DNA from: an uncultured Candidatus Binatia bacterium | GTDB lineage: Bacteria > Desulfobacterota > Binatia > UBA9968 > JAJDTQ01 | Assembly: GCA_965261895.1 (NCBI GenBank) | Contig: OZ253480.1 | Location: 3,947,665 to 4,011,664, forward strand | Length of the DNA: 64,000 nucleotides | Reading direction: 5' to 3' | In this document: positions 1-64,000 of the stretch, piece after piece | Numbering within the stretch: the first letter of the stretch is position 1 | How the letters are laid out: the number at the start of each line of letters is the position of its first letter | Program-made: the position numbers and the translations under genes | Notes under the pieces: model-generated | What the model was told of the DNA's origin: nothing | The model's input: the letters and a program-made list of their open reading frames with translations, nothing else | Databases searched by the model: none

Positions 1-1429
1 CAGCCAGCTCTATCTTACCGCGGAGGGCGTCTACGGACTTCCGATGCGGATCTCCGCCACCCTGGTCTTCAACTTCGTTCTCTTGGGCGCGTTCTTGAAG
101 GAGACGGGCGCGGGCCAGTTCTTCATTGACCTGGCGCTTTCGCTTTTCGGCCGCGTTCGTGGAGGGCCTGCCAAGGTCGCCGTCGTGGCGAGCAGCTTCT
201 TCGGGAGCATCTCGGGCAGTGCCGTGGCCAACGTGGTCGGTACCGGCTCCTTCACAATCCCATTGATGAAGAGCATCGGCTACCGACCCATCTTCGCTGG
301 AGCCGTCGAGGCCGTGGCCTCGTCGGGTGGGCAGATCATGCCGCCCATCATGGGAGCTGCTGCTTTCCTGATGGCCGAGCTTCTCGAAATCTCTTATTTC
401 ACCGTGGTCGTCGCGGCCCTGATTCCCGCGATTCTGTACTACGTGGCGGTCTTCTGCGCGGTGGATTTCGAGGCGGGCCGCGACCACCTGCAAGGCCTGG
501 CTCCAGAGCGCATCCCCTCATTCGGCACCCTGATGCGGACCCGCTGGTATTATCTCATCCCTCCCCTCACCTTGGTCTACCTGATGGGTGTGCAGAAGTA
601 CTCACCAAGCATGTCTGCGTTCTGGACTCTCTGGACCGCGGTCGCGGTCGGAATGATTCGTCCGGAGACCCGGATGGGCCCGAAAAAATTCTGGGAGACG
701 CTTCGAGGCGGAGCCCTCGCATCGCTCCCGATCGTGGCGGCCTGCGCCACCTCGGGGATCATTCTGGGGGTCATCAACCTGACCGGAATCGGCCTGCGGC
801 TCTCTTCCATCATGGTGAAGCTCGCCGGGGGGGAGATCCTCATCCTGCTGATCCTGACGATGATCACCTGCTTGATACTGGGGATGGGCCTGCCGGTGAC
901 CGCGGCGTATTTGATCCCGGCCATCATCGTGGGTCCCGCCCTGAACGAGATGGGCGTCCTCCCAATCGCGGGTCACCTGTTCATCCTCTATTTCGGCGTC
1001 ATCTCGAACATCACCCCGCCTTTCGCGCTGGCGGCCTACGCCGGTGCCGGAATCGCGAGATCCGATCCCTTCCGTACGGGGTTCCTCGCCTTTCGGCTCG
1101 GGGTGCCCGGCTTTATCCTTCCCTTCATGTTCGTATATTCCCCGTCCCTCATCATGCAGGGTCCCTGGCCGGAGATCCTGTTTGCGGTCGCGCCGGCCGT
1201 CGTCGGGGTCGTCTTCCTTTCCGCGTCGTTGACGGGCTATTTTTTGACCCATTGCACCACGCTGGAGCGCCTCCTCCTCTTGGCGGGGGCTTTGGTGCTC
1301 ATCCAACCCGGATGGGTGACCGATCTCGCCGGACTGGCGGTCGCCGCGCCCGTCCTCCGCTCGCAGTGGACGCGGCGAAATTCGGCGTCGTCGATCGCCG
1401 GGGAGAAACAGAGTCCGTCTCTCCGATGA
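1..1429 (+). CDS. TRAP-type transporter permease (DctM-like/fused permease), 5'-partial (reading frame open to window start)
   Basis: ORF 44..1429 is open upstream to position 2 in the same frame. It is highly hydrophobic and polytopic, with motifs typical of TRAP large-permease/fused permeases (GAFLKETGAGQFFIDLA, SSFFGSISGSAVANV). Confidence 0.55.
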   Translation, partial: SQLYLTAEGVYGLPMRISATLVFNFVLLGAFLKETGAGQFFIDLALSLFGRVRGGPAKVAVVASSFFGSISGSAVANVVGTGSFTIPLMKSIGYRPIFAGAVEAVASSGGQIMPPIMGAAAFLMAELLEISYFTVVVAALIPAILYYVAVFCAVDFEAGRDHLQGLAPERIPSFGTLMRTRWYYLIPPLTLVYLMGVQKYSPSMSAFWTLWTAVAVGMIRPETRMGPKKFWETLRGGALASLPIVAACATSGIILGVINLTGIGLRLSSIMVKLAGGEILILLILTMITCLILGMGLPVTAAYLIPAIIVGPALNEMGVLPIAGHLFILYFGVISNITPPFALAAYAGAGIARSDPFRTGFLAFRLGVPGFILPFMFVYSPSLIMQGPWPEILFAVAPAVVGVVFLSASLTGYFLTHCTTLERLLLLAGALVLIQPGWVTDLAGLAVAAPVLRSQWTRRNSASSIAGEKQSPSLR

Positions 1430-1576
1430 CCCGTTGCCGCCGGCCGCTACCGACCCTTTCGCGGGAAACGCCGGTTGGGTGAAACGATGTCTCTCGAGGA
1501 GTGAAAGGCCGTGCCCGCGGCGAGAAGAGGACGATCGAGACGCCGCTCGGCTTCCAGGGAGCGCGACGGGTTGGTC

Positions 1577-1969
1577 TTACAGCAGCGTCACGCCTTCAAG
1601 CCGAGCCGCTTTCTCATCGAAGGTATAGAGGAAGTCGGCTCCGGCTCGTTCGGTTGCCGCCAGGATCATCAGGTCGGCAAAGCCCGCGCGGCCCGCGCGG
1701 TAGTGGGAGGCCGCGCGAGCCACATCATCCGCCGCTTCGATGGTTAGCCCCTCGGTCACTACCAGCTCTTCCAATACCGTCGCAATCTGGCCACGGGAAA
1801 AGCGGTAAGCACGTTCCAACACCCAGACAAGCTCAACCGCAACCTCGCGACAGATGTAGCCGGGAGCGTCCGCGGCGAGGGACTCCAGCAACGCCCGGGC
1901 GGCCTCTGCCCGCTCGACATCGTCGCGTACCAGATACCGGACGAGGACATTCGTATCGAGTGCGATCAT
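1577..1969 (-). CDS. vapC: PIN-domain toxin VapC
   Basis: 130 aa beginning MIALDTNVLVRYL, with PIN acidic residues. It overlaps the upstream antitoxin gene by 4 bp. Confidence 0.75.
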   Translation of the reverse strand: MIALDTNVLVRYLVRDDVERAEAARALLESLAADAPGYICREVAVELVWVLERAYRFSRGQIATVLEELVVTEGLTIEAADDVARAASHYRAGRAGFADLMILAATERAGADFLYTFDEKAARLEGVTLL

Positions 1970-2199
1970 CGCTCACAAGCCGCGTCGGCCACGGCCTGCT
2001 CCATTTCCTCGATGGTGACCGCAGGGCCGTCATGTCGCAGCGTTCCGAATAGTCGATTGATGGGACGCACGGGCATGATTCGCACCTCCCCCCCGGAGAT
2101 GACGTAACGTACCCGGTCCCCCGGCTGCAGACCGAGCACCTCGCGTACGGGCTTGGGCAGCGTGGTTTGGCCCTTTTTCGTGATGGAGGACTCTGTCAT
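1966..2199 (-). CDS. vapB: AbrB/SpoVT-type antitoxin VapB
   Basis: 77 aa with a SpoVT/AbrB swapped-hairpin motif (KKGQTTLPKPVREVLGL..GDRV) and a 4-bp overlap with vapC. Confidence 0.7.
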   Translation of the reverse strand: MTESSITKKGQTTLPKPVREVLGLQPGDRVRYVISGGEVRIMPVRPINRLFGTLRHDGPAVTIEEMEQAVADAACER

Positions 2200-2303
2200 G
2201 GCATAGTGTCCAATAGCCTTACTATCTACGCTTACTCCTTACATAATACAATAGGTAAGGATGTTTAGACCCTCCAGGACATTATCGTACGTCCTTGACA
2301 ATA

Positions 2304-2339
2304 CTCTATCATATGATAGAGTAAGACATATCATATAAG
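2304..2339. promoter_or_regulatory. AT-rich operator region: 18-bp perfect palindrome CTCTATCATATGATAGAG plus an ATCATAT half-site, immediately upstream of the RES/Xre operon
   Basis: The perfect inverted repeat is read directly at 2304-2321 in an AT-rich patch of a GC-rich genome. The same ATCATATGAT core recurs twice upstream of the second RES/Xre copy at 16448-16480. Confidence 0.5.
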
Positions 2340-2357
2340 ATATCGTGGTGATTATAG

Positions 2358-2774
2358 ATGGCAGATGTATTTCCATATCTTCGCGGGGCGAGCAACCCGA
2401 GGCCGCTTGGGGAACGCGGAAGGATTGCCGTTGTCGTAAAGGCCGTGGTGCGTGCAGCAGATGCCTGGGGGCTGACCAACGTCGAGGGCGCGTCGCTGTT
2501 CGACGTGCCGACAGCTACCTGGGGCCGCATGAAGGCCGGGAGCTACAGAGGAACCCTCGACCAGGACAAGGTGACACGCGCAAGTCTGATCATCGGTCTG
2601 TTCAACGGACTCGCGCTACTCTTCAACGGACCGCTGGCCTATGGCTGGCCGAAGGCTCCCAACACCGGACTAGGTTTTGACGGCAGGACACCGGTCCAGG
2701 TCATGTGCGATGGCGGCATCCCCGCCATGATGAAGGTTCGCCAGCACATCGATGCGCTGAGAGGCGGGGCATGA
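2358..2774 (+). CDS. Xre/MbcA/ParS-like antitoxin (DUF2384 toxin-binding domain) of a RES-Xre TA pair
   Basis: 138 aa. Its C-terminal region (DQDKVTRASLIIGLFNGL...GRTPVQVM..GGIPAMM) is typical of antitoxins paired with RES toxins. Its stop overlaps the toxin start (ATGA). Confidence 0.7.
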   Translation: MADVFPYLRGASNPRPLGERGRIAVVVKAVVRAADAWGLTNVEGASLFDVPTATWGRMKAGSYRGTLDQDKVTRASLIIGLFNGLALLFNGPLAYGWPKAPNTGLGFDGRTPVQVMCDGGIPAMMKVRQHIDALRGGA

Positions 2775-3484
2775 TCCGTGCGGCGGACCTTCCGGTCCGC
2801 GACGTCGTCGAGCCAGCGACCGTTCGGCTGGTCACCGCGGCCTACACGGAGAAGTCGGCAATGGCTCTACTGGCCGACGACCCGTCCGAGCTTGCCTTCC
2901 TGGAAGAGATCGAAGGCTTTACATCGGCCCTGACGCCTTCTGCGTCGGCGATCCCGGCCGGTATCCAACCCGGAGAATTGCTGACCGAGGCAGACGGCTA
3001 CGGTTGGCGCTACGTGAATGCTGCATTCTGCCACACGCGCCCCACGGGCAATCGTTTCAACGGCCCGGAACGCGGAGCCTGGTATGCGTCGTACGGGAAC
3101 CAGGCGACCGACACGGCGAAGGCCGAGGTCGCGTGGCATCTCACGCGCGAGCTTCGCGCCACCGGCATCTACGAAAACATCACGACATACAGGGAACTCC
3201 TGGCCGGCTTCATGAGCCACTTTCATGATTTCGGCGAGAGGACGGACGACGTGGTCTACAGCGGAGACCCTGAGGTGGTCTATCCCGCCGGACAGGCGCT
3301 GGCGCGGGACATCCTGGCAAGCGGCGGAAACGGGGTGCTTTACCCGTCCGCTCGGTATGAAGGTGGAAAATATCTGGCGGCGTTGCGGCCCAATCTCGTG
3401 CAGAACATCCGGGAAGGGGAGACCTGGGGGTTCAGATGGGCGGGGTCGGCGGAGGTGGAGATATTGAGGGTGGAGTCAACTTGA
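2771..3484 (+). CDS. RES-domain toxin (MbcT/ParT-like NAD+-targeting family)
   Basis: 237 aa from the internal start MIRAADLPVRD. RES-domain signature (R...E...S spacing; NRFNGPERGAWYASY...TGIYENITTYRELLAGF). It is translationally coupled to the upstream antitoxin. Confidence 0.75.
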   Translation: MIRAADLPVRDVVEPATVRLVTAAYTEKSAMALLADDPSELAFLEEIEGFTSALTPSASAIPAGIQPGELLTEADGYGWRYVNAAFCHTRPTGNRFNGPERGAWYASYGNQATDTAKAEVAWHLTRELRATGIYENITTYRELLAGFMSHFHDFGERTDDVVYSGDPEVVYPAGQALARDILASGGNGVLYPSARYEGGKYLAALRPNLVQNIREGETWGFRWAGSAEVEILRVEST

Positions 3485-3686
3485 TCCAGACTTGGAATGC
3501 GTGAGTGCCTGAGGGATTGAATCGGGCTGAATGCGGACAGCCGACCCACTTCTGCCACACAGAGGGTCAGTCGTCCTGGATTCACGGCACCGTTTTGATG
3601 TCAACAAGCGGTTGAGTCAAAGAAGGTGCACCGGTATCGTTACAATGAGTCTCACGCGCAGGCTGAGGGCCGGAGGGAGGTAGTCG

Positions 3687-4079
3687 ATGAGCGTTGAGGG
3701 GGCCAAGAAGCACATAGCACGAGCGAAAAAGCAGTTGGAAAGGGTTCAAACGGCGTGGTTCGACTCACAGGAGGCTGAGCAGGCGGTGACGTGGGGCTTC
3801 TATGCGTATGAGAACTGTGTGACCGCGCTTGCAGAGCGATACGGTTACCAGTGGACACCCAATCACCGCAAGAAGGCGGACCTCGCCCGAAGGCTCTACG
3901 ACGACGGACTGATTTCACGGGATGTCGGCGATGACCTTGAGGAATTTAACAGGCTCAGGAAGGACGTTGCGTACGGGGAGCCTGGCTACGATCTATTGGC
4001 GGTAGACCTTGAAGAACTCGTGAGTGAACTCGAAGAGTTCGTCGAAGAGGTGGAATCTCGTATTGGCTCTTCAAAATGA
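3687..4079 (+). CDS. HEPN-domain protein
   Basis: 130 aa, all-helical. Its stop overlaps the start of the following nucleotidyltransferase gene (4076/4079). HEPN plus NTase gene pairs are a recognised TA architecture. Confidence 0.55.
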   Translation: MSVEGAKKHIARAKKQLERVQTAWFDSQEAEQAVTWGFYAYENCVTALAERYGYQWTPNHRKKADLARRLYDDGLISRDVGDDLEEFNRLRKDVAYGEPGYDLLAVDLEELVSELEEFVEEVESRIGSSK

Positions 4080-4738
4080 GCGCCACGGTGGAAGACAGAA
4101 GCAGGCTGGTGCTGGCTGCCTTGGGCCACGCCGGGCTTGGGGACCGAGAGACGGTGGTTCTCGTCGGCTCCTGCGCCCGTGGCGTCACGAATTCGCGTAG
4201 TGACATAGACATCCTTGTTCTCTGTGATGATCGAAATCGTATTCGGCTGAAACGTCCGGGCGATATTCACCTGCAACAGAACAGCCGTTCACGTTTCCTC
4301 AAGCGACTAAAGGAGGGCGACGACTATCCGGCGTGGGCGTTGCGCTTTGGCATACCCATACACGATCCGGGTGGTTGGTGGGCCGAACAGGCAGCTTCGG
4401 AGGCTGCGACCCCTCATTGGCCGGATTGGCGCGCCAAGTTAGAGCACGCCAGAAAGCGTACGAGGATGGCGTCCGAGTTGCTTGAGGTTGAAGACTCGTA
4501 CGCGGCATCGGAGGAGTTATTGTTTGCAGCTAGCCACATAGCCAGAGCAACCCTCCTTAGAGCCGGCGTGTTTCCCCTCTCGCGACCAGAGTTGCCCTCG
4601 CAGTTGAAAGCTGTCGACCCGAACCTTGCCCGGTTGCTTGAATTGCTTATGACCGGCGACACGGATGCGGTTAATCTGCAGGAGGGTGAGTCGCTTGTCA
4701 TGCACCGGATCAAGGAGCTTTCCGATGAGCCTCGATAG
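4076..4738 (+). CDS. Nucleotidyltransferase (MNT-like) domain protein
   Basis: Pol-beta-type NTase motif GSCARGVTNSRSDIDILVLCDD (GS...D.D). A C-terminal helical extension follows. Confidence 0.65.
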   Translation: MSATVEDRSRLVLAALGHAGLGDRETVVLVGSCARGVTNSRSDIDILVLCDDRNRIRLKRPGDIHLQQNSRSRFLKRLKEGDDYPAWALRFGIPIHDPGGWWAEQAASEAATPHWPDWRAKLEHARKRTRMASELLEVEDSYAASEELLFAASHIARATLLRAGVFPLSRPELPSQLKAVDPNLARLLELLMTGDTDAVNLQEGESLVMHRIKELSDEPR

Positions 4739-4856
4739 CCGGACCTTCCAGCGTCTTGGCAGGTCACGCACCCCGATGCCATGACTAGGTCTCGGATGCA
4801 GACACCAGTTCTGCGTATCGGATAGGAGACTCCAGCAACGGGTTGGTTGTAGTGTC

Positions 4857-5510
4857 GTGACGAAGTCGAACGACAAATTGCGCGTTGAAATTGATCACCA
4901 ACAGTGGTCAAGCTTCTTCGATGAGTTGAAGTCGGAATCGGATCGGGGAGCGACGATTCTGGCCGGCGTGTGGATCGAGCAGTTGCTTGAACGCAAGCTC
5001 GCTACCTTGTTTACGGAAGGCAACTCGGATGCACGCAGGAGACTTTTCGACTTCAACGGGCCTTTCTCCGACTTCTCGTCCAAGATTCTTGCCGCATATT
5101 GTCTCGGCTGGATTGACTCGGACATCCACCACGATATTGATCTGGTTCGCAAGATCAGGAATCGCTTCGCCCATAGCCTCCATGGGTTGGATCTCGAAAG
5201 TCCACCGGTTCGACAGCTTATCGATGAATTTAAGGTTGCGGATCGTCACTACTACGATTGGACGGAGCTTCGAGCTGTCGCGACCGTGGATGGAAAAGGA
5301 TTCGTACTTTATACAGGCGAGCCACCGGAGGAAGCCGGAGACCCTTTGAAGATTCAGGCGTTTCGGTACAAATGGATCGTCAGCGTATTGGTCGCCGCGG
5401 TCGCGGCTAGTCTCGGCCTCGCTGTTCGGGATCAAGACCCCCAAACCGAAACCAATCCAGACCTAGGATCGGAACCGGACAGACCCGCACCGAAGACGAC
5501 GGGCGAGTGA
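4857..5510 (+). CDS. DUF4145-like (HEPN-family) protein with a C-terminal transmembrane helix, translationally coupled to hsdR
   Basis: An Rx4-6H HEPN-type motif (VRKIRNRFAHSLHG) and a hydrophobic C-terminal segment WIVSVLVAAVAASLGLAV. The stop overlaps the hsdR start (ATGA at 5507-5510). In many genomes DUF4145 is fused to the HsdR C-terminus. Confidence 0.4.
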   Translation: MTKSNDKLRVEIDHQQWSSFFDELKSESDRGATILAGVWIEQLLERKLATLFTEGNSDARRRLFDFNGPFSDFSSKILAAYCLGWIDSDIHHDIDLVRKIRNRFAHSLHGLDLESPPVRQLIDEFKVADRHYYDWTELRAVATVDGKGFVLYTGEPPEEAGDPLKIQAFRYKWIVSVLVAAVAASLGLAVRDQDPQTETNPDLGSEPDRPAPKTTGE

Positions 5511-8281
5511 GCGGAATGCTGAGCCCCAACCAGACCCCCGAACAGGCTGCCCGGGAAAGGATCGACGCGATGTTGTCCCACGCGGGCTGGGTCGTTCAGG
5601 ACAAGAAGAAGATCGACTTCAGCGTCAGCCTCGGGGTCGCCGTTCGCGAGTACCAGACTGATGTCGGTCCGGCGGACTACGTTCTCTTCGTCGACAAGAA
5701 GCCGGTTGGGGTCGTCGAGGCCAAGCCGAAGGTTTTGGGCCAGAAGATCACCACGGTCGAGGAACAATCCTCGGCCTACGCCGCCGCCAAGCTCAAGTGG
5801 GTGAACAATCGGGAGCCGCTGCCGTTCGTCTACGAGTCGACCGGCGTGTTGACCCGCTTCACCGATGGTCGCGATCCGAAGCCGCGGTCGCGTGAGGTGT
5901 TCTGCTTCCCTAGGCCGGAAATGGTTCAGGACTGGCGCGCCCAGCCGGCCTCGCTCCGTGAACGGCTCCAGGGGCTTCCGGTATTGGACCCGGCTGGCCT
6001 CCGGGCGTGCCAAATCAACGCCATCGAGAAGCTGGAGGCTTCCTTCAAGGATGATCGCCCGCGTGCCCTCATTCAGATGGCTACCGGCTCGGGCAAGACC
6101 TACACCGCCATTGGCTCCATCTACCGGCTGCTCAAGCACGCTGACGCCAAGAGGGTCCTGTTTCTCGTCGACACCAAGAATCTGGGCGAACAGGCCGAGC
6201 AGGAATTCATGGCCTATGTGCCCGGCGACGACAACCGCAAGTTCACCGAGCTTTATAACGTCCAACGCCTCAGGTCGTCCTTCGTCGCCAGGGACAGCCA
6301 TGTCTGTATCAGCACCATCCAGCGGGTGTACTCGCTCCTGAAGGGCCAGGAGTTGGACGAGTCCGCGGAGGAAACCAATCCGGAGGAGCTGGTTCAGCCC
6401 AAACAACCCATGCCGGTGGTCTACAATGAGAAGATTCCACCGGAGTTCTTCGACTTCATCATCATCGATGAGTGTCATCGGTCGATCTACAACCTCTGGC
6501 GTCAGGTCCTGGAGTATTTCGACGCCTATCTCATCGGCCTGACCGCTACACCGGACAGCCGCACCTACGGGTTCTTCAAGACCAACGTCGTCAGCGAATA
6601 CGACCACGAGCAGGCCGTCGCCGACGGCGTCAACGTGGGCAACGAGGTCTATGTCATCGATACGGAGAGGACCCGTCACGGCGGCCAGCTCAAGGCCAAC
6701 CAGCAGATTGAGAAGCGCGAGCGCCTGACTCGTCTGAGGCGCTGGCAAATACAGGAGGAGGACGCGACCTATGCCGGCAATCAGCTCGACCGCTCCGTAG
6801 TCAACCCGGATCAGATCCGCACCGTCGTCCGCACGTTCCGCGCCAAGCTGCCGGAGATATTCCCCGGCCGCAACGAAGTCCCGAAGACACTAGTCTTTGC
6901 CAAGACGGACAGCCACGCCGACGACATCATCCAGACCGTGCGCGAGGAGTTCGCCGAGGGCAACGAGTTCTGTAAGAAGATCACCTACAAGGTAGAAGAA
7001 GACCCGAAATCCGTCCTCGCGCAGTTCCGCAACGACTACTACCCGCGCATCGCCGTGACCGTGGACATGATTGCCACGGGCACGGACGTGAAGCCATTGG
7101 AATGCCTGCTCTTCATGCGCGACGTGCGGAGCCGCAACTACTTCGAACAGATGAAGGGCCGCGGCACCCGCACACTCGGCCACGATGATCTCAGGAAAGT
7201 CACCCCCTCGGCCCTCACCGCCAAGACCCACTACGTGATCGTGGACGCCGTGGGGGTCACCAAGTCGCTCAAGACCGTCAGCCAGTCGCTCATCACCAAG
7301 CCGTCCGTGCCGCTCAAGGATCTGGCCATGGGCGTGATGATGGGCGCTCGCGACGAAGACACAGTGAGCTCCCTGGCCGGCCGCCTCGCCCGGCTCAATC
7401 AACAACTCGATCCCGCGGAGCAGGAACGGATCAAGGCGAAGGCTGGGGGCACCGAGTTGACCGCTATCGTCGGCGATCTCCTGTCAGCCCTCGATCCTGA
7501 CCGCATCGACGAGAAGGCGCGCGAGATCGAGCCGGTGTTCGAAGGCGCCAGGCCCTCGCCAGTGGCTTACGACAAGGCGCGGGAACAGTTGGTCGGTGAC
7601 GCCGCGGCCGTGCTCAACGGGGAGTTGATCGAGTTGATCGACTCGATCCGCCGCGACAAGGAACAGACCATCGACCACGAGAGCCTGGACACCGTCCTGC
7701 GCGCCGAATGGGAGGGCGACGCCCAGGAGAACGCGAAGGCCATGGCCCAGGACTTCCAGACCTATCTGGAAGACCACCGCGACCGGATCGAAGCCCTGAC
7801 CATTTTCTACAGCCAGCCGCACCGCCGCCGCGACTTGACCTTCGTCATGATCCGAGAGGTCTTCGACAGGCTCAAGAGCGACCGCCCTCGATTGGCCCCA
7901 TTGCGAGTCTGGCAGGCCTACGCCCTGCTCGACGAATACAAAGGCGGTCAACCGGCCAGTGATTTGACGGCGCTGGTTGCCTTGATCCGCCGGGTCTGCG
8001 GCATTGACGCGACCTTATCGCCCTACGCGGAAACCGTGCGCCGCAATTTCCAGAACTGGATCATGACCCACCACAGCGGCGGCGGCGAGAAGTTCAACGA
8101 GGAGCAGATGGAGTGGCTCCGCATGATGCGGGACCACATCAGCCATTCCTTTCATCTGGAACGCAACGATCTCGACATGGCCCCGTTCGATGGCAAGGGC
8201 GGCATGGGCCGGATGTACAATCTGTTCGGCGACCGGATGGATGGCGTTATTGCTGAGTTGAATGAGGCGTTGGCGGGGTAA
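5507..8281 (+). CDS. hsdR: Type I restriction enzyme R subunit (HsdR)
   Basis: 924 aa. It has an N-terminal HSDR_N nuclease region (DYVLFVDKKPVGVVEAKP), helicase motif I ATGSGKTYTA, and motif II DECHRS. The hsdS start codon abuts its stop. Confidence 0.85.
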   Translation: MSGMLSPNQTPEQAARERIDAMLSHAGWVVQDKKKIDFSVSLGVAVREYQTDVGPADYVLFVDKKPVGVVEAKPKVLGQKITTVEEQSSAYAAAKLKWVNNREPLPFVYESTGVLTRFTDGRDPKPRSREVFCFPRPEMVQDWRAQPASLRERLQGLPVLDPAGLRACQINAIEKLEASFKDDRPRALIQMATGSGKTYTAIGSIYRLLKHADAKRVLFLVDTKNLGEQAEQEFMAYVPGDDNRKFTELYNVQRLRSSFVARDSHVCISTIQRVYSLLKGQELDESAEETNPEELVQPKQPMPVVYNEKIPPEFFDFIIIDECHRSIYNLWRQVLEYFDAYLIGLTATPDSRTYGFFKTNVVSEYDHEQAVADGVNVGNEVYVIDTERTRHGGQLKANQQIEKRERLTRLRRWQIQEEDATYAGNQLDRSVVNPDQIRTVVRTFRAKLPEIFPGRNEVPKTLVFAKTDSHADDIIQTVREEFAEGNEFCKKITYKVEEDPKSVLAQFRNDYYPRIAVTVDMIATGTDVKPLECLLFMRDVRSRNYFEQMKGRGTRTLGHDDLRKVTPSALTAKTHYVIVDAVGVTKSLKTVSQSLITKPSVPLKDLAMGVMMGARDEDTVSSLAGRLARLNQQLDPAEQERIKAKAGGTELTAIVGDLLSALDPDRIDEKAREIEPVFEGARPSPVAYDKAREQLVGDAAAVLNGELIELIDSIRRDKEQTIDHESLDTVLRAEWEGDAQENAKAMAQDFQTYLEDHRDRIEALTIFYSQPHRRRDLTFVMIREVFDRLKSDRPRLAPLRVWQAYALLDEYKGGQPASDLTALVALIRRVCGIDATLSPYAETVRRNFQNWIMTHHSGGGEKFNEEQMEWLRMMRDHISHSFHLERNDLDMAPFDGKGGMGRMYNLFGDRMDGVIAELNEALAG

Positions 8282-9871
8282 ATGTCACTAGGGGTTTCAC
8301 CGTTAGAAATCGTGGCGAAGGGCATTTATCATCTCCTCGCCAAAGCGGATCACTGGAAGCGTGTTTTCGTGTCCGAAGTCGCTCACGTGCAGAACGGCTT
8401 CGCGTTCAAATCCTTGTACTTTGATCCCGACCACGGGGTTCCACTCGTTCGCATCCGCGACATCTCCAAAGAAGAAACAGAACACCGGTATTTTGGGGAA
8501 TTCGATGACCAGTACTTGATAGAGAAGGGCGACATTCTTGTCGGAATGGACGGCGATTTCGCCGTGTCCCGATGGAGGGGTGGCAAGGCACTTCTAAATC
8601 AACGTGTATGCAAGGTCACAGTAACAAGTGATCGCTTTGATGAACGCTTTTTGTTCCTTTGCCTACAGCCTTTTCTGGACGCAATTAACGCCGAGACGTC
8701 GTCAGTAACCGTAAAGCATCTTTCTTCAAAGACTGTCGACGAAATTCCATTGCCCCTGCCGCCACTCGCGGAACAGCACCGCATCGTCGCCAAGATCGAA
8801 GAACTCTTCTCGGAACTCGACAAGGGCATCGAGACCCTGAAGACGGCACGCAGGCAGCTTGAAGTCTATCGACAGTCTGTCCTGAAGCACGCCTTCGAAG
8901 GGAAGCTCACGGCGCAATGGCGCGAAGAGAACAAGGACAAGCTTGAGACGCCTGAGCAATTGTTGGCTCGCATCAAGAAGGAGCGGGCGGCGCACTATGA
9001 GCGGCAACTCCAGGAGTGGAAGGCTAATGCCAACAGAGGGGAAAGGACTATCAGACGCAGTTTGGCTTCCAGGCCTGCCAAGCTGAAAGATGTTGCGCGA
9101 TTATCGCTCGAGGAGACGGAGACGCTTTCACCTCTCCCGGGTGGTTGGTCATATGTGCGGTTGGGTTTGGTGATCGACGAGCCCAAATACGGCACTTCCA
9201 AGAAATGTGACTACAATTTCGAGGGAACGGGGGTTCTAAGGATCCCTAACGTCGTCCGCGGCCTCATTGATGACGCTGATTTAAAGGGTGCTTGCTTTGA
9301 AGACGATGAGAAATGGGCCTACTCTTTGAGAAGCGGCGATATTCTGATGATCCGGTCCAACGGCAGCATTTCGATAGTTGGGAAGTGTGCGCTGGTCTCC
9401 AGTGCAGAGCAACGGTATCTGTATGCAGGATACCTAATTCGCATTCGCCCCAACCCCGCCGTGGTGCTTCCGGAATACCTTGCCGTGCTCATATCTAGTC
9501 ATCCGGTACGAGTTCAGATCGAAGGCTTTGCGAAATCGACGAGCGGCGTGAACAACATAAACTCTGGTGAAATCCAGTCATTGATCGTGCCATTGTGCCG
9601 TGTACAAGAACAACAGGAGATGGTTGCGCAGTTGTCCGCGATGATCTCGGGGATGGACGCGACTACCACCGAGATCGACGAACAGTTGCGTACAACCGAT
9701 ACGCTCCGTCAAGCGGTCCTGAAGAAAGCCTTCGCCGGTCAACTAGTCCCCCAAGACCCCGGCGATGAGCCTGCTTCTGTTCTTCTGGAGAAGATCAGGA
9801 CGGAGCGGGCGAAGGCCGGCAAGGGCGGCCCAACCGCCAGAAGAAACAAAAAGGCGAAGACTGCGGCATGA
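8282..9871 (+). CDS. hsdS: Type I RM specificity subunit (HsdS), two target-recognition domains
   Basis: 529 aa. It has a duplicated TRD architecture and conserved central and C-terminal coiled-coil repeats (LPPLAEQHRIVAKIEELF; LRQAVLKKAF). GC content is lower than the surrounding genes. Confidence 0.8.
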   Translation: MSLGVSPLEIVAKGIYHLLAKADHWKRVFVSEVAHVQNGFAFKSLYFDPDHGVPLVRIRDISKEETEHRYFGEFDDQYLIEKGDILVGMDGDFAVSRWRGGKALLNQRVCKVTVTSDRFDERFLFLCLQPFLDAINAETSSVTVKHLSSKTVDEIPLPLPPLAEQHRIVAKIEELFSELDKGIETLKTARRQLEVYRQSVLKHAFEGKLTAQWREENKDKLETPEQLLARIKKERAAHYERQLQEWKANANRGERTIRRSLASRPAKLKDVARLSLEETETLSPLPGGWSYVRLGLVIDEPKYGTSKKCDYNFEGTGVLRIPNVVRGLIDDADLKGACFEDDEKWAYSLRSGDILMIRSNGSISIVGKCALVSSAEQRYLYAGYLIRIRPNPAVVLPEYLAVLISSHPVRVQIEGFAKSTSGVNNINSGEIQSLIVPLCRVQEQQEMVAQLSAMISGMDATTTEIDEQLRTTDTLRQAVLKKAFAGQLVPQDPGDEPASVLLEKIRTERAKAGKGGPTARRNKKAKTAA

Positions 9872-9941
9872 ACACTGCCCTCATCGTGCTCCCCGCCTAT
9901 TATGCCACCCGGCCCCACGTGCACGACGCCAAGGTAACGGT

Positions 9942-11528
9942 ATGACTGGCAAGCTTCCCATCAACCTTCACGATCTGCTGCGCCAGCGGACCATCGAGGG
10001 CGAGCGCGTCGAGTACAAAGCCGGTTGGAATCCGAAGGCCGTGCTGCACGCCATCTGCGCCTTCGCCAACGACTTCCACAATCTGGGCGGCGGTTACGTG
10101 GTACTGGGAGTCGAGGAACAAAACGGCCGTCCAGTCTTGCCGCCCATGGGCATCAATCCCGATTCGGTTGACGCGATACAGAGAGAACTGCTGAATCTTG
10201 GACACTCGGCCATACAACCTCACTACCACCCGCTTACAGCCACTTATGAAGTCAATGGCCGGACAATCCTCGTATTGTGGGCGCCCGGCGGCGAAACCCG
10301 ACCCTACAAGGCCAGACTCAGCCTGACGCCGAAACGGCAAGAGTGGGGCTATTTCAACCGCAAGCACAGCAGCACCGTCCGCGCCAAGGGCCAAGACGAG
10401 CGCGAGCTGCTAAGCCTGACCGCCACCGTGCCCTTTGATGATCGATATCGCCAAACGGCTTCACTGGATGACCTGTCCCATCGGCTCATCCGGGAGTTTC
10501 TGCGGGATATTGGCAGCGACCTCGCTTCTGAAGCAGCCGATCTATCGGTGGCGGCCCTTGGTCAGCGTATGAATATCGTCGGCGGACCGCCCGAGGCAGT
10601 GTTTCCCAAGAACGTCGGCTTGCTGTTCTTCAACGACCGCCCGCACGACTTCTTCCCCGCAACCCAGATCGACGTAGTGTGGTTCCCGGACGGCCCGGGT
10701 GGGGACCAATTCGAGGAAAAGGAATTCCGCGGTCCTCTGTCGGTCATCCTCAGCGAGGCGATCAGCTACATTGAGCGGAACTACCTGAAGGAAACAATCG
10801 TCAAGCATCCTCACAAGCCGGAAGCTGAGCGATTCTGGAACTTTCCCATCGGCGCAATCGAGGAGGCGCTGGTCAATGCCGTCTACCATCGCTCTTACGA
10901 GGAGCGGGAGCCAGTGGAGGTGCGCATCACGCCTGACGAGTTGGTGGTCTTGAGCTTCCCCGGCGCCGACCGATCCATCCGCATGGAAGACTTCAAGAAA
11001 GGGTAAGCCGTCAGCCGCCGCTACCGCAATCGCCGAATTGGAGAGTTTCTCAAGGAGCTAGAACTGGCCGAAGGCAGGTCAACTGGGGTACCCAAGATTC
11101 TGCGGGCCATGCGGCAAAACGGCTCCCCGGCCCCGATCTTCGAGAGCGACGAAGATCGCACCTGGTTTCTGGTCCGTCTGCCGGTGCATGAACGGGCGCG
11201 CCCGGAGCCATCCGGGCAAGATACCCAGCAAGACACCGAACATGACACCGGGCAAGTCACCGGGCAAGATACCGGGCAAGTCACCGATCATGTCGAGCAA
11301 CTGGTGGCGGCCCTCACCGGAGAGATGAGCCGCGCTGAATTGCAGGCGGCGTTGAGCTTGACTCACCGGGACTACTTCACCGCGACGTATCTGCGACCCG
11401 CCCTCGAAGCCGGCCTGATTGAAATGACGCTCCCCGACAAACCAACCAGCCGAAACCAGCGTTATCGGCGCACCGCGGCCGGCGAAGCCCTGGCGCGACA
11501 AGCCAAGACGAAGGACTCCTCCGCATGA
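9942..11528 (+). pseudogene. AlbA_2 (Schlafen-like) + HATPase_c_4 'RecG-like' putative regulator commonly found in type I RM operons, interrupted by an in-frame TAA at 11004-11006
   Basis: The N-terminal part (9942-11006) starts MTGKLPINLHDLLRQRTIEGERVEYK. After TAA the same frame continues (AVSRRYRNRRIGEFLKELELAEGRSTGVPKILRAMRQNGSPAPIFESD...) to 11528, which is the canonical C-terminal portion of this family. A QDT/GQVT low-complexity repeat lies at ~11217-11290. Confidence 0.6.
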
Positions 11529-13018
11529 ACACCGCCCCCATCGTCTCCAAAGTCTGGAGCTTCTGTACCACCCTGCGCGACGACGGGGTGGGCTACGGCG
11601 ACTACCTGGAACAGCTTACCTATCTGATCTTCCTCAAGATGGCTGACGAGTACGGGAAGCCGCCGCGCAATCGTGATGTGGGCATCCCAGCCGAGTACAA
11701 CTGGCCGAGCCTGAGGTCGAAGCGGGGCGCGGAACTGGAAAACCACTACGTCACGCTGCTTCGTGAGCTTGGCGCCAAGAACGGCATGCTGGGCCAGATC
11801 TTCACCAAGGCCCAGAACAAGATCCAGGATCCGGCGAAGCTGTATCGCCTGATCGATATGGTGGACAATACCGAGTGGGTCACCATGGACGCCGACATCA
11901 AGGGCGACATCTATGAGGGCCTGCTGGAGAGGAATGCCGAGGACACGAAGTCGGGCGCGGGGCAGTATTTCACGCCGCGCGCCCTGATCCGCGCCATGGT
12001 GGAATGCGTTCGGCCCGAGCCAAGCAGGCTGATCGCCGACCCCGCCTGCGGCACGGGCGGGTTCTTCCTGGCGGCCTACGACTTCCTCACCAACCAGGAC
12101 AACTTCAACCTCGACCAGCGGCAGAAGGCATTTCTGAAGCACGAGGCCTTTCACGGTAACGAGATCGTGGCCAACACCCGTCGCCTCTGTCTGATGAACA
12201 TGTTCCTTCACAACATCGGCGAGATCGACGGTGGCGCGCCAATATCGCCCAATGACTCGCTCGTGGCCGATGCCGGACAGCGCTTCGACTACGTGTTCGC
12301 GAACCCTCCTTTCGGCAAGAAGAGCTCCATGAGTTTCACCAATGAGGAGGGCGGGCAGGAGACGGACGATCTGACCTACAACCGGCAGGATTTCTGGGCC
12401 ACTACCTCAAACAAGCAGCTCAATTTCGTGCAGCACATTCGGACCATGCTCAAGAGCGACGGCCGCGCCGCGGTCGTGGTGCCGGACAACGTGCTGTTCG
12501 AGGGCGGCGCCGGCGAGACCATCCGGAAGAAGCTGCTGGACAACACCGACCTCCACACCATCCTGCGCCTTCCCACCGGCGTGTTCTACGCCCAAGGGGT
12601 CAAAGCCAACGTGATCTTCTTCGACAATCGCGAAGCCAGCCCCGACCCGTGGACGAAACAGGTCTGGTACTACGACTACCGCACCAACATTCACCACACG
12701 CTCAAGAAGAAGCCCATGCGCTACGAGGACCTGCTGGATTTCGTCAAGTGCTACAACCCGCGGAACCGGCATCAGCGCAAGGCCGCCTGGGATGAGAACG
12801 ACGCCCCCGAGGGCCGTTGGCGCAGCTACAGCTATGAGGAGCTCAGGGCCCGCGACAAGACCAGCCTCGACGTCTTCTGGCTCAAAGACAAGAGTCTGAC
12901 CGACCTGGACAACCTGCCGGAACCCGACGATCTCGCCGAAGAGATCATCGAGAACCTCGAAGCGGGCCTTAACAGTTTCCGCGAGGTGCTCGCCGGCTTG
13001 CGGCAGGCAGGTAGTTGA
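11525..13018 (+). CDS. hsdM: Type I RM N6-adenine DNA methyltransferase subunit (HsdM)
   Basis: 497 aa with the SAM motif DPACGTGGF and the catalytic motif IV FANPPFG. Its start overlaps the stop of the preceding gene fragment. Confidence 0.85.
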   Translation: MNTAPIVSKVWSFCTTLRDDGVGYGDYLEQLTYLIFLKMADEYGKPPRNRDVGIPAEYNWPSLRSKRGAELENHYVTLLRELGAKNGMLGQIFTKAQNKIQDPAKLYRLIDMVDNTEWVTMDADIKGDIYEGLLERNAEDTKSGAGQYFTPRALIRAMVECVRPEPSRLIADPACGTGGFFLAAYDFLTNQDNFNLDQRQKAFLKHEAFHGNEIVANTRRLCLMNMFLHNIGEIDGGAPISPNDSLVADAGQRFDYVFANPPFGKKSSMSFTNEEGGQETDDLTYNRQDFWATTSNKQLNFVQHIRTMLKSDGRAAVVVPDNVLFEGGAGETIRKKLLDNTDLHTILRLPTGVFYAQGVKANVIFFDNREASPDPWTKQVWYYDYRTNIHHTLKKKPMRYEDLLDFVKCYNPRNRHQRKAAWDENDAPEGRWRSYSYEELRARDKTSLDVFWLKDKSLTDLDNLPEPDDLAEEIIENLEAGLNSFREVLAGLRQAGS

Positions 13019-13070
13019 GTGTGCGAACCGCCTGGTCGTGTAGACTCGGCGTCCAAAGAAAGGACTAACG

Positions 13071-14231
13071 ATGACGTGGTTCGATTGGCGAAGGCGGGCG
13101 CGGCATCCTGTGGGGCAAAAGTGGCGCATTGATGAGCAGGAGTTTGGGGTTATCGACTTGGGTCGCGATATGAGCCGTGATCTGAGGAGCCATATCGACA
13201 AGGTAGTAGGCATACGCGGCAAGCCCTTCGAGACCGGAGGTGTCTTGAGTCCGGCATTCTTCCCGATCGCAGGTGCTGGTGCGGGGATGGCATCCTCCCT
13301 TTTTGCCGGCAACGTGTTTTTGGCAACCGCCAACAATCCCGCCACCCTGATGCAAATCGGCGCGGGTGTTGGGTCTGCGGTTATGGGACCGACCGGGGTG
13401 ATTGCGCACGCCCCGTTTATTGCAGCGGGTGGCGCCATAATCCCAGTGGTTGCACCGGTTCTGCTCTTCACTGCGGTAGCGGCGATGGCGATATGTGCCC
13501 GTTTGGATCGGCTTCAAGTCTCCCTGGAGCGAATTGAAAGCTTGGTCAAGCAGTTGTTGGCACAAGAACTCGCCGAAGACAGCGCCCTCCTCGTCAGTGC
13601 GATGCAACGCCTTGAAGACATCTCCGCAGAGTTCGAAGGATGCGGACGGTTTACCGAAGAAATGAAGATTCGGTTGGCGTTGGCCGAACGGGATCTCAAC
13701 GTACTGCACCACAAATACGAAATCCTTTCGGGATTGGAAGTTGACGATCAAACTGGCGCCGAGCTTGGGGTGCTCCGCACCAAACTCTTTGCCATGTCGA
13801 GCATTGCAGATATCAGGGTGGACCGCCTCCGGTTCAAACTGGCTCTCCAGGACAATCCGGAGTATTTCGATAGACGGTTTTCCATGATGATTTCGAAGAT
13901 CGCCCTGTATGAAGCCTCATTCGGATATCTCGCGGAGACCACCCCGTTGAAACAACGCCAGGATGAGTTGCAGACAGCCGTCGACGACATGGGTTTCTTG
14001 ATGAAGAACGTCTTCGCAAGGCAAAAATTCAAGAAGACGATAGCCGAGATTGAGGCGACTGCTGAAAAGGTGAAACAAATCCAAGAGATCCTGAGTTCAC
14101 CTGTTGACCCTAAGTCAGACGACAGTTCGGAACAGCAGCATTTCGTTTACTACCGTGAGCAGAACGGCAAGGGAGACTTGAAGGCGTACTATACCGCTGA
14201 CTTGAAGCTCGTGGCGCAGGAGGCAGCCTGA
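13071..14231 (+). CDS. Uncharacterised protein: Gly/Ala-rich predicted 2-TM N-terminal region plus a long C-terminal coiled coil, encoded directly downstream of hsdM
   Basis: 386 aa. The hydrophobic glycine-zipper-like segments are AGAGAGMASSLFAGNVFLATANN and GAIIPVVAPVLLFTAVAAMAICARL, followed by heptad-rich helices. No family was recognised by eye. GC is lower than in neighbouring genes. Confidence 0.5.
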   Translation: MTWFDWRRRARHPVGQKWRIDEQEFGVIDLGRDMSRDLRSHIDKVVGIRGKPFETGGVLSPAFFPIAGAGAGMASSLFAGNVFLATANNPATLMQIGAGVGSAVMGPTGVIAHAPFIAAGGAIIPVVAPVLLFTAVAAMAICARLDRLQVSLERIESLVKQLLAQELAEDSALLVSAMQRLEDISAEFEGCGRFTEEMKIRLALAERDLNVLHHKYEILSGLEVDDQTGAELGVLRTKLFAMSSIADIRVDRLRFKLALQDNPEYFDRRFSMMISKIALYEASFGYLAETTPLKQRQDELQTAVDDMGFLMKNVFARQKFKKTIAEIEATAEKVKQIQEILSSPVDPKSDDSSEQQHFVYYREQNGKGDLKAYYTADLKLVAQEAA

Positions 14232-14266
14232 AGGGTTCGCTTAAGGCACAAGAGGAGGCAATCACC

Positions 14267-14543
14267 GTGGAGAAAACAACTGAACGCCGAAGAACGGGAG
14301 ATTCTGGAGCATTTCGAGCGGGGCGAGTTGACGGCTGCATCCCAAGCTCAGCGTGAGATGGAGACGGCACAGCATGCGGCCTGCAACACGTTCAACAAGA
14401 CCCGGAGAGTCAACCTGCGGGTCACCGAGCGCGACTTCAACCTCGCGCACGCGCGTGCGCGCTAGGAGGGTATCCCGTACCAGACGCTGTTATCGAGCGT
14501 CATTCACAAGTACCTTTCCGGACGGCTGACCGAGAACAGGTAA
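14267..14543 (+). pseudogene. BrnA/CopG-family antitoxin remnant (COG3514-like), carrying a frameshift and an in-frame amber codon
   Basis: The family signature ...NKTRRVNLRVTERDFNLAHARAR*EGIPYQTLLSSVIHKYLSGRLTE is present. A TAG at 14463-14465 replaces the usual Glu codon (GAG). The N-terminal KQLNAEEREILEHFERGEL is in frame only if one A is removed from the A4 run just after the GTG at 14267. No BrnT-like toxin gene lies upstream. Confidence 0.5.
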
Positions 14544-14644
14544 CAAGCCTCCCATCGTGCAGGATTGGCAGCAGGAAGTCGGCAGCGCGTCATCGCCGAC
14601 GCTATAACCAGCCTTTCCTCCAGAATGAACCCCCCGGCAACCAT

Positions 14645-14770
14645 TCTCGTCACCGGGCCACCGGCTACATCGGCGGCAGACTGGCTCCCCGTCCGCTCGA
14701 AGAAGGCTATCGCGTACGTGTTCTGGCCCCGCAGCGCGGCACGGGTGCGCTCACGTTCTTTTCCGGTTAA
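14645..14770 (+). repeat. Truncated, frameshifted copy A of the promoter-proximal 5' end of the SDR/epimerase gene found intact at 30650
   Basis: ctcgtcaccgg-gccaccggctacatcggcggc...gttctggccccgcagcgcggcacgggtgcgctcacgttcttttccggttaa aligns with 30701-30808 and with copy B. It would encode ILVTG(A)TGYIGG...VRVLARSAARVRSRS. Confidence 0.7.
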
Positions 14771-15035
14771 TCTAACCCTACTCCTAAACCCGTTGCAGCA
14801 CCTGTGTTATTGCCCCTCACCTTCACGCTTTGCGACCCGCGTAACTTACAAGTTTTTGGGCTCTTATGCAGGGGTATGGTAAAGATAGGCTAAGATTGCC
14901 GGCGTCTTCTCGGGCAGCGATGAATCTGGAACTCCAGCGCCTGCGGATCGGTCGCGGTGCAGCACGCGTAAGATTGTTGACCGAAAGACCTGTAAAGAAG
15001 CACACTGGATCCGGCTGAACGGAAGGAGATAGAGC

Positions 15036-15266
15036 ATGAAAAGGTTTCCTCGTATCACTCTCGATCCTGATGTCATGGCCGGCAAGGCATGCATTCGGGG
15101 ACTACGGGTAACGGTTGGAACTGTCGTGGGGCTTCTGGCAGCCGGTCGGTCAGCCGAGGAAATCCTGAGCGCCTACCCTTACCTTGAACGAGAAGATATC
15201 GACCAATCCCTGGCCTACGCCGCCTGGCGGCTGGAAGAACGCGAGGTTCCTCTTTCCGTCTCATGA
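15036..15266 (+). CDS. DUF433-family protein (antitoxin-like partner)
   Basis: 76 aa with the DUF433 signature (ITLDPDVMAGKACIRGLRVTVGTVVGLLAAGRSAEEILSAYPYLEREDI). It overlaps the downstream gene by 4 bp. Confidence 0.65.
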   Translation: MKRFPRITLDPDVMAGKACIRGLRVTVGTVVGLLAAGRSAEEILSAYPYLEREDIDQSLAYAAWRLEEREVPLSVS

Positions 15267-15631
15267 CCGTGAAGCTCCTGGTCGACATGAATCTGTCGCC
15301 TGACTGGGTGCCAGTGCTGAAGAGCCACGGATGGTCAGTAGTCCATTGGTCAACGGTAGGCGACCCACGGGCCAGTGACCGGACCATCATGGAGTGGGCT
15401 GCGAAGCACGAGTACGTTGTGTTGACCCACGATCTGGATTTCAGCGCAATGCTGGCACTGTCCCACGCGGCCGGCCCAAGTGTCCTTCAGGTCAGGGCCG
15501 GAGATATATTACCAGATCATCTCGAAGGTTCGGTCATCGCTGCCCTCCGGCAGAACGATGCCGACTTATCGTCGGGAGCGCTGGTCGTAGTGGACATAAA
15601 CAGAAGTCGGGTTCGCATACTACCGCTATGA
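15263..15631 (+). CDS. DUF5615-family (PIN-like) protein, partner of DUF433
   Basis: 122 aa beginning MTVKLLVDMNLSPDWV...VLTHDLDF. The DUF433-DUF5615 pair is a recurring predicted TA module. Confidence 0.65.
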   Translation: MTVKLLVDMNLSPDWVPVLKSHGWSVVHWSTVGDPRASDRTIMEWAAKHEYVVLTHDLDFSAMLALSHAAGPSVLQVRAGDILPDHLEGSVIAALRQNDADLSSGALVVVDINRSRVRILPL

Positions 15632-15671
15632 GCAAATCGAGGAAGAAAGAGGCCATAGGTACTGGTGTGGA

Positions 15672-15796
15672 CTCGTCACCGGCGCCACCGGCTACATCGG
15701 CGGCGGACTGGTTCCCCGCCTGCGGGAAGAAGGCCGTCGCGTGCGTGTTCTGGCCCGCAGCGCGGCGCGGGTTCGCTCACGTTCTATTCCGGTTAA
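15672..15796 (+). repeat. Truncated copy B of the SDR/epimerase 5' end (including ~25 bp of its upstream region)
   Basis: ctcgtcaccggcgccaccggctacatcggcggcggactggttccccgcctgcgggaagaaggccgtcgcgtgcgtgttctggcccgcagcgcggcgcgggttcgctcacgttctattccggttaa. Upstream similarity (aggaagaaagaggccataggta vs gaaagaaggaaaggcgataggta at ~30633) extends the homology. Confidence 0.7.
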
Positions 15797-15800
15797 AGCA

Positions 15801-15840
15801 AGACCCCGAGGGAAATCCCCCGGGGTCTTGTCGTTTCTGC
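15801..15840 (+). terminator. Intrinsic-terminator-like hairpin followed by a T-rich tract
   Basis: The sequence agaccccgagggaaatcccccggggtct forms an inverted repeat and is followed by tgtcgtttctg. Confidence 0.4.
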
Positions 15841-15861
15841 GTTGTGGAACGGGTTCCTCTT

Positions 15862-16293
15862 TTAGGATGCGTCAGGCCAAACGAAGTCGGGGCGAAGCCC
15901 TTCACAGACCGGGCGGCCGTCGTTCGGTGCCGGGGCACCGCCGGCCGGATCGTAGAAGGCATGATAGGTCGCCGGCATGCTGTCCGGGTCATGGCCCATC
16001 AGGTTCGGCACGATCGCGCGAATGCGGTGTTGTTTGTCATCGAGCATGATGGGTGTGCCACAGGTCGCGCAGGTGCAGAGTTCCAGGGGACCATCCGGGT
16101 TTTGATCGTTGAATGGCTGGCGTTTCAAGCCATCGGGGTTATCGACGGCGAGATCACCGTGAGCGAAAAACGCGACATGGGTCGTGTCTTGTCCCGTAAC
16201 GCGCTTGCAGACGGAGCAGTGACAGGTGTGGTTGTCGATCGGATCGTTGTCCGAGTGAGTGTGTATGTGGTCGCACCCTCCAGAATAAGACAT
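15862..16293 (-). CDS. GFA-family (glutathione-dependent formaldehyde-activating/CENP-V-like) Cys-rich zinc protein
   Basis: The start MSYSGGCDH is preceded by AGGAGG. Cys ligand pattern: CHCSVCKR...CTCATCGTP. Confidence 0.6.
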   Translation of the reverse strand: MSYSGGCDHIHTHSDNDPIDNHTCHCSVCKRVTGQDTTHVAFFAHGDLAVDNPDGLKRQPFNDQNPDGPLELCTCATCGTPIMLDDKQHRIRAIVPNLMGHDPDSMPATYHAFYDPAGGAPAPNDGRPVCEGLRPDFVWPDAS

Positions 16294-16447
16294 GTTTTCC
16301 TCCTTGGTTGTGCCCAACAGCCTCGCCCACGATGAGCCCCCTTGCCGTGGGCATGCTATCCGTCAAAATCGCATTCTATCCCAGGCAGTGCTTTTGATGC
16401 AATCAACCAGATGTTTGTGGCGGTCTTGCGGTCTTGAAAGCGAGAAA

Positions 16448-16480
16448 ATCATATGATAAGATTAAATAGAATCATATGAT
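16448..16480. promoter_or_regulatory. Two ATCATATGAT palindromic operator repeats upstream of and overlapping the start of the second Xre-like antitoxin
   Basis: aaATCATATGATaag at 16448-16457 and gaATCATATGATatg at 16471-16480. This is the same core as the 2304-2321 palindrome upstream of copy 1. Confidence 0.5.
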
Positions 16481-16916
16481 ATGGCGTGAGACCTGGAGAA
16501 TGGCGCGTCCATTTCGAGACAGTCGCGGCGAAAGACTTCTCAGGCCCCTCGGGGACCGCGACAGGATCGCGGTTGTCGTAAAGGCCGTGGTGCGCGCGGC
16601 TGATGCATGGGGTTTGACCAATATCGAGGGCGCGGCCCTGTTCGACGTGCCCACGGCCACCTGGAGCCGCATGAAGGCCGGCAGCTACAGGGGCACACTC
16701 GATCAGGACAAGGTGACACGGGCAAGTCTGATAATCGGGTTGTTCAACGGGCTCGCGTCACTCTTCAACGGCCCGCTGGCCCATGGCTGGCCCAACGTTC
16801 CCAACACCGGCCCCGTTTTCGACGGCAGGACGCCGGTCCAGGTCATGTGCGAAGGCGGCATCCCCGCCATGATGACGGTACGACAGCACATCGATGCGCT
16901 GAGAGGCGGGGCATGA
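16476..16916 (+). CDS. Xre/MbcA/ParS-like antitoxin (DUF2384), second diverged copy
   Basis: 146 aa, highly similar to 2358-2774 at ~85-90% nucleotide identity by eye. The ATGA overlaps the toxin start. Confidence 0.7.
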   Translation: MIWRETWRMARPFRDSRGERLLRPLGDRDRIAVVVKAVVRAADAWGLTNIEGAALFDVPTATWSRMKAGSYRGTLDQDKVTRASLIIGLFNGLASLFNGPLAHGWPNVPNTGPVFDGRTPVQVMCEGGIPAMMTVRQHIDALRGGA

Positions 16917-17626
16917 TCCGCGTCGCGGACCTCCCGGTCCGTGAAGTCGTCGAGCCGGCGGCGGTCAGGTTGGTCACAGCCGGCTACCTGGACAAGCCGG
17001 CAATGGCGCTGCTCGCGGATGACCCGTCTGAATTCGCAATTCTGGAAGAGATCGAAGGGCTCACATCGGCCCGGGCGCCTTCATCGCCCACGGTCCCGTC
17101 CGGTATCCAACCGGGGGAATTGCTGACGGAAGCGGACGGGTACGGCTGGGCCTCCGTGAACGCCGCGTTCTGCCACACGCGCCCCACGGGCAACCGGTTC
17201 AACGGCCCGGAACGCGGAGCCTGGTATGCGTCCTATGGGAACAGGGTGACCGACACGGCGAAGGCCGAGGTCGCGTGGCATCTCACGCGGGAGCTTCGCG
17301 CCACCGGAATCTACGAGAACATCACGACATACAGGGAACTCCTGGCCGGCTTCATGACCCGCTTTCATGATCTCGGCGAGAGGACGGATGACGTGGTCTA
17401 CAGCGGAGATCCTGAGGTGGCCCATCCCGCCGGACAGGCGCTGGCCCGGGACATCCTGGCAGGCGGCGGAAACGGGGTGCTTTACCCGTCCGCGCGGCAT
17501 GAAGGCGGGAGGTGTCTGGCGGCGTTACGGCCCAATCTTGTGCAGAACATCCGCGAGGGTGAGATGTGGGTGTTCAGATGGGCGGGGTCGGCGGAGGTGG
17601 AGATCTCTAGAGGAGCGGCATCGTGA
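16913..17626 (+). CDS. RES-domain toxin, second diverged copy
   Basis: 237 aa from MIRVADLPVRE, near-identical in motifs to 2771-3484. Confidence 0.75.
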   Translation: MIRVADLPVREVVEPAAVRLVTAGYLDKPAMALLADDPSEFAILEEIEGLTSARAPSSPTVPSGIQPGELLTEADGYGWASVNAAFCHTRPTGNRFNGPERGAWYASYGNRVTDTAKAEVAWHLTRELRATGIYENITTYRELLAGFMTRFHDLGERTDDVVYSGDPEVAHPAGQALARDILAGGGNGVLYPSARHEGGRCLAALRPNLVQNIREGEMWVFRWAGSAEVEISRGAAS

Positions 17627-17759
17627 CCTCGTGAGAATGGGAGTTTCAAGGAAGGCGTTCATGCGCAGTAGCAGCATTCAATCTTTTGCCCACACACAAA
17701 CAAGGGTTGTTTCTCGATGCAAGAAAACTTGTGCCACAACAAGAAGTCTTGTAACGTAG

Positions 17760-19271
17760 TTGGCGATGGCTGGCATTCTGATCAGTTGGATCGGTCAAAC
17801 TGACCTTCGGGCACCGGGGGAAGGGCCGCTCGTAGGGAAGGGTCCGATAGCCCAGGCGCTCGACACAAACTCCTATGACGCTGCCGTGCTGATTAGCGAT
17901 TACTCGAAAAGAGAGGTGACGCCGTTCCTACACTGGCTCCGACCGCAGATCGGAGCGCAAGTATCTGTCCACTACAAGCCGTTGTCCGGTCCCACAAACT
18001 TTGGCGAGATATACGAAGCTGCGGCTCAGGTTGTGACAGAGTCGCTCGCGCGACACGGCAGGGATTCTGAGCTGACCTTTCACCTGAGCCCAGGGACCCC
18101 AGCCATGGCGGCGGTCTGGATTGTTCTCGCCAAGACGCGGTTCCCCGCTGATCTGATCGAGTCTTCGCCCAAGCACGGTGTACGGACGGCCTCAGTACCC
18201 TTCGATATATCGGCAGAGTTTGTTCCCGACCTCCTCCGAGGTCCGGATGAACGCCTCGCGAAGCTCACCGCCGGGCTTCCTCCCGAGGCCCCGGAGTTCG
18301 CCGATATCATTCACCGTAGCCGCGTCATGGCTCGCGTAATCGCCAAGGCGCGTCGCGTTGCAGCCCGGTCAGTGTCTATACTTATAGAGGGTGAGACGGG
18401 TACCGGAAAGGAATTGCTGGCCCGGGCCATCCACCGTGCTAGCCTTCGGCGGGATAAGCCCTTCAAGGCCGTGAACTGCGGCGCAATACCGGCTGAACTC
18501 GCAGAATCCGAGCTCTTTGGCCATGAGAAAGGTGCCTTTACGGGTGCGGACAAAAAGAGGGTTGGCCACTTTGAGGCCGCGAGTGGCGGGACGCTCTTCC
18601 TTGACGAGGTCGGCGAGCTTTCGCTTGCCGTACAAGTAAAGCTGCTTCGTATTCTCCAGGAGGGGGAGGTGCTGCGTGTCGGTTCGACGACGCCGATCAA
18701 GGTGGACGTTCGAATCATCGCGGCAACAAACCGGGCCCTCGCCGATGAAGTCGCCGCAGGTCGCTTCAGGGAGGATCTATTCTATCGCCTTGCGGTGGCG
18801 GGTCTGAAACTGCCCCCCCTGAGAGAGAGAAGAGGCGACCTGAACCTTCTCCTGGATCAGTTGCTCGCCCAAGTCAACGAGGAACGCGCACAGCAGCCGG
18901 GCTATGAGCACAAGAAATTTTCTGTGAGCGCAAGAAATATTCTTCTCACTCATCCGTGGCCGGGTAACGTTCGAGAGTTGCTGAATACGCTTCATCGGGC
19001 GACGCTCTGGACGCCAGGACCGACAATCCAGGGTGAAGATGTGCGGGAGGCATTGCTGCCGGCGATAGACCGAAAGGCCTCGGGCATCCTCGACCGTCCG
19101 CTCGGCGATGGTCTCAACCTCCTGGATTTATTGGCTTCGGTGGCGCGGCACTATCTTGTGCGCGCCCTTGACGAGGCCCAGGGTAACAAGACACAGGCGG
19201 CCCGCTTGGTAGGGCTTTCGAGCTATCAGACGTTCACGAACTGGTTGGGTAAGTACGACGTGAAGCCGTGA
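17760..19271 (+). CDS. Sigma54-dependent transcriptional activator (bEBP) with a non-receiver, RtcR/CARF-like N-terminal sensor domain
   Basis: AAA+ sigma54-interaction domain with Walker A GETGTGKELLARAIH, the GAFTGA loop (FGHEKGAFTGADKK), Walker B LFLDEVGEL, and a C-terminal Fis-type HTH. The ~170-aa N-terminal domain lacks receiver Asp residues and recalls the RtcR CARF-like domain (..HLSPGTPAMAAVWIVLAKTRFPADLIESSP..). Confidence 0.75.
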   Translation: MAMAGILISWIGQTDLRAPGEGPLVGKGPIAQALDTNSYDAAVLISDYSKREVTPFLHWLRPQIGAQVSVHYKPLSGPTNFGEIYEAAAQVVTESLARHGRDSELTFHLSPGTPAMAAVWIVLAKTRFPADLIESSPKHGVRTASVPFDISAEFVPDLLRGPDERLAKLTAGLPPEAPEFADIIHRSRVMARVIAKARRVAARSVSILIEGETGTGKELLARAIHRASLRRDKPFKAVNCGAIPAELAESELFGHEKGAFTGADKKRVGHFEAASGGTLFLDEVGELSLAVQVKLLRILQEGEVLRVGSTTPIKVDVRIIAATNRALADEVAAGRFREDLFYRLAVAGLKLPPLRERRGDLNLLLDQLLAQVNEERAQQPGYEHKKFSVSARNILLTHPWPGNVRELLNTLHRATLWTPGPTIQGEDVREALLPAIDRKASGILDRPLGDGLNLLDLLASVARHYLVRALDEAQGNKTQAARLVGLSSYQTFTNWLGKYDVKP

Positions 19272-19287
19272 TGGCACGGACCTTGCC
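19272..19287 (+). promoter_or_regulatory. Sigma54 (RpoN) -24/-12 promoter TGGCAC-GGACC-TTGC immediately after the bEBP stop and ~50 bp upstream of the hsdR-like start
   Basis: Exact match to the TGGCAC-N5-TTGC consensus at 19272-19287: TGGCAC 19272-19277, 5-nt spacer, TTGC 19283-19286. Confidence 0.6.
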
Positions 19288-19334
19288 TGAGAGAGTACCT
19301 GTTGGAAGAAAGCCGGCCACGTACGGATGAGGCA

Positions 19335-21623
19335 ATGAGTCGAAACGAAGACAGAACATGCCGGGAACTGATCGAGCCCGCCCTGGAAGAGGCCGGGTGG
19401 GAGTGGGACCGGCAGGTCGTGATCGGCCCTGGCCGCGTCAACCTCACCGGCGAGTCTATGTACGACTCGTCTCAGCAGATCATCGCTGACTACGTGCTGC
19501 GTCTCTGGCGTATGCCGCTCGCCATTCTTGAGGCCAAGGCAGAGGTGGAATCAGCGACCGATGGGATGCAGCAGGGCTCCCGGTATGCTGACCGTCTTCG
19601 GCTTCGATTCTCGATCGCGTCGAACGGGTGCGACTACATCCTCACTGACAACGAAACCGGCGAATACGAGTCGTTCGACACCCCACCCACACCTGGGGAC
19701 ATTCTCTCCCGTCTCGGGCGCAACATCGTTTGGGAAGAGTGGCGTCCGGTTTTTGAGGCTCCGTGGCACGAGGACCAAATTACTCGCAAGAAGGTCCGCC
19801 CCTACCAGGAGATGGCCATCTTCGAGACCCTTTATCGCTTCAGTCAAGGCGAAAAGCGGGTACTCCTGCTAATGGCCACGGGTACGGGCAAAACCTTCAC
19901 GGTCTTTCAGCTCGCATGGAAGCTCATGCGCGGGGACGTTCTCCGGAACAACCGCCTCCTCTTCCTCACCGATCGCAACAGCCTCAAGGACCAAGCCTAT
20001 CGGGCCTTCGCCGGTTTCACCTTGGACGAGCGCGTTGTTATCGACAAGGATCTGGTCAGCCGAGGGGAGCATCTCGTCGGAAAGATCTTCTTCGCCAACT
20101 ACCAGAATCTTAACGAGGAACTGAGTGGGAAAAAGCTCTACGAGCACTTCGATCCGGATTTCTTCGACTTGGTCGTCGTGGACGAGTGTCACCGTTCCGG
20201 CTTCGGCGACTGGTTTGGAGTCCTCGATCGCTTCAAGTCAGCATATCAGTTAGGCTTGACCGCCACCCCGCGGGAAATCGATCAGAGCCGTCATACCCTT
20301 ACCGAACTGGAACTCCGGCGTGACACTTACGAGTACTTCGGGGAGCCGAAGTACGTTTACTCACTGAAGCAGGCCATAGAAGACGGCTACCTCGTCCCTT
20401 ATCTCCTAGAGGAGCGCATCTCGAACCTGGATGAGGATGGCTACACCGGACCGGACGGCAAGCAATACACAACAAAGAACTTCGAACGCGACATTCGTCT
20501 GCCCGAGCGGACTCGCGTTATCGCGGAGGACCTTTGGTCCATTCTCGGGAAGTACGGGCTCCGGGACGAGAAGACCATCGTCTTCTGCGTCGACGACACG
20601 CATGCAGCATTCGTGGCGGCGGAGTTGCGTCGCCTTTCAGGTGATGGCAACTACGCCGCGCGGATTACCAGATCCGAGCGTAACTCACATCAGCTTGAGC
20701 GCAACTTCGCAGAAGTCGGTCGCGCCAAGCCACGGGTGGCGGTCACGGTCGATCTGTTGACCACCGGCTTTGACGCACCCGACGTCAAAAACATCGTCTT
20801 CGCTCGGCCCGTTAAGAGCGCCATCCTCTATAAACAGATGAAAGGCAGGGGAACCCGCCTTTGCGACGACATCGACAAGCGCTACTTCACCATTTTCGAC
20901 TATGCCGGCGCGAATCTGCTGGAGGATGCTGAGTTCGATGGTCATCCTGCAAACCTGCAAACAAGCCGCAAGCCGCAACCGCAGAAAAAGGCGCCCGAGG
21001 CTGTCAAGGAGAAACCCGTCGGAGAGGGTGTTTCGGTCTACATTTCTTCCACGGAGCGTTACGTCTGCTTGGCCGATGGCCGAAAGATCCCTTTTGATGA
21101 GTACCGGGAGCAGTCACGCAACGCCATTCGGAGCATTGCGCCAACCAACGTCGACGAACTCTTGGATATTTGGATCGACAAGAACACACGCCGGGACTTA
21201 CGAGGTGAGCTTGCAGACCGGGATATTCATGTCGCGGCGTTCCGGCACTACCTTGAACTTGATGGATCGGATGATGTCGACATTCTTGCCAAGGTAGGGT
21301 TTGAACTGGTGCGGGTTCCATCGCGTCACGATCGCGTTGTTCGTTTCTGGGATGCCGAGGAGAACTGGTTGCTCGTTCAACTCGGCGAGCATGCCGTCCC
21401 CGATGACAATCGCTTCAAGACGTACTTCTGGCAGACCGGCCTCGACCACTATTCGCTCTACGGCATCGACGATCTTGAGAAGGGCGGCACCTACAGCGCA
21501 CCTCAGTTCGTGGAACAGTTCGGAAGCTTCAGCCGGTTGCTGAGTCTCTATGGAGGAGCCGACAAGCTGAGGACGGATTTGGAGGAAGTGAAGCAACACC
21601 TTTACGTGCCGATGTTGGCGTAG
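19335..21623 (+). CDS. Restriction enzyme R subunit (HsdR-like: HSDR_N nuclease + SF2 helicase)
   Basis: Start MSRNEDRTCRELIEPALEEAGWEW preceded by GAGG. Helicase motif I MATGTGKTFT and motif II DECHRS. A longer ORF beginning at 19302 is possible. Confidence 0.75.
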   Translation: MSRNEDRTCRELIEPALEEAGWEWDRQVVIGPGRVNLTGESMYDSSQQIIADYVLRLWRMPLAILEAKAEVESATDGMQQGSRYADRLRLRFSIASNGCDYILTDNETGEYESFDTPPTPGDILSRLGRNIVWEEWRPVFEAPWHEDQITRKKVRPYQEMAIFETLYRFSQGEKRVLLLMATGTGKTFTVFQLAWKLMRGDVLRNNRLLFLTDRNSLKDQAYRAFAGFTLDERVVIDKDLVSRGEHLVGKIFFANYQNLNEELSGKKLYEHFDPDFFDLVVVDECHRSGFGDWFGVLDRFKSAYQLGLTATPREIDQSRHTLTELELRRDTYEYFGEPKYVYSLKQAIEDGYLVPYLLEERISNLDEDGYTGPDGKQYTTKNFERDIRLPERTRVIAEDLWSILGKYGLRDEKTIVFCVDDTHAAFVAAELRRLSGDGNYAARITRSERNSHQLERNFAEVGRAKPRVAVTVDLLTTGFDAPDVKNIVFARPVKSAILYKQMKGRGTRLCDDIDKRYFTIFDYAGANLLEDAEFDGHPANLQTSRKPQPQKKAPEAVKEKPVGEGVSVYISSTERYVCLADGRKIPFDEYREQSRNAIRSIAPTNVDELLDIWIDKNTRRDLRGELADRDIHVAAFRHYLELDGSDDVDILAKVGFELVRVPSRHDRVVRFWDAEENWLLVQLGEHAVPDDNRFKTYFWQTGLDHYSLYGIDDLEKGGTYSAPQFVEQFGSFSRLLSLYGGADKLRTDLEEVKQHLYVPMLA

Positions 21624-21633
21624 GAGAACACCC

Positions 21634-23163
21634 ATGGCGCAAAGTGAGGCAAGGAACGAAGGCAAGCAGTTGTCCAACGGCACGACTGAGCACCGCCGCC
21701 AGGAGGTACAACAGGCCATCAAGAGTGCCTGTGACCAACTCCGAGACGACGGTGTGGAACCGCGTAACTACGTGGAGCAGCTCGCTTGGTTGTTCTTCCT
21801 CAAGGCATTTGACGAAATGGAGAGCCGCCGCGAAGAAGAGGCAGCCTTTGACGGCTCGTCGTACCGGCGAAGACTCGACGGCGAGTATAGTTGGTCGAGT
21901 TGGTCATCGATGTCCAACCGACCCGACCAGATGCTGGAATTTGTTGACGGGAAGCTCTGGTCACACCTCAAGAGCTTCGGAGAAACCGAGCATACCCGGC
22001 AATTCGCAAACGACCCGGTGGCCGAGCGATTCCGCCGCATCTTCTCGACGGTTCGCAACCATTCCCGTCGCGGCGCGAGCTTCGCGCGGGTCACTCAACA
22101 AGCCAATCGTCTCCAATTTGGTGACGAGACGGACGTTATAGTCCTTTCGGAACTCTATGAGGGGCTTCTGAAGGATGTAGCTGCCGACTCTGCCGGCTAT
22201 GCTGGCGAATTCTACACGCAGCGTCACGTCATCCGAGCCATGGTGGATGTGGTCCATCCCAAAATCGGAGACCGCATCTACGACCCGTGCTTCGGAACGG
22301 CTGGTTTTCTTGTCGAGTCGGCGGAGTACATCCGGAAGACGGCGGGCACCCTTAGTGGCTCGAATCTCGACCGCCTCCAGGAAAAGACCTTCTACGGGAT
22401 TGAACAAAAGCCGTTGACCTATCTCTTGGGCACGATGAATATGCTGCTGCATCGTATCGAGGGTGCGAACCTCGAACTCGGGAACACGCTAGAGCTGCAT
22501 GCGACCAACGTCTCGGAGAAAGACCGCTACGATGTTATCCTCTCGAATCCACCCTACGGCGGAAAGATGGCCCGCGAGCTTCAGACCAATTTCACAATCC
22601 AATCGGGCTCCACCGAGATACTCTTCCTGCAGCACATCATGACGCACTTGGCCAAGGGTGGCCGTGCCGCAGCGATCATCCCCGAGGGAGTCCTGTTTCG
22701 TGGCGGTCCCGACGCCAGGGTCCGTGAACGACTCCTCCGCGAATTCGACGTTCACACGATCCTCTCGCTGCCGGCAGGATGTTTCCTGCCGTACACGGGC
22801 GTGAAAACGAATGTGCTCTTCTTCACCCGCCGCAAGGATGACCGAGGCACTGGGGACGTTTGGTACTATGAGCTCACCAACGACGGGTTTGACCTTAAGT
22901 CGACGCGGCGGCCGATCCAGGGAAACCAAATTCCAGACTTCCTCACTAAGTGGGAGAAGCGAGCGAAAGGAGAGAACTCCTGGTCGGTCTCCGCGAAGGA
23001 GATCGCCGAGCAGAACTGGGACCTATCTGCCCGTAATCCTCAACAAGGAGGAAATATCGGACACAAGCCCGCGCTGGAGTTGGTTCAGTCCATCAAGGCG
23101 AAGGAAGAGAGAGTGGTCGAGCTTCTTGACGAACTGCAGGAGTTGCTGGAGGGTACCCGATGA
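21634..23163 (+). CDS. N6-adenine DNA methyltransferase subunit (HsdM-like)
   Basis: 509 aa with the SAM motif DPCFGTAGFL and the catalytic motif LSNPPYGG. Confidence 0.8.
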   Translation: MAQSEARNEGKQLSNGTTEHRRQEVQQAIKSACDQLRDDGVEPRNYVEQLAWLFFLKAFDEMESRREEEAAFDGSSYRRRLDGEYSWSSWSSMSNRPDQMLEFVDGKLWSHLKSFGETEHTRQFANDPVAERFRRIFSTVRNHSRRGASFARVTQQANRLQFGDETDVIVLSELYEGLLKDVAADSAGYAGEFYTQRHVIRAMVDVVHPKIGDRIYDPCFGTAGFLVESAEYIRKTAGTLSGSNLDRLQEKTFYGIEQKPLTYLLGTMNMLLHRIEGANLELGNTLELHATNVSEKDRYDVILSNPPYGGKMARELQTNFTIQSGSTEILFLQHIMTHLAKGGRAAAIIPEGVLFRGGPDARVRERLLREFDVHTILSLPAGCFLPYTGVKTNVLFFTRRKDDRGTGDVWYYELTNDGFDLKSTRRPIQGNQIPDFLTKWEKRAKGENSWSVSAKEIAEQNWDLSARNPQQGGNIGHKPALELVQSIKAKEERVVELLDELQELLEGTR

Positions 23164-24371
23164 GTTGGCCCGTGGCCCGCTTGGGGGATGTAGCCCAAGT
23201 GAATCCAAGACGTCACAGCGGTCTACGGTCGCTAGCTGGAAATGTGGAGGTGACGTTTGTTCCGATGGCTGCTGTGGACGAGGAAACCGGCACGATCTCT
23301 TGTCGAGAGGTGAAGCCACTTGGCGACGTTCGGAGGGGGTTGACCGCCTTTGCAGAAGGCGATGTGATTTTCGCCAAAATTACACCTTGCATGCAAAACG
23401 GGAAGTCGGCCATTGCTCATGGGCTTGTCAATGGCCTTGGCTTCGGCTCCACGGAGTTTCATGTACTCCGCCCGGGTCCAGATGTTCTTCCGGAGTGGCT
23501 GTGGTACGTCGTTCGACAACGCTCCTTCCGCGAGGAGGCCCGACGACACTTCCGCGGCTCTGCTGGTCAGCAGCGCGTCCCAGCGAGCTTTATCGAGCAA
23601 CACATGATTCCCCTGCCTTCCATTGGGTTGCAGAGACGAATCGTTGGGCAGGTTCGGTGGGCATTGGTACGAGTGAGTGAGATCCAAGATCTCCGTCGGA
23701 AGTCGCTGGCAGAGGCAACTGCACTAGAGGAAGCTGTTTTCTCGGATTTTATTGTGGATTTCATGAAGAACGCCTACGTCTCTATCGTTTCCCTTGGCGG
23801 CATCCTGGTCCGTGCACAGTATGGGTCATCCTCGAAGGCCAATACTGATGGAGAGGGTATACCTATTCTGCGGATGGGAAACATCCAGAATGGACACTTG
23901 GATGTGAGCGACCTCAAGCACATCAGTCTTTCCGCGAAGGAACTGACCAAGTACCGACTCAGCGAAGGAGACATACTTTTCAATCGGACCAACTCACTCG
24001 AGCTAGTCGGAAAGTCAGCAACCTTCACCGCATTGAAGGGAGACTGGGTGTTCGCGTCGTACCTGATCCGCCTTGATGTCGACCGTCGCAAGGCCCTCCC
24101 GGAGTACGTGACGGCGGTCATCAACAATCGGATAGGGCGAGACTACGTCTATCGCACAGCGCGGCGTGCCATTGGAATGGTGAACATCAACGCCAAGCAG
24201 ATTCAACGGCTGGAATTGCCGCTTCCCCCGTTGGCGGATCAGGAGTGGCTGGTCGGGCAAATGCGACGGGCTAAGACCGCAAGTGACAACATCCGAAGGG
24301 ATCTTGGCATGGAGGCTATAGAGGCCCTTCCTGATGCTATTCTCCACAAGGCCTTTGCGGGGGAGCTCTAA
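23160..24371 (+). CDS. Specificity subunit (HsdS-like), two TRDs
   Basis: 403 aa with ATGA overlap to hsdM. Conserved S-subunit repeats are present (LPLPSIGLQRRIV; LPLPPLADQEWLVGQM). Confidence 0.75.
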   Translation: MSWPVARLGDVAQVNPRRHSGLRSLAGNVEVTFVPMAAVDEETGTISCREVKPLGDVRRGLTAFAEGDVIFAKITPCMQNGKSAIAHGLVNGLGFGSTEFHVLRPGPDVLPEWLWYVVRQRSFREEARRHFRGSAGQQRVPASFIEQHMIPLPSIGLQRRIVGQVRWALVRVSEIQDLRRKSLAEATALEEAVFSDFIVDFMKNAYVSIVSLGGILVRAQYGSSSKANTDGEGIPILRMGNIQNGHLDVSDLKHISLSAKELTKYRLSEGDILFNRTNSLELVGKSATFTALKGDWVFASYLIRLDVDRRKALPEYVTAVINNRIGRDYVYRTARRAIGMVNINAKQIQRLELPLPPLADQEWLVGQMRRAKTASDNIRRDLGMEAIEALPDAILHKAFAGEL

Positions 24372-24403
24372 ACGGTGCGGCTTGCAATAGAAGTCGTCTA
24401 CAC

Positions 24404-27400
24404 ATGAGCCAGCTTGAACTTACGTCTCAAGTGTCCGAGCTATGGGACCGTCTCAGTGAGATGCGCGGCCAAGGGATTCGCAACCGCCCGTTCGAGTCTG
24501 TCATCGCTCCCCTTGCGGCCCTACTCTTGCTTTGTTGGGCTGAGCACCTGGACACCGAACAGGAAGCCGAGGCTGCCTTCGACGGTCGCGACCACCTGTC
24601 TGCTCTGCCTCGGGATCAGCACTGGTCCGCGTGGTGCGAGCTTCGCGGTGAGAGGCTTGTTGGCGCCCTTCAGAGAGGGGTTTTCCCCGCCCTGCGTCAT
24701 GCATCCAGTGGCACCCTCGGCCAGTCCTTGCAGCGGCTTGCGACCGTCTTTGAGGGCCTCACCCGCGAACCTCCCGAGGTGGTCGAGATGCTCGTGCAAT
24801 GGGGCCAGTTATTCGATCTAGAGACTGCCTGTGGCAAGCAGGCAGCGGCAGACGCCCTGGCGGCTCTTTTGGACCAGGCTACCGAGAAGTCCGCGAAATT
24901 CGGAGGGGAGTTTACAACGCCCCGATCTGTGGTCCAGATGATGGTTGACCTTCTCGCTCCCAATCCAGGTGAACGCATCTACGATCCATGTTTCGGTACC
25001 GGAGGTTTGCTCGCCACCGCGGCAAAGAGACTCCGTGAGAAGGCGTTGAAGATGCCCCCGAAGGTATGGACAGATGTCCGGGAGCGAAGCGTGTTCGGGG
25101 TAGAACTCAACCCGTTCGCCTACAGCATCGGGCTTGCACGAGTGGTTTTGGAAGGTATAGAGCAACCCGGACTCGAACTTGGGGACGTTTTGGAACGCCC
25201 TTTGGTCAAAGACCGGTACTCCGAGGGATTCGATTGCATTTTGGCCGTACCTCCTTGGGGCCGCCGCGTGCGCCAGAAGGTGGCAGCCCAGTTTCAAGTA
25301 TCGTCAACTTACGTTGAGACGCTCTTTCTCCAACACGTGATGGCTTCTCTTCGGCCGGGTGGCCGCGCCGTCATTGCCCTTCCGGAAGGTGTCCTCTTCC
25401 GGGCCGGCGCCGACCGGATGGTTCGCAAGGAGTTGCTCTCGGACTTCTGCGTCGAGGGGGTAGTGTCGCTGCCGGCTGGGGCTTTCCATCCGTACACAGG
25501 GATCAAGACGAGTTTGGTCCTCTTCCGACGTGAACAAGTCAAGGATGCTGTTCGGTTCATGCAGGTTGAGGAGTGGCCCTCTGTCCGACCGGGAGATGGG
25601 CTCAGCCGTGAGAAGGCGATTTCAGTGGCGCGCAGCATCGCTGAGGAATTCAAGAACGGCACACCAAACGGTAGCCTCTGGGAAAGCCCGATCAAGGAGC
25701 TTGCGACCAGGGACTGGGAGTTGGTCGCCAAACGGACAGGTGAGGAAACCCTATCGCGCTCGCTGCAGGTTCTGAAGGAGGCGGATGCCGAGGTCCCGGT
25801 ATGGCGGCTCAACGAGGTGGCGGAGATATTCCCCGGTGTTTCGTACGGGAAGTCGGTGACCACACAGTGCGCGGACGACCCAGCGGTGTTCGCCGGGCTC
25901 GTCCGTGTTGCAGATGTGAAAGGCACCGGTCCACAAGACCCCTCCCTCTTCCTGATCGCAGAGGGTAGCGAACGAGTGCAGTCGAAGCACTGGTTACGCG
26001 GGGGAGACATCCTCCTCACTGTCTCCGGAACCATCGGAAAGTTAGGGGTTGTGTCCGAGTCGGCGGGTACGGTCGGCTCGGTGGCCGCCAAGAGTATGGC
26101 TGTAATACGTCCCAGGAAACAGGTCTCTCCACAGTTTTTGGCGAGCCTCCTAGCCTCCCCTGTATACCAGGAGTGGATCCGCGGTCATGCGCACGGGGCG
26201 ACCATTCAGCATCTCTCCGTTCGAACGCTAGCGCATCTTCGCATTCCGGTGCCCGAAGTTCCGATCCAAGAACGCGTCGTCCAACAGGTGGGCGTCGAGC
26301 GAGACGGGCCCCTCGCTGTCCTCGCGCGGATCCTGACAGGTGAAAGCGAGGATCCAGTTGTCAATTGGCTCGAAACCTCTTCCGATGTGCGCAAGCTGCG
26401 GCAATCGGGTCACACAGTCGATCCTATTGTGGTTCTGGAGCGAATCGCCCATTCGGTTGGGAACCTACGAGATCAGGTGGCGCAAGCTCAGGTCCACGGT
26501 GTGCCCGACCTTGCTTACTGGTTGTTGGAGTTCGCAGAGGCGGTGAACCCGCTAAAGGGTTTGAAGCACGTGCCTTGGGGTGCCGGGCGCATGGCGATAC
26601 TGGACAGTGCACAACTTCGCCTAGGACGGTGGTTGTCGATTCTCGAAAAGTCATCGCTGCCCGTGCTTGACGCTGCGAGGGATCTGACGGGAGGGATTTC
26701 CCGGATCGTCCGGGCCGAATTGGATTCGATCATGGAAGATGTGAAGCTGGTGCCCGGCGTTGAACCGAGCGCGGTAGTAGCGGGGACGGAAAACGAGGTC
26801 CAAGTACGTGTGACGAATCAGTCGCCTCTTGCGCTCCGCAATGTCTCGGTCTCAACTGTACCCGACATCGGTGGGCGCCGCTTCGATTACCTCGCTGAGG
26901 GTGAGACGCTCAGTTTCACGGCGAAGATTCCCGCACTCGGAAAGACAAGCCCTTTTCCTTTCGAGCTTCGATGGCGAGCGGACCGCCTTGACGGACGGCC
27001 AGTATCCGGTGAATTGCCGCTGGCCGTAGATGTTCGCTCGACGCGCGAAGCCGTCCACCTCTCGGAGCTCGGGGCCAGCCCGTACATCGTCGGAAACCCG
27101 ATCGATCGAGAGGAGATGTTCTTTGGCCGTCGAGATCTCATCGACAAGATTAGGCGACAGCTCTCCACAAGTCACAGTGCCAACGTCATTCTTCTGGAAG
27201 GCAATCGTAGAACGGGCAAGACCTCCATTCTCAAGCGCCTACAGGCTCCCCACGTGCTCCCAGGTTGGATTGTCGTAAACTGCTCTTTCCAAGGTGGCGA
27301 GGGCCACGAAAGCAAGGCTGGTTTGCCCACCAACGAGGTTTTCAGACTCATGGCGCGCGACATCGGCCAGGCGGTGGATGACGCCGGGCACCAAGTATCG

Positions 27401-28330
27401 CTTCCGGACATGGTTCTCCCAGATTTGAAGAGGCGGTTCAAGGTAGCGTTTGTGAAGGCTCTAGCGACGGCATTCTCCGGTCCGCAACCCTTCCAGGTGT
27501 TCGAGCTTTACATACAGGCTGTCTTGGAGGCTGCCAGTCCGCGACGCCTCCTGCTCATGCTTGACGAATTTGACAAGCTCCAGGAGGGCATCGACACCGG
27601 CGTCACGAGCCCGCAAGTTCCGGAAAACCTCCGCTACCTGCTTCACAACTACCAAGGGCTGTCAGCCATACTCACTGGCTCTCGCCGTCTCAAGCGACTT
27701 CGGGAGGAGTACTGGTCGGCGCTCTTCGGGTTTGGGCACAGAGTCTCCGTGAGTGAACTCCCGTTGGGGGATGCGCGACTCCTTGTGAAGCAGCCGGTCG
27801 AGGGGCGGCTTACGTACGTGCCCGAGGCGACAGACCGCGTGGTCGAACTGTGTTCGCGACAACCCTTCCTGATCCAGTCATTGTGCAACCAGATCTTCGA
27901 GCGAACTGCCCTCTCGGACGAGCGAACGGTGACGGTGGGCGCGGTAGACGCCGCTGCCACGGAGATGGTTCAGGACAACGAGCACTTCCGTACGCTTTGG
28001 GGTTACGCCGGGACCGAACGCAAACGTTTCGTTCTGTCGTTGTGTCAGCGGCTAAAGGAGGGACCAGATCCCATCACACTAAGTTTGTTGGAGGCGAAGC
28101 TTGAGGAGTGTGGCATTGCCCTCCCTTATGGCGAACGTTTGGGAGATGATCTGGAGTATCTCCGTGAACTCGAACTTATCGAACTTGAGGAGACTACGCG
28201 GGGCCCGGCATATACGCTCGCTGTTCCGTTGATGGCCGACTGGATACGGCGGAACATCGACTTCGAGGATCAGCGCCAGCAGGTCGTTCGGGAAATTGAA
28301 GAAAAGGTGACCACGGAGGAAGAACAGTGA
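24404..28330 (+). CDS. Multidomain fusion protein: HsdM-like MTase (non-canonical motif IV AVPPW) + single S-type TRD + ORC/Arch-type AAA+ ATPase with a winged-helix C-terminus
   Basis: 1308 aa. Residues 1-390 have the MTase motif I IYDPCFGTGGL, but the motif IV position reads ILAVPPWGRR (gta = Val) where N/D/S is expected. Residues ~400-640 are TRD-like (LRGGDILLTVSGTIGKLG...IQHLSVRTLAHLRIPVPEVPIQERV). Residues ~870-1308 carry FFGRRDLIDKIRRQL, Walker A GNRRTGKTS and Walker B LLLMLDEFD. Confidence 0.65.
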   Translation: MSQLELTSQVSELWDRLSEMRGQGIRNRPFESVIAPLAALLLLCWAEHLDTEQEAEAAFDGRDHLSALPRDQHWSAWCELRGERLVGALQRGVFPALRHASSGTLGQSLQRLATVFEGLTREPPEVVEMLVQWGQLFDLETACGKQAAADALAALLDQATEKSAKFGGEFTTPRSVVQMMVDLLAPNPGERIYDPCFGTGGLLATAAKRLREKALKMPPKVWTDVRERSVFGVELNPFAYSIGLARVVLEGIEQPGLELGDVLERPLVKDRYSEGFDCILAVPPWGRRVRQKVAAQFQVSSTYVETLFLQHVMASLRPGGRAVIALPEGVLFRAGADRMVRKELLSDFCVEGVVSLPAGAFHPYTGIKTSLVLFRREQVKDAVRFMQVEEWPSVRPGDGLSREKAISVARSIAEEFKNGTPNGSLWESPIKELATRDWELVAKRTGEETLSRSLQVLKEADAEVPVWRLNEVAEIFPGVSYGKSVTTQCADDPAVFAGLVRVADVKGTGPQDPSLFLIAEGSERVQSKHWLRGGDILLTVSGTIGKLGVVSESAGTVGSVAAKSMAVIRPRKQVSPQFLASLLASPVYQEWIRGHAHGATIQHLSVRTLAHLRIPVPEVPIQERVVQQVGVERDGPLAVLARILTGESEDPVVNWLETSSDVRKLRQSGHTVDPIVVLERIAHSVGNLRDQVAQAQVHGVPDLAYWLLEFAEAVNPLKGLKHVPWGAGRMAILDSAQLRLGRWLSILEKSSLPVLDAARDLTGGISRIVRAELDSIMEDVKLVPGVEPSAVVAGTENEVQVRVTNQSPLALRNVSVSTVPDIGGRRFDYLAEGETLSFTAKIPALGKTSPFPFELRWRADRLDGRPVSGELPLAVDVRSTREAVHLSELGASPYIVGNPIDREEMFFGRRDLIDKIRRQLSTSHSANVILLEGNRRTGKTSILKRLQAPHVLPGWIVVNCSFQGGEGHESKAGLPTNEVFRLMARDIGQAVDDAGHQVSLPDMVLPDLKRRFKVAFVKALATAFSGPQPFQVFELYIQAVLEAASPRRLLLMLDEFDKLQEGIDTGVTSPQVPENLRYLLHNYQGLSAILTGSRRLKRLREEYWSALFGFGHRVSVSELPLGDARLLVKQPVEGRLTYVPEATDRVVELCSRQPFLIQSLCNQIFERTALSDERTVTVGAVDAAATEMVQDNEHFRTLWGYAGTERKRFVLSLCQRLKEGPDPITLSLLEAKLEECGIALPYGERLGDDLEYLRELELIELEETTRGPAYTLAVPLMADWIRRNIDFEDQRQQVVREIEEKVTTEEEQ

Positions 28331-29916
28331 GCGAAAGTCCCTACCAAGTCCTTGGCCTAGGAGTCCCGGCAATGCTCGGGCGCGAGCGGCTTCTCGAACG
28401 GCTACTTCGCCACCTGACCAAGCCAACGCCAGACCACATGTGCGTCGTAGGCCCTCCGCTGTTCGGGAAATCGGTCTTCCTCAATCACGCTGCTGCCTAC
28501 TTCAAGGAGGCAGGTGATCACTACGTCACCTCCCTCTACTGGGACCTCCGGCATAGCACTCCAGGAACCGACGACCAGTTCCGCCGGCGTTTCGCGGAGC
28601 GAGTCAGGGATGCCCTCCAACCGGTAGAACCTGGCCTTGCCAAGGACCTTGACCCGGAGGACGAAGCGCTTGCCGATCTTCTTCCTCTCGTCTTCGATGA
28701 GTTGGATCGAAAGGGAATCCGCTTCCTCGCCGTGCTCGACGGGTTCGATCACGTTCTTGAAGGGAGTGGCATTACGAGAAATCTGTGGGATTACATGAGG
28801 ACGCTTTGCGAGAAAACCAGCCTTCGACTCGCAACTGGAAGCCGGAGCAGACTCCGTGAGCTTTGTAAGAGCGAGGACTCCCGGACATCAGATTTCTGGG
28901 AGATCTTCTACCACACCCCGTTGGAGGTCGGGTGTTTTGAAGAGCACGACTGGAACGGTTTCCTCGATCCCTTCAAATCGCGGGGGATCACGTTCGACGG
29001 ATCCGCTCTCAAAGAGATTGCCAACTGGACTGGCGGTGTCCCGGTTCTGGCAGCGGCTTTGGCCGAGCGGCTACTGGACGGGGTTCTCGACGGCGCATCG
29101 CTCTCCAAATCCCACGTGGACAGGATCGCACGGGACGTGGCTGAGGAACGACGAGATCTACTCGCGGCGCTTTGGGATCATTGTCAAATCGACCTGCAGT
29201 CTGATCTGGTCGCCCTCGCCCACAGCGATCTCCGATCGTCCGAGGTGTCCGATGAACGGAAGCGCCGGCTCGAACTGCGGGGGTTCGCCCGCTCGTCCGG
29301 AACTCGGCTCCGAGGTTCGTGTCGTTTGATGGTCCAATATGCCCAGCAGCGAGGGGGCGAGGTGGAGAATCTGCGGCGGCTATTCGGCGACGCGGAGCTT
29401 TTCGAGAGCAATATTCGAAGTCTCCTTGAGATCCGTTTGGCGCAGATACCCATCGTCGATTCGGAGCTGGTGGGATATGTCCAATACGCGATCCGGGATC
29501 TGCAGCCGAACCCCACCAACACCGTGGTTTGGGCCCGAAGCATCGCTGAAAGAGGTCTGGATCTGATCTGGAAGGCCGAGCTTCCGGTGAGCAGGTCTCT
29601 GCCGGACGCCTGGAAATTTGTCGGAGTGAAGTTTGACGAACGGGGCCAGTTTCCTACGAGACGTGGTCCGCAGTGTGGAATCCTCCGTCTCATCACGGGT
29701 ACGGAAGACCACGACCCGGTCGCGAAGTTCGTAACTAGGCCGACGTACTTGCTTGTAAACCACATTCACTCTGTCGGTGACTTCGGACAGCACAAGGGAG
29801 ACACCGCCGTGTCAGTGTCGTTCGCCGCTGCGTTTTGTCTGTCAGCAATTGGCCTCTGCGAAAGCCTTGCCAGGGAACTGACTACGTCAGCGAGCACGCT
29901 GATCCCGGATGGCTGA
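28327..29916 (+). CDS. Second ORC/Arch-type AAA+ ATPase with an uncharacterised C-terminal domain
   Basis: The GTG start overlaps the upstream TGA. N-terminal LGRERLLERLLRHL, Walker A GPPLFGKS, Walker B FLAVLDGFD. The ~200-aa C-terminal region was not recognised. Confidence 0.55.
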   Translation: MSESPYQVLGLGVPAMLGRERLLERLLRHLTKPTPDHMCVVGPPLFGKSVFLNHAAAYFKEAGDHYVTSLYWDLRHSTPGTDDQFRRRFAERVRDALQPVEPGLAKDLDPEDEALADLLPLVFDELDRKGIRFLAVLDGFDHVLEGSGITRNLWDYMRTLCEKTSLRLATGSRSRLRELCKSEDSRTSDFWEIFYHTPLEVGCFEEHDWNGFLDPFKSRGITFDGSALKEIANWTGGVPVLAAALAERLLDGVLDGASLSKSHVDRIARDVAEERRDLLAALWDHCQIDLQSDLVALAHSDLRSSEVSDERKRRLELRGFARSSGTRLRGSCRLMVQYAQQRGGEVENLRRLFGDAELFESNIRSLLEIRLAQIPIVDSELVGYVQYAIRDLQPNPTNTVVWARSIAERGLDLIWKAELPVSRSLPDAWKFVGVKFDERGQFPTRRGPQCGILRLITGTEDHDPVAKFVTRPTYLLVNHIHSVGDFGQHKGDTAVSVSFAAAFCLSAIGLCESLARELTTSASTLIPDG

Positions 29917-30008
29917 TAGCCGCACCGACGATGACGCGCACCATTGTCGAGAGTAACTGATGAGCCTCTACACTAGGTACATCTTTAAGCGGTGCCCAAA
30001 CGGGGCAC

Positions 30009-30647
30009 ATGCTGTATTGGGAGGAAGGTAACTCCGCCGAGGATGACACTTTTTGCTGGAAATGCGGGGAGTCCTATCTGCTGAACTGCCCCTCGTGTAA
30101 CCACCAACTCGGAAATGCGTTTGATACCATGAAGTCGGCGTTTGATGGGAAGCCGCGGAAGGTGCCTAACAAACCGGCATTCTGTGGCAAGTGCGGCAAG
30201 CCCTATCCCTGGACGTTAGCTGAGCATCAGAGAATTGAGGACGCTGGATTTTGGTCGCTGGTGCATCCCATGGTCATCAAGCTGGCAAGGCCTCGGTTTG
30301 AGACAGGTCACTATGCGGATGCGGTGGAAGCCGCGTTCAAGGGACTGAACAGCAACGTAAAAGAACTTTTTCTGACCGCGAAAGGGCGAGAACTCGACGG
30401 CCCGGACCTTATGAGGAAGGCGTTACGGACCGATGACGCCGTGCTCGTCTTAGGTGACCTTACAACAGAGTCTGGCCGCAACATTCAAGATGGTTACTCT
30501 CATATTTTTGCGGGTGCCATGCAGGCAATCCGCAATCCCAGTGCCCATGCAAACACGGAGATTGGTTCGAATCGAGCATGCCACCAATTGATGCTTGCAA
30601 GCCTTCTTTTCCGTCAAATTGATGAAAGAAGGAAAGGCGATAGGTAG
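30009..30647 (+). CDS. Double zinc-ribbon + TIGR02391 (Hypoth_Ymh) HEPN-family Abi-like protein
   Basis: N-terminal Cys pairs CWKCG...CPSCNH...CGKCGKPYPW. The C-terminal Ymh domain carries the HEPN Rx4-6H motif (IRNPSAHANTEI). A GTGCCCaaacGGGCAC hairpin sits just upstream of the ATG. Confidence 0.55.
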   Translation: MLYWEEGNSAEDDTFCWKCGESYLLNCPSCNHQLGNAFDTMKSAFDGKPRKVPNKPAFCGKCGKPYPWTLAEHQRIEDAGFWSLVHPMVIKLARPRFETGHYADAVEAAFKGLNSNVKELFLTAKGRELDGPDLMRKALRTDDAVLVLGDLTTESGRNIQDGYSHIFAGAMQAIRNPSAHANTEIGSNRACHQLMLASLLFRQIDERRKGDR

Positions 30648-30649
30648 AT

Positions 30650-32047
30650 ATGCTCCCGGCCTCGTCGAGACCGGCAGGGTTCGTTCATCTGATCAAAGTC
30701 CTCGTCACCGGCGCCACCGGCTACATCGGCGGCAGGTTGGCTCCGCGCCTCCTTGCCGACGGCCATCGCATACGCGTGCTGGCACGTAGCGCGGCGCGGG
30801 TGCGCTCGCGGTCCTGGGCGGAGCGGGTGGATGTCGTCGAGGGCGACGCGCTGGAACGCGAAACGTTGGCGCAAGCCCTGGCCGGGGTGGACTGCGCCTA
30901 CTACCTGATCCACAGCATGGGCAGCGGCGCGAGGTTCCACGAGCTGGACTTGGAGGCGGCGCGGCTTTTCGGGCGGGTGGCCAGGGAAGCCGGCGTCCGC
31001 CGGATCGTTTATCTGGGAGGGCTGGGAGACCCGAAGGCCGACCTGTCGCAGCACTTGCGCTCCAGGCAGGAGACGGGGCGGGCGCTTCGCGACGGCGGGG
31101 TGCCGGTAACGGAGTTCAGGGCGGCGGTGATCGTGGGGTCCGGCAGCATCTCTTTCGAGATGATCCGCTATCTGGTGGAGCGGCTCCCGGTGATGGTCTG
31201 TCCCCGGTGGGTGTATTCGCGGGTCCAGCCCATCGCGGTGAACGACGTGCTGGACTATCTGGCGGCGGTCCTGACCAACGCCGCCTGCGGCGACAAGGTC
31301 ATCGAGATCGGCGGGCAGGGGGTCACCACCTACAGGGGGATGATGCTGGACTATGCCAGGGCCAGGGGGTTGAAGCGCTGGCTGGTGCCGGTGCCGGTGC
31401 TCACGCCGCGCCTGTCGTCGTATTGGGTGCACTGGATTACGCCGATCCCTTCCAGGGTGAGCGGACCGCTGATCGACGGGCTTCGGAACGAAGTGGTGGT
31501 GACCGACAATCTGGCCCTGGAGCTGTTCCCGGGGATCGAGTCCCGGGCCTACACCGCGGCCATCGCAGAGGTGATCGAGGACCTGGAGCAGGGCCGTGTC
31601 GAGACCGCCTGGAGCGACGCCCACGGCGGGTCCGACACGCCGGACTCCCTCTCCCGCGTGGAGTCCCACGAAGGGATGATCTTCGAGCGTCGCACACGAC
31701 AGGTGGCCGCGCCTGCCCGGGAGGTGTACCGGGTGTTCACCGGCATCGGCGGCGAGCGGGGATGGTTTTATGGCGACTGGATGTGGCGGGTCCGGGGCAT
31801 GGTCGACCGCCTGCTGGGGGGCGCGGGGCTGCGCCGGGGACGCCGGCATCCCGACGAGTTGCGCGTCGGCGACGCGCTGGATTTCTGGCGGGTGGAGGCC
31901 CTGGAGCCGGACCGGCTGGTCCGGCTCAGGGCGGAGATGAAGCTGCCGGGCCGCGCCTGGCTCCAGTTCCGGGTATGTCAACGGACTCTTTCGCCTTCGG
32001 CGGCTGTAAGAGCAACTTCGCCAGTTCTTCTGGCGCGATGTTCATAG
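30650..32047 (+). CDS. SDR-family NAD(P)-binding epimerase/dehydratase-like oxidoreductase with a DUF2867-like C-terminal domain
   Basis: Rossmann motif VLVTGATGYIGGRL; 465 aa. Its 5' end is the sequence duplicated at 14645-14770 and 15672-15796. Confidence 0.75.
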   Translation: MLPASSRPAGFVHLIKVLVTGATGYIGGRLAPRLLADGHRIRVLARSAARVRSRSWAERVDVVEGDALERETLAQALAGVDCAYYLIHSMGSGARFHELDLEAARLFGRVAREAGVRRIVYLGGLGDPKADLSQHLRSRQETGRALRDGGVPVTEFRAAVIVGSGSISFEMIRYLVERLPVMVCPRWVYSRVQPIAVNDVLDYLAAVLTNAACGDKVIEIGGQGVTTYRGMMLDYARARGLKRWLVPVPVLTPRLSSYWVHWITPIPSRVSGPLIDGLRNEVVVTDNLALELFPGIESRAYTAAIAEVIEDLEQGRVETAWSDAHGGSDTPDSLSRVESHEGMIFERRTRQVAAPAREVYRVFTGIGGERGWFYGDWMWRVRGMVDRLLGGAGLRRGRRHPDELRVGDALDFWRVEALEPDRLVRLRAEMKLPGRAWLQFRVCQRTLSPSAAVRATSPVLLARCS

Positions 32048-32083
32048 GCGGGATGATGGGATCTTGTGCCATGGCGGACAACC

Positions 32084-32338
32084 TCACTTGATGAGCTTCA
32101 AACTCTTTAGGTCATCTAACGTCCAGCCTATTTCTTCAATCAGCGCCTTCAGAAGCCTAGCTCCGTACGTTTTTCCCGGATGGTAGTGGATCACAACACG
32201 GCGGCCGGGGCCTTTTCGAAACGCCCGCTTAGCCCCGATCTTGACATCTTCTTCCCACCCGTCCGCCTTGAGAGCCTTGATTAGGTCGCCGGCTGTAAGG
32301 TTCTTGATTTGATTCCAGATGGACTTAGGGAGCGCCAT
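32084..32338 (-). CDS. hicA: HicA-like (YcfA family) mRNA-interferase toxin
   Basis: 84 aa: GDLIKALKADGW...VVIHYHPGKTYGARLLKALIEEIGW. Confidence 0.55.
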   Translation of the reverse strand: MALPKSIWNQIKNLTAGDLIKALKADGWEEDVKIGAKRAFRKGPGRRVVIHYHPGKTYGARLLKALIEEIGWTLDDLKSLKLIK

Positions 32339-32607
32339 GGCATCGTGATGTGTTGCAGTGATACGGTGTTTTTGGGCGTGTCCCTGTGGACAATTAAGCC
32401 AGGCCCCTCGGGCAATGGCTCATTGTGTTTTCTGAGTGATTTGAGATAGACGTCAACCGCCTCCTGTGCACTCTGAAAGGCCTCCTGCTCTGTCGCGCCA
32501 TCAACGTGTAGTCCTTTCAGTGCTGGAGCATAAGCATGGAACCCATCCCCGTCCTCCTCCACCACTACGGTAACGGAAATGAGGACCTTCTGTTGGCTCA
32601 TCGGCAT
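32281..32607 (-). CDS. hicB: HicB-like (UPF0150) antitoxin
   Basis: The start MPMSQQKVLISVTVVVEEDGDGFHAYAPALKGLHVDGATEQEAFQSAQEAV is typical of a HicB RNase-H-like fold. Its 3' end overlaps hicA by ~58 nt. Confidence 0.5.
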   Translation of the reverse strand: MPMSQQKVLISVTVVVEEDGDGFHAYAPALKGLHVDGATEQEAFQSAQEAVDVYLKSLRKHNEPLPEGPGLIVHRDTPKNTVSLQHITMPWRSLSPSGIKSRTLQPAT

Positions 32608-32720
32608 GTCTCCCTTCAACGTGAATTCCGGTTGGAAAGACCTCCCTTTATGGTAGTTTTGCATTCAAAGTTACCACAAAAAGAGTGCAAGTACCAGAAA
32701 ACAGCTATCGGAGATGCGAT

Positions 32721-33485
32721 ATGGCGGAAACAACACTATTCGAACCCGGCGGGTATCGGTACGTGCGGGGGCGGTTCCAGTACTCGGGGGGCGTCTCGGC
32801 GGAGCCGGGATTTGTCATCGAACGCGCCCGGTTCGCACGACCCGTGCCGCTTGACGAGGGGTTCCGCCGGATCGAGACGTATCTTGACGCTCTCGGACGG
32901 CCGCCCACCGCGTTCTGCGCTTGTGAGCTGCGCTCGCCAGGGCAGTTCACGGAAGAAGGCTTCGTTGCCTTCAATCGGGTCTATGTGGGCACGCTCGAAC
33001 GGTGGGGCATCTTCAAGGACGAGGACAATCCCGTCGCGCGGTCAAACGTATGTCCCGAGGTGCATCCTCCGATCGAACCCTGCTTCCATGCATTTTCGTA
33101 CACGGTACCGGCCGAGGCGAGCGATGCGGCGGGGCTGAAGAGCTTCGTAATCGCGGGCTCCGGCGAAGCGCCCGAAGGACCGGGAGGGTACGGGGACCGG
33201 ATCATCCGTCTCGGGGACACCTCGCCCGATGCAATGCGCGAAAAGGCGCAGTATGTCCTCGGAGCAATGGAGCTTCGGATGGCGGCGTTGGGCATGACGT
33301 GGGCGAACGCCACCACGAGCCAAGTCTACACGGTCCACGAAATCCATGGGTTTCTCGCCGACGAGGTCGTCCGCCGGGGTGCGGCACCGGACGGTGTCAC
33401 ATGGACCTACGCCCGACCGCCGGTCCAAGGATTGGCTTTTGAAATGGACGTCCGGCGTGTGCCGGTGGAGCGGGTAATCGGCTGA
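32721..33485 (+). CDS. Hypothetical protein, possibly RidA/YjgF-fold (FkbO/Hyg5 chorismatase-like)
   Basis: The segment NPVARSNVCPEVHPP resembles the RidA-family core. The assignment is weak. Confidence 0.3.
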   Translation: MAETTLFEPGGYRYVRGRFQYSGGVSAEPGFVIERARFARPVPLDEGFRRIETYLDALGRPPTAFCACELRSPGQFTEEGFVAFNRVYVGTLERWGIFKDEDNPVARSNVCPEVHPPIEPCFHAFSYTVPAEASDAAGLKSFVIAGSGEAPEGPGGYGDRIIRLGDTSPDAMREKAQYVLGAMELRMAALGMTWANATTSQVYTVHEIHGFLADEVVRRGAAPDGVTWTYARPPVQGLAFEMDVRRVPVERVIG

Positions 33486-33580
33486 ATCCGAGGTCCAAAC
33501 GCCCCGGTCCTATGCCTGTAGCGGCGGATCGCCCAACCGGCCGTCCGGGAAGAGCGGCAGGCCGGCTGATGGGTGGGCGC

Positions 33581-33985
33581 TTATCCTTCGCCTACGCGAT
33601 CCCTTATAGTTTTCGGGGTGAGGATCGGAACGGGAAACGCCGGTGCCAGGACAAGCAGGTCGTGGTCGCCGGTGACCAGCGCGTCGGCTTTGCCCACCAG
33701 CGCCAGTTCGAGGAAAGGCCGGTCGAAGGGATCGCGGCAGTCGGGAACGACCGGAGGCCTGGAGACGTCCACCGTCTCGCACCAAGGCAGGTAATCCGCC
33801 AGGAGATCTTCTCGCTCATCCCGGGTCAGGCGAAACTTCGGATAGGACAGCACCCGGATCAATTCCTCGGTCGTAGCAAGGCTTGCCAGTGGGCGGACGG
33901 TTTCCGACTGCCACGCATGGCGTAGCCAGGATAGCGATCCGGCAGGAAAGAGCAGGGCTGACAGCAGTACGTTGGTGTCAAGCAT
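33581..33985 (-). CDS. PIN-domain protein (putative TA toxin)
   Basis: 134 aa beginning MLDTNVLLSALLFP, ending ...DALVTGDHDLL. Confidence 0.65.
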   Translation of the reverse strand: MLDTNVLLSALLFPAGSLSWLRHAWQSETVRPLASLATTEELIRVLSYPKFRLTRDEREDLLADYLPWCETVDVSRPPVVPDCRDPFDRPFLELALVGKADALVTGDHDLLVLAPAFPVPILTPKTIRDRVGEG

Positions 33986-34241
33986 GGCCTACAACGGCCC
34001 AAGGCCGCCGGAGGCGCGCAGGTCACGCAGAGGTGCGATGAATAACGTTATCTCAATAGGGTGCATTTGAATCTGTTGCCTTCTCAGGTCTTTGCATTGT
34101 CGCCTTCCGTGCGCTTGAAGGTCCTCTGGTTTTCAGTTCACTCGCTTTCGATACGTTTACGGTCCGCTCTCAGTCTCCGGCCGTTAGTCTTCCGGACCAG
34201 GGAGGGTTTCCACCGGGCCGCACTGCCGCTCTCGTCCGCGT

Positions 34242-34559
34242 TCATACGATCCCCGGAGCGGCGCCCTTCCCCAATACACCCGGCCTAGTCGGCAGATGGC
34301 GGATCTGGGCGCCCGTTTCCCTGTCGGCCTGAACGAGGTCGTACTGTGCCTGAAGGTTAAGCCAGAATTGAGGATCGACACCGAACCAGTGGCCCAAGCG
34401 TAGCGCGGTGTCGCCGGTAACCGAACGCTTGCCGGAGATGATCTGGCTCACCCGGTTAGCGGGCACCTCGATCTGTCGCGCCAACTCCGTCGGGGTGATA
34501 CCCAGTTCTTCCAGCTCGCCCTTCAGGATCTCACCGGGATGGACAGCTCTCATGAACAT
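34242..34559 (-). CDS. higA: HigA antitoxin (Xre-family HTH)
   Basis: The start MFMRAVHPGEILKGELEELGITPTELARQIEVPANRVSQIISGKRSVTGDTALRLGHWFGVDPQFWLNLQ is the classic HigA signature. Confidence 0.7.
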   Translation of the reverse strand: MFMRAVHPGEILKGELEELGITPTELARQIEVPANRVSQIISGKRSVTGDTALRLGHWFGVDPQFWLNLQAQYDLVQADRETGAQIRHLPTRPGVLGKGAAPGIV

Positions 34560-34572
34560 GCCGACCTCCTTC

Positions 34573-34860
34573 TCATCCGTGGTAGTCGACGATCTCAACG
34601 TTGTCCGGTCCTGCCTGCCCGTCCGGCCACTCGAAACACAGTCTCCACTGCCGATTGATGCGAATGGAGTACTGGTCCTTCCTGTCACTCCTGAGGGCTT
34701 CGAGGTGGTTTCCCGGCAAGGACCGCAGGGTATCGAGCGAAGGCGCGGCGTTCAGGATGGCCAGCCGTCTTGTTGCTTGGTTTTCAAAGCTCCGGAACGC
34801 CCTGACTGACCGCCCTTCGGCAAACACCCGCGTGTTTCTGTCTCGATAGCCGAGGATCAT
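34573..34860 (-). CDS. higB: HigB toxin (RelE/ParE superfamily)
   Basis: ..LSGNRKDQYSIRINRQWRLCFEWPDGQAGPDNVEIVDYH. It lies upstream of and adjacent to higA. Confidence 0.7.
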   Translation of the reverse strand: MILGYRDRNTRVFAEGRSVRAFRSFENQATRRLAILNAAPSLDTLRSLPGNHLEALRSDRKDQYSIRINRQWRLCFEWPDGQAGPDNVEIVDYHG

Positions 34861-35307
34861 CTCCTGCCAAGATGACAAACTAGACGAGGTACGTCAAGGG
34901 TACACGATTCGACGCCGGAGTGCAGGTTGGTTTCTCCGGCGAGTCAGGTTCTACACAGTGCGGGCGGGCGATGCTGCTCGGTTCCGCCCACACGAAGTCT
35001 CGACGCGACATTGCCCAACTGAGGTGGTCCTGGTTTGTAGGACAGGATGGCGGTAGAAAAGGTGTATTCCGCGGTAATCGATCATGCCGCCAAGGTCGTG
35101 TTTAACCCGTCTCGCTGTTTCGGTTGAGCCGGCAGACGAGCAGGCAAGGGCGGCGCTTGGTCTGCATCTCCCGAAGCATTCCCTCTTACACGGCCCCGAC
35201 AATGGAAGAAGGCCAGCCGTGCGGCGAGCTGGATGGTCGCTGACCGGGAGAACGTTGCGCTCTTTACCCGCGCGGCGTAACGGCGCCCCGTCCCGCTGTC
35301 GGCGAGC

Positions 35308-35649
35308 CTATTCCGCCATACGCTTCAGCCCGCTCAGCGGTCGAACCTTGACGGCCCGCGAAGCGGGCTTCGCGGCCACCGTGATTTCCTGGCCGGTGAA
35401 GGGTGAGATCATCTTGCGCGACTTTGTTGCCGGCTTGCGCACCGCCTTGATTTCCAGCAGGCCCGGAAGCGTGAACGTTCCCACTGCACGTCTCTTGATG
35501 TGACGCTCGATGAGCACTCCGAGTTCGTCGAGTACCAGGGCCACATCCTTCTTCTGAAGCCCCGTCGATTCGGATAGTGCGTTCAAGAGCTGGGTCTTGG
35601 TCATCGCCTCCTTGAGCGCCTTGTTGCTGCGGTTCCCGGTTGTCGCCAT
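35308..35649 (-). CDS. HU/IHF-family nucleoid DNA-binding protein
   Basis: TKTQLLNALSE..KKDV..VLDEL...GTFTLPGLLEIKAVRKPA..RKM..PFTGQEI...AKP...VKVRPLSGLK. Confidence 0.75.
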   Translation of the reverse strand: MATTGNRSNKALKEAMTKTQLLNALSESTGLQKKDVALVLDELGVLIERHIKRRAVGTFTLPGLLEIKAVRKPATKSRKMISPFTGQEITVAAKPASRAVKVRPLSGLKRMAE

Positions 35650-35970
35650 CTCATATCTCCTTGCGTGGCTTGCGGCCGCTGTGGAAAGCGGTGTCTGGGG
35701 GTAGTCGAAGGACCGTCAAAAAGCGAATCGTGTCGATCCGCATCCAAGCCCCCGTTCCGGTAGCCGCGATTACAGGTGTGCAAAGGGGTTCAGGGCGCCG
35801 ACAGAGCGGGAAGCGGTGTGCGGACACACGGATGGGAGACCACGATGTTGTGGAAGCACGATTTGGACCAGGGCGTCTAGAAGACGGAGCTGTCGACGCG
35901 GTTCGGTATCTAGCACGTGCGCGACCTCGACGCGTGGATCGAGGCGCGCAGGAAAATGTGGCGGGGGCCG

Positions 35971-36065
35971 CAAAAGATCGCCAAATCTCCCCAATATTGG
36001 GGTGGCTAGCCAGCTCGCGACGCGTTTAAACTACCATGGCGCGTGAGCGCCGCCGGGAGGAGACC
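35971..36065 (+). promoter_or_regulatory. Conserved ~100-bp upstream element, copy a (palindrome TCCCCAATATTGGGG + box GCGCGTGAGCGCCGCCGGGAG), upstream of giant adhesin 1
   Basis: It shares GTCAAA..CGCCAAATCTCCCCAATATTGGGGA...(35-37 nt)...TCAGCGCCGCCGGGAG with the copies at 45586, 46595, 52741 and 54131. Confidence 0.6.
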
Positions 36066-36449
36066 CGGCGAGAACCGTTGCGCGGTCTGTTCGACCCCAC
36101 GGGGCATCGGCTTTCATTCGGATTATTGCAGCTACGGGAGGCTAGGGATGACCCTTTTTCGCTTACCTCGGACAACACGTTTTCTGCGCCGGATACCTGT
36201 GTCAAAGGCAACGGATCCAAGCTGGCGGGAGACCGGATCTCATTCGTGAAGCCAAGGCGACCCCAAGATCCTACAGCGTCAGGCGACGGGCGTTGTCGAC
36301 CGCTTGCCAACGTGTCTGTGGGCTCGTCGGATCGCGTTCCAATTTCCTTCCTCCCCAGGCGCCATCCCGTTTTCAGACCAGCGATGCCCTGCCGACGCAT
36401 GTGCATCGTTCTCATCTCTCTTACGCGAATTCACCGGGACCCTTCGACC

Positions 36450-39400
36450 ATGCATCATCTCGTTGTGCCTTGCACCGTACGCTGTCTCGCAATCATGCTG
36501 TTCTCCGCGTTCGTCGCGTTGCTTGCCACGCCCGCCTACGCGCAGACCGAGGTTCCGAGCAACTGGCCCCTGAAACCTCCGGGACTGAATGTGGGCGACG
36601 AATTTCGCCTGGTGTTCATGGGGAAAGTTTCGCGGAATGCAGATTCGACGGACGTCGCGGTCTATGACGCGCATGTGCAAGGCCGTATCGCCGGCATCGG
36701 CCACGCGGAAATCAAGGCGTATTCGAGCCATTTCAAGGTTCTGGGTTCCACCTCCACGGTGAATGCGCGAATGCACACCGGAACGACCGGAACCGGCGGC
36801 GTGCCGATCTATTGGCTGAACGGCCCGAAAGTCGCGGACAACTACGCCGACTTCTACGACGGCACTTGGGACGACAAGGACGGTGCGACACTGGAGGATG
36901 GCACGTCGCTTAGCTCCGGTCGCAAGGACCAATTCATTTGCACCGGCACCAACGATGACGGGACGACGGCGTCACAGCCTCTCGGCGCAGCCACATGTGC
37001 CGGAACGAAGATCAATATCTCGGGGAACACCCTGAGCGGGGCGACGGGTGCGAGCAGCGCAGCATCGCGCTACCTGGTGCTCTCCGGCGTCTTCCGGGTC
37101 GGCAACTTCACCGCCACCATCCCGACGGTCGAGAGCGTGCGCGTCACCTCGGATCCCGGCAGCGACGGCGAATATGTCAAGGACGACGCGATCAAGGTCA
37201 CGGTGACGTTTTCGGAAGCGGTCGCCGTTACTGGAACGCCCAAAATCAAACTGAGACTCTCCGAAGAGGCGACGCCGAAGAGACCCGGTTACGTCGCTGC
37301 CGAAAGCACGGCGACGGCGCTGGTGTTCTCCTACACGGTGAAGGCGACCGACTATTCCCATGACGGGGTCATCATCCCCAGGAACGGGATCGTCCTCAGC
37401 GGCGGCGCGACGATCAAGAACCAGGCCGGCACCGTGGACGCGGACCTGGATCACGCCAAGAAAGATTCGCTGAGCGCCCACAAGGTGCACGTCCGGCCAT
37501 TGGTCACCGGCGTAACCGTGGCTTCGACGCCGGCGGCCAACGGCATCTACCGGACCGGCGAGACCATCCAGATCGACCTGACCTTCGACAAGGCGGTGGC
37601 TGTCTTCACCGACTTCGGCACGCCCGAAGTCTGGTTCGTCATGGATGGCTCGAATCCGGCGCGCCGCGAGGCTGCCTACACGACGACCGTCGGAGACCAT
37701 GTCGTGCGCTTCGATTATGCGGTCCAGGCCGCGGACCTGGACGACGACGGCATATTGTTCATGAACAACGCGATTGTCTGGAACGACGGGGCGATTATCA
37801 GAAAGGCGCATGGTGACGTTGACGACCTCGATGAATTGAAGACCCTGAGGGTGGACGAAAACGGTGGGAGTACCTCCACGTACCCCCAGACCGGCCACAG
37901 GGTGAATGCGGCGGTGTCGACGGACGCGACGCTGAGCGACCTGGATCTGGAGGACAGCAACGGCGCCGCGATCGAGCTGACCCCGTCGACGTTCGCGTCG
38001 ACGACGACGTCCTACACGGCGTCGGTGGCCTACGCGGTGGACGAGATCACCATCGTCCCGACGGTGATCGAGATCTATGCGACGGTGGCGTATTTGGACG
38101 CGAGCGACACGGCGCTCACGGACGCGGACGCGAACAAGAACGGCTTCCAGACGCCGCTCGCGGCGGGCGCGAACACGATCAAGGTGAAGGTGACGGCGGA
38201 CGACGACTTCACCACCCTGACCTACACGATCACGGTAACGCGGGGCGCCGCCTCCACCGACGCGACGCTGAGTTCCCTGGCGTTCACGGACGCGGCCAAC
38301 GGCAACACCATTTCTCTGACTCCGGGCGGGAACCGCACCTACACGACGTCTGTGATCAGCAGCGTGGACGAAATCACCGTCCTCCCGACGGTGAACGAGA
38401 GCAACGCGACGGTCGCGTACCTGAACGCGTCGGACACGGCGCTCACGGACGCGGACGTGGCGAAGGACGATTTCCAGGTGGTGCTCGCGGTCGGCGCGAA
38501 CACGATCAAGGTGAAGGTGACGGCCGAGGACGGGGATACCATCGAGACCTACACGGTGGTGGTGACCCGGGCTGCTTTGGTGCCGGGCCAGGTGACGGGG
38601 GTCGAGGTAACGCCGGGCACTGGCCGGTTGAAGGTCGACTGGAACGCCGTGACCAACGCCGACGGCTACAAAGTGCAGTGGAAATCGGGTACCGAGACGT
38701 TCACCAACGCGGCTGCGAACAGCCGGGAGGCGACGGTCACGTCGGGTTCGACGACGAGCCATACGATCACGGGCCTGACCAACGGCACCGCCTACGACGT
38801 ACAGGTGATCGCGACGCGGACCAACGCCGCCGACGAGACGCCCTCGGCGCCGGCATCGGGCACGCCGGGCGCGGCGCCGGGCCAGGTGACGGGGGTCGAG
38901 GTAACGCCGGGCACCGGCCGGTTGAAGGTCGACTGGGACGCCGTGACCAACGCCGATGGTTACAAGGTGCAGTGGAAATCGGGCGCGGAGACCTTCGCCG
39001 ATGCGGCTGCGAACAGCCGGGAGGCGACGGTCACGTCGGGCTCGACGACGCGCCACACGATCACGGGCCTGACCAACGGTACCGCCTATGACGTGCAGGT
39101 CATCGCCACCCGGACCAACGCGGACGACGGGACGCCCTCGGCGCCGGCGACGGACACGCCGTCGCAGACGGTGCGAATCACGGGCGTGGCGTTCACGAAC
39201 GTCCCTTCGAACAACGTCTATAACCTCGGCGACACGATCGAGGTGAGCATCACGTTCAATGCGGCGGTTGAGGTAACCGGAACCCCGAAGGTGCAAATGT
39301 ATTTCGTCGACAAGCATAAATTCTACGAATACGCCAACTACGACGCTGCCTTCAGCACGGATACGGTGCTCGTCTTCAAGCGCCTCGTGACCGGCGACGA

Positions 39401-42400
39401 CGACAACGAGTCGACCGTTCGAGTCATTCCTGACGGTCTCAAATTGAACGGCGGGACAATTCGGATCAAGGGGACCACGGTAAATGCCGACATCGCCCAC
39501 GCCGGCACGCAGACGGACCCGGACATCAACACGCGGTGGCTCGAGGGCATCGCGGTGACCTCGGCACCCGCCGTGCCAGAGACCGTGACCGGGAACCCTG
39601 TCTACGGCCCGGGCGAGAAGATTCAATTCAAGGTGACTTTCAAGAATGCAGTCGATGTCGATCAGACGGACGGCGCACTGAAGCTGAAATTTCGCTCGGG
39701 CAGCGCCACGGCAACCTACGCGGCGGACTATGAAAGCGGCACCGGCACGAAAGATCTGGTGTTCGCCTGGACCGTGCCGGCCAACATGCCGGATGACGGC
39801 GCCGGCCTCGTTGTTCCGACGAACGTTCACGGGCACGGGCACGGGTTCGATACCAGTCATGGACTGGTGCTGAACGGCGGGACGATCAAGAGCAGCGGCG
39901 GGATCGCGGTGAATATCCGCCACGGGCAGCACGATACGGATTCGCGGGTGGATACGACCGCGCCGGTTCTTGCGGCCGGCGCCGACGGTGCGACGGTGGA
40001 CGGCACGGCGCTTGTGCTCACATTCCAGAACCCGGATGACGGCAATTCGGCGGACCACCTCGACGAGGCCTCGGCGCCGGCGGACTTTGCCGTCACGGTC
40101 GCGGGATCGGCGCGGACCGTGTCGAGCGTGAATGTGAACGGCGCCACCGTCACCCTCACCCTCGCTTCGCCCGCGGGCCATGCCCAGGCGGTCACGCTGG
40201 GCTACACGCCGGGAACGAGCAGGATTCGGGACCGGTGGGGCAACGAGGCGGTCCAGATCGCCGGCCGGTCGGTGCGCAACGACAGCCCCGAGCCGTCGCT
40301 GTCGATCGAACCGGTGACGGTGCACGAAAGCGACGGCACGGCCACCTTCACGGTGACGCTGAGCGTCCCGAGCGCAGAGCAGGTTACGGTCGACTACGCG
40401 ACCGGGGACGGCACTGCGACGGCGGGGGCGGATTACACAGCGGCGAACGGCACCCTCACCTTTGCGCCGGGAGAAACGACCAAGCCCATCAGCGTCACGA
40501 TCGCCGATGACACTGTCGACGAGGATGGCGAGACCTTTTCGGTAACGCTCAGCAACGCGGTGAACGCGTCCATCGGTCAAGCGGCGGCGGCGGGAACCAT
40601 CACGGACGATGACCAGACGGCGTTATTTCTGTCGGGCCAAGTGACGGAGTTGATGGCCACGGCGACGGTGAACAAGGTCACGCTGACCTGGACGGCACCG
40701 TCCGGCACGATCCTCGGCTACCGGATCGAGGCGTCCTACGACGGCGGCACGGTCTGGGCCGAGGTAGAAGACAATACGAACGGGACCAGCACCGCCTACG
40801 CGCACGGTTCGGGGCTGATGGCCGGCGAGACCCGCGACTACCGGGTATCGGCAATCACCGGTGATGGCGCCGGCCCGCCGTCCGTCGCGGCCGCAGCCAA
40901 CGCTTCGGACACCGTCAACGGGCTGACGGCCACCGGTGTGTCTATCCAGGACACGCCGGACGGGATGGCAACGATCGATCTCTGTTGGAAACCGTCCGGT
41001 GTAGCGGTGAGCGAATTGAAGGATTTCGCGATCAGGGAGAGAAACGTCCATCCCTCATATCCCGCGGAGTGGAGCGATCAACACTGGTCTCCGTCGGGCA
41101 AGTCGAGGGCTGCCGATTGCGAGGCGGGAAGCATCGGCTTCCGGGTCTCCGGGAGGATTGCCCCGAATATCCGCTACGCCTTTCAGATCCGGGCCAGATA
41201 CGGGATGCGCTGGGCGCTCTCGAACGACGCCGACGCGGTATCGGTCGATGCGGCCCTGGATCTTCGCGCCGACGTGTTGACGGGCAATTCCAGCCTGTCG
41301 GGGGATACCGACGTGCCCGCCACCGTTTGCCCCGCCTATGACGACCCGGCGACGCCTGAGGCCGACGCCGGTTCATTCATCGTCAATATCGGGTTTTCCA
41401 CGCGGCCCGCGGTCATGCTCAATTACGAAGCGGTGACCGGATTCGTTCTGGACAATGACGTGACGCTCGAGAACGCCACCGCGGAGCTCATCGACCGGCC
41501 GTATGGCGCGCAGCTGGGCTATCGGGTCCGGATCACCCCTACTACCTGGGGGCAACCCGTGGCGGTGAGCGTGCCGGCGGGCGTCGTGACCCACCCTGCT
41601 TCGTCGGTCAGGAACCAGGCTTCCAACGTGTTCCGCCGCAACACCTCCGCCTCGACCGATTGCGACACGGGCAGCGATATAACGGTCTACCCGCCGGCCG
41701 TTAGGCGCACCGCAATTCTCGACGATGACGACCGCAGCGGCATGTGGTCGACAGGCGAGCGTGTCCGCGCGACGCTGGAATTCACCGAATCGGTGACGGT
41801 GACGACGGACAACGGTATCCCGACCGTTTCCCTGAGCATCGACGGCAAGACGGTGCAAGCCTCCTACGCAGAGGGGACAGGTGGCGACACGCTTGCGTTC
41901 GAACATGTCGTGACGGCCGAGCAGAGCCCGTTCAACAGTGCCAGTCTTGTGGCAAACAGCCTGTCGTTGAACGGCGGCGCGATCGCGAGCCTCGACGGAC
42001 CGGCGGCCACGCTGGCGCATCCGGGGGCTGTGAAACAGAAGAAACTGGGCACCGGGCCGAAGAAACCGGCTACCGAGCCCAAATTGACGGCCAATTGGGT
42101 GAAATTTCCGCCCGGCCATTCTGGAGACGGCAGGAAGTTCACGGTCCGCGTGAAATTCAGCGATCCCGTGACTATCAACGTGAGGTACTTCCGCGACTAC
42201 GCTCTTTCGGTGACCGGCGGTGTTGTCGACAAACTGTGGCGTGTCAAGGGAAGCGACGGCGAACCACGCAAGGACCTGTGGGCGATCAGGGTGATGCCGG
42301 CATCGCAGCAGCCGCTGTCATTGTCACTGGCGGCCATACAGGACTGCAGCCAGCATGGTGCGATCTGCACGGCGGATGGCACGCCGCTCTCCAACGCGGC

Positions 42401-44240
42401 ATCCATTACCGTGCCGGGGCCGAATCACGACCTCACGGTGGCGGACGCCGAGGTCGAGGAAGCCCCGGGCGCCGAGTTGGCGTTTGTCGTGACGCTGAGC
42501 GGGACAGCGCCCTACCGGGTCAAGGTGGATTACAGGACGGCGGACGGCACGGCGACGGCCGGCGAGGACTATACGGCGGTGGAAGGTACGCTCATCTTCG
42601 AGCGCGGCGAGACGTCGAAGACCGTTTCGGTGCTGGTGCTCGACGACGCTCATGACGACGACGGCGAAACCCTGACGCTCTCCTTGAGCAATCCGCTGCG
42701 CGCGATGATCGTCGACGGCGAGGCCGTGGGAACGATCCGCAACAACGATCCGATGCCTCGGGCCTGGCTGGCGCGCTTCGGGCGCACGGTCGCCGACCAG
42801 GTTCTGGCGGCGGTGGAGGGCCGGCTGAAGGCCGCGCGGGTGCCCGGCGTCGAGGCACAGCTTGCCGGGCAGCGGATCGCCGGCCCCGCGGCGCCGGACA
42901 CCGAGAAGGCCCATGAGGCGGAAGCCGAGGCCCGTCTCCTGGCGCTGTCGGACTGGCTGCGTGGCGCTGCCTGCCCCGACGAGTCTGAGCGCCAGGGTGA
43001 ATGCGCATTGGGCGGACAAGCGCGTTTCGACTCGCGGAAGCTGACGGGGCGGGACTTCCTGACGGGCTCTTCCTTCACACTGACGGGCGGAACGCGAGAG
43101 GGCGGTGTCGGTGCGTTGTGGGCCCAGGGAACGGTCGGACGATTCGAAGGGCGCGAGGGCGCCCTCTCTCTGGACGGCGAGGTGTTGAGCGGCATGCTGG
43201 GCGCGGACTGGACGCGCGGGCGTGGGACCGCGGGGTTCGTGCTTGCTCATTCCCGCGGCGACGGCGACTACCGCTCTGAATCGGGCGGGGGCGAGGTTTC
43301 CTCGACGCTGACCGGGATCTATCCTTACGGGCGCTACGCGGTGAACGAGCGCCTGTCCATGTGGGGCATCGTCGGCTACGGCGCTGGCGAGCTTGGGCTC
43401 ACGCCGGAGGGGAGCTCGCGGCTCGAGGCCGATATCGATCTCGCGATGGCGGCCGCGGGCGCCAGGAGTACCGTTCTCGATGGCGGCGACAACGGTCCGA
43501 CGGCGGCGTTGACGGCGGACGCGCTGATCGTGCGCACGAAGGCCGACGGGGCTCCGGGTCCGGCGGCCTCGAAGGCCGAGGTGACGCGTCTGCGTTTGGG
43601 GCTTGAAGGATCGTGGCCGTTTCCGCTGGAGGGCGGGGCACTGGTGACGCCAAGCGTCGAGATCGGGCTGCGCCAGGACGGCGGCGATGCCGAAGCCGGC
43701 TTCGGTGCCGACATCGGCGCCGACATCGGCGCCGGACTCGCTTGGGAGGACCCGCAGCGTGGCCTCAAGGCGGAGGTCCGGGGTCGTGGCTTGCTGACCC
43801 ATGAGGACGCGAATTTCCGGGAGCGCGGCTTCGCGGCCTCGTTCGCCTGGAACCCGACACCGGGCTCCAAGCTAGGCCCGTCCCTCACCCTGCGCCAGAG
43901 CGTGGGCGCTTCAGCGACCGGCGGTATGGACGCACTGCTCTCCCGCGGGACGATGGCGGGCGTCGCTACGAATGACAATCGCGAGAATGTTGCTCGCCGT
44001 CTCGAGGTGAAGCTGGGCTACGGGCTGCCAGTGGCCGGAGACCGGTTCATCGGCACGCCGGAGATCGGGGTCGGGTTCTCCGACACGGGCCGCGAATACA
44101 GCCTGGGCTGGGGCCTCGGACTTGCGCGGCGCGACCGGGGTTCCCTCGATCTCTCGCTTGAAGGGACGCGGCACGAGAGCGCGAACGGTGATCGCGGGCC
44201 GGAACACGGAATCGGTCTCAGGCTAAGGGCGCGCTGGTAA
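36450..44240 (+). CDS. Giant secreted/surface adhesin (~2600 aa): signal peptide, cadherin-like beta-sandwich repeats, FN3, Calx-beta domains, C-terminal autotransporter-like beta-barrel
   Basis: Signal peptide MHHLVVPCTVRCLAIMLFSAFVALLATPAYAQ. Repeats of TDATLS.L...TYTITVTR type (cadherin-like). Two near-identical FN3 units. Calx-beta (VTVDYATGDGTATAGADYTAANGTLTFAPGETTK). A ~480-aa C-terminal domain is shared with the 54588-59642 paralogue and ends ...LRLRARW. Confidence 0.7.
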   Translation: MHHLVVPCTVRCLAIMLFSAFVALLATPAYAQTEVPSNWPLKPPGLNVGDEFRLVFMGKVSRNADSTDVAVYDAHVQGRIAGIGHAEIKAYSSHFKVLGSTSTVNARMHTGTTGTGGVPIYWLNGPKVADNYADFYDGTWDDKDGATLEDGTSLSSGRKDQFICTGTNDDGTTASQPLGAATCAGTKINISGNTLSGATGASSAASRYLVLSGVFRVGNFTATIPTVESVRVTSDPGSDGEYVKDDAIKVTVTFSEAVAVTGTPKIKLRLSEEATPKRPGYVAAESTATALVFSYTVKATDYSHDGVIIPRNGIVLSGGATIKNQAGTVDADLDHAKKDSLSAHKVHVRPLVTGVTVASTPAANGIYRTGETIQIDLTFDKAVAVFTDFGTPEVWFVMDGSNPARREAAYTTTVGDHVVRFDYAVQAADLDDDGILFMNNAIVWNDGAIIRKAHGDVDDLDELKTLRVDENGGSTSTYPQTGHRVNAAVSTDATLSDLDLEDSNGAAIELTPSTFASTTTSYTASVAYAVDEITIVPTVIEIYATVAYLDASDTALTDADANKNGFQTPLAAGANTIKVKVTADDDFTTLTYTITVTRGAASTDATLSSLAFTDAANGNTISLTPGGNRTYTTSVISSVDEITVLPTVNESNATVAYLNASDTALTDADVAKDDFQVVLAVGANTIKVKVTAEDGDTIETYTVVVTRAALVPGQVTGVEVTPGTGRLKVDWNAVTNADGYKVQWKSGTETFTNAAANSREATVTSGSTTSHTITGLTNGTAYDVQVIATRTNAADETPSAPASGTPGAAPGQVTGVEVTPGTGRLKVDWDAVTNADGYKVQWKSGAETFADAAANSREATVTSGSTTRHTITGLTNGTAYDVQVIATRTNADDGTPSAPATDTPSQTVRITGVAFTNVPSNNVYNLGDTIEVSITFNAAVEVTGTPKVQMYFVDKHKFYEYANYDAAFSTDTVLVFKRLVTGDDDNESTVRVIPDGLKLNGGTIRIKGTTVNADIAHAGTQTDPDINTRWLEGIAVTSAPAVPETVTGNPVYGPGEKIQFKVTFKNAVDVDQTDGALKLKFRSGSATATYAADYESGTGTKDLVFAWTVPANMPDDGAGLVVPTNVHGHGHGFDTSHGLVLNGGTIKSSGGIAVNIRHGQHDTDSRVDTTAPVLAAGADGATVDGTALVLTFQNPDDGNSADHLDEASAPADFAVTVAGSARTVSSVNVNGATVTLTLASPAGHAQAVTLGYTPGTSRIRDRWGNEAVQIAGRSVRNDSPEPSLSIEPVTVHESDGTATFTVTLSVPSAEQVTVDYATGDGTATAGADYTAANGTLTFAPGETTKPISVTIADDTVDEDGETFSVTLSNAVNASIGQAAAAGTITDDDQTALFLSGQVTELMATATVNKVTLTWTAPSGTILGYRIEASYDGGTVWAEVEDNTNGTSTAYAHGSGLMAGETRDYRVSAITGDGAGPPSVAAAANASDTVNGLTATGVSIQDTPDGMATIDLCWKPSGVAVSELKDFAIRERNVHPSYPAEWSDQHWSPSGKSRAADCEAGSIGFRVSGRIAPNIRYAFQIRARYGMRWALSNDADAVSVDAALDLRADVLTGNSSLSGDTDVPATVCPAYDDPATPEADAGSFIVNIGFSTRPAVMLNYEAVTGFVLDNDVTLENATAELIDRPYGAQLGYRVRITPTTWGQPVAVSVPAGVVTHPASSVRNQASNVFRRNTSASTDCDTGSDITVYPPAVRRTAILDDDDRSGMWSTGERVRATLEFTESVTVTTDNGIPTVSLSIDGKTVQASYAEGTGGDTLAFEHVVTAEQSPFNSASLVANSLSLNGGAIASLDGPAATLAHPGAVKQKKLGTGPKKPATEPKLTANWVKFPPGHSGDGRKFTVRVKFSDPVTINVRYFRDYALSVTGGVVDKLWRVKGSDGEPRKDLWAIRVMPASQQPLSLSLAAIQDCSQHGAICTADGTPLSNAASITVPGPNHDLTVADAEVEEAPGAELAFVVTLSGTAPYRVKVDYRTADGTATAGEDYTAVEGTLIFERGETSKTVSVLVLDDAHDDDGETLTLSLSNPLRAMIVDGEAVGTIRNNDPMPRAWLARFGRTVADQVLAAVEGRLKAARVPGVEAQLAGQRIAGPAAPDTEKAHEAEAEARLLALSDWLRGAACPDESERQGECALGGQARFDSRKLTGRDFLTGSSFTLTGGTREGGVGALWAQGTVGRFEGREGALSLDGEVLSGMLGADWTRGRGTAGFVLAHSRGDGDYRSESGGGEVSSTLTGIYPYGRYAVNERLSMWGIVGYGAGELGLTPEGSSRLEADIDLAMAAAGARSTVLDGGDNGPTAALTADALIVRTKADGAPGPAASKAEVTRLRLGLEGSWPFPLEGGALVTPSVEIGLRQDGGDAEAGFGADIGADIGAGLAWEDPQRGLKAEVRGRGLLTHEDANFRERGFAASFAWNPTPGSKLGPSLTLRQSVGASATGGMDALLSRGTMAGVATNDNRENVARRLEVKLGYGLPVAGDRFIGTPEIGVGFSDTGREYSLGWGLGLARRDRGSLDLSLEGTRHESANGDRGPEHGIGLRLRARW
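38585..39177 (+). repeat. Two near-identical tandem ~297-bp units (FN3 domains) inside adhesin 1
   Basis: GQVTGVEVTPGTGRLKVDW(N/D)AVTNADGYKVQWKSG(T/A)ETF...GLTNGTAYDVQVIATRTNA is repeated in direct succession. Confidence 0.7.
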
Positions 44241-44296
44241 CCGCATGTCGCCGGCCGTCTTTTGCTGACCAGGAGGGGTTCGGAAACCATTCGAGT

Positions 44297-45580
44297 GTGT
44301 TCAAGGTATTGGGGATGATGTCGTTTGGCGAGGCGATGCGGTTTGCGGGCGCGGGCGCGCTCCTGCTGCGCGAGCGGTTGCAGAGCGGAGTGAGCTACAA
44401 CCCGCTGTCGTCCCGCACGGCCCAGGATCCCTATCCCGTCTATGCGGCCCTGCGTAACCGGGATCCGGTTCATCGCAGCCGCTTACTTGGGGCTTGGCTG
44501 TTCACCCGCCACGCCGATGTCGATGCCATCCTGCGCGACCACCGGCACTTCAGCAACGATCCGCGCACGGGCACGCTGTCGTCCCGGCAGCACGCCATGC
44601 TGTCCCCGCCGGACGAGTTCACCATGCTGTTTCTCGACCCGCCGGACCACACGCGGCTCAGATCGCTGGTGACCAAGGCGTTTACCCAGAAGGCGGTCAA
44701 CGACCTGGAACCGCGCATCCGCAGCATTCTCGGATCGTTGCTGGACGACATCGAGGACCCGGCCGAATTCGATCTGATGCAGGCGGTGGCCCGGCCCTTG
44801 CCGGTCATCGTGATCGCCGAAATGCTGGGCGTGCCGCCGGAGGACAGGGACGTGTTCAGGATCTGGTCGGCCCAGCGCGCGCGTATGCTGGAGCCGACCA
44901 TCGGCCCGGACGAGCGCGAGGCTGGCGAGGCGGCCTCCAGGGCGTTCGACGCCTATTTCCGGCCAATCATTGCGGTGCGGCGGGCGGAGCCGAGGGACGA
45001 TATCGTCAGCGCGCTGGCGCGGGTGGAGGACGACGGCGGCCACCTGACCGAACGTGAGACACTGAACATGCTGCGCCTGCTCCTGATCGCCGGCAACGAG
45101 ACCACCGTCAACCTCATCGGCAACGGCATGCTGGCTTTGCTTCGGCATCCCGAACAGCTTCAGCGGCTGAGGAACGACCCGAGCCTGATCCCGGCGGCGG
45201 TGGAGGAACTGCTGCGTTTCGACTCTCCGATACAGGCGGATTTCCGGCGCGTGCTCGCGGATTGCGAGGTGAACGGGCTTGCACTGCGCAAACGCGACAA
45301 CGTCGTCCTGTTTCTCGGGGCGGCCAACCGGGATCCGGACGTCTTCGAGGATCCCGACCGCCTCGATGTGGAACGCAGCCAGGGCTCCCACCTGTCGTTC
45401 GGACGCGGCATCCACTATTGTCTCGGCGCTCCGCTTGCGCGCCTGGAAGGCCGGATCGTTCTCGATATGTTGCTTGAGCGGTTCTCGCAGATAGACTTGC
45501 TCGCGGAGCGTCCGAGGTTCCGCAAGGGTATCGTGCTCCGGGGCCTTGAATCGCTGACGGTGCGGTGCGTCAGGGCCTGA
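44297..45580 (+). CDS. Cytochrome P450
   Basis: Heme-binding loop FGRGIHYCLGAPLARLE. The ExxR motif is ELLRFDS. Confidence 0.8.
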   Translation: MFKVLGMMSFGEAMRFAGAGALLLRERLQSGVSYNPLSSRTAQDPYPVYAALRNRDPVHRSRLLGAWLFTRHADVDAILRDHRHFSNDPRTGTLSSRQHAMLSPPDEFTMLFLDPPDHTRLRSLVTKAFTQKAVNDLEPRIRSILGSLLDDIEDPAEFDLMQAVARPLPVIVIAEMLGVPPEDRDVFRIWSAQRARMLEPTIGPDEREAGEAASRAFDAYFRPIIAVRRAEPRDDIVSALARVEDDGGHLTERETLNMLRLLLIAGNETTVNLIGNGMLALLRHPEQLQRLRNDPSLIPAAVEELLRFDSPIQADFRRVLADCEVNGLALRKRDNVVLFLGAANRDPDVFEDPDRLDVERSQGSHLSFGRGIHYCLGAPLARLEGRIVLDMLLERFSQIDLLAERPRFRKGIVLRGLESLTVRCVRA

Positions 45581-45585
45581 GATAC

Positions 45586-45700
45586 TGTCAAAAAACCGCC
45601 AGATTTCCCCAATGTTGGGGACGCGCTCTACGCGTAACTCGCATAAACTTCCATTCATCGCGCATCAGCGCCGCCGGGAGCAGGCTTTGACGTCTGTTCC
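45586..45700 (+). promoter_or_regulatory. Conserved upstream element, copy b
   Basis: GTCAAAAAACCGCCAGATTTCCCCAATGTTGGGGACGCGC...CGCGCATCAGCGCCGCCGGGAGCAGGC. Confidence 0.6.
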
Positions 45701-45774
45701 GTAACGAAGTGAGCAACGAGATGCGAGAAACATCGGCCGGCCTGCGGGCCTTTTGAAAAAGGGAGGGTCGAACA

Positions 45775-46302
45775 ATGAGGAGCGCCTTAACGAGATGGGC
45801 TTTCGCTGCAGCCTTCGGTCTCATCGTGAGCGCCGTTGGAATTTCGATCACGACCGAACAAGCCTGGGCCGACTCGTGCTCGGGGACGACTATCGGTCAC
45901 GGGAGCGCCGACTGCCTGACTGTGGTCTTCCAAAGGGGCAGGCAGGGTGTGGCGCTGACCAATGAGTGTTCGGGCCTGGGTGTCGTCACGGCGGAACTCA
46001 AGGTCATCAACTATGGCTCCGAGGGTACAGTCACCAGCCTTCAGGCACTGAGCAGTTCCGAAACTCTAGTAGAAATAATCGCGAATGACGAGGACGCGCG
46101 CTATACGAACGCACGCTGCTGCACGACCTCCGGTATTTGCGACAACACCGACTGCGACACGACCAACGGCGTGATTGACGATGATAGCCACAAGACGCAT
46201 TGCCGCCATATCGATGACACGACCGGCGCGGTAATCAGGGCGGGCACCGAGATAACGGACGGGGTGGTGACCTACACACCGCCATCTAACACCGGGTTCT
46301 AA
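45775..46302 (+). CDS. Small Cys-rich secreted protein (signal peptide), paralogue 1
   Basis: 175 aa. Signal peptide MRSALTRWAFAAAFGLIVSAVGISITTEQAWA. Ten Cys. RBS GGGAGGG. Confidence 0.6.
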   Translation: MRSALTRWAFAAAFGLIVSAVGISITTEQAWADSCSGTTIGHGSADCLTVVFQRGRQGVALTNECSGLGVVTAELKVINYGSEGTVTSLQALSSSETLVEIIANDEDARYTNARCCTTSGICDNTDCDTTNGVIDDDSHKTHCRHIDDTTGAVIRAGTEITDGVVTYTPPSNTGF

Positions 46303-46594
46303 TCCGCAGGCGAATGGAAGCCATCGGCAAAGCATTGCGGCTGTTCAGCGTGTGAACGGCGGCGCAGAGGAGCCGCGGCAATTGACGTCATGGAGCGCCT
46401 CCTCTCGGGCGTGACCCAGGGCGGGATTTGTATGGTCCGGTTCCGTACGGCGATACGTTGGGCGTCGGCCAGTTCTTGGTCATCACGCCTGACGCCTCGC
46501 TCTCAAGGTCACCCGCGCCGAGCAACTGATCGAGCGGATGGAATCTCAACCGGCGCGGCCCTCGTCTGCCCTGCATGCAGTCCCTGAGACACGG

Positions 46595-46700
46595 TCAAAG
46601 AAAAACGCCAGATCTCCCCAATGTTGGGGACGCGCTCTACGCGCGACTCGCCTAATCTATCAACCATCGCGCATCAGCGTCGCCGGGAGCAGGCTTTGAC
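46595..46700 (+). promoter_or_regulatory. Conserved upstream element, copy c
   Basis: GTCAAAGAAAAACGCCAGATCTCCCCAATGTTGGGGACGCGC...CGCGCATCAGCGTCGCCGGGAGCAGGC. Confidence 0.6.
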
Positions 46701-46784
46701 GTCTGTTCCGTAACGAAGCGCGCAACGGGTATGCGAGGAACATCGGCCGGCCTGCGGGCCTTTGGAAAAACGGAGGGTCGAACA

Positions 46785-47318
46785 ATGAAGAGCGCGTTAA
46801 CGAGATGGGCTTTCGGTGCAGCCTTCGGTTTCATCGTGAGCGCCGTTGGAATTTCGATTACGACCGAACAAGCCTGGGCCGACTCGTGCACGGGGACGAC
46901 TATCCGTCATGGGAGCGCCGACTGCCTGACCGCGGCCTTCTCAAACAACAGGCAGACTTTGTCGCTGACGAGTGAATGTTCGGGCCTGGGTGTCGTCACA
47001 GCCGAAGTCAAAGTAATCGACCTTGGCACCGAGGGACCAGTCATCTATCTTTGGACGCTGAACAACTCCACGCCTTTCGTAACCCATATCTCGAATAATA
47101 GCGACGCGACCTATACGAACGCACGCTGCTGCCCGACCTCCGGCATCTGTGACATCACGGACTGCGACACGACCAACGGCGTGATTAACGATTCGAGCCA
47201 CAAGACGCATTGCAGCTATATCGACAATACGACCGGTGTAATCACGTCAGGTAACGAGATAACGAACGGACAGGTGATCCATACACCGCCCACACCGCCA
47301 TCTGACACCGGGTCCTAA
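46785..47318 (+). CDS. Small Cys-rich secreted protein, paralogue 2 (tandem duplicate)
   Basis: 177 aa, ~65% identical to paralogue 1 with the same signal peptide and Cys spacing. The 3' flank is also duplicated (46303-46420 vs 47319-47430). Confidence 0.6.
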   Translation: MKSALTRWAFGAAFGFIVSAVGISITTEQAWADSCTGTTIRHGSADCLTAAFSNNRQTLSLTSECSGLGVVTAEVKVIDLGTEGPVIYLWTLNNSTPFVTHISNNSDATYTNARCCPTSGICDITDCDTTNGVINDSSHKTHCSYIDNTTGVITSGNEITNGQVIHTPPTPPSDTGS

Positions 47319-47433
47319 TCCGCAGGCGAATGGAAGCCATCGATAAAGCATTGCGGCTGTTTGGCGTGCGAGAGGGACGCCGGCAATTGACGCCACGGAG
47401 CGCTCCCTCTCGGGTGTGACCTAGAGGCGGAAT

Positions 47434-48930
47434 ATGCATGATCCGGAGTGCCGTGCGGAGATCCGGTCGGCGTCGGCCGGTGCATGTCCAAGTGGCCGCG
47501 AGGCGGTGCGGCGGGGGTTGTGGCGCGTCGTCCTCATCCCCTTGCTGCTTGCGATGCCGCTGCTCCTGGCGCCTTGCCCGTCGACGTTCGGGCAGGCAAG
47601 GGACGCCACCGGGGACCAGCACCTGGTGTTGACGGTGGATGCTGCGATCCGGCTGGCGCTACGGAACAACCGAGGCCTGATCGACGCCCGGCTCGCCCGA
47701 ACGTTGCAGGAGTTCGCGCTCGACGTGGCCGGGGACCGCTACCGGCCCACGGTGACGATCGGACCGTCCACGCAGGCGCAAAAGGCGCAGGACTGGAAGG
47801 CGGACGTCGACGCCGAGACCGGGCTCAGGATTCGCACCGGCGGCCGGATCACGTTGCGATGGTCGAAACCCATCGCAGGGCAGGACGACACTTCGGGCAC
47901 CGTCACCCTGGGCTTTTCACAGCCGTTGCTGAAGGGCTTCGGGGCTTCGGTGGATACGGCGCCGGTCCGGTCGGCTCGGCTGACCGACGAGGTCAACATG
48001 CTCGCGTTCCGCGAGGCGATCGCCGGTGTGGTGACCTCGACGATCCGCGCTTGGCGGGACCTCGTCCGGGCTCGGCGGCAGCTCGATATAGGCGAGTCCT
48101 CGCTGGAGCGGGCGCGTAAGCAACTCGAGATCAACCGGACGCTGATCGAGGCGGGCCAGATGGCGGCGCGGGAGATTCTGCAGAGCGAGGCCAACGTCGC
48201 CGACCGGGAGCTTACCCTGGTTCAGTCGCGCAACCGCGTGACCGTAGCCAATTTCCAATTGATCGACATTCTGGACGTCGACAGCGCCACGGAGGTCCGT
48301 CCGCTGGCGATGCCGGTCGCCCGGCAGCCGGATCTTTCGCTGGAAGAGGCCATCGCCGTGGCTCTGCGCCACGCGCCCGCCCATGCGCTGGCTCTGCTCG
48401 ACGTGGAGATCGCCGCGATCGATCTGGAGGTGGCGGAGAACAAGACGCTCTGGGACCTCACCCTGGATGCCGAGGCGTCGCGCGGCACCGGCGGGGGCGG
48501 TGAGGCGACCGACTATGCGGCGGGCCTGCGGCTGACCATTCCGCTGTGGGACCGCTTGCCCGAGCTCGGGCTCATGAGCGCCAGAGCCGGTGTCCAGCGG
48601 GCGGAGCGCGGCCTTGCCGAGGTCCGTCAGGCGACGGACATCGCGGTGCGCCGGGCGGTCCACGACGTGGAGGTGGGTTTGCGACGGATCGCGCTCGCCC
48701 GTGACGCGCGCGCGCTTGCCGAAGAGAAGCTCGAGATCGAGCGGAGCAAGCTGCAGCAGGGTCTGTCGTCCACCTTCCAGCTCAGCCGCTTCGAAGAGGA
48801 TCTGGTGCGCGCACAGAACGCCGAGGTGGATGCGCTCATCGACCATGAGAACGCGTTGACGACACTCGACCGGACGCTCGGCACGACGCTGGAGACCTGG
48901 GATATCGGTGTCGAAGAGGTCGGGCGATGA
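47434..48930 (+). CDS. TolC-family outer membrane efflux/secretion protein
   Basis: 498 aa with an N-terminal hydrophobic signal. OMF repeat helices LALRNNRGLIDARLARTLQEF and LE(I/V)NR. The true start may be internal. Confidence 0.7.
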   Translation: MHDPECRAEIRSASAGACPSGREAVRRGLWRVVLIPLLLAMPLLLAPCPSTFGQARDATGDQHLVLTVDAAIRLALRNNRGLIDARLARTLQEFALDVAGDRYRPTVTIGPSTQAQKAQDWKADVDAETGLRIRTGGRITLRWSKPIAGQDDTSGTVTLGFSQPLLKGFGASVDTAPVRSARLTDEVNMLAFREAIAGVVTSTIRAWRDLVRARRQLDIGESSLERARKQLEINRTLIEAGQMAAREILQSEANVADRELTLVQSRNRVTVANFQLIDILDVDSATEVRPLAMPVARQPDLSLEEAIAVALRHAPAHALALLDVEIAAIDLEVAENKTLWDLTLDAEASRGTGGGGEATDYAAGLRLTIPLWDRLPELGLMSARAGVQRAERGLAEVRQATDIAVRRAVHDVEVGLRRIALARDARALAEEKLEIERSKLQQGLSSTFQLSRFEEDLVRAQNAEVDALIDHENALTTLDRTLGTTLETWDIGVEEVGR

Positions 48931-50696
48931 CGGAAGAGCGCGCGGACATCCACGGGCGCGTACTCGACCATCTGCTGGACGGGGTGATGGTGGTCGAGCG
49001 GGGCGGCACGATCACGGTGTTCAACCCGGCGGCGGCGCGCATCCTCGGTGTCTCGCCCGAGGAGGTGGCAGGCAGGACCTTCACCGAGCTCTTCATCGCG
49101 CGAGAGGGGTTCGAGGAGTTCTCGGACCTCCTCCTGGACGCCGTCCAGGGCGAGGGCGAGGGCGGCCGGCAGGTGGTGACGCTGCATACCGGCGATGCGG
49201 CGCGGACGCTTTCGGTGGCGATCTCCTACATCGGATCGAGCGGGGACGACGCCGGCGAGAGGGTGGCGCTGATCGCCGTGTTCAGCGACATCACCGAGTT
49301 GCGCGAGCTGCGCGAGACCGAGCTTCGCATGGCGAAGGCGGTGGAGGCGCAGCATGCAGAGCTTCAAACCGCGTACCGGCAGATCGAGCAGCGGAACGAT
49401 TCGCTGGCCGCGATGCTGAAGAAGGTCCAGGTGGCGCGGGTGCTGGCGACGGTGGTGGTGATCGGGGTTTTCCTGGGGGCAGGCGTCTATGTCTGGCGGC
49501 CCCTCGACCTGTTTGGCCCCGTCTTTGGGCCCTCGGTGGTGTCTCACGCCGATGCCGCGAAGGGGTTGCGGACGATCGTGGTGGAGCCGCGGCAGACGCG
49601 GGAGACGATTGCGCTGGTGGGCAAGATCACGCCGTGGCGGACGGTGACGGTGACCAGCCCCATCGAGAGCCGCGTCTCGGCAGTGCACTTCCAGTATGGC
49701 CAGAAGGTGGGAAAGGGCGATCTTCTGGTGGAATTGGATACCTCCGAGTTGGTGCGGAAGCACCGTCGGGCGCAGGTGGCGTATATCAATGCGTTGGAGG
49801 CTTTCGAGACCGTCAGGGACTGGAAGAACGGCCCCGAAATGATAGTCGCGCGGCGGGCGTTCGCGCGGGCTCGGATTGCACTTGAGAGCCAGGAGACCCG
49901 GCTGAAGCGGACCACTTTCCTGCTGGAGCAGGGCCTCGTTCCCGCATCCCAGCATGAGGAAGCGGAGCGTCAGCACCGGCGCCAGCTTCTGGATTTCGAG
50001 GCCGCCCGCCAGGACCTTGAAGCAGCCCGGGCCAGGGGTGGCGAGGAGGCGGTGGACAAGGCGGCGCTGGAGTTGAGCAGTGCCAAGGAAGAGATGCAGG
50101 AGCTTGCGAAGAGCGCGGGCCAGGGCCGTGTTCTCGCGCCGGTGTCGGGGGTGGTGCTGGCGTCCTCCGGGGCCGGCGCAAAGGTTCTCGCGCCGGGACG
50201 GTCAGTGGAAAAGGGCGAGGCGATACTGAAGATTGGGGACTTCAGCCGCATTGCCGCCACCGCGATGGTCGACGAGGTCGACGTGGTGCGGCTCGCGGTC
50301 GGCCAGACGGTGTCGGTGACCGGCAACGCGTTCCGCGATCTGCGGATGCGGGGGACCGTGACCCACGTTTCGTCGCAGCCCCTCCCGAGGGCGCGGGGCG
50401 CGGCCCGGTTCGAGGTCAAAGTGACGCTGGACCCGCTGGACGCGCATCAGAAAAGGCGGTTGCGGACGGGAATGTCGTGCGTGCTGGAGATCGTCATCTA
50501 CAACAAGGACGCGGCGCTGATGGTCCCCATCGAAGCGGTGGAGCGAAGCGGCCGGTCTCACCGTTTGCGTGTGATCCATGGCGAGACCCGCATCGTTCAG
50601 CACCGCGAGGTGGAGGTCGGCCCCACCACCCTGGATTCGGTCGAGATCACGTCCGGGCTGAAGCCGGGTGACGAGATCGTCGTCCCGACGGAATGA
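48927..50696 (+). CDS. Membrane fusion protein (HlyD/MacA-like periplasmic adaptor) with an N-terminal cytoplasmic PAS domain
   Basis: Residues 1-120 are PAS-like (LLDGVMVVERGGTITVFNPAAARILGVSPEEVAGRTFTELF). A TM helix follows (VARVLATVVVIGVFLGAGVYVW), then biotinyl-lipoyl, beta-barrel and MP domains of an MFP. Confidence 0.7.
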   Translation: MTEERADIHGRVLDHLLDGVMVVERGGTITVFNPAAARILGVSPEEVAGRTFTELFIAREGFEEFSDLLLDAVQGEGEGGRQVVTLHTGDAARTLSVAISYIGSSGDDAGERVALIAVFSDITELRELRETELRMAKAVEAQHAELQTAYRQIEQRNDSLAAMLKKVQVARVLATVVVIGVFLGAGVYVWRPLDLFGPVFGPSVVSHADAAKGLRTIVVEPRQTRETIALVGKITPWRTVTVTSPIESRVSAVHFQYGQKVGKGDLLVELDTSELVRKHRRAQVAYINALEAFETVRDWKNGPEMIVARRAFARARIALESQETRLKRTTFLLEQGLVPASQHEEAERQHRRQLLDFEAARQDLEAARARGGEEAVDKAALELSSAKEEMQELAKSAGQGRVLAPVSGVVLASSGAGAKVLAPGRSVEKGEAILKIGDFSRIAATAMVDEVDVVRLAVGQTVSVTGNAFRDLRMRGTVTHVSSQPLPRARGAARFEVKVTLDPLDAHQKRRLRTGMSCVLEIVIYNKDAALMVPIEAVERSGRSHRLRVIHGETRIVQHREVEVGPTTLDSVEITSGLKPGDEIVVPTE

Positions 50697-50708
50697 GCGG
50701 CCGGGGTC

Positions 50709-51389
<681 letters not shown>

Positions 51390-51403
51390 CGCGGGCAGGT
51401 GCG

Positions 51404-52618
51404 ATGAGGGGCCTACGCCCGATTCTGGCAGCCAACCTTCGCGAGGCTGTACGCAGTCTCCACGGGGCTCGGTTGCGGACAGTGCTGGGGCTGATCGGCG
51501 TCATGCTGGGCATCTCGTCGGTGATCGCCATGATCTCGTTGGGGGAGATCGCGAAGGCCGAGTCGCGAAAACGGTTCGAGGCCCTCGGCACCGACATTCT
51601 TGCCATCACCAAGTCCGACACCTCGGCCGCCGCCCGTAGGCGGGGAGCGGTCATTGGCCTCGAGGATGCGCTTGCGCTGGCAGACGCGGTCCCGACCGTG
51701 TCGGAAACCGGGCCCCAGACCGAGGCGCAGGGTTCTTTTGCGTATGGCGGGAAATCCATGGGTCGGGGATTGACGCAGGGCGTATCGGCCGCGTTCGCGC
51801 GCGTGAACAGGTTACAGGTCGCCGAAGGGCGGTTCCTGTCCGACATGGACGCGGAACGCTATTTTGCGGTGGTGGGCGCCGACCTGGCCTCGGCCATGCG
51901 CCGCGGCGGGGCGCGAGAAGTCGTAGGCGAGGTCCTGGAGATCGACGAGCGGCTGTTCACCGTCGTGGGCGTGCTGGCGGATACGCCCGAGACCTACGCG
52001 TTGCCCTTCCAGTTGCAAGCGAACCATTCGGTGTTCGTGCCGATTACCACCGTGCGGCGCATCGACCCGAGCACCGAGATTGGACTGATCGTCGCACGCG
52101 CGACAGCCGGTGTTCACCACGCGGATGCGGCACGCGATGTCCAAGCCTATTTCAGCGGTCGCACAAGGGGCCTCGCTCTCAGGGTCACCAGCGCCGAGCA
52201 ACTGATCGAGCGGATGGAGTCTCAACTGGGACTGATGACGCTTCTTCTGGGTGCCGTCGGCAGTATCAGCCTTATCGTCGGCGGCATCGGAGTGATGAAC
52301 ATCATGCTGATTTCGGTGGCCGAGCGGCGGCGCGAGATCGGCATCCGCCGGGCGCTCGGCGCGACGCGCGGGGACATCCAAGGTCAGTTCTTGATCGAGG
52401 CTGTGATCCTGACGCTCTGTGGGGGGCTGGCGGGCATCGTGGTCGGCTGCGGGGCCACCTACGGTGTCTGCCGGTTCACCGGGTGGGAGTTCTTTCTATT
52501 GCCGAGTTCTATCGCAATAGGTGTCGCCGTCTCGTCCGTGGTCGGGGTCTTCTTTGGCTTCCAGCCCGCCTATCAAGCGTCCCGTCTAGACCCCATCGTC
52601 GCCCTGCAAGGGCAATAG
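51404..52618 (+). CDS. ABC transporter permease (MacB/FtsX-type, with periplasmic domain)
   Basis: 404 aa. An N-terminal TM is followed by a ~200-aa periplasmic domain, then three C-terminal TMs characteristic of FtsX-like permeases. Confidence 0.8.
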   Translation: MRGLRPILAANLREAVRSLHGARLRTVLGLIGVMLGISSVIAMISLGEIAKAESRKRFEALGTDILAITKSDTSAAARRRGAVIGLEDALALADAVPTVSETGPQTEAQGSFAYGGKSMGRGLTQGVSAAFARVNRLQVAEGRFLSDMDAERYFAVVGADLASAMRRGGAREVVGEVLEIDERLFTVVGVLADTPETYALPFQLQANHSVFVPITTVRRIDPSTEIGLIVARATAGVHHADAARDVQAYFSGRTRGLALRVTSAEQLIERMESQLGLMTLLLGAVGSISLIVGGIGVMNIMLISVAERRREIGIRRALGATRGDIQGQFLIEAVILTLCGGLAGIVVGCGATYGVCRFTGWEFFLLPSSIAIGVAVSSVVGVFFGFQPAYQASRLDPIVALQGQ

Positions 52619-52740
52619 CGTGGATGCGGCGGACGATCCGGAGCAAAGTCTCCATCGTTCAGTGTCGATCATGCGATTCGCGATGGACCCTCACACCCAG
52701 TTCACGCATCGTCGATGGTACATGATATCGTTTGAGACCT

Positions 52741-52830
52741 GTCAAACCGTCAAATCTCCCCAATATTGGGGAGGCATGGAAGCGCCTGAGCGTTTACACT
52801 TCAAACATGCGTCAGCGCCGCCGGGAGTGG
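52741..52830 (+). promoter_or_regulatory. Conserved upstream element, copy d (perfect 18-bp palindrome CTCCCCAATATTGGGGAG at 52756-52773) upstream of the LuxR-family regulator
   Basis: GTCAAACCGTCAAATCTCCCCAATATTGGGGAGGC...GCGTCAGCGCCGCCGGGAG. Confidence 0.6.
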
Positions 52831-52948
52831 GTGCCGGCGACATCGGTGTGTAAGGTTGCAGCGGAGAATATGCGGAACAAAGAAGGGTTCTTGCCACCCA
52901 GCGGCTGGGAATTGCGCCGGCCGAGCGTCCGCAAACGAAGGCGCGGTC

Positions 52949-54100
52949 ATGAGTGAACGGGAGGCGTTCGACCGCATTCTGGCTTCGTTGCACGAGGTGG
53001 CGCTCGACCCTGGCCACTGGTCGACCGCCACCGCGCTGATCGACCAAGCCCTCCGCACGCACGGCAGCAGCATGGTGTTCGGCGACGGGCACTCCGAAGA
53101 GGACATCCGAATCTACTTTACGTGGGCCTTTTTCCGTGGGCAACGGCACCGGGAATTGGAGCGCGAGTACTACGAGGTCTACTACCCCCTGGACGAACGG
53201 GCCCCCCGCATACGGTATGCCCCCGACAGCCGGTTGTACCACGTTACCGACCTCTACACCGAGAAGGAGCTGAAGACCTCCACGACATACAACGAGCTGT
53301 TGGCCCGCGCCCACGCCCAGAACGGCATCCATGTGCGCCTGGACGGGCCCAATGGCTCGCGCATCGTCTGGGTCGTCAACGACCCGGTCGACGGGGACGG
53401 CTGGTCGTCCGCCCAGCTCGGCTCGATCCGGCGTCTCCTGCCCCATATCCGTCAGACCGTGCGCGTCCAGCAGGCGCTGGCCGGGACCGGTGCTCTGCGC
53501 GCGTCCCTCGCGAAGCTGCTTGACGCCACCGGGTTGGGCATCGTCCATCTCGACGGGCGTGGGCGGATCGTGGCGGCGAACGACCGCGCCCGGGATTTGC
53601 TGCGGACCGGCGACGGTCTGTTCGACGAGGACGGTTTCCTCTACGCCCGCACGCGGGAGGACAATGCCGAACTCCAAGAACTGTTGACGCGAGCGCTGCC
53701 GCCGTTCGGGGCACAGGGCGCGGGCGGCTCGACGATGGTGAGGCGCTCGTCCGGCCGGTCGCCGCTGGTGCTGCACGTCAACCCGGTGGGCCGGCAGGAG
53801 ACGGTCTGGCCGGTCTGGCCGGTCGCGGCGCTCGTGCTGGTCGTCGACCCGGCAAACCAAACCCGCATCGATCCGGCCGTGGCTGCGGCGGCTCTCGGCC
53901 TCACGGGGATGGAGAGCCGGGTGGCGGTGCTGTTGGCCGACGGCATGAACGTCCGCGAGGTCGCCGCGGCAACGGGCCGCGGGGAAAGCACGATCCGCTC
54001 GCATGTGAAGCACATGTTCGACAAGCACGGTCTGTCGCGGCAGGCGGAGCTGGTGCGGCTTGTGCAGTCGTTGGCCGGCGCTCCGGAGTCCCGACGCTAA
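52949..54100 (+). CDS. LuxR/GerE-family transcriptional regulator (C-terminal HTH; ~300-aa N-terminal domain uncharacterised)
   Basis: C-terminal GerE HTH (LTGMESRVAVLLADGMNVREVAAATGRGESTIRSHVKHMFDKHGLSRQAELV). The N-terminal start is MSEREAFDRIL. Confidence 0.7.
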   Translation: MSEREAFDRILASLHEVALDPGHWSTATALIDQALRTHGSSMVFGDGHSEEDIRIYFTWAFFRGQRHRELEREYYEVYYPLDERAPRIRYAPDSRLYHVTDLYTEKELKTSTTYNELLARAHAQNGIHVRLDGPNGSRIVWVVNDPVDGDGWSSAQLGSIRRLLPHIRQTVRVQQALAGTGALRASLAKLLDATGLGIVHLDGRGRIVAANDRARDLLRTGDGLFDEDGFLYARTREDNAELQELLTRALPPFGAQGAGGSTMVRRSSGRSPLVLHVNPVGRQETVWPVWPVAALVLVVDPANQTRIDPAVAAAALGLTGMESRVAVLLADGMNVREVAAATGRGESTIRSHVKHMFDKHGLSRQAELVRLVQSLAGAPESRR

Positions 54101-54130
54101 AGCCGGAAGCAGCCGCTGGCCGGCGCTGAC

Positions 54131-54262
54131 CTCGTCTGCCTTGCCTTCATTCCTGAGACACAGTCAAAAACCGCCAAATCTCCCCAATCTCGGGGACGCG
54201 CGCCACGCGCGACTCGCGTAATCTTTCATCCATCGCGCATCAGCGCCGCCCGGAGCAGACCC
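54131..54262 (+). promoter_or_regulatory. Conserved upstream element, copy e (imperfect palindrome TCCCCAATCTCGGGGA) upstream of giant adhesin 2
   Basis: CAGTCAAAAACCGCCAAATCTCCCCAATCTCGGGGACGCGC...CGCGCATCAGCGCCGCCCGGAGCAGACCCGGCGAG. This is also similar to copy a. Confidence 0.6.
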
Positions 54263-54362
54263 GGCGAGGTCTGTGAGGGAGGGTGTGTGGCGATGGGATC
54301 GGGTCGTGACTGAAGAAGGTTTTCTGCACCGGATAGCGGGTCCACCGAATTGGAAAACATCG

Positions 54363-57300
54363 ATGAGCACCTTGAGCACCTTCGACGCCTGGCACCGCTG
54401 GCTGACCGGCCTCCTTCTCGTGGCGGGTCTCGCCGTCCTCGCCGCGACGCCCTCCCATGCCGATCCCGCGGATGGCGACCTGCGCCTCAGAGGAGGTGCC
54501 ACGCACAACGAAGGACGGTTGGAGATCTTCTAAGACAACGAGTGGGGGACCGTCTGCGACGACTTCTTCGGGAGAAGGGACGCGAAGGTGGCCTGCAAGC
54601 AGATGGGCTATACGGGAGCGGAAGCGTACCTCACGGACGTCGCGGTAGCACCGGGCAGGCGGTTTTGGCTCGACGACGTCAATTGCGTGGGGAACGAAGC
54701 CAAACTGACCGAGTGCTTCTACAACAGCAACGTCAGAAACATCAGCAGCAGAACCAGCCCCCAATGGGGAATCGCCAACTGCATACCGTCGGAACAGGTG
54801 GGCGTGCGCTGCACGGCCTCGACCTCGGACGAGAGCGTGGAGCTCAACGAGAGCCACCTCACGGTGCAGGAGCAGGGCGGCGGGTCGAGATACACGGTCC
54901 GTCTGGGCAAGGCGCCGACCGGGAACGTGACGGTGGCAATCTCCGGGCAGAGCTCGACGGTGACGGTCGACTCCACGCCCCTGACCTTCACGACGGGAAA
55001 CTGGAGCACGCCGCAGAGGGTGACCCTGACCGCCTTCGACGACTCGAACCGGACCGACGACTCGTTCACCCTCACCCACACCGCGTCCGGGGGCGGGTAC
55101 GGCAGTGTGACCGAGAGCCTCAGCGTGACGGTTGAGGACGACGACGGTCCGGTGCAGGCCCATATCGATTACGGTGGCATTGTCAGTCTGACCGAGGGCG
55201 GTAGCCGCACCTACAGCATCTGGCTGGATAGCGCTCCGACCGAACAGGTGACGGTGGCGGTGACCGCGCCGTCGAAGGTGAGCGCGACCCCGGCGAGCCT
55301 GACCTTCACGACGGGGAACTGGAGCACGCCGCAGACGGTCACGCTCGAAGCGCAGGACGACAACGACACCTCCGACGAGACGCAGTATGTGACGCACAGG
55401 GCCACCAAAGGCGACTACACCACGACCTTGAGCAGAGTTCAGGTGGAGATTACGGACGACGACGACGGTGAGGACCAGATCGGCTCGCGGCCGTCCGGGG
55501 CGTTGTGGTGGGCGGCGCTGACGGCGCGGCGGGAGACCGGCGGGGCGACCGGGCACATCGACTACACGAGCCCGCATGCGGACACCGGCAAGCTCTCGAA
55601 CGACAGCTTCACCTACGGCGGGGTGACGCGCGCGATCGACGGGCTGTTCGTCGACCGCAACGGGCACTTCCAGATCTGGGTGGATTCGGGGAACGGCTCG
55701 GTGCTGCCGAACGGTTCCGTGCTGCATGTAGGGAGCGAGTCGCTGACGCTCGGCAGCGCGACGCGGCAGTCGTTCAGGACCATGTACAACGACGGCAGGA
55801 CGCCGATCATGCGCGAGCACGCCTACTGGTGGCAGTCGGGCTCGCACGGTGTGAGCCTGTCGGACCGGCAGGTGGTGGCGGTGTGGCTGGAGGTGCCCGC
55901 CGGGAGTGAGCTGCCCGGGGTGCCGAGGAGTGTCAACGCGCAGGCGCGGGACGGCAAGGCGAGCCTGGAGTGGGGTGCGCCGCCGGAGGTCCCGTCGAAA
56001 CCTGTCACGTCCTACGAGTACCAGCAGGAAGGCACGGAGACGTGGAACTCCACGGGCGGGACGGCGACGACGAAGGAGGTGACGGGCCTCGCCAACGGCG
56101 CGAGCTACACCTTCCGGGTGCGTGCCGTGAACGCGGCGGGCAAGGGCGCGGCGTCGGCGCCGACGCCGGCGGTGACGCCGGCGGCACCAGGGCTGACGGC
56201 GTCGTTCGTGTCGGTTCCGGAGGCGCACGACGGGAGCAGTGCGTTCACGCTGCGGCTTGAGTTCAGCGAGGATGTGGCCGGGCGTTTTCGGCGGATGCGG
56301 AGCGACGTGTTCGAGGTGACGGGGGGCGCGGTGACGGACCTGCGGCGTGTGGACCGGCGCCGGGACTTGTGGACGGTCACGGTGACGCCGTCGTCGGAGG
56401 ACGAGGTGACGGTGGCGGTGCCGGCGGGCCGGGCGTGCGATGTTTCGGGGGCGGTGTGTACGGCCGACGGCGAGCAGTTGTCGAGCCGTGTGGAGGCGAC
56501 GGTTCCCGGCCCTCTGCCGACGGTGTCGGTGAGCGCGGGAACGAGCCCGGTGACGGAGGGCACGGCGGCAGCCTACACGCTCACGCGCACGGGCGACACG
56601 GCGGCAGCGCTGACGGTGACGGTGAGCGTGAGCGAGGACGGCGCGGTACTCTTGGGGACGGCGCCGACGGAGGCGATCTTTGCCGCGGGCTCGGCGACGG
56701 TCGAACTCACGGTCGCAACGGAGGACGACGCGGTTGCCGGGGACGGGAGCGTGGTGACGGTCGCGCTTGTGGCCGGCACGGGCTACGCGCTCGATGCGGA
56801 CGCCTCCGCGGCAACGGTGACGGTGGCGGACGACGACGCGGTGACGGAGAACACGGCGCCGACGGGCCTGCCGACGATTGCGGGTACGGTGCGGGCCGGT
56901 GAGACGCTGACGGCGTCGGCCACGGGCATTGCGGATGCGGACGGGGTCGCCGATGCGGTTTTCGCCTGGCAATGGATCGCGAACGACGGGACGGCGGACG
57001 CCGATATCGCGGATGCGACGGGGACGAGCTACACGCTGACGGCGGCCGAGGTTGGCAAGACGGTCAAGGTGCGCGTCACCTTCACCGACGACGGCGGGAC
57101 GGCGGAGACGTTGGTCGGCGCGGCGACGGCGGCCGTGGCGGCGCTTCCGGCGATCTCGGTGGCGGCGGTTGCGTCGCCGGTGACGGAGGGGGCCGCGGCG
57201 GCGTTCACGCTCACCCGCACGGGCGACACGGCGGCGGCGCTGACGGTGTCGGTGTCGGTCACGCAGGCGGGCGCGGTGCTGTCGGGCACGCCGGGCTCGA

Positions 57301-59642
57301 CGGTGACGTTCGGGGCGGGGAGCGCCGAGGCGACTTTCAGCGTGGCAACGGAGGACGACAGTGTGGCCGAGGCGGACGGGCGGGTGACGGTGACGGTCTC
57401 CGCGGGGTCGGGCTACACCGTGGATGCCGATGCGGCCTCGGCCGGGGTCGACGTGTATGACAACGACGGGGCGGCAACGACGCCGACAACGGCGGCGGAG
57501 ACGCTGTGGACCTCGACCCTGACGCCGGAGAGCATCGGCGGCGCCCTTTTCGGCTATTTGGGCTCCGGCAACGCTCTGTCTCCCAACGGATGGTCGGAGG
57601 ACGGGACGTCGTTCCAGGTCGATCAGTTGTACTACTTCCCGGAGTACGCGGAACTGGTGTTCAAGGTCTCGGCTGCGCCTCCCGAGTTGGGACAGTTGAC
57701 GCTTCATCTGGACAATGTGCAGGTGCAACTGAGGGGCGTGTCGAGCCAGCGATACTTCTACTGGACGGTGGCGGACCTCGGCTGGCAGGCGGGGCAGGCC
57801 GTGGCGGTGAAGCTGACGCGGACGGACCCGGACGCGGTGGCGGTCGCCGGGCCCGGCCTCTCGGTGGCGGATGCGCAGGTCCGTGAAGCCGATGGGGCGG
57901 TGCTCGCCTTCCGGGTGAGTCTGGATGGAGCGCAGAGCTCTGCGGTCTCGGTGCGTTATGCGACATCGGACGGCACGGCGGCGGCGGGTTCGGATTACCT
58001 CGCCCGTTCCGGGACGCTGCGGTTCGCACCGGGCGAGACCGCGAAGACGGTCTCGGTGGCGGTGCTGAACGACGCGCATGACGAGGGCTCGGAGACGATG
58101 ACGGTCACCCTCTCGCAGCCGTTCGGGGCCGAGCTTTCAGATGGCGCGGCGACGGGGACGATTGCGAACACCGACCCGATCCCGCAGGCGTGGAGTGCCA
58201 GGTTCGGGCGCACGGTGGCGGAACAGGTTCTGGAAGCGGTCGAGAGCCGGATGAGGGCGTCGCGGACGCCGGGGGTCGAGGTCCGTCTTGCCGGCCAGCG
58301 GGTCGGCGGCGGGGCGGCCCAGCACGGGGCCGACTCGGAGGACGATGCCGCGCTGGCGGCGGCCGAGCGAGGCCAGGCTCACTGGCTTTGGCAAGAGAAC
58401 GATCCGGAACGGCAGCGCGGCTTCGGCGCGCGGTCGGTGACGGAGTTCGACCTGCTGACCGGTTCGTCCTTTTCGCTCACGGGCGGGACGCAGGGGAGCG
58501 GTTTCTACGCGCTGTGGGGCCGCGGGGCGGTAACGCGGTTCGACGGGCGGGAGGAAGAGCTTGCCCTCGACGACGAGGTGGCCAGCGGTATGCTGGGCGC
58601 GGACTGGGCGCGGGGCGCCATCACGGCGGGTCTGGTGGTCGCGCATAGCCGTGGCAAGGGCAGCTACCGCGGAGAGGGCGACGGCGGGGTGACCTCGTCG
58701 CTGACCGGGCTCTATCCCTGGGGCCGCTATGTGCTGAGCGAGCGGCTCTCGGTCTGGGGTGTCGCGGGGTACGGCGCGGGCACGTTCACGCTGACGCAGA
58801 AAGGCCCGCAGGGTGAGGCCGGGGCGCCGATCCAAACCGACCTCGACCTGATGATGGCGGCGGCCGGCCTGCGCGGGGTTGTGGTGCAGGCGCCGGCGAC
58901 GGGCGGGTTCGAGCTTGCGGTGAAGACCGACGCGTTGGGCGTGCGTACGAGCACGGCGAAGGCGCGTGGGCTGGAATCCTCGGATGCGGACGTGACGCGC
59001 CTGCGTGTGGGGCTGGAAGGCTCCCGGCCTTCGCCGTTGTCGGGAGGCGGGAAGCTTGTGCCGAGCGTCGAGATCGGGGTTCGGCATGACGGCGGCGATG
59101 CCGAGACGGGCTTCGGCGTCGACATCGGCGGCGGTCTCGCCTGGTCCGACCCGAAACGCGGCCTCTCCGCCGAGTTGCGGGGGCGCGGCCTGCTGAGCCA
59201 CGAGGCGAGGGGATTCGAGGAGCACGGCTTCTCCGGCGCGCTCGGCTTCGATCCGACGCCGGACACCGAGCGTGGTCTCAATCTCACCATGAGCCAGACC
59301 GTAGGCGTGCAGGCGGCGGGCGGCATGGACGCGCTGATGTCGCGCGACACGCTCGCGGGGCTGGCGGCCGACGACCCCGGCGGCGAGCCGGCGCGGCGCC
59401 GCTTAGAGATGCGGCTGGGCTACGGTCTGGCGGCCTTCGGCGACCGTTTCACCGGGACGCCGGAGATCGGCTTCGGCTTCTCGGGCACCCAGCGCGACTA
59501 CAGCCTGGGCTGGCGGCTGACGCCTGCAGACCGTTACCGGGAATCGTTCGAGCTGTCGCTGGAGGCGCGGCGGCACGAGATCGCGAACGACGATGTCGCG
59601 CCAGAGCACACGATCGGGTTCAATCTGACCGCGCGCTTCTAG
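54363..59642 (+). pseudogene. Giant adhesin 2 (~1760 aa), paralogue of adhesin 1: signal peptide + SRCR-like domain interrupted by in-frame TAA (54531-54533), then Ig/cadherin-like and Calx-beta repeats and the shared C-terminal beta-barrel-like domain
   Basis: MSTLSTFDAWHRWLTGLLLVAGLAVLAATPSHA...[47 protein letters not shown] matches the SRCR pattern (RLVGG..CEGRVEVY.NGQWGTVCDD.W...A.VVCRQLGC). The same frame (mod 3 = 0) runs from 54363 to 59642 except for the single TAA. The downstream ORF 54588-59642 encodes Calx-beta (VRYATSDGTAAAGSDYLARSGTLRFAPGETAKT) and a C-terminus ending NLTARF. Confidence 0.55.
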
Positions 59643-59866
59643 AGATGAAGGCTATCGACGTGGGCCAGACCGCGCGCTTACAGTATGCTTACGGTAAGAC
59701 GAAGCGCTTTCACGAGTACCGAGTCCTTTGTCCTATAAAAAGCGTAGATATCAGGTAGTTATGAGTGATCCCCAAGGTCCATACATGGTGGGTGTGGACG
59801 TCGGCGGCACTTTCGTGACGTCGACCTCCAAACGCCCGAAGGAGAAGACAACCGCAGGAGGCAACG

Positions 59867-60811
59867 ATGTGGACGGGAAGAAACCGGCTCGCACTTCTTG
59901 CGGTTTTCGTGTCATTCGCGGTGACGTTGTCCGGTTGCGGCGGTAGCGGTCGGGGCATGTGGGCCACGACCGGTCCGGCGCCCATGCGGCCGACGGACAA
60001 CGGCGCCGCCATGGCGCTGGCCGGGGTGCTGAAGGATTCCAACTCCCCCGCGATAGCTCGATATGGCGCCAGGCTTCCTCCTCGTGGTGCAGTAACGTGC
60101 AAGGCATTGACGATCGGATGCGAGGGAGGGCTCGGGCCGATTCACTACGGATCGGTTCGCAAGTATGATTTTTTCGACTTCGATTACCGCGAACGTCGTC
60201 GCGGAGTATCCTTGGCGGAGAGGACAGGGATCTCAAGTGAGGGAGACGAGATGACCGACCACCGCGCCTTGGCTGGTTGGATCAACCATAGTCTGTTCGT
60301 CATCGAGACGCAGCCGTCTGGAGAAGGTCAACATGGCAAGTTCTACGGCGCTTTTTCGATGGGAAACACGATAGATTCGAATCCCGATGTTTTGGTCGAC
60401 AGCAGCGCAACATGGTCTGGGGTCATGTTCGGTTTGCGGATTTCTGACCCGGATGTGTTCGTCCATGGCGATGCCCTCGTAACGGTTTCCAATCCGGATG
60501 GTGATGCGGATCTCGTGGTCGACGTCGAGTTCACGAATATCAAGGATGAAGACACGGGTGCTGGACTCGACAACGTGTCTTGGAACGGGCTTGAATTGAA
60601 AGACGGATCTTTCGGAGTTGTTCCTGTCGCGGACGATGAGTCGCATCTCAGCCGGCATCCTGCGAGGAGAGGAATCTCCGGCCGGTTCTACGGCTCGAAC
60701 CACGAGGAAGTGGGCGGACTTTTCGGTTTCACGAAGTCCGTGGCGGGAGGCGGCCGGGTGGGTGGAGACGGGTACGGTGTTTCAGGCGTATTTGGAGCTA
60801 GGCGTGACTAG
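59867..60811 (+). CDS. Lipoprotein with a TbpB/fHbp-like C-terminal beta-barrel (surface lipoprotein family)
   Basis: Lipobox VTLSGC. The C-terminal GRFYGSNHEEVGGLFGF motif is characteristic of TbpB/HpuA/fHbp handle-barrel lipoproteins. RBS AGGAGG. Confidence 0.5.
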   Translation: MWTGRNRLALLAVFVSFAVTLSGCGGSGRGMWATTGPAPMRPTDNGAAMALAGVLKDSNSPAIARYGARLPPRGAVTCKALTIGCEGGLGPIHYGSVRKYDFFDFDYRERRRGVSLAERTGISSEGDEMTDHRALAGWINHSLFVIETQPSGEGQHGKFYGAFSMGNTIDSNPDVLVDSSATWSGVMFGLRISDPDVFVHGDALVTVSNPDGDADLVVDVEFTNIKDEDTGAGLDNVSWNGLELKDGSFGVVPVADDESHLSRHPARRGISGRFYGSNHEEVGGLFGFTKSVAGGGRVGGDGYGVSGVFGARRD

Positions 60812-61217
60812 TGAGGTGGTCCCGAGAAATCGGACAGGATGCTAAGGTGTATTCCGTCTAGAAGGGGAGGGATGCGCGATGACGACGAGACGGCGATTCA
60901 GCGTGGAATTCAGTATGGGGACGAGGCGAGTTTCTCAAACTGCAATGCAGATTAAGTCGGCAGTATGGTGATCCATCCCGGGAATCCCGACGAAGTGTAC
61001 CCGCTGGTTGGGCAAGGCGACCGAGGCACGTCTGAGGACTGAGAAACGGACGAGCACGCGCTGATCGACGCAGTTGTTGTGCTCAAACCGCTTACGATTT
61101 GCTTACGGAGCTAGACGGTTACTGAAAGACTGCAAGAAAAAATTTAGAGAAGTCACAAGGTTGAGTGTATCGTGATAGACGAGATCCCATTTGTGTCAAG
61201 CACCAGGCGCGGCCCGG

Positions 61218-61442
61218 TCATTTACGCTGGCGAGCCCATGCCACGGCATCGGCCACATCGGTTTCGGACATGCCGAGCTCGGCCAGCTTGGCCCGCACCG
61301 CATCGGCGCGGTTAACGCGCACGGGCGTCAGCACGATGCGCCCGTTCTCCTTGGTCACATCGAAATACTCCAAGCCTTGGAAGTCGGCGATTACGGCCTT
61401 TGGCAGCGTAAGCTGATTCTTGGACGTCAATTTGGCGAGCAT
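61218..61442 (-). CDS. AbrB/MazE/SpoVT-family DNA-binding protein (orphan antitoxin-like)
   Basis: MLAKLTSKNQLTLPKAVIADFQGLEYFDVTKENGRIVLTPVRVNRADAVRAKL. Divergent from the oxidoreductase gene. Confidence 0.5.
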   Translation of the reverse strand: MLAKLTSKNQLTLPKAVIADFQGLEYFDVTKENGRIVLTPVRVNRADAVRAKLAELGMSETDVADAVAWARQRK

Positions 61443-61631
61443 GCTTATTCCTTGAAACAAGGAAACAAGGAATACATACCGCTTCAATGGCTCAATGACA
61501 ACCCCGTCCCGTGCCCCGGACCCTGTCGCTGTCGCTGCTGGCGTAACAGTTTCTGGATACCGCTCGATGCTCTTGAGCTGGCGTTGCGGGGTCAAGTCGG
61601 GTATCCCCCAACACCATCGGAGGTTCTCTCA

Positions 61632-62645
61632 ATGCGTTTTGGTATCGCGTTCGGCAGCTATGCGTCGACCCAGAATCCGGCGGACGTCTGCCGCGACTAC
61701 ACGGAACGGGCGCGGATCGCCCAGGCCAGCAACTACGAGGCCCTCTTTGTCGCTCATCACTACTCCGCGGGACCCGACGCGGCGATGCTGCAGTCCCTGC
61801 CGCTGCTGTCCTATTTCGCCGGCGTGGCACCGGGCATGTACCTCGGCACCGCGATATTCCTGTTGCCCATGCACGAACCCCTGATGGTGGCGGAGTACAC
61901 CGCCACCATCGACAACCTGTGCGGCGGCAAGTTCCTTTTCGGCATCGGTCAGGGTTATCGCGACATCGAGTTCAACTCCATGAGCGTGCCCAAGCGCGAG
62001 AAGCGGCCGCGGCTGGAGGAGGGCATCGAGGTGGTGAAGCGGCTGTGGACGGAGAACGAGGTGCACCACGAAGGCCGCTTCTACCGCATCGACGGCGTCA
62101 CCATCGAGCCGAAGCCGGTGCAGAAGCCCCGGCCGCCGGTCCTGCTCGGCGCCGATACGGTGGCGACGGTGGCCCGGGTGCCCGAGATCGCCGACCATTG
62201 GATCGCCAGCCGGCGGCATACCAAGACGTTCCTGCGGGAAGCCATGCCGGTGTACAAGCGCGCGCTGGAGGAGCACGACCGGCCCTTCAAGGGCCTCTAC
62301 ATCTTCCGCGACCTCTGCATCGCCGACAGCCGCCAGGAAGCGGAGAGCCGCATCCGCGAGGGCTACGAGCGGCGCTACGAACGCTACAAGCGCTGGGGCC
62401 AGCCGGGCGAGCGTTACGACCTGCCGTTCGAGCAGTTGCAGCAGGACCGTCTCGTCCTCGGCAGCCCGGCGGAGGTGACCGAGCAGGTCCTGTCCTACCA
62501 CGAGGAGTTCGGCGCCGAGATGATGTGGTTCATGGTCGACTGGCCGGGCATGGATCCCCGCTTCACCCTCGAAAGCGTCCAGCGCTTCGGCGAAGAGGTG
62601 ATCCCCGAGTTGAAGCGGCTGACGCCGGAGTGTCCGCTGCCGTAG
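61632..62645 (+). CDS. LLM-class (luciferase-like) flavin-dependent oxidoreductase
   Basis: MRFGIAFGSY...LLPMHEPLMVAEYTATIDNLCGGKFLFGIGQGY, a typical bacterial luciferase-like TIM barrel. Confidence 0.8.
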   Translation: MRFGIAFGSYASTQNPADVCRDYTERARIAQASNYEALFVAHHYSAGPDAAMLQSLPLLSYFAGVAPGMYLGTAIFLLPMHEPLMVAEYTATIDNLCGGKFLFGIGQGYRDIEFNSMSVPKREKRPRLEEGIEVVKRLWTENEVHHEGRFYRIDGVTIEPKPVQKPRPPVLLGADTVATVARVPEIADHWIASRRHTKTFLREAMPVYKRALEEHDRPFKGLYIFRDLCIADSRQEAESRIREGYERRYERYKRWGQPGERYDLPFEQLQQDRLVLGSPAEVTEQVLSYHEEFGAEMMWFMVDWPGMDPRFTLESVQRFGEEVIPELKRLTPECPLP

Positions 62646-63172
62646 GAGCTTGGCCTCTGGCGCTACGACACCGTTCGTCCTGAAGCGGCTGACGCCGGAG
62701 TGTCCGCTGCCGTAGGAGCCTGGCCTCTGGCGCTACGACACCGTTCGTCCTGAAGCGGCTGACGCCGGAGTGTCCGCTGCCGTAGGAGCCTGGCCTCTGG
62801 CGCTACGACACCGTTCGTCCTGAAGCGGCTGACGCCGGAGTGTCCGCTGCCGTAGGAGCTTGGCCTCTGGCGCTACGACACTGTTCGTCCTGAAGCGGCT
62901 GACGCCGGAGTGTCCGTTGCCGTAGGAGCTTGGCCTCTGGCGCTACGACACCGTTCGTCCTGAAGCGGCTGACGCCGGAGTGTCCGCTGCCGTAGGAGCT
63001 TGGCCTCTGGCGCTACGACACTGTTCGTCCTGAAGCGGCTGACGCCGGAGTGTCCGTTGCCGTAGGAGCTTGGCCTCTGGCGCTACGACACTGTTCGTCC
63101 TGAAGCGGCTGACACCGGAGTGTCCGTTGCCGTAGGAGCTTGGCCTCTGGCGCTACGACACCGTTCGTCCTG
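62611..63172 (+). repeat. Tandem array of 8 x 70-bp direct repeats beginning inside the 3' end of the LLM oxidoreductase gene (each unit carries the last ~35 nt of the gene including the TAG stop)
   Basis: The unit tgaagcggctgacgccggagtgtccg(c/t)tgccgtaggagc(t/c)tggcctctggcgctacgacac(c/t)gttcgtcc recurs with start positions 62611, 62681, 62751, 62821, 62891, 62961, 63031 and 63101. A few polymorphic positions distinguish units. Confidence 0.9.
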
Positions 63173-63225
63173 AGCGTAGCGAAGCGAAGTCGAAGGACGC
63201 CATCCACGGCTCCAAGCTTCCCCGG

Positions 63226-63948
63226 CTACAGTTCCGCCACGACATCGGCATATTCCTCCAGCGCGGCGCGGCCCTTCGGGGTCAGGCCGTAGACCCCGCG
63301 GGGCGTGCCGGCGGGCCGTTCGAACCAACCGTAGTGGTCGGTGCGCATGATGACGCCGGCCCTCACCACCCCGACCGCATGGGCGACCATCGCGGCTTTG
63401 GTCGGGCCGTTTCGGTCAAGGTGCGACGCGCAGCGAAGCGCGTCCTGCCGGTAGGCCGTCACAATCTTGCGCCGACTCGAGCCGCCCTGGTTCGGATCCC
63501 CGACCCGGTGCTGGAACTCCCGCAGCAACCGCACGAGCCTTTGCGGGCGCTTGCGCGGCCGGTACGGGGCCGGGTCGAGCAGCGCCTCCACGAACGGCGC
63601 CGGCTTGAGCCGGACAGCCAGGAGCCCCAACCCGAGACGCCGGCAAAGCGTCAGCGCGTCCCGCCGGCGAGTCGTACGGCCGGAGAACGGCGGCACCGCA
63701 AGATACACGTTGTCGGTGAGGCCCTGCCGCGCAATCCCCTGGAACACCAGCGGCAGCGAGAAGCCGGCCTTCAACTCGACGATGACCGGCGGCTCGTCGC
63801 CGCGAACGGCCACCAGGTCGCAGCCGTCCATCTCGCCCTTCACGGCATAGCCCTGCGCTTCCAGGAAAGCCTTGACCGGAGGGTAGAGATCGGTTTCACG
63901 CATGGGATGGAATCTGCCACGGGCGAGCCGGGCGTGAAAGGGAGGCAT
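63226..63948 (-). CDS. Hypothetical protein with a possible PD-(D/E)xK-like motif
   Basis: 240-aa ORF. An internal Met gives MRETDLYPPVKAFLEAQGYAVKGEMDGCDLVAVRGDEPPVIVELKAGF (D...ExK pattern). No confident family assignment. Confidence 0.35.
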   Translation of the reverse strand: MPPFHARLARGRFHPMRETDLYPPVKAFLEAQGYAVKGEMDGCDLVAVRGDEPPVIVELKAGFSLPLVFQGIARQGLTDNVYLAVPPFSGRTTRRRDALTLCRRLGLGLLAVRLKPAPFVEALLDPAPYRPRKRPQRLVRLLREFQHRVGDPNQGGSSRRKIVTAYRQDALRCASHLDRNGPTKAAMVAHAVGVVRAGVIMRTDHYGWFERPAGTPRGVYGLTPKGRAALEEYADVVAEL

Positions 63949-64000
63949 TCAACACCCCATCCAGTTTGCCGGTCAACTCACTTGCAGAGGCAGCCTGGTT

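Follow-up and report, generated by a model that had tools for sequence, protein, structure and literature searches.

A PAS domain and signalling helix on the MacA-like adaptor of a MacB-type exporter cassette in an uncultured Candidatus Binatia bacterium

The window, a stretch of 64,000 nucleotides from an uncultured Candidatus Binatia bacterium, holds an operon for a TolC-like outer membrane factor (OMF), a membrane fusion protein carrying a PAS domain (PAS-MFP), an ABC ATPase and an FtsX-type permease, a gene order read from the sequence in the initial annotation and borne out by the Pfam matches in the adjacent genes (Table 1). The ATPase resembles the LolD, MacB-NBD, DevA and DarD ATPases, with NCBIfam matches to LolD, MacB and DarD that all fall under the equivalog cut-offs, and the best NCBIfam match of the permease is to MacB residues 257-645. 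Upstream of the OMF gene lie two genes for Cys-rich secreted proteins, which are the halves of a 1009-bp tandem duplication, and downstream of the permease gene lies what its sequence suggests is a probable transcriptional regulator of the locus, of the LuxR/GerE type. Homologues of this regulator adjoin the cassette in four loci (L007, L019, L020 and L031), and GerE-type genes also occur in L047 and L048. The palindromic element that had been reported to flank the operon does so at 45606, 46615, 52757 and 54181, and a fifth copy lies at 35988 (10 strand-matches observed against 0.11 expected); a common block of about 127 nt encloses it, and L001, L042, L043 and L047 keep it at corresponding positions.

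Table 1. Features of the exporter locus, with positions counted from the first nucleotide of the window
Feature	Position	Strand	Basis or remark
Palindrome TCCCCAATGTTGGGGA	45606..45621	.	5′ of Cys-rich gene A
Further palindrome copies	46615-46630, 52757-52772, 54181-54196, 35988-36003	.	Same element as 45606..45621
Cys-rich secreted protein, paralogue A, 175 aa, 8 Cys, Sec-type signal peptide	45775..46302	+	ORF; HMM E = 0.004
Cys-rich secreted protein, paralogue B, 177 aa from the MKSALTRW start	46785..47318	+	HMM E = 1.7e-8
Outer membrane factor (TolC-like)	47434..48930	+	PF02321 OEP, two stretches, 1.3e-37
PAS-MFP gene, 589 aa: cytoplasmic PAS, signalling helix, transmembrane (TM) helix, periplasmic MacA-like adaptor	48927..50696	+	ORF, Pfam, NCBIfam, AF2
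PAS domain, residues 11-121	48957..49289	+	PAS_9, PAS_4, PAS and TIGR00229 all over cut-off; AF2 fold; Foldseek
'DIT' motif D121-I122-T123, closing the PAS domain	49287..49295	+	Conservation in 66 sequences
Cytoplasmic signalling helix, residues 122-166, heptad pattern	49290..49424	+	Conservation, periodicity, AF2
Single TM helix, residues 167-190	49425..49496	+	Hydropathy maximum; conservation
Variable periplasmic tether, residues 191-215	49497..49571	+	pLDDT <50; mean identity 0.36; variable length
Periplasmic MFP body, residues 216-589	49572..50693	+	HlyD_D23, HlyD_3, TIGR01730; MacA structures
ABC ATPase, separate polypeptide	50709..51389	+	ABC_tran 4.3e-33
MacB-type (type VII ABC) permease	51404..52618	+	MacB_PCD 2.9e-29 and FtsX 2.2e-20
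LuxR/GerE-type regulator, weak PAS_8 match	52856..54100	+	GerE 1e-4, below Pfam cut-off

Several in-frame GTG and ATG codons lie downstream in the PAS-MFP gene, as they would if the PAS region stood outside the protein through a wrong start, a fusion artefact or a pseudogene, a reading that we regard as extremely improbable. The ATG start and the TGA that closes the upstream OMF gene overlap as ATGA, GAGG lies about 10 nt 5′ of the start, and this abutment of OMF stop and PAS-MFP start recurs in many related loci. Over the PAS region, GC3 in frame is 0.88-0.92, equal to that of the remainder of the gene; more than 110 relatives preserve the PAS-coding frame in their protein sequences, with a shared 'MT...DIH' N-terminus; and independent gene calls on public contigs give an identical 589-aa product. 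For these reasons the start codon is sound, and it lies upstream of the PAS region as the initial annotation had supposed.

The N-terminal region scored 37.6 bits against Pfam PAS_9 (cut-off 27), 37.3 against PAS_4 (cut-off 23.1) and 35.7 against PAS (cut-off 22.6), with E-values of about 3e-9 to 1e-8, and 48.7 bits against NCBIfam TIGR00229 'sensory_box' (cut-off 22.9), so that the earlier PAS assignment stands on profile searches; the peptide VMVVERGGTITVFNPAAARILGVSPEEVAGRTF forms residues 20-52. In the AF2 model (mean pLDDT 82.8 for the whole protein and 80-90 over the PAS fold), strands at 19-24, 28-32, 81-88, 91-103 and 112-121 and helices at 34-40, 44-47, 52-57 and 63-73 give the five-stranded antiparallel beta-sheet with flanking helices of the PAS superfamily. 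Foldseek matched it to the PAS domains of WalK, short LOV proteins, FixL, BvgS and DosP (E-values of 5e-9 to 1e-6), and these neighbours (WalK/VicK, PpSB1-LOV, YF1, FixL, BvgS and DosP) are dimeric PAS sensors with C-terminal coiled coils. Profiles, AF2 and Foldseek together confirm the proposed fusion of a PAS domain ahead of the single TM helix of a MacA-like membrane fusion protein. The dN/dS of the PAS segment against close relatives was 0.5-0.8, compared with 0.1-0.4 elsewhere, from small counts and an oddly low dS, a point against the regulatory reading proposed below.

Short LOV proteins, FixL and DosP among the structural neighbours would suit a sensor of light (LOV/flavin) or oxygen (haem), and light had been one of the inputs put forward for this domain. 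We find such a sensor highly improbable, as the likeness to LOV, FixL and DosP is generic PAS similarity, the PAS core of 66 sequences has no conserved Cys, His or Trp at any position, and the F-alpha helix (residues 63-73) has no His able to ligate haem. Because the core is without these conserved residues, LOV-type and FixL-type chemistry is unlikely, and invariant F52 and F119 stand at what we take to be the positions of the LOV adduct Cys and flipping Gln (LOV motifs GXNCRFLQ and GIQxDIT), which counts further against LOV. The PAS signal is thus unlikely to involve either a LOV-type flavin-Cys photocycle or His-ligated haem, and the earlier suggestion falls to that extent. By sequence, 'transmitter' PAS domains that have no known ligand (for example CitA PASc and ThkA) are among its closest solved relatives, and for that reason the domain may not sense a small molecule. 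The input could be a small metabolite, a cofactor bound non-covalently or a partner protein, and polar residues that are conserved on strands and helices of the PAS domain (E54, R59, R81, R93, S96, S100 and Y101) are consistent with a putative binding site.

Conservation within the protein is highest not in either flanking domain but in the DIT motif and the linker that follows it, with mean pairwise identities of 0.72 for the linker, 0.57 for PAS and 0.54 for the MFP part. Among the 66 sequences, D121 is present in 100%, I122 in 92% and T123 in 86%; a DIT motif has been described for BvgS (PMC4810494). Unlike the PAS loops and the periplasmic tether, which vary in length, the linker is fixed, with 61 residues from D121 to F182 in 64 of the 66 sequences. 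Its hydrophobic moment peaks at a period of 3.5, and AF2 predicts one unbroken helix (123-185 or 123-193) running from PAS through the membrane. H143 and N157 are polar yet conserved at predicted heptad core positions, which suggests a metastable rather than a maximally stable coiled coil. Hydropathy gave only one strongly hydrophobic segment, at about residues 167-190, in which G180, F182, G184 and G186 are conserved at 0.86-0.98; there is no lipobox in the PAS-MFP, whose anchor is this single N-terminal TM helix and not a lipid. Since Lys and Arg lie on the N-terminal side of the TM helix, the approximately 166 residues before it are cytoplasmic.

On account of the DIT motif and the fixed-length, best-conserved linker, the wiring resembles that of sensor kinases such as BvgS, WalK/VicK, FixL and YF1, with which the protein shares the PAS fold, the terminal DIT and a strictly length-conserved C-terminal heptad helix. 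In the kinases this helix leads to a cytoplasmic DHp/catalytic output, whereas here it leads into a TM helix and a periplasmic adaptor, and the PAS-MFP is without kinase, GGDEF or HTH output. Because the helix enters the TM helix directly, a signal would need to pass outward, or laterally to the ABC transporter.

Beyond the membrane, the MFP body comprises membrane-proximal, beta-barrel and lipoyl domains together with a long alpha-hairpin (helices 273-397), and AF2 gives it a pLDDT of about 90 over residues 214-587. Pfam matches in this part were to HlyD_3, HlyD_D23 and Biotin_lipoyl_2, and TIGR01730 RND_mfp matched at 105 bits (cut-off 94.9). Among PDB entries, MacA structures come closest (4dk0 at 2.6e-13), and the top Foldseek matches are MacA chains in MacAB-TolC (9qgy_G at 1.6e-24, and 5nik_D); with MacA (best matches 4dk0, 3fpp, 5nik and 9qgy) the protein shares the N-terminal TM helix anchor and four periplasmic domains with a long hairpin. 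The other components are likewise similar to those of MacAB-TolC of E. coli, with a MacB_PCD and FtsX permease, a LolD/MacB-like ATPase and a TolC-like OMF.

Differences from MacAB are nevertheless numerous. MacA 'lacks a cytoplasmic domain' (PMC13328181), in keeping with the earlier statement that membrane fusion proteins normally have no such domain, whereas here PAS and signalling helix stand before the TM helix. ATPase and permease are separate polypeptides instead of one fusion, the OMF is encoded within the operon, and the putative cargo is much larger than STII. At the Q209 valve of E. coli MacA, a Gln ring in the loop of the lipoyl domain, the aligned residue here is not Gln, the loop alignment being uncertain; in the phmmer alignment, unreliable in this loop, the QQ pair of 5nik_D aligns to E-K beside a 4-residue gap. 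Scores against the NCBIfam equivalogs are far under the cut-offs, at 49 bits for NF008606 MacA (cut-off 342) and 178 and 231 bits for NF007826 MacB (cut-off 966). These are not E. coli MacA/MacB orthologues, and judged by its profile matches the pump in the window is of the same class as MacAB without being an orthologue.

Presented at first as a singular oddity, the protein instead belongs to a large conserved family, and no paper describing a PAS-MFP fusion family was found in the literature. The homologue search with the PAS-MFP gave 312 matches, of which more than 110 were full-length PAS and MFP proteins, with identities reaching down to 47%. When the N-terminal module was used as query, an exhaustive HMM search gave about 75 clusters at 50% identity among the best 150 matches, with proteins of 575-635 aa and the PAS and HlyD architecture in every member checked. 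Relatives come from Alphaproteobacteria, Ca. Binatia, Nitrospirae and Deltaproteobacteria MAGs. The gene is always within an OMF / PAS-MFP / ABC ATPase / MacB-type permease cassette, and about 30 loci from several phyla share this colinear order. One variant (P0282) has a cNMP-binding domain ahead of the PAS domain. Stacked sensor domains are typical of signalling proteins. Another relative (L030) is without the PAS domain and keeps only the helix in an otherwise identical cassette, so the pump can work without PAS.

Such a cassette could mean that PAS is a constitutive structural module, which oligomerises the adaptor N-termini or docks them onto the separate ABC ATPases, steadying the split transporter-adaptor complex, and responds to no signal. 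The relative that retains the helix alone suggests that the helix is the essential part, a separate ATPase could be helped by an extra cytoplasmic tether, no cofactor signature is conserved in PAS, and ligand-free transmitter domains are among its closest sequence relatives. The DIT motif, however, with a linker of strictly fixed length that is more conserved than the domains flanking it, argues for signal transmission and not tethering, as do the polar H143 and N157 in a core that would make the coiled coil metastable; the variant with cNMP and PAS domains points to regulation, and the seven conserved polar residues of the PAS domain are binding-site-like. We therefore consider a purely structural role unlikely, and we infer that export may be gated by a cytoplasmic PAS input, as the initial annotation had suggested.

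What the pump may carry is suggested by its neighbours. An unannotated family of Cys-rich proteins with Sec signals lies beside the cassette in about 22 of 31 loci, usually as one to three genes preceding it, in the same orientation and directly upstream of the OMF gene; about 9 of the 31 cassettes lack one within 7 kb. Two copies are in the window, and an HMM built only from other loci and then run on them recovered both: the conserved Cys pattern of paralogue A aligns with it, and paralogue B, for which the longest ORF begins at 46731 and public gene calls give 177 aa, retains the invariant Cys columns. Reciprocal look-ups placed family members directly 5′ of an OMF / PAS-MFP / ABC / MacB cassette in 3 of 3 cases, and in genomes with several cassettes a Cys-rich gene stands next to most of them, at roughly one gene set each. 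DsbA/ScsC-like genes lie downstream in five loci (L010, L017, L021, L025 and L048). A likely dedicated protein cargo was a point that the initial annotation had missed.

Among the MacB-type tripartite pumps that have been characterised, most transport small molecules (PMC5985334), and the window's pump might likewise export an antibiotic, siderophore, lipid or peptide, as do MacAB, PvdRT and DevBCA, with the Cys-rich proteins co-regulated or accessory. This is the case that the cassettes with no Cys-rich gene nearby would favour, as would the weak similarity of ATPase and adaptor to the darobactin exporter components DarD and DarC and the size of the Cys-rich proteins (150-380 residues with 8-24 Cys), which is large for the TolC duct. 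Against it stand the synteny of cassette and Cys-rich gene, tight in both directions, the co-oriented position immediately 5′ of the OMF gene, the matching of gene sets to cassettes, the co-occurrence of disulfide-catalyst genes and the fact that no biosynthetic genes recur beside the cassette in the loci examined. A small-molecule substrate seems to us rather doubtful, and the gene neighbourhoods make the Cys-rich proteins the likely cargo. In size they far exceed STII and the 10-kDa dispersin, and once folded they may not pass the TolC duct. A precedent for the route is STII, a Sec-exported, Dsb-oxidised peptide taken from the periplasm by MacAB-TolC (PMC5985334).

Parts of this arrangement are known from other exporters. 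The Aat (AatPABCD) and Cex systems have a MacB-type ABC transporter, an adaptor and a TolC-like outer membrane protein and export a Sec-delivered periplasmic protein encoded nearby (PMC5985334; PMC7943197). Aat needs the acyltransferase AatD and has a glycine-acylated cargo of 10-12 kDa, and no PAS domain takes part there; AatD-like genes are a further difference, and the cargo proposed here is unrelated, Cys-rich and larger. In DevBCA-HgdD of Anabaena, too, a MacB-type transporter split into ATPase and permease is joined by an adaptor and a TolC homologue, and the cytoplasmic N-terminus of DevB is functionally required (PMC5985334), but that N-terminus is a short tail with no folded sensor domain, the substrate is a glycolipid, and the PAS-MFP reached only 55.6 bits against the DevB family TIGR02971 (cut-off 129). 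HlyD is a TM-anchored adaptor whose cytoplasmic N-terminal domain helps to control the pump and binds substrate (PMC13328181). That domain is small and not PAS, and the partner of HlyD is an HlyB-type ABC transporter with six TM helices that moves unfolded substrate from the cytoplasm; here the partner is MacB-type, and TIGR01843 (HlyD type) gave 42 bits (cut-off 208).

Taking these results together, we put at about 0.55 the probability that the PAS-MFP is the adaptor of a MacB-type (type VII ABC) tripartite exporter with a cytoplasmic regulatory head, with cargo and gating as follows. The Cys-rich proteins would cross the inner membrane via Sec and be oxidised in the periplasm, perhaps by products of DsbA/ScsC-like genes such as those found with some cassettes, and the pump would then expel them over the outer membrane by MacB mechanotransmission, as in MacAB-TolC/STII and Aat/dispersin/CexE. 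On the cytoplasmic side, pairing of the PAS domains by way of the coiled-coil linker is probable, by analogy with sensor kinases, and the domains would adopt a signal-dependent state. MacA-type adaptors are hexamers round a MacB dimer, which counts against paired coiled coils. The PAS state could be carried to the TM helix (conserved G180/G184/G186) by the rigid linker of fixed length, as a helix rotation, piston or scissor movement, and the TM and membrane-proximal parts of the adaptor would then engage the MacB-type permease differently and change its ATPase cycle; the readiness of the adaptor for OMF docking or opening may change as well. In this way the cell would control export post-translationally from within. 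BvgS offers the same logic of a DIT motif and a fixed-length coiled coil (PMC4810494), and control through the adaptor has a precedent in DevB, where deletion of the N-terminus blocks export but not assembly (PMC5985334).

More tentatively, and at less than even odds, the cassette may be an inside-out signalling pump in which PAS, acting through the coiled coil and the TM helix on the periplasmic adaptor and the MacB-type motor, lets an intracellular cue gate OMF assembly or firing, serving as a dedicated secretion route for a hitherto unrecognised family of disulfide-rich proteins of uncultured bacteria that are at least partly sponge-associated. If so, the family would represent a new, sensor-gated branch of two-step protein secretion.

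The 589-residue PAS-MFP product was matched by profiles for both a PAS sensor and a membrane fusion protein. The peptide quoted as a PAS signature in the initial annotation lies at residues 20–52, and profile searches exceeded the curated cut-offs of Pfam PAS_9 (37.6 bits, cut-off 27), PAS_4 (37.3, 23.1) and PAS (35.7, 22.6), and of NCBIfam TIGR00229 'sensory box' (48.7 bits, 22.9). The C-terminal two thirds matched Pfam HlyD_D23 and HlyD_3, and TIGR01730, 'efflux RND transporter periplasmic adaptor subunit', was reached at 105 versus a cut-off of 94.9. Hydropathy identified one hydrophobic helix behind the PAS region, at residues ~167–190, in agreement with the single transmembrane (TM) helix claimed earlier. 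Because Lys and Arg precede this helix, no N-terminal signal peptide was found in PAS-MFP, and the adaptor body is necessarily periplasmic, residues 1 to ~166 are placed in the cytoplasm.

Five lines of evidence place the start codon ahead of the PAS region, ruling out a later start or a pseudogene: the ATG and the stop codon of the preceding OMF gene overlap (ATGA), and a GAGG precedes the ATG by ~10 nt; GC3 in frame over the PAS segment is 0.88–0.92, like the remaining gene; the N-terminus 'MT..DIH..VL' is common to homologues; gene callers gave the same 589-aa product on independent public contigs; and the MFP start adjoins the OMF end in many related loci. As the window protein has no exact public record, its 98%-identical homologue P0001 stood in for it. 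Pfam and NCBIfam also bore out the annotated operon neighbours, a TolC-like OMF, an ABC ATPase and an FtsX-type permease. A scan of 45400–54300 for promoters and terminators returned nothing above shuffled expectation.

Coordinates of features in the window and, where an L number is given, in database loci with related cassettes.
Feature	Location	Strand	Context
Palindrome site	35988–36003		
Giant repeat-rich ORF	36036–44240	+	2734 aa; flanks locus
Duplicated block	45592–46426		first copy of tandem duplication
Palindrome site	45606–45621		
Cys-rich gene A	45775–46302	+	candidate cargo gene
60-nt fragment	46494–46553		between genes A and B
Duplicated block	46601–47431		second copy of tandem duplication
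Palindrome site	46615–46630		
Cys-rich gene B	46731/46785–47318	+	candidate cargo gene
TolC-like OMF	47434–48930		directly upstream of PAS-MFP
PAS-MFP	48927–50696	+	589-aa ORF
ABC ATPase	50709–51389		downstream of PAS-MFP
MacB_PCD+FtsX permease	51404–52618		downstream of ABC ATPase
Permease-gene part	52170–52229		similar to 60-nt fragment
Palindrome site	52757–52772		
Palindrome site	54181–54196		
Giant repeat-rich ORF	54588–59642	+	1684 aa; flanks locus
Paralogous cassettes	L015, L017, L018, L023		OZ253490.1
Paralogous cassettes	L025, L031, L032		CBDBIS010000005.1
DsbA/ScsC-like and two-STAS-domain genes	L048 13318–14785; L017 10697–11455; L031 11573–12295		just downstream of permease
Adaptor without PAS	L030 6920–8398		492 aa, same cassette
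Split PAS-MFP gene	L024 7001–8053 and 10215–10937		
HTTM/VKGC and DCC1-like genes	L046 13126–14990		after one cassette

Searching for other MFPs with an N-terminal PAS domain uncovered a large family, which rules out a one-off fusion. In a 90%-clustered protein collection PAS-MFP had 312 matches, of which more than 110 were full-length (~590 aa) with PAS and adaptor Pfam domains, at identities down to 47%. An exhaustive HMM search of a 50%-clustered library with the N-terminal module alone (residues 1–215) returned 178 proteins at E <= 1e-30. Within the top 150, about 75 were 575–635 aa long with the module at the N-terminus, the remainder being multi-PAS proteins or fragments. All eight family proteins checked by Pfam carried the PAS domain and six also HlyD-family adaptor domains, two of the eight (P0259 and P0282) being broken or truncated gene products. 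Scanning one genome per species yielded 41 loci in uncultured Alphaproteobacteria (Rhodobacterales, Thalassobaculaceae and others), Ca. Binatia, Nitrospirae and Deltaproteobacteria, along with bins labelled Chloroflexi (SB0662) and Aphanocapsa feldmannii, a sponge symbiont (PMC6506613). Gene order (OMF, PAS-MFP, ABC ATPase, MacB-type permease) was identical in ~30 loci, and some genomes harbored three or four paralogous cassettes. In L024, a ~2.1 kb insertion, presumably a mobile element, interrupts the PAS-MFP gene at residue 344.

An AlphaFold2 monomer model built from the 66-sequence family alignment (mean pLDDT 82.8) predicted a PAS fold at residues 8–121 (pLDDT 80–90), an unbroken helix (123–185, TM segment included), a disordered tether (186–212), and an adaptor body (pLDDT ~90) of membrane-proximal, beta-barrel and lipoyl domains with a long hairpin (helices 273–397). 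A separate model of residues 1–215 gave the same PAS domain and a helix at 123–193. With Foldseek, the whole protein was nearest to MacA chains of MacAB-TolC (9qgy_G, E 1.6e-24; also 5nik_D and 4dk0), followed by other adaptors such as AcrA, MexA and EmrA, and in sequence the adaptor body was likewise closest to MacA (4dk0, 2.6e-13). The nearest structures to the N-terminal module were WalK/VicK, short LOV proteins, the YF1 LOV-kinase, FixL, BvgS PAS and DosP, all dimeric cytoplasmic PAS sensors that signal via a C-terminal coiled coil; sequence relatives of the PAS domain in the PDB were WalK, ThkA, CitA PASc and FixL, with alignment limited to the generic N-terminal half.

Mean pairwise identity over 66 family members was 0.72 in the linker helix (residues 122–166), 0.60 in the TM helix, 0.57 in the PAS domain, 0.54 in the adaptor body and 0.36 in the periplasmic tether. 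A canonical D-I-T motif closes the PAS domain, its D121 is invariant, and 61 residues separate it from the invariant F182 of the TM helix in 64 of the 66 sequences; length does vary between members in the tether and the PAS loops. Averaged hydrophobicity of the linker peaked at a 3.5-residue period, indicating a heptad coiled coil, and with heptads read from the sequence two polar residues that hardly vary, H143 and N157, appear to sit on its hydrophobic stripe. Polar residues in such positions are typical of metastable signalling helices. Conserved residues of the TM helix (G180, F182, G184 and G186; 0.86–0.98) form a glycine pattern that suggests specific helix packing, not a passive anchor. 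The predicted wiring follows that of BvgS-family kinases, where the output is reached from a DIT motif through an invariant-length coiled coil, and activity shifts when the linker length is altered (PMC4810494). Against close relatives, dN/dS was below 1 throughout and lowest in the linker (0.10–0.28); the values of 0.5–0.8 for the PAS segment rest on few substitutions and an unusually low dS, and this noisy ratio was given no weight as a test of constraint. In the comparison with L001 and L047, dS in that segment (window 48957–49289) was 0.13–0.22, about half that of the remaining gene (0.28–0.70), at similar dN, possibly reflecting recombination, overlapping constraint or noise.

Among the signals proposed in the initial annotation (ligand, redox state or light), light is unlikely given the lack of a conserved Cys. 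The 66-sequence alignment contains no conserved Cys, His or Trp in the PAS core, invariant F52 and F119 stand at what we take to be the adduct-Cys and flipping-Gln positions of LOV domains, and no His able to ligate haem occurs in the F-alpha helix, which together make light and FixL- or DosP-type haem sensing unlikely. A LOV or haem sensor was thus rejected on residue conservation despite the generic fold matches. The conserved polar residues E54, R59, R81, R93, S96, S100 and Y101 could form a putative anionic-ligand site or partner-protein surface.

Clustering all ORFs of the fetched loci identified an unannotated neighbour family with Sec-type signal peptides, 8–24 cysteines and the motifs C.GSNR(V/I).H..A.CL..WWDN, C..(Y/W)G.VVAK(I/V)D and CC.D.SDLC. 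Most of its genes immediately precede the OMF gene and share its orientation, often as two or three tandem copies, and an HMM built from other loci only recovered gene B (E = 1.7e-8) and gene A (E = 0.004) in the window; the window protein that was aligned retains the invariant Cys columns. When every ORF of 60 aa or more was considered, the family stood beside ~22 of 31 cassettes and, within the 64-kb window, was confined to this locus. A reciprocal word-index search with the Cys-rich alignment gave 51 matches in the protein collection, mainly close relatives, and neither these nor the query proteins had a Pfam match or name; three of the matches, from contigs differing in length from those of every earlier PAS-MFP match, were looked up, and each was directly upstream of an OMF / PAS-MFP / ABC / MacB cassette. 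Most paralogous cassettes of OZ253490.1 and CBDBIS010000005.1 have their own Cys-rich gene, suggesting cognate pump-cargo pairs. In the window, genes A and B form a ~1009 bp tandem duplication (blocks 88–91% identical). The 60-nt fragment between them matches a stretch of the permease gene at 93% identity; it is left over from the 3′ end of a cassette and shows that the locus was rearranged or duplicated.

From this gene arrangement, the Cys-rich proteins are probably the export cargo of the pump. Pumps of the MacB type do not carry substrates through the inner membrane; by mechanotransmission they drive substrates already in the periplasm out via adaptor and TolC. Enterotoxin STII undergoes Sec export and Dsb oxidation before release by E. 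coli MacAB-TolC (PMC5985334), and Aat/Cex systems export the 10–12 kDa dispersin/CexE (PMC5985334; PMC7943197). By analogy, the locus fits such a two-step scheme, to the periplasm and then outside. The main caveat is size: the mature proteins have 150–380 residues and may be too bulky for the TolC duct. The main rival holds that the pump exports small molecules and that the Cys-rich proteins are bystanders or accessory factors.

Other recurrent neighbours were DsbA/ScsC-like thiol oxidoreductases, tandem-STAS proteins and GerE/LuxR-type regulators. Genes of the first two kinds also follow the permease in L010, L021, L025, L015, L016, L020 and L023, and the STAS protein beside several cassettes is a candidate partner for the PAS head. 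One cassette (L046) is followed by an HTTM/VKGC (vitamin-K-dependent gamma-carboxylase-like) and a DCC1-like thiol-disulfide protein, and L006, L023 and L024 have DCC1-like ORFs nearby as well. The 16-bp palindrome TCCCCAAT-N-TTGGGGA has 10 strand-matches in the window versus 0.11 expected and stands upstream of five + strand genes: both giant ORFs, genes A and B, and a LuxR/GerE-type regulator. It lies inside a shared upstream block of ~127 nt, is conserved at equivalent positions in L001, L042, L043 and L047, and looks like a candidate operator of the adjacent LuxR-type regulator, in which case a small regulon would be defined. No palindrome site belongs to the pump genes themselves, which may be transcribed by read-through from gene B. 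The giant ORFs share a similar C-terminal region of ~450 aa with an aromatic residue at the end; considered as autotransporters or cargo, these regions had no Pfam match.

Architecture, family, cassette, signalling-type linker and synteny with Cys-rich secreted proteins are observed, and a mechanism can be proposed on top of them. PAS domains would pair through the coiled coil, and a change of PAS state would pass along the fixed-length helix into the TM helix, altering either the way the adaptor couples with the MacB-type permease, and through it the ATPase cycle, or the way it docks to and opens the OMF. The main rival makes the PAS domain a constitutive oligomerisation or NBD-docking module. 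Two variants bear on the role of the domain. In P0282 (389 aa, running off a contig end), a cyclic-nucleotide-binding domain (residues 17–95) precedes the PAS domain, which is followed by the same 'FRDITE...QH..LQSAY' helix, a TM helix and the adaptor start; stacked sensor domains are characteristic of regulatory inputs. The L030 adaptor has no PAS domain and keeps a cytoplasmic helix of ~55 residues still like the family linker, so PAS is an add-on to a pump able to exist without it. Outward gating by the PAS domain is plausible because the cytoplasmic/TM part of the adaptor already controls this pump class: deletion of the DevB N-terminus abolished export and left assembly intact (PMC5985334).

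The features that define the class, namely permease domains, ATPase, OMF and four-domain TM-anchored adaptor, are shared with MacAB-TolC, DevBCA and Aat-type pumps; NCBIfam equivalog cut-offs were missed, so the pump is not a MacA/MacB orthologue, and membership of HlyD type I secretion or DevB was likewise rejected at the subfamily cut-offs. PAS domains are promiscuous, and tripartite pumps are, to our knowledge, thought to be regulated almost wholly by transcription. Two features are new: a folded PAS sensor at the adaptor's cytoplasmic end, with a kinase-style signalling helix leading directly into the TM helix, and the association with an unannotated Cys-rich secreted family. MacA-type adaptors have been described as without a cytoplasmic domain (PMC13328181), cluster records hold no names for PAS-MFP homologues, the main reviews of adaptors and tripartite pumps nowhere use the term 'PAS', and no PAS-bearing MFP, PAP or HlyD adaptor was described in the literature searched, beyond whose reach most subscription journals lay. 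We regard the architecture as solid and undescribed, and from it we infer the function. The DIT motif and the fixed 61-residue spacing to the TM glycine motif offer a starting point for engineered efflux or secretion under ligand or light control. Being multi-copy and found with several paralogous pumps in uncultured symbiont-type bacteria, the Cys-rich proteins are candidate host- or competitor-directed effectors. If the proposed mechanism is true, export through a TolC-type duct could be switched directly by the internal state of the cell, with a PAS signal sent outward across the membrane, a regulatory principle new for efflux and secretion.

Follow-up and report, generated by a model that had tools for sequence, protein, structure and literature searches.

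A premature stop codon in the gene for an SRCR-headed, autotransporter-like bacterial adhesin

Organization of the adhesin locus

The window analysed here, a single stretch of 64,000 nucleotides, contains a large adhesin-like gene and, adjoining it, a gene for a putative regulator, both on the + strand. Conceptual translation of the adhesin gene from ATG 54363 to the stop codon at 59640-59642 yields a frame of 1759 codons that contains one internal stop. The features of the locus are as follows.

52949-54100, + strand: PAS/GerE (LuxR-type) regulator gene adjoining the adhesin gene, from weak Pfam matches to GerE, HTH_23 and PAS_8
54181-54196, + strand: 16-bp palindrome TCCCCAATCTCGGGGA (box TCCCCAAT-ATTGGGGA), within a conserved upstream module of ~110 nt
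54363-59642, + strand: SRCR-headed, autotransporter-like adhesin gene, from translation; 1759 codons with one break, at codon 57
54363-54461, + strand: putative Sec-type signal peptide of 33 aa, called by eye, with predicted cleavage between SHA and DP
54477-54821, + strand: SRCR domain of group-A type, aa 39-153, from Pfam PF00530, PDB sequence matches and the fold of a homologue
54531-54533, + strand: TAA stop in frame at codon 57, interrupting the buried SRCR-domain strand GRLEIF-x-DNEW
54588-54605, + strand: first possible restart codons, GTG 54588 (Val76) and ATG 54603 (Met81), from the sequence
54831-55469, + strand: two predicted Ig-like beta-sandwich domains behind the SRCR head, from the model of homologue P0017 and a weak fn3_6 match
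55923-56168, + strand: fibronectin type III domain, Pfam PF00041, E=5e-9
57858-58130, + strand: Calx-beta domain, Pfam PF03160, E=5e-22
58203-59639, + strand: predicted C-terminal helix and beta-barrel, autotransporter-translocator-like and ending in LTARF, from a structure model and fold search

From Met1 at 54363 the protein reads MSTLSTFDAWHRWLTGLLLVAGLAVLAATPSHA, followed by DP and then DLRLRGGATHNEGRLEIF, the TAA, and DNEWGTVCDD in the same frame, just as the initial annotation had described it, with a signal peptide recognized by eye, an SRCR segment, and a TAA at 54531-54533 without any shift of frame. In the putative signal peptide a basic n-region leads into the hydrophobic core LLLVAGLAVLAA, after which comes an A-x-A-like site, and the cleavage motif (AHA followed by D) is kept across the adhesin family. 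The gene is colinear with, and equal in length to, an intact orthologue (protein P0121 at locus L004) with which it shares 96% amino acid identity. The Ig-like pair, whose beta-sandwiches are modelled in P0017 with pLDDT values of ~85-95, is part of a head cassette that is common to the paralogues at 93-97% nucleotide identity. The flanking genes are unbroken in the window and at loci L001 and L004, and the general quality of the assembly is therefore good. For the frames 51404-52618 and 54603-59642, look-ups of the exact protein products gave no database record.

We regard the palindrome upstream of the adhesin gene, with an inferred position of -42.5, as a candidate operator or promoter. In the window it precedes + strand genes in five copies, where chance alone would give 0, and it is kept upstream of the SRCR genes at loci L001 to L006. 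The same palindrome precedes the PAS/GerE regulator gene (52757-52772), whose product is called as a protein of 383 aa at both L001 and L004.

An animal-type SRCR domain at the N-terminus

With the stop replaced by tyrosine, residues 39-153 match PF00530 with E=1.4e-22 and 80.3 bits (gathering cutoff 26.1), and the score is 71.7 bits when the full-length protein is scanned; this is far beyond chance. The SRCR assignment made in the initial annotation is thus confirmed, and the fold was upheld on a homologue, P0017, whose SRCR domain is 91% identical and whose AlphaFold model was used in place of the window sequence. The domain reaches to ~54821, well past the end at 54650 originally given for it. 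Sequence matches in the PDB are to SCARA5, MARCO, SCARA1, M2BP, DMBT1 and CD163. The P0017 model has a pLDDT of ~90 across most of the domain and superimposes on 1by2, 6j02, 7c00, 7dpx and 2oy3 with TMt values of 0.84-0.89 and rmsd values of 1.7-1.9 Å, the top structural matches being group-A domains.

The resemblance to metazoan group-A domains (M2BP/LGALS3BP, 1by2; SCARA1/MSR1, 6j02 and 7dpx; SCARA5, 7c00 and 7bzz; MARCO, 2oy3) extends beyond a shared fold at 34-37% identity to an identical six-cysteine pattern. The six cysteines (65, 78, 108, 118, 140 and 150) align with the canonical group-A positions and are nearly invariant in an alignment of 37 sequences (A2). In the SALSA/DMBT1 SRCR domain, residues D1019, D1020, D1058, D1059, N1081 and E1086 are essential and form two cation sites involved in ligand binding (PMC7043408). 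Mapped against that report, all six have counterparts in the window domain, with D66, D67, D104, D105, N139 and E144 located at the CDD, LDD, N-C and x3-E positions of the predicted sites. These sequence matches and the homologue model together indicate that the adhesin gene really does encode an animal-type SRCR domain, predicted to sit at the tip of the protein.

The window domain differs from its metazoan counterparts in lying within a bacterial gene with a GC3 of 0.81 and in occurring only once, at the tip of a passenger predicted to be anchored in the outer membrane. Compared to CD163 it carries a 12-residue insertion (NSNVRNISSRTSP) ahead of the WG(I)ANC motif, and its identity to the best animal SRCR domains is just 40-45%. 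In the window its coding sequence is interrupted, by the TAA at codon 57, which falls within the second beta-strand.

Eukaryotic contamination was rejected as the source of the domain because it is contiguous with bacterial genes, has a GC3 of 0.81 and is syntenic across several bacterial contigs. A recent transfer from an animal to a bacterium is not supported either way; the composition is not atypical, and the 40-45% identity to animal domains compares with 43-52% to distant bacterial ones. The statement in the initial annotation that SRCR domains are rare in bacteria needs tempering, since giant proteins of bacterial type that have a precomputed SRCR match make up ~35 of the 120 best full-length matches, and NCBI already annotates one SRCR giant protein by name, from a Rhodospirillales MAG.

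A predicted autotransporter-like C-terminus

The barrel region of the window protein has no match in Pfam or NCBIfam, or in phmmer and profile searches of the PDB. Among compact structures, those that a model of the C-terminal segment (pLDDT 60) matches best are the beta-domains of BrkA, NalP, Hbp, EspP and EstA, with TMt values of 0.54-0.64, and a homologue, P0227, has a precomputed match to PF03797. This medium-confidence model exceeds a canonical 12-strand barrel in length. Residues 2-18 of the segment are predicted to form a helix, the protein ends in LTARF, and the paralogues end in F or W, so that both the helical linker and the terminal aromatic residue of autotransporters appear to be present.

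The predicted order of a signal peptide, long passenger, C-terminal helix, barrel and terminal aromatic residue is that of the type Va autotransporters BrkA, EspP, NalP, Hbp and EstA. However, the passenger consists of Ig-like, FN3 and Calx-beta domains strung behind an SRCR head and has no beta-helix, and neither PF03797 nor sequence searches of the PDB detect the barrel region, of ~390 aa. From the medium-confidence model and the precomputed match of one homologue, we suggest that the protein may belong to type Va.

Origin of the stop codon

At the syntenic orthologous locus L004 (P0121), codon 57 is CAC (His) and the frame is uninterrupted, and the L001 orthologue likewise has CAC. Paralogue L005 reads GGACGGTTGGAGATCTTC-TAC-GACAACGAG, a local haplotype that is the same as that of the window except for a C-to-A change. 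Because L005 carries TAC on this matching haplotype, TAA is one step from a tyrosine codon, and the comparison indicates that it is a single C-to-A transversion from TAC. At 54533 the A is specific to the window, being absent from all six relatives (6/6). Across 32 family members the residue at this position is His in 26 and Tyr, Asn and Arg in one each, and is unreadable in three. The initial annotation had placed the TAA at a conserved Tyr/His codon, and the orthologues bear this out: relatives normally have one open reading frame of 1759 codons with His or Tyr at this position.

Phase variation in the classical sense, one of the possibilities raised originally, was rejected because the lesion is a base substitution and there is no simple-sequence repeat at or near codon 57 by TRF, which elsewhere reports only weak 2-copy repeats. 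Readthrough, also raised there, and reassignment of the stop codon were rejected too, because TAA ends four other GC3-rich frames in the window (5411-8281, 36030-44240, 50697-51389 and 52790-54100), and because the window contains neither a tRNA gene nor a detectable Rfam recoding element; homologues, moreover, carry a sense codon at position 57. Of the three alternatives offered in the initial annotation, that the adhesin is probably inactivated is the best supported.

Private synonymous and nonsynonymous changes number 50:52 in the window gene and 28:23 in the intact L004 orthologue, and the ratio is ~1:1 in all three close lineages. The counts for the window and the intact orthologue thus give no independent sign of relaxed constraint.

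Recurrent lesions in the adhesin family

Inactivating lesions are present at 5 of the 7 loci examined (the window and L001 to L006). L001 has an additional T, L005 a change of CAG to TAG, L006 a 16-nt insertion together with a 1-nt deletion, and L002 at least six frameshifts; L004 and L003, the latter on an alphaproteobacterial MAG chromosome of 6.17 Mb, are intact. As judged from these loci, members of the family appear often to be inactivated, and read errors cannot account for these lesions.

Host-associated bacteria have adhesin pseudogenes and contingency genes that the locus resembles, in that a large surface-protein gene is knocked out by a point change with its neighbours intact and independent lesions recur across relatives. 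It differs from contingency genes in having no homopolymer or short-repeat switch, the lesions being substitutions and indels at differing sites.

Interpretation of the interrupted gene

We conclude that the gene, for an SRCR-headed, autotransporter-like adhesin, has probably become a pseudogene very recently, by the change of Tyr57 from TAC to TAA. The intact protein would be directed to the periplasm by its Sec signal peptide, its C-terminal beta-barrel would insert into the outer membrane in a type-Va-like manner, and a stalk of ~1200 aa, built from Ig-like, FN3 and Calx-beta domains, would carry a single group-A SRCR domain at its distal end. The probable ligands of this domain, which is predicted to keep three disulfides and a Ca2+-dependent site, are polyanions or glycans on a partner surface. 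In this strain, the C-to-A change would end translation after 56 residues (the initial annotation gave 57). A protein re-initiated at GTG 54588 or ATG 54603 would stay in the cytoplasm, with no signal peptide and without the first third of the SRCR domain. Both restart codons lie within the domain with no signal peptide after either; the original reading was thus correct about the missing signal peptide, although the first in-frame restart is the GTG (Val76) and an ATG (Met81) follows only later. In other broken members of the family, gene callers placed the start at internal codons of this kind. We infer that the adhesin is not made, because of the stop at codon 57 and because the restart products lack a signal peptide, and that its inactivation is very recent, because the remainder of the 5.3-kb ORF and the conserved upstream module are undamaged.

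A functional product could still arise if the stop were bypassed, by near-cognate readthrough or a suppressor tRNA, or if translation restarted downstream; the 1702 codons after the stop are fully open, and a purine-rich stretch, GGGAGAAGGG, lies 8-13 nt upstream of GTG 54588. We find this hardly credible, as other genes here use TAA as a terminator, the window is devoid of tRNA genes and Rfam recoding elements, homologues have a sense codon at the stop position, and a restart product, lacking the signal peptide, Cys65 and D66/D67, would be neither exportable nor foldable as an SRCR domain. A second explanation is an error of sequencing or consensus calling at the TAA, with TAC (Tyr) as the true codon and an intact, functional adhesin. 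The flawless remainder of the gene, 96% identical to an intact orthologue, is in keeping with this, as is the absence of an excess of private nonsynonymous changes; TAA is one base away from an allele observed in the family, C-to-A changes are a known class of oxidative-damage artefact, and the multi-copy head, so similar among paralogues, is where mis-mapping of reads during polishing is likeliest. However, no observed allele (CAC, TAC, and the Asn and Arg codons) has an A at the third position, and mixed reads from paralogues would therefore not yield TAA; the other large genes of the window all read through cleanly; and real nonsense and indel lesions, including the 16-nt insertion, are demonstrably frequent in the family. 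An error of this kind is accordingly unlikely.

A third explanation places the broken copy, as silent or reversible, in a variable repertoire whose head cassettes are swapped by gene conversion, with the stop-bearing copy either repairable or serving as a donor. The SRCR and Ig-like head (54506-55550) is 93-97% identical in nucleotide sequence among paralogues, compared to ~65% for their signal peptides and ~50% for their barrels; differences between the window gene and the intact orthologue are strongly clustered, and in the first 3.8 kb 120 of the 124 differing sites have alleles that also occur in paralogues. The conserved upstream module has been kept even though 5 of 7 loci have lesions. 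In addition, truncated proteins make up 23 of the 32 family members in the database, but this count is biased by the length range of the search: family searches seem to list matches shorter than ~1.75 times the query length, the first search over-represents truncated members, and intact ones surfaced only with a full-length query. Further arguments against such a repertoire are that the paralogue loci compared lie in different assemblies or contigs, that the A creating the stop is private and not a shared cassette allele, that no recombinase or dedicated machinery was identified, and that L002, with its many frameshifts, resembles plain decay. We therefore consider it rather improbable, and prefer the recent pseudogene, in which the stop itself is an ordinary pseudogenising mutation of little wider consequence. 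We see equally little chance for the broader scenario of a recombining SRCR-autotransporter repertoire in an animal-associated alphaproteobacterium, with cassette conversion between scaffolds, a shared LuxR-regulated promoter, and silent donors or switched-off alleles; were it true, it would constitute a bacterial system of antigenic or host-recognition variation built around a host-like scavenger-receptor domain.

Relationship to symbiont proteins and significance

Eukaryote-like proteins of animal-associated bacteria, such as the ankyrin, LRR, FN3 and cadherin proteins of sponge symbionts, are the subject of two reviews (PMC4850255, PMC5845141), and the adhesin resembles them in placing an animal-type extracellular recognition domain on a bacterium. 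The window also contains a dense restriction-modification and toxin island of the kind typical of the genomes of such bacteria. In contrast, the literature found treats SRCR as a domain of the host and not of the symbiont, and no link of SRCR with autotransporters or bacterial genomes was found in the literature searched. The combination of an SRCR domain having a complete predicted cation site with a bacterial outer-membrane adhesin is undescribed in that literature.

There is more value in the gene and its family, which are moderately interesting, than in the stop codon. Should the organism live with a host, the family would be a candidate for molecular mimicry or for capture of the ligands of host scavenger receptors, and its mosaic heads, repeated inactivation and common promoter module suit it to the study of change in adhesin repertoires. 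The intact orthologue P0121 provides a ready construct for binding work. Database annotation already flags SRCR in bacterial giant proteins of this type, and a distant giant-protein relative, P0214, comes from AqS1, an Amphimedon symbiont.

The interrupted SRCR adhesin gene

The SRCR adhesin gene reads on the forward strand from ATG 54363 to the stop at 59640-59642, and among its 1759 codons there is a sole internal stop, TAA at 54531-54533 (codon 57). The sequence text cited in the initial annotation matches the window exactly and its observation of an interrupted SRCR domain holds as a whole, including the early stop; however, the truncated product is 56 aa long, not 57, and the domain reaches ~54821, beyond the end proposed at 54650. 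The first in-frame restart codon is GTG 54588, which precedes ATG 54603.

Features of the SRCR adhesin (+ strand)
N-terminus: signal peptide, Sec type as judged by eye, MSTLSTFDAWHRWLTGLLLVAGLAVLAATPSHA cleaved before DPADG
Directly after the SRCR domain: two Ig-like sandwiches (P0017 model, weak profile match)
aa 521-602: FN3 domain (Pfam)
aa 1166-1256: Calx-beta domain (Pfam)

The cleavage motif, AHA followed by D, is repeated in relatives. With the stop replaced by Tyr, the SRCR domain scores 80.3 bits against Pfam PF00530 (cutoff 26.1; E=1.4e-22), so that the profile check named for the assignment supports it. A phmmer search of PDB sequences matches SCARA5, MARCO, SCARA1, M2BP, neurotrypsin, DMBT1, CD5L, CD6 and CD163. 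The structure modelled, from a 37-sequence alignment, is that of P0017, a family member whose SRCR domain is 91% identical to that of the window; its pLDDT is 82 overall and ~90 across most of the SRCR part. It superimposes on the group-A SRCR crystal structures 1by2, 6j02, 7c00, 7dpx and 2oy3 with target-normalised TM of 0.84-0.89, rmsd of 1.7-1.9 Å and identity of 34-37%, and six cysteines (65, 78, 108, 118, 140 and 150) fit the group-A pattern. D66, D67, D104, D105, N139 and E144 here align with the positions that make up two cation sites in the SRCR domains of SALSA/DMBT1; ligand binding by SALSA is lost entirely when the first of the Asp pairs carries D-to-A mutations (PMC7043408). Judged by profile score, fold, cysteines and cation-site residues, the intact form is a complete SRCR domain, and a plausibly functional one.

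The last 480 aa are not recognized by sequence searches (Pfam, NCBIfam, PDB sequences and profile). AlphaFold models them (pLDDT 60) as a helix and then a large beta-barrel; among compact matches to this model, translocator domains of the autotransporters BrkA, NalP, Hbp, EspP and EstA rank best (TMt 0.54-0.64). One homologue has a precomputed PF03797 match, and the C-terminal residue is aromatic, as in the paralogues. On this evidence we read the protein as a probable autotransporter-like adhesin, its membership of this class being demonstrated in part.

Origin of the stop codon

The stop is abnormal for this gene, as emerges from the orthologue comparison that the initial annotation had proposed. 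The syntenic orthologue in L004 (protein P0121), which shares the upstream OEP, PAS-MFP, ABC, MacB and LuxR-type regulator genes, is uninterrupted, exactly equal in length and 96% identical, with CAC (His) at codon 57; the second orthologue, L001, 98% identical in nucleotides, also has CAC. The corresponding residue in 32 family proteins is His in 26, Tyr, Asn and Arg in one each, and unreadable in three. The paralogue L005 carries a Tyr allele, GGACGGTTGGAGATCTTC-TAC-GACAACGAG, which shares T at 54531 and differs from the window only in the third base of the codon; A at 54533 is in neither orthologue and in none of the four paralogues. The stop is, as judged from these alleles, a private, single-step C-to-A change from Tyr.

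Lesions are widespread in the family, with intact SRCR adhesin genes only in L003 and L004 and five of the seven loci examined broken.

Lesions in SRCR adhesin genes at related loci
L001:7750, +1 T
L002:6160-11393, at least six frameshifts
L005:8729, CAG to TAG
L006:8328, +16 nt insertion
L006:9038, -1 nt deletion

On the related contigs these lesions are independent and the flanking genes remain intact. Many database family members begin inside the SRCR domain or finish in out-of-frame tails, a count inflated by the bias of the listed relatives towards shorter proteins. The L002 gene adjoins an integrase gene.

We conclude that the TAA is probably a genuine and very recent pseudogene lesion. 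A sequence error is unlikely. In favor of an error, the rest of the gene is perfect, and private synonymous to non-synonymous changes do not differ between the window (50:52) and the intact L004 gene (28:23); against it, this family demonstrably accumulates real lesions, the other large genes in the window read cleanly without interruption, and no observed allele could have supplied A at 54533 by read mixing. Inactivation, the leading interpretation in the initial annotation, is supported. A restart product from Val76 or Met81 would lack the signal peptide, Cys65 and D66/D67, and could not be exported or fold as an SRCR domain. The accompanying suggestions of phase variation and readthrough are not upheld. 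There is no simple repeat at codon 57 that could give phase variation, no Rfam element around the site and no tRNA gene in the window; four further GC3-rich frames of the window end in TAA, so it is not reassigned, and alternative decoding is unlikely.

The SRCR and Ig-like head (54506-55550) is 93-97% identical in nucleotides among the window, L002, L003, L005 and L006, whereas their signal peptides are ~65% and their barrels ~50% identical, and the barrels are of two types, ending in ...TARF or ...SYRW. Over the first 3.8 kb the window carries paralogue-shared alleles at 120 of the 124 sites that differ from the intact orthologue, and these differences are strongly clustered. The pattern indicates gene conversion or cassette exchange. 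Although this signature would suit participation of broken copies in a recombinational repertoire, we give that reading a low probability, and an ordinary lesion is what we take the stop to be.

The SRCR domain shares 40-45% identity with its best animal counterparts and 43-52% with bacterial SRCRs that are more distant, and its composition is native, so nothing points to a recent transfer. The organism's GC is roughly 62%. No description of bacterial SRCR autotransporters was found in the literature searched, and automatic annotation already labels such bacterial proteins SRCR. The family is modestly novel: it joins two known kinds, an autotransporter adhesin and a domain of eukaryote-like type.

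A palindrome module and neighboring genes

A conserved upstream module of ~110 nt contains a 16-bp palindrome, TCCCCAAT·ATTGGGGA, also found in L001-L006 and at L004:13402. Five copies lie ahead of forward-strand genes in the window, with none expected by chance.

Palindrome copies in the window (ahead of + strand genes)
35988-36003
45606-45621
46615-46630
52757-52772
54181-54196

The five genes behind them encode adhesin 1, two small secreted Cys-rich proteins, a LuxR-type regulator and the SRCR adhesin, and the module looks like an operator/promoter that the members of an adhesin regulon share. TAATCT at 54219-54224 is a possible -10 element and would center the palindrome near -42.5. The Cys-rich proteins (45775-46302 and 46785-47318; ~175 aa each) are tandem paralogues with the signal peptide ...ISITTEQAWA cleaved before DSC, each preceded by its own module copy; neither has a Pfam match.

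Adhesin 1, at 36036-44240 with Met 36450 as the likely true start, is likewise giant and autotransporter-like. It carries cadherin-like, FN3, SWM-repeat and Calx-beta domains, has no SRCR, and shares 57% identity with the SRCR adhesin in the barrel. Its site, upstream of a P450 gene, is occupied by an SRCR adhesin in L005 and L006. Between the P450 and regulator genes is a tripartite efflux operon (47434-52618; OEP, PAS-containing membrane-fusion protein, ABC, MacB-type); in L005 and L006 the two genes are adjacent, with no efflux operon at that position. The region 2705-30000 is a defence island.

Defence island genes
2705-3484 and 16607-17626: RES-domain proteins
5507-13018 and 19302-24371: type I restriction-modification systems
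9765-11006: Schlafen/AlbA_2 protein
24404-28330: N6-methylase/specificity/AAA fusion, 1308 aa
28327-29916: additional AAA protein
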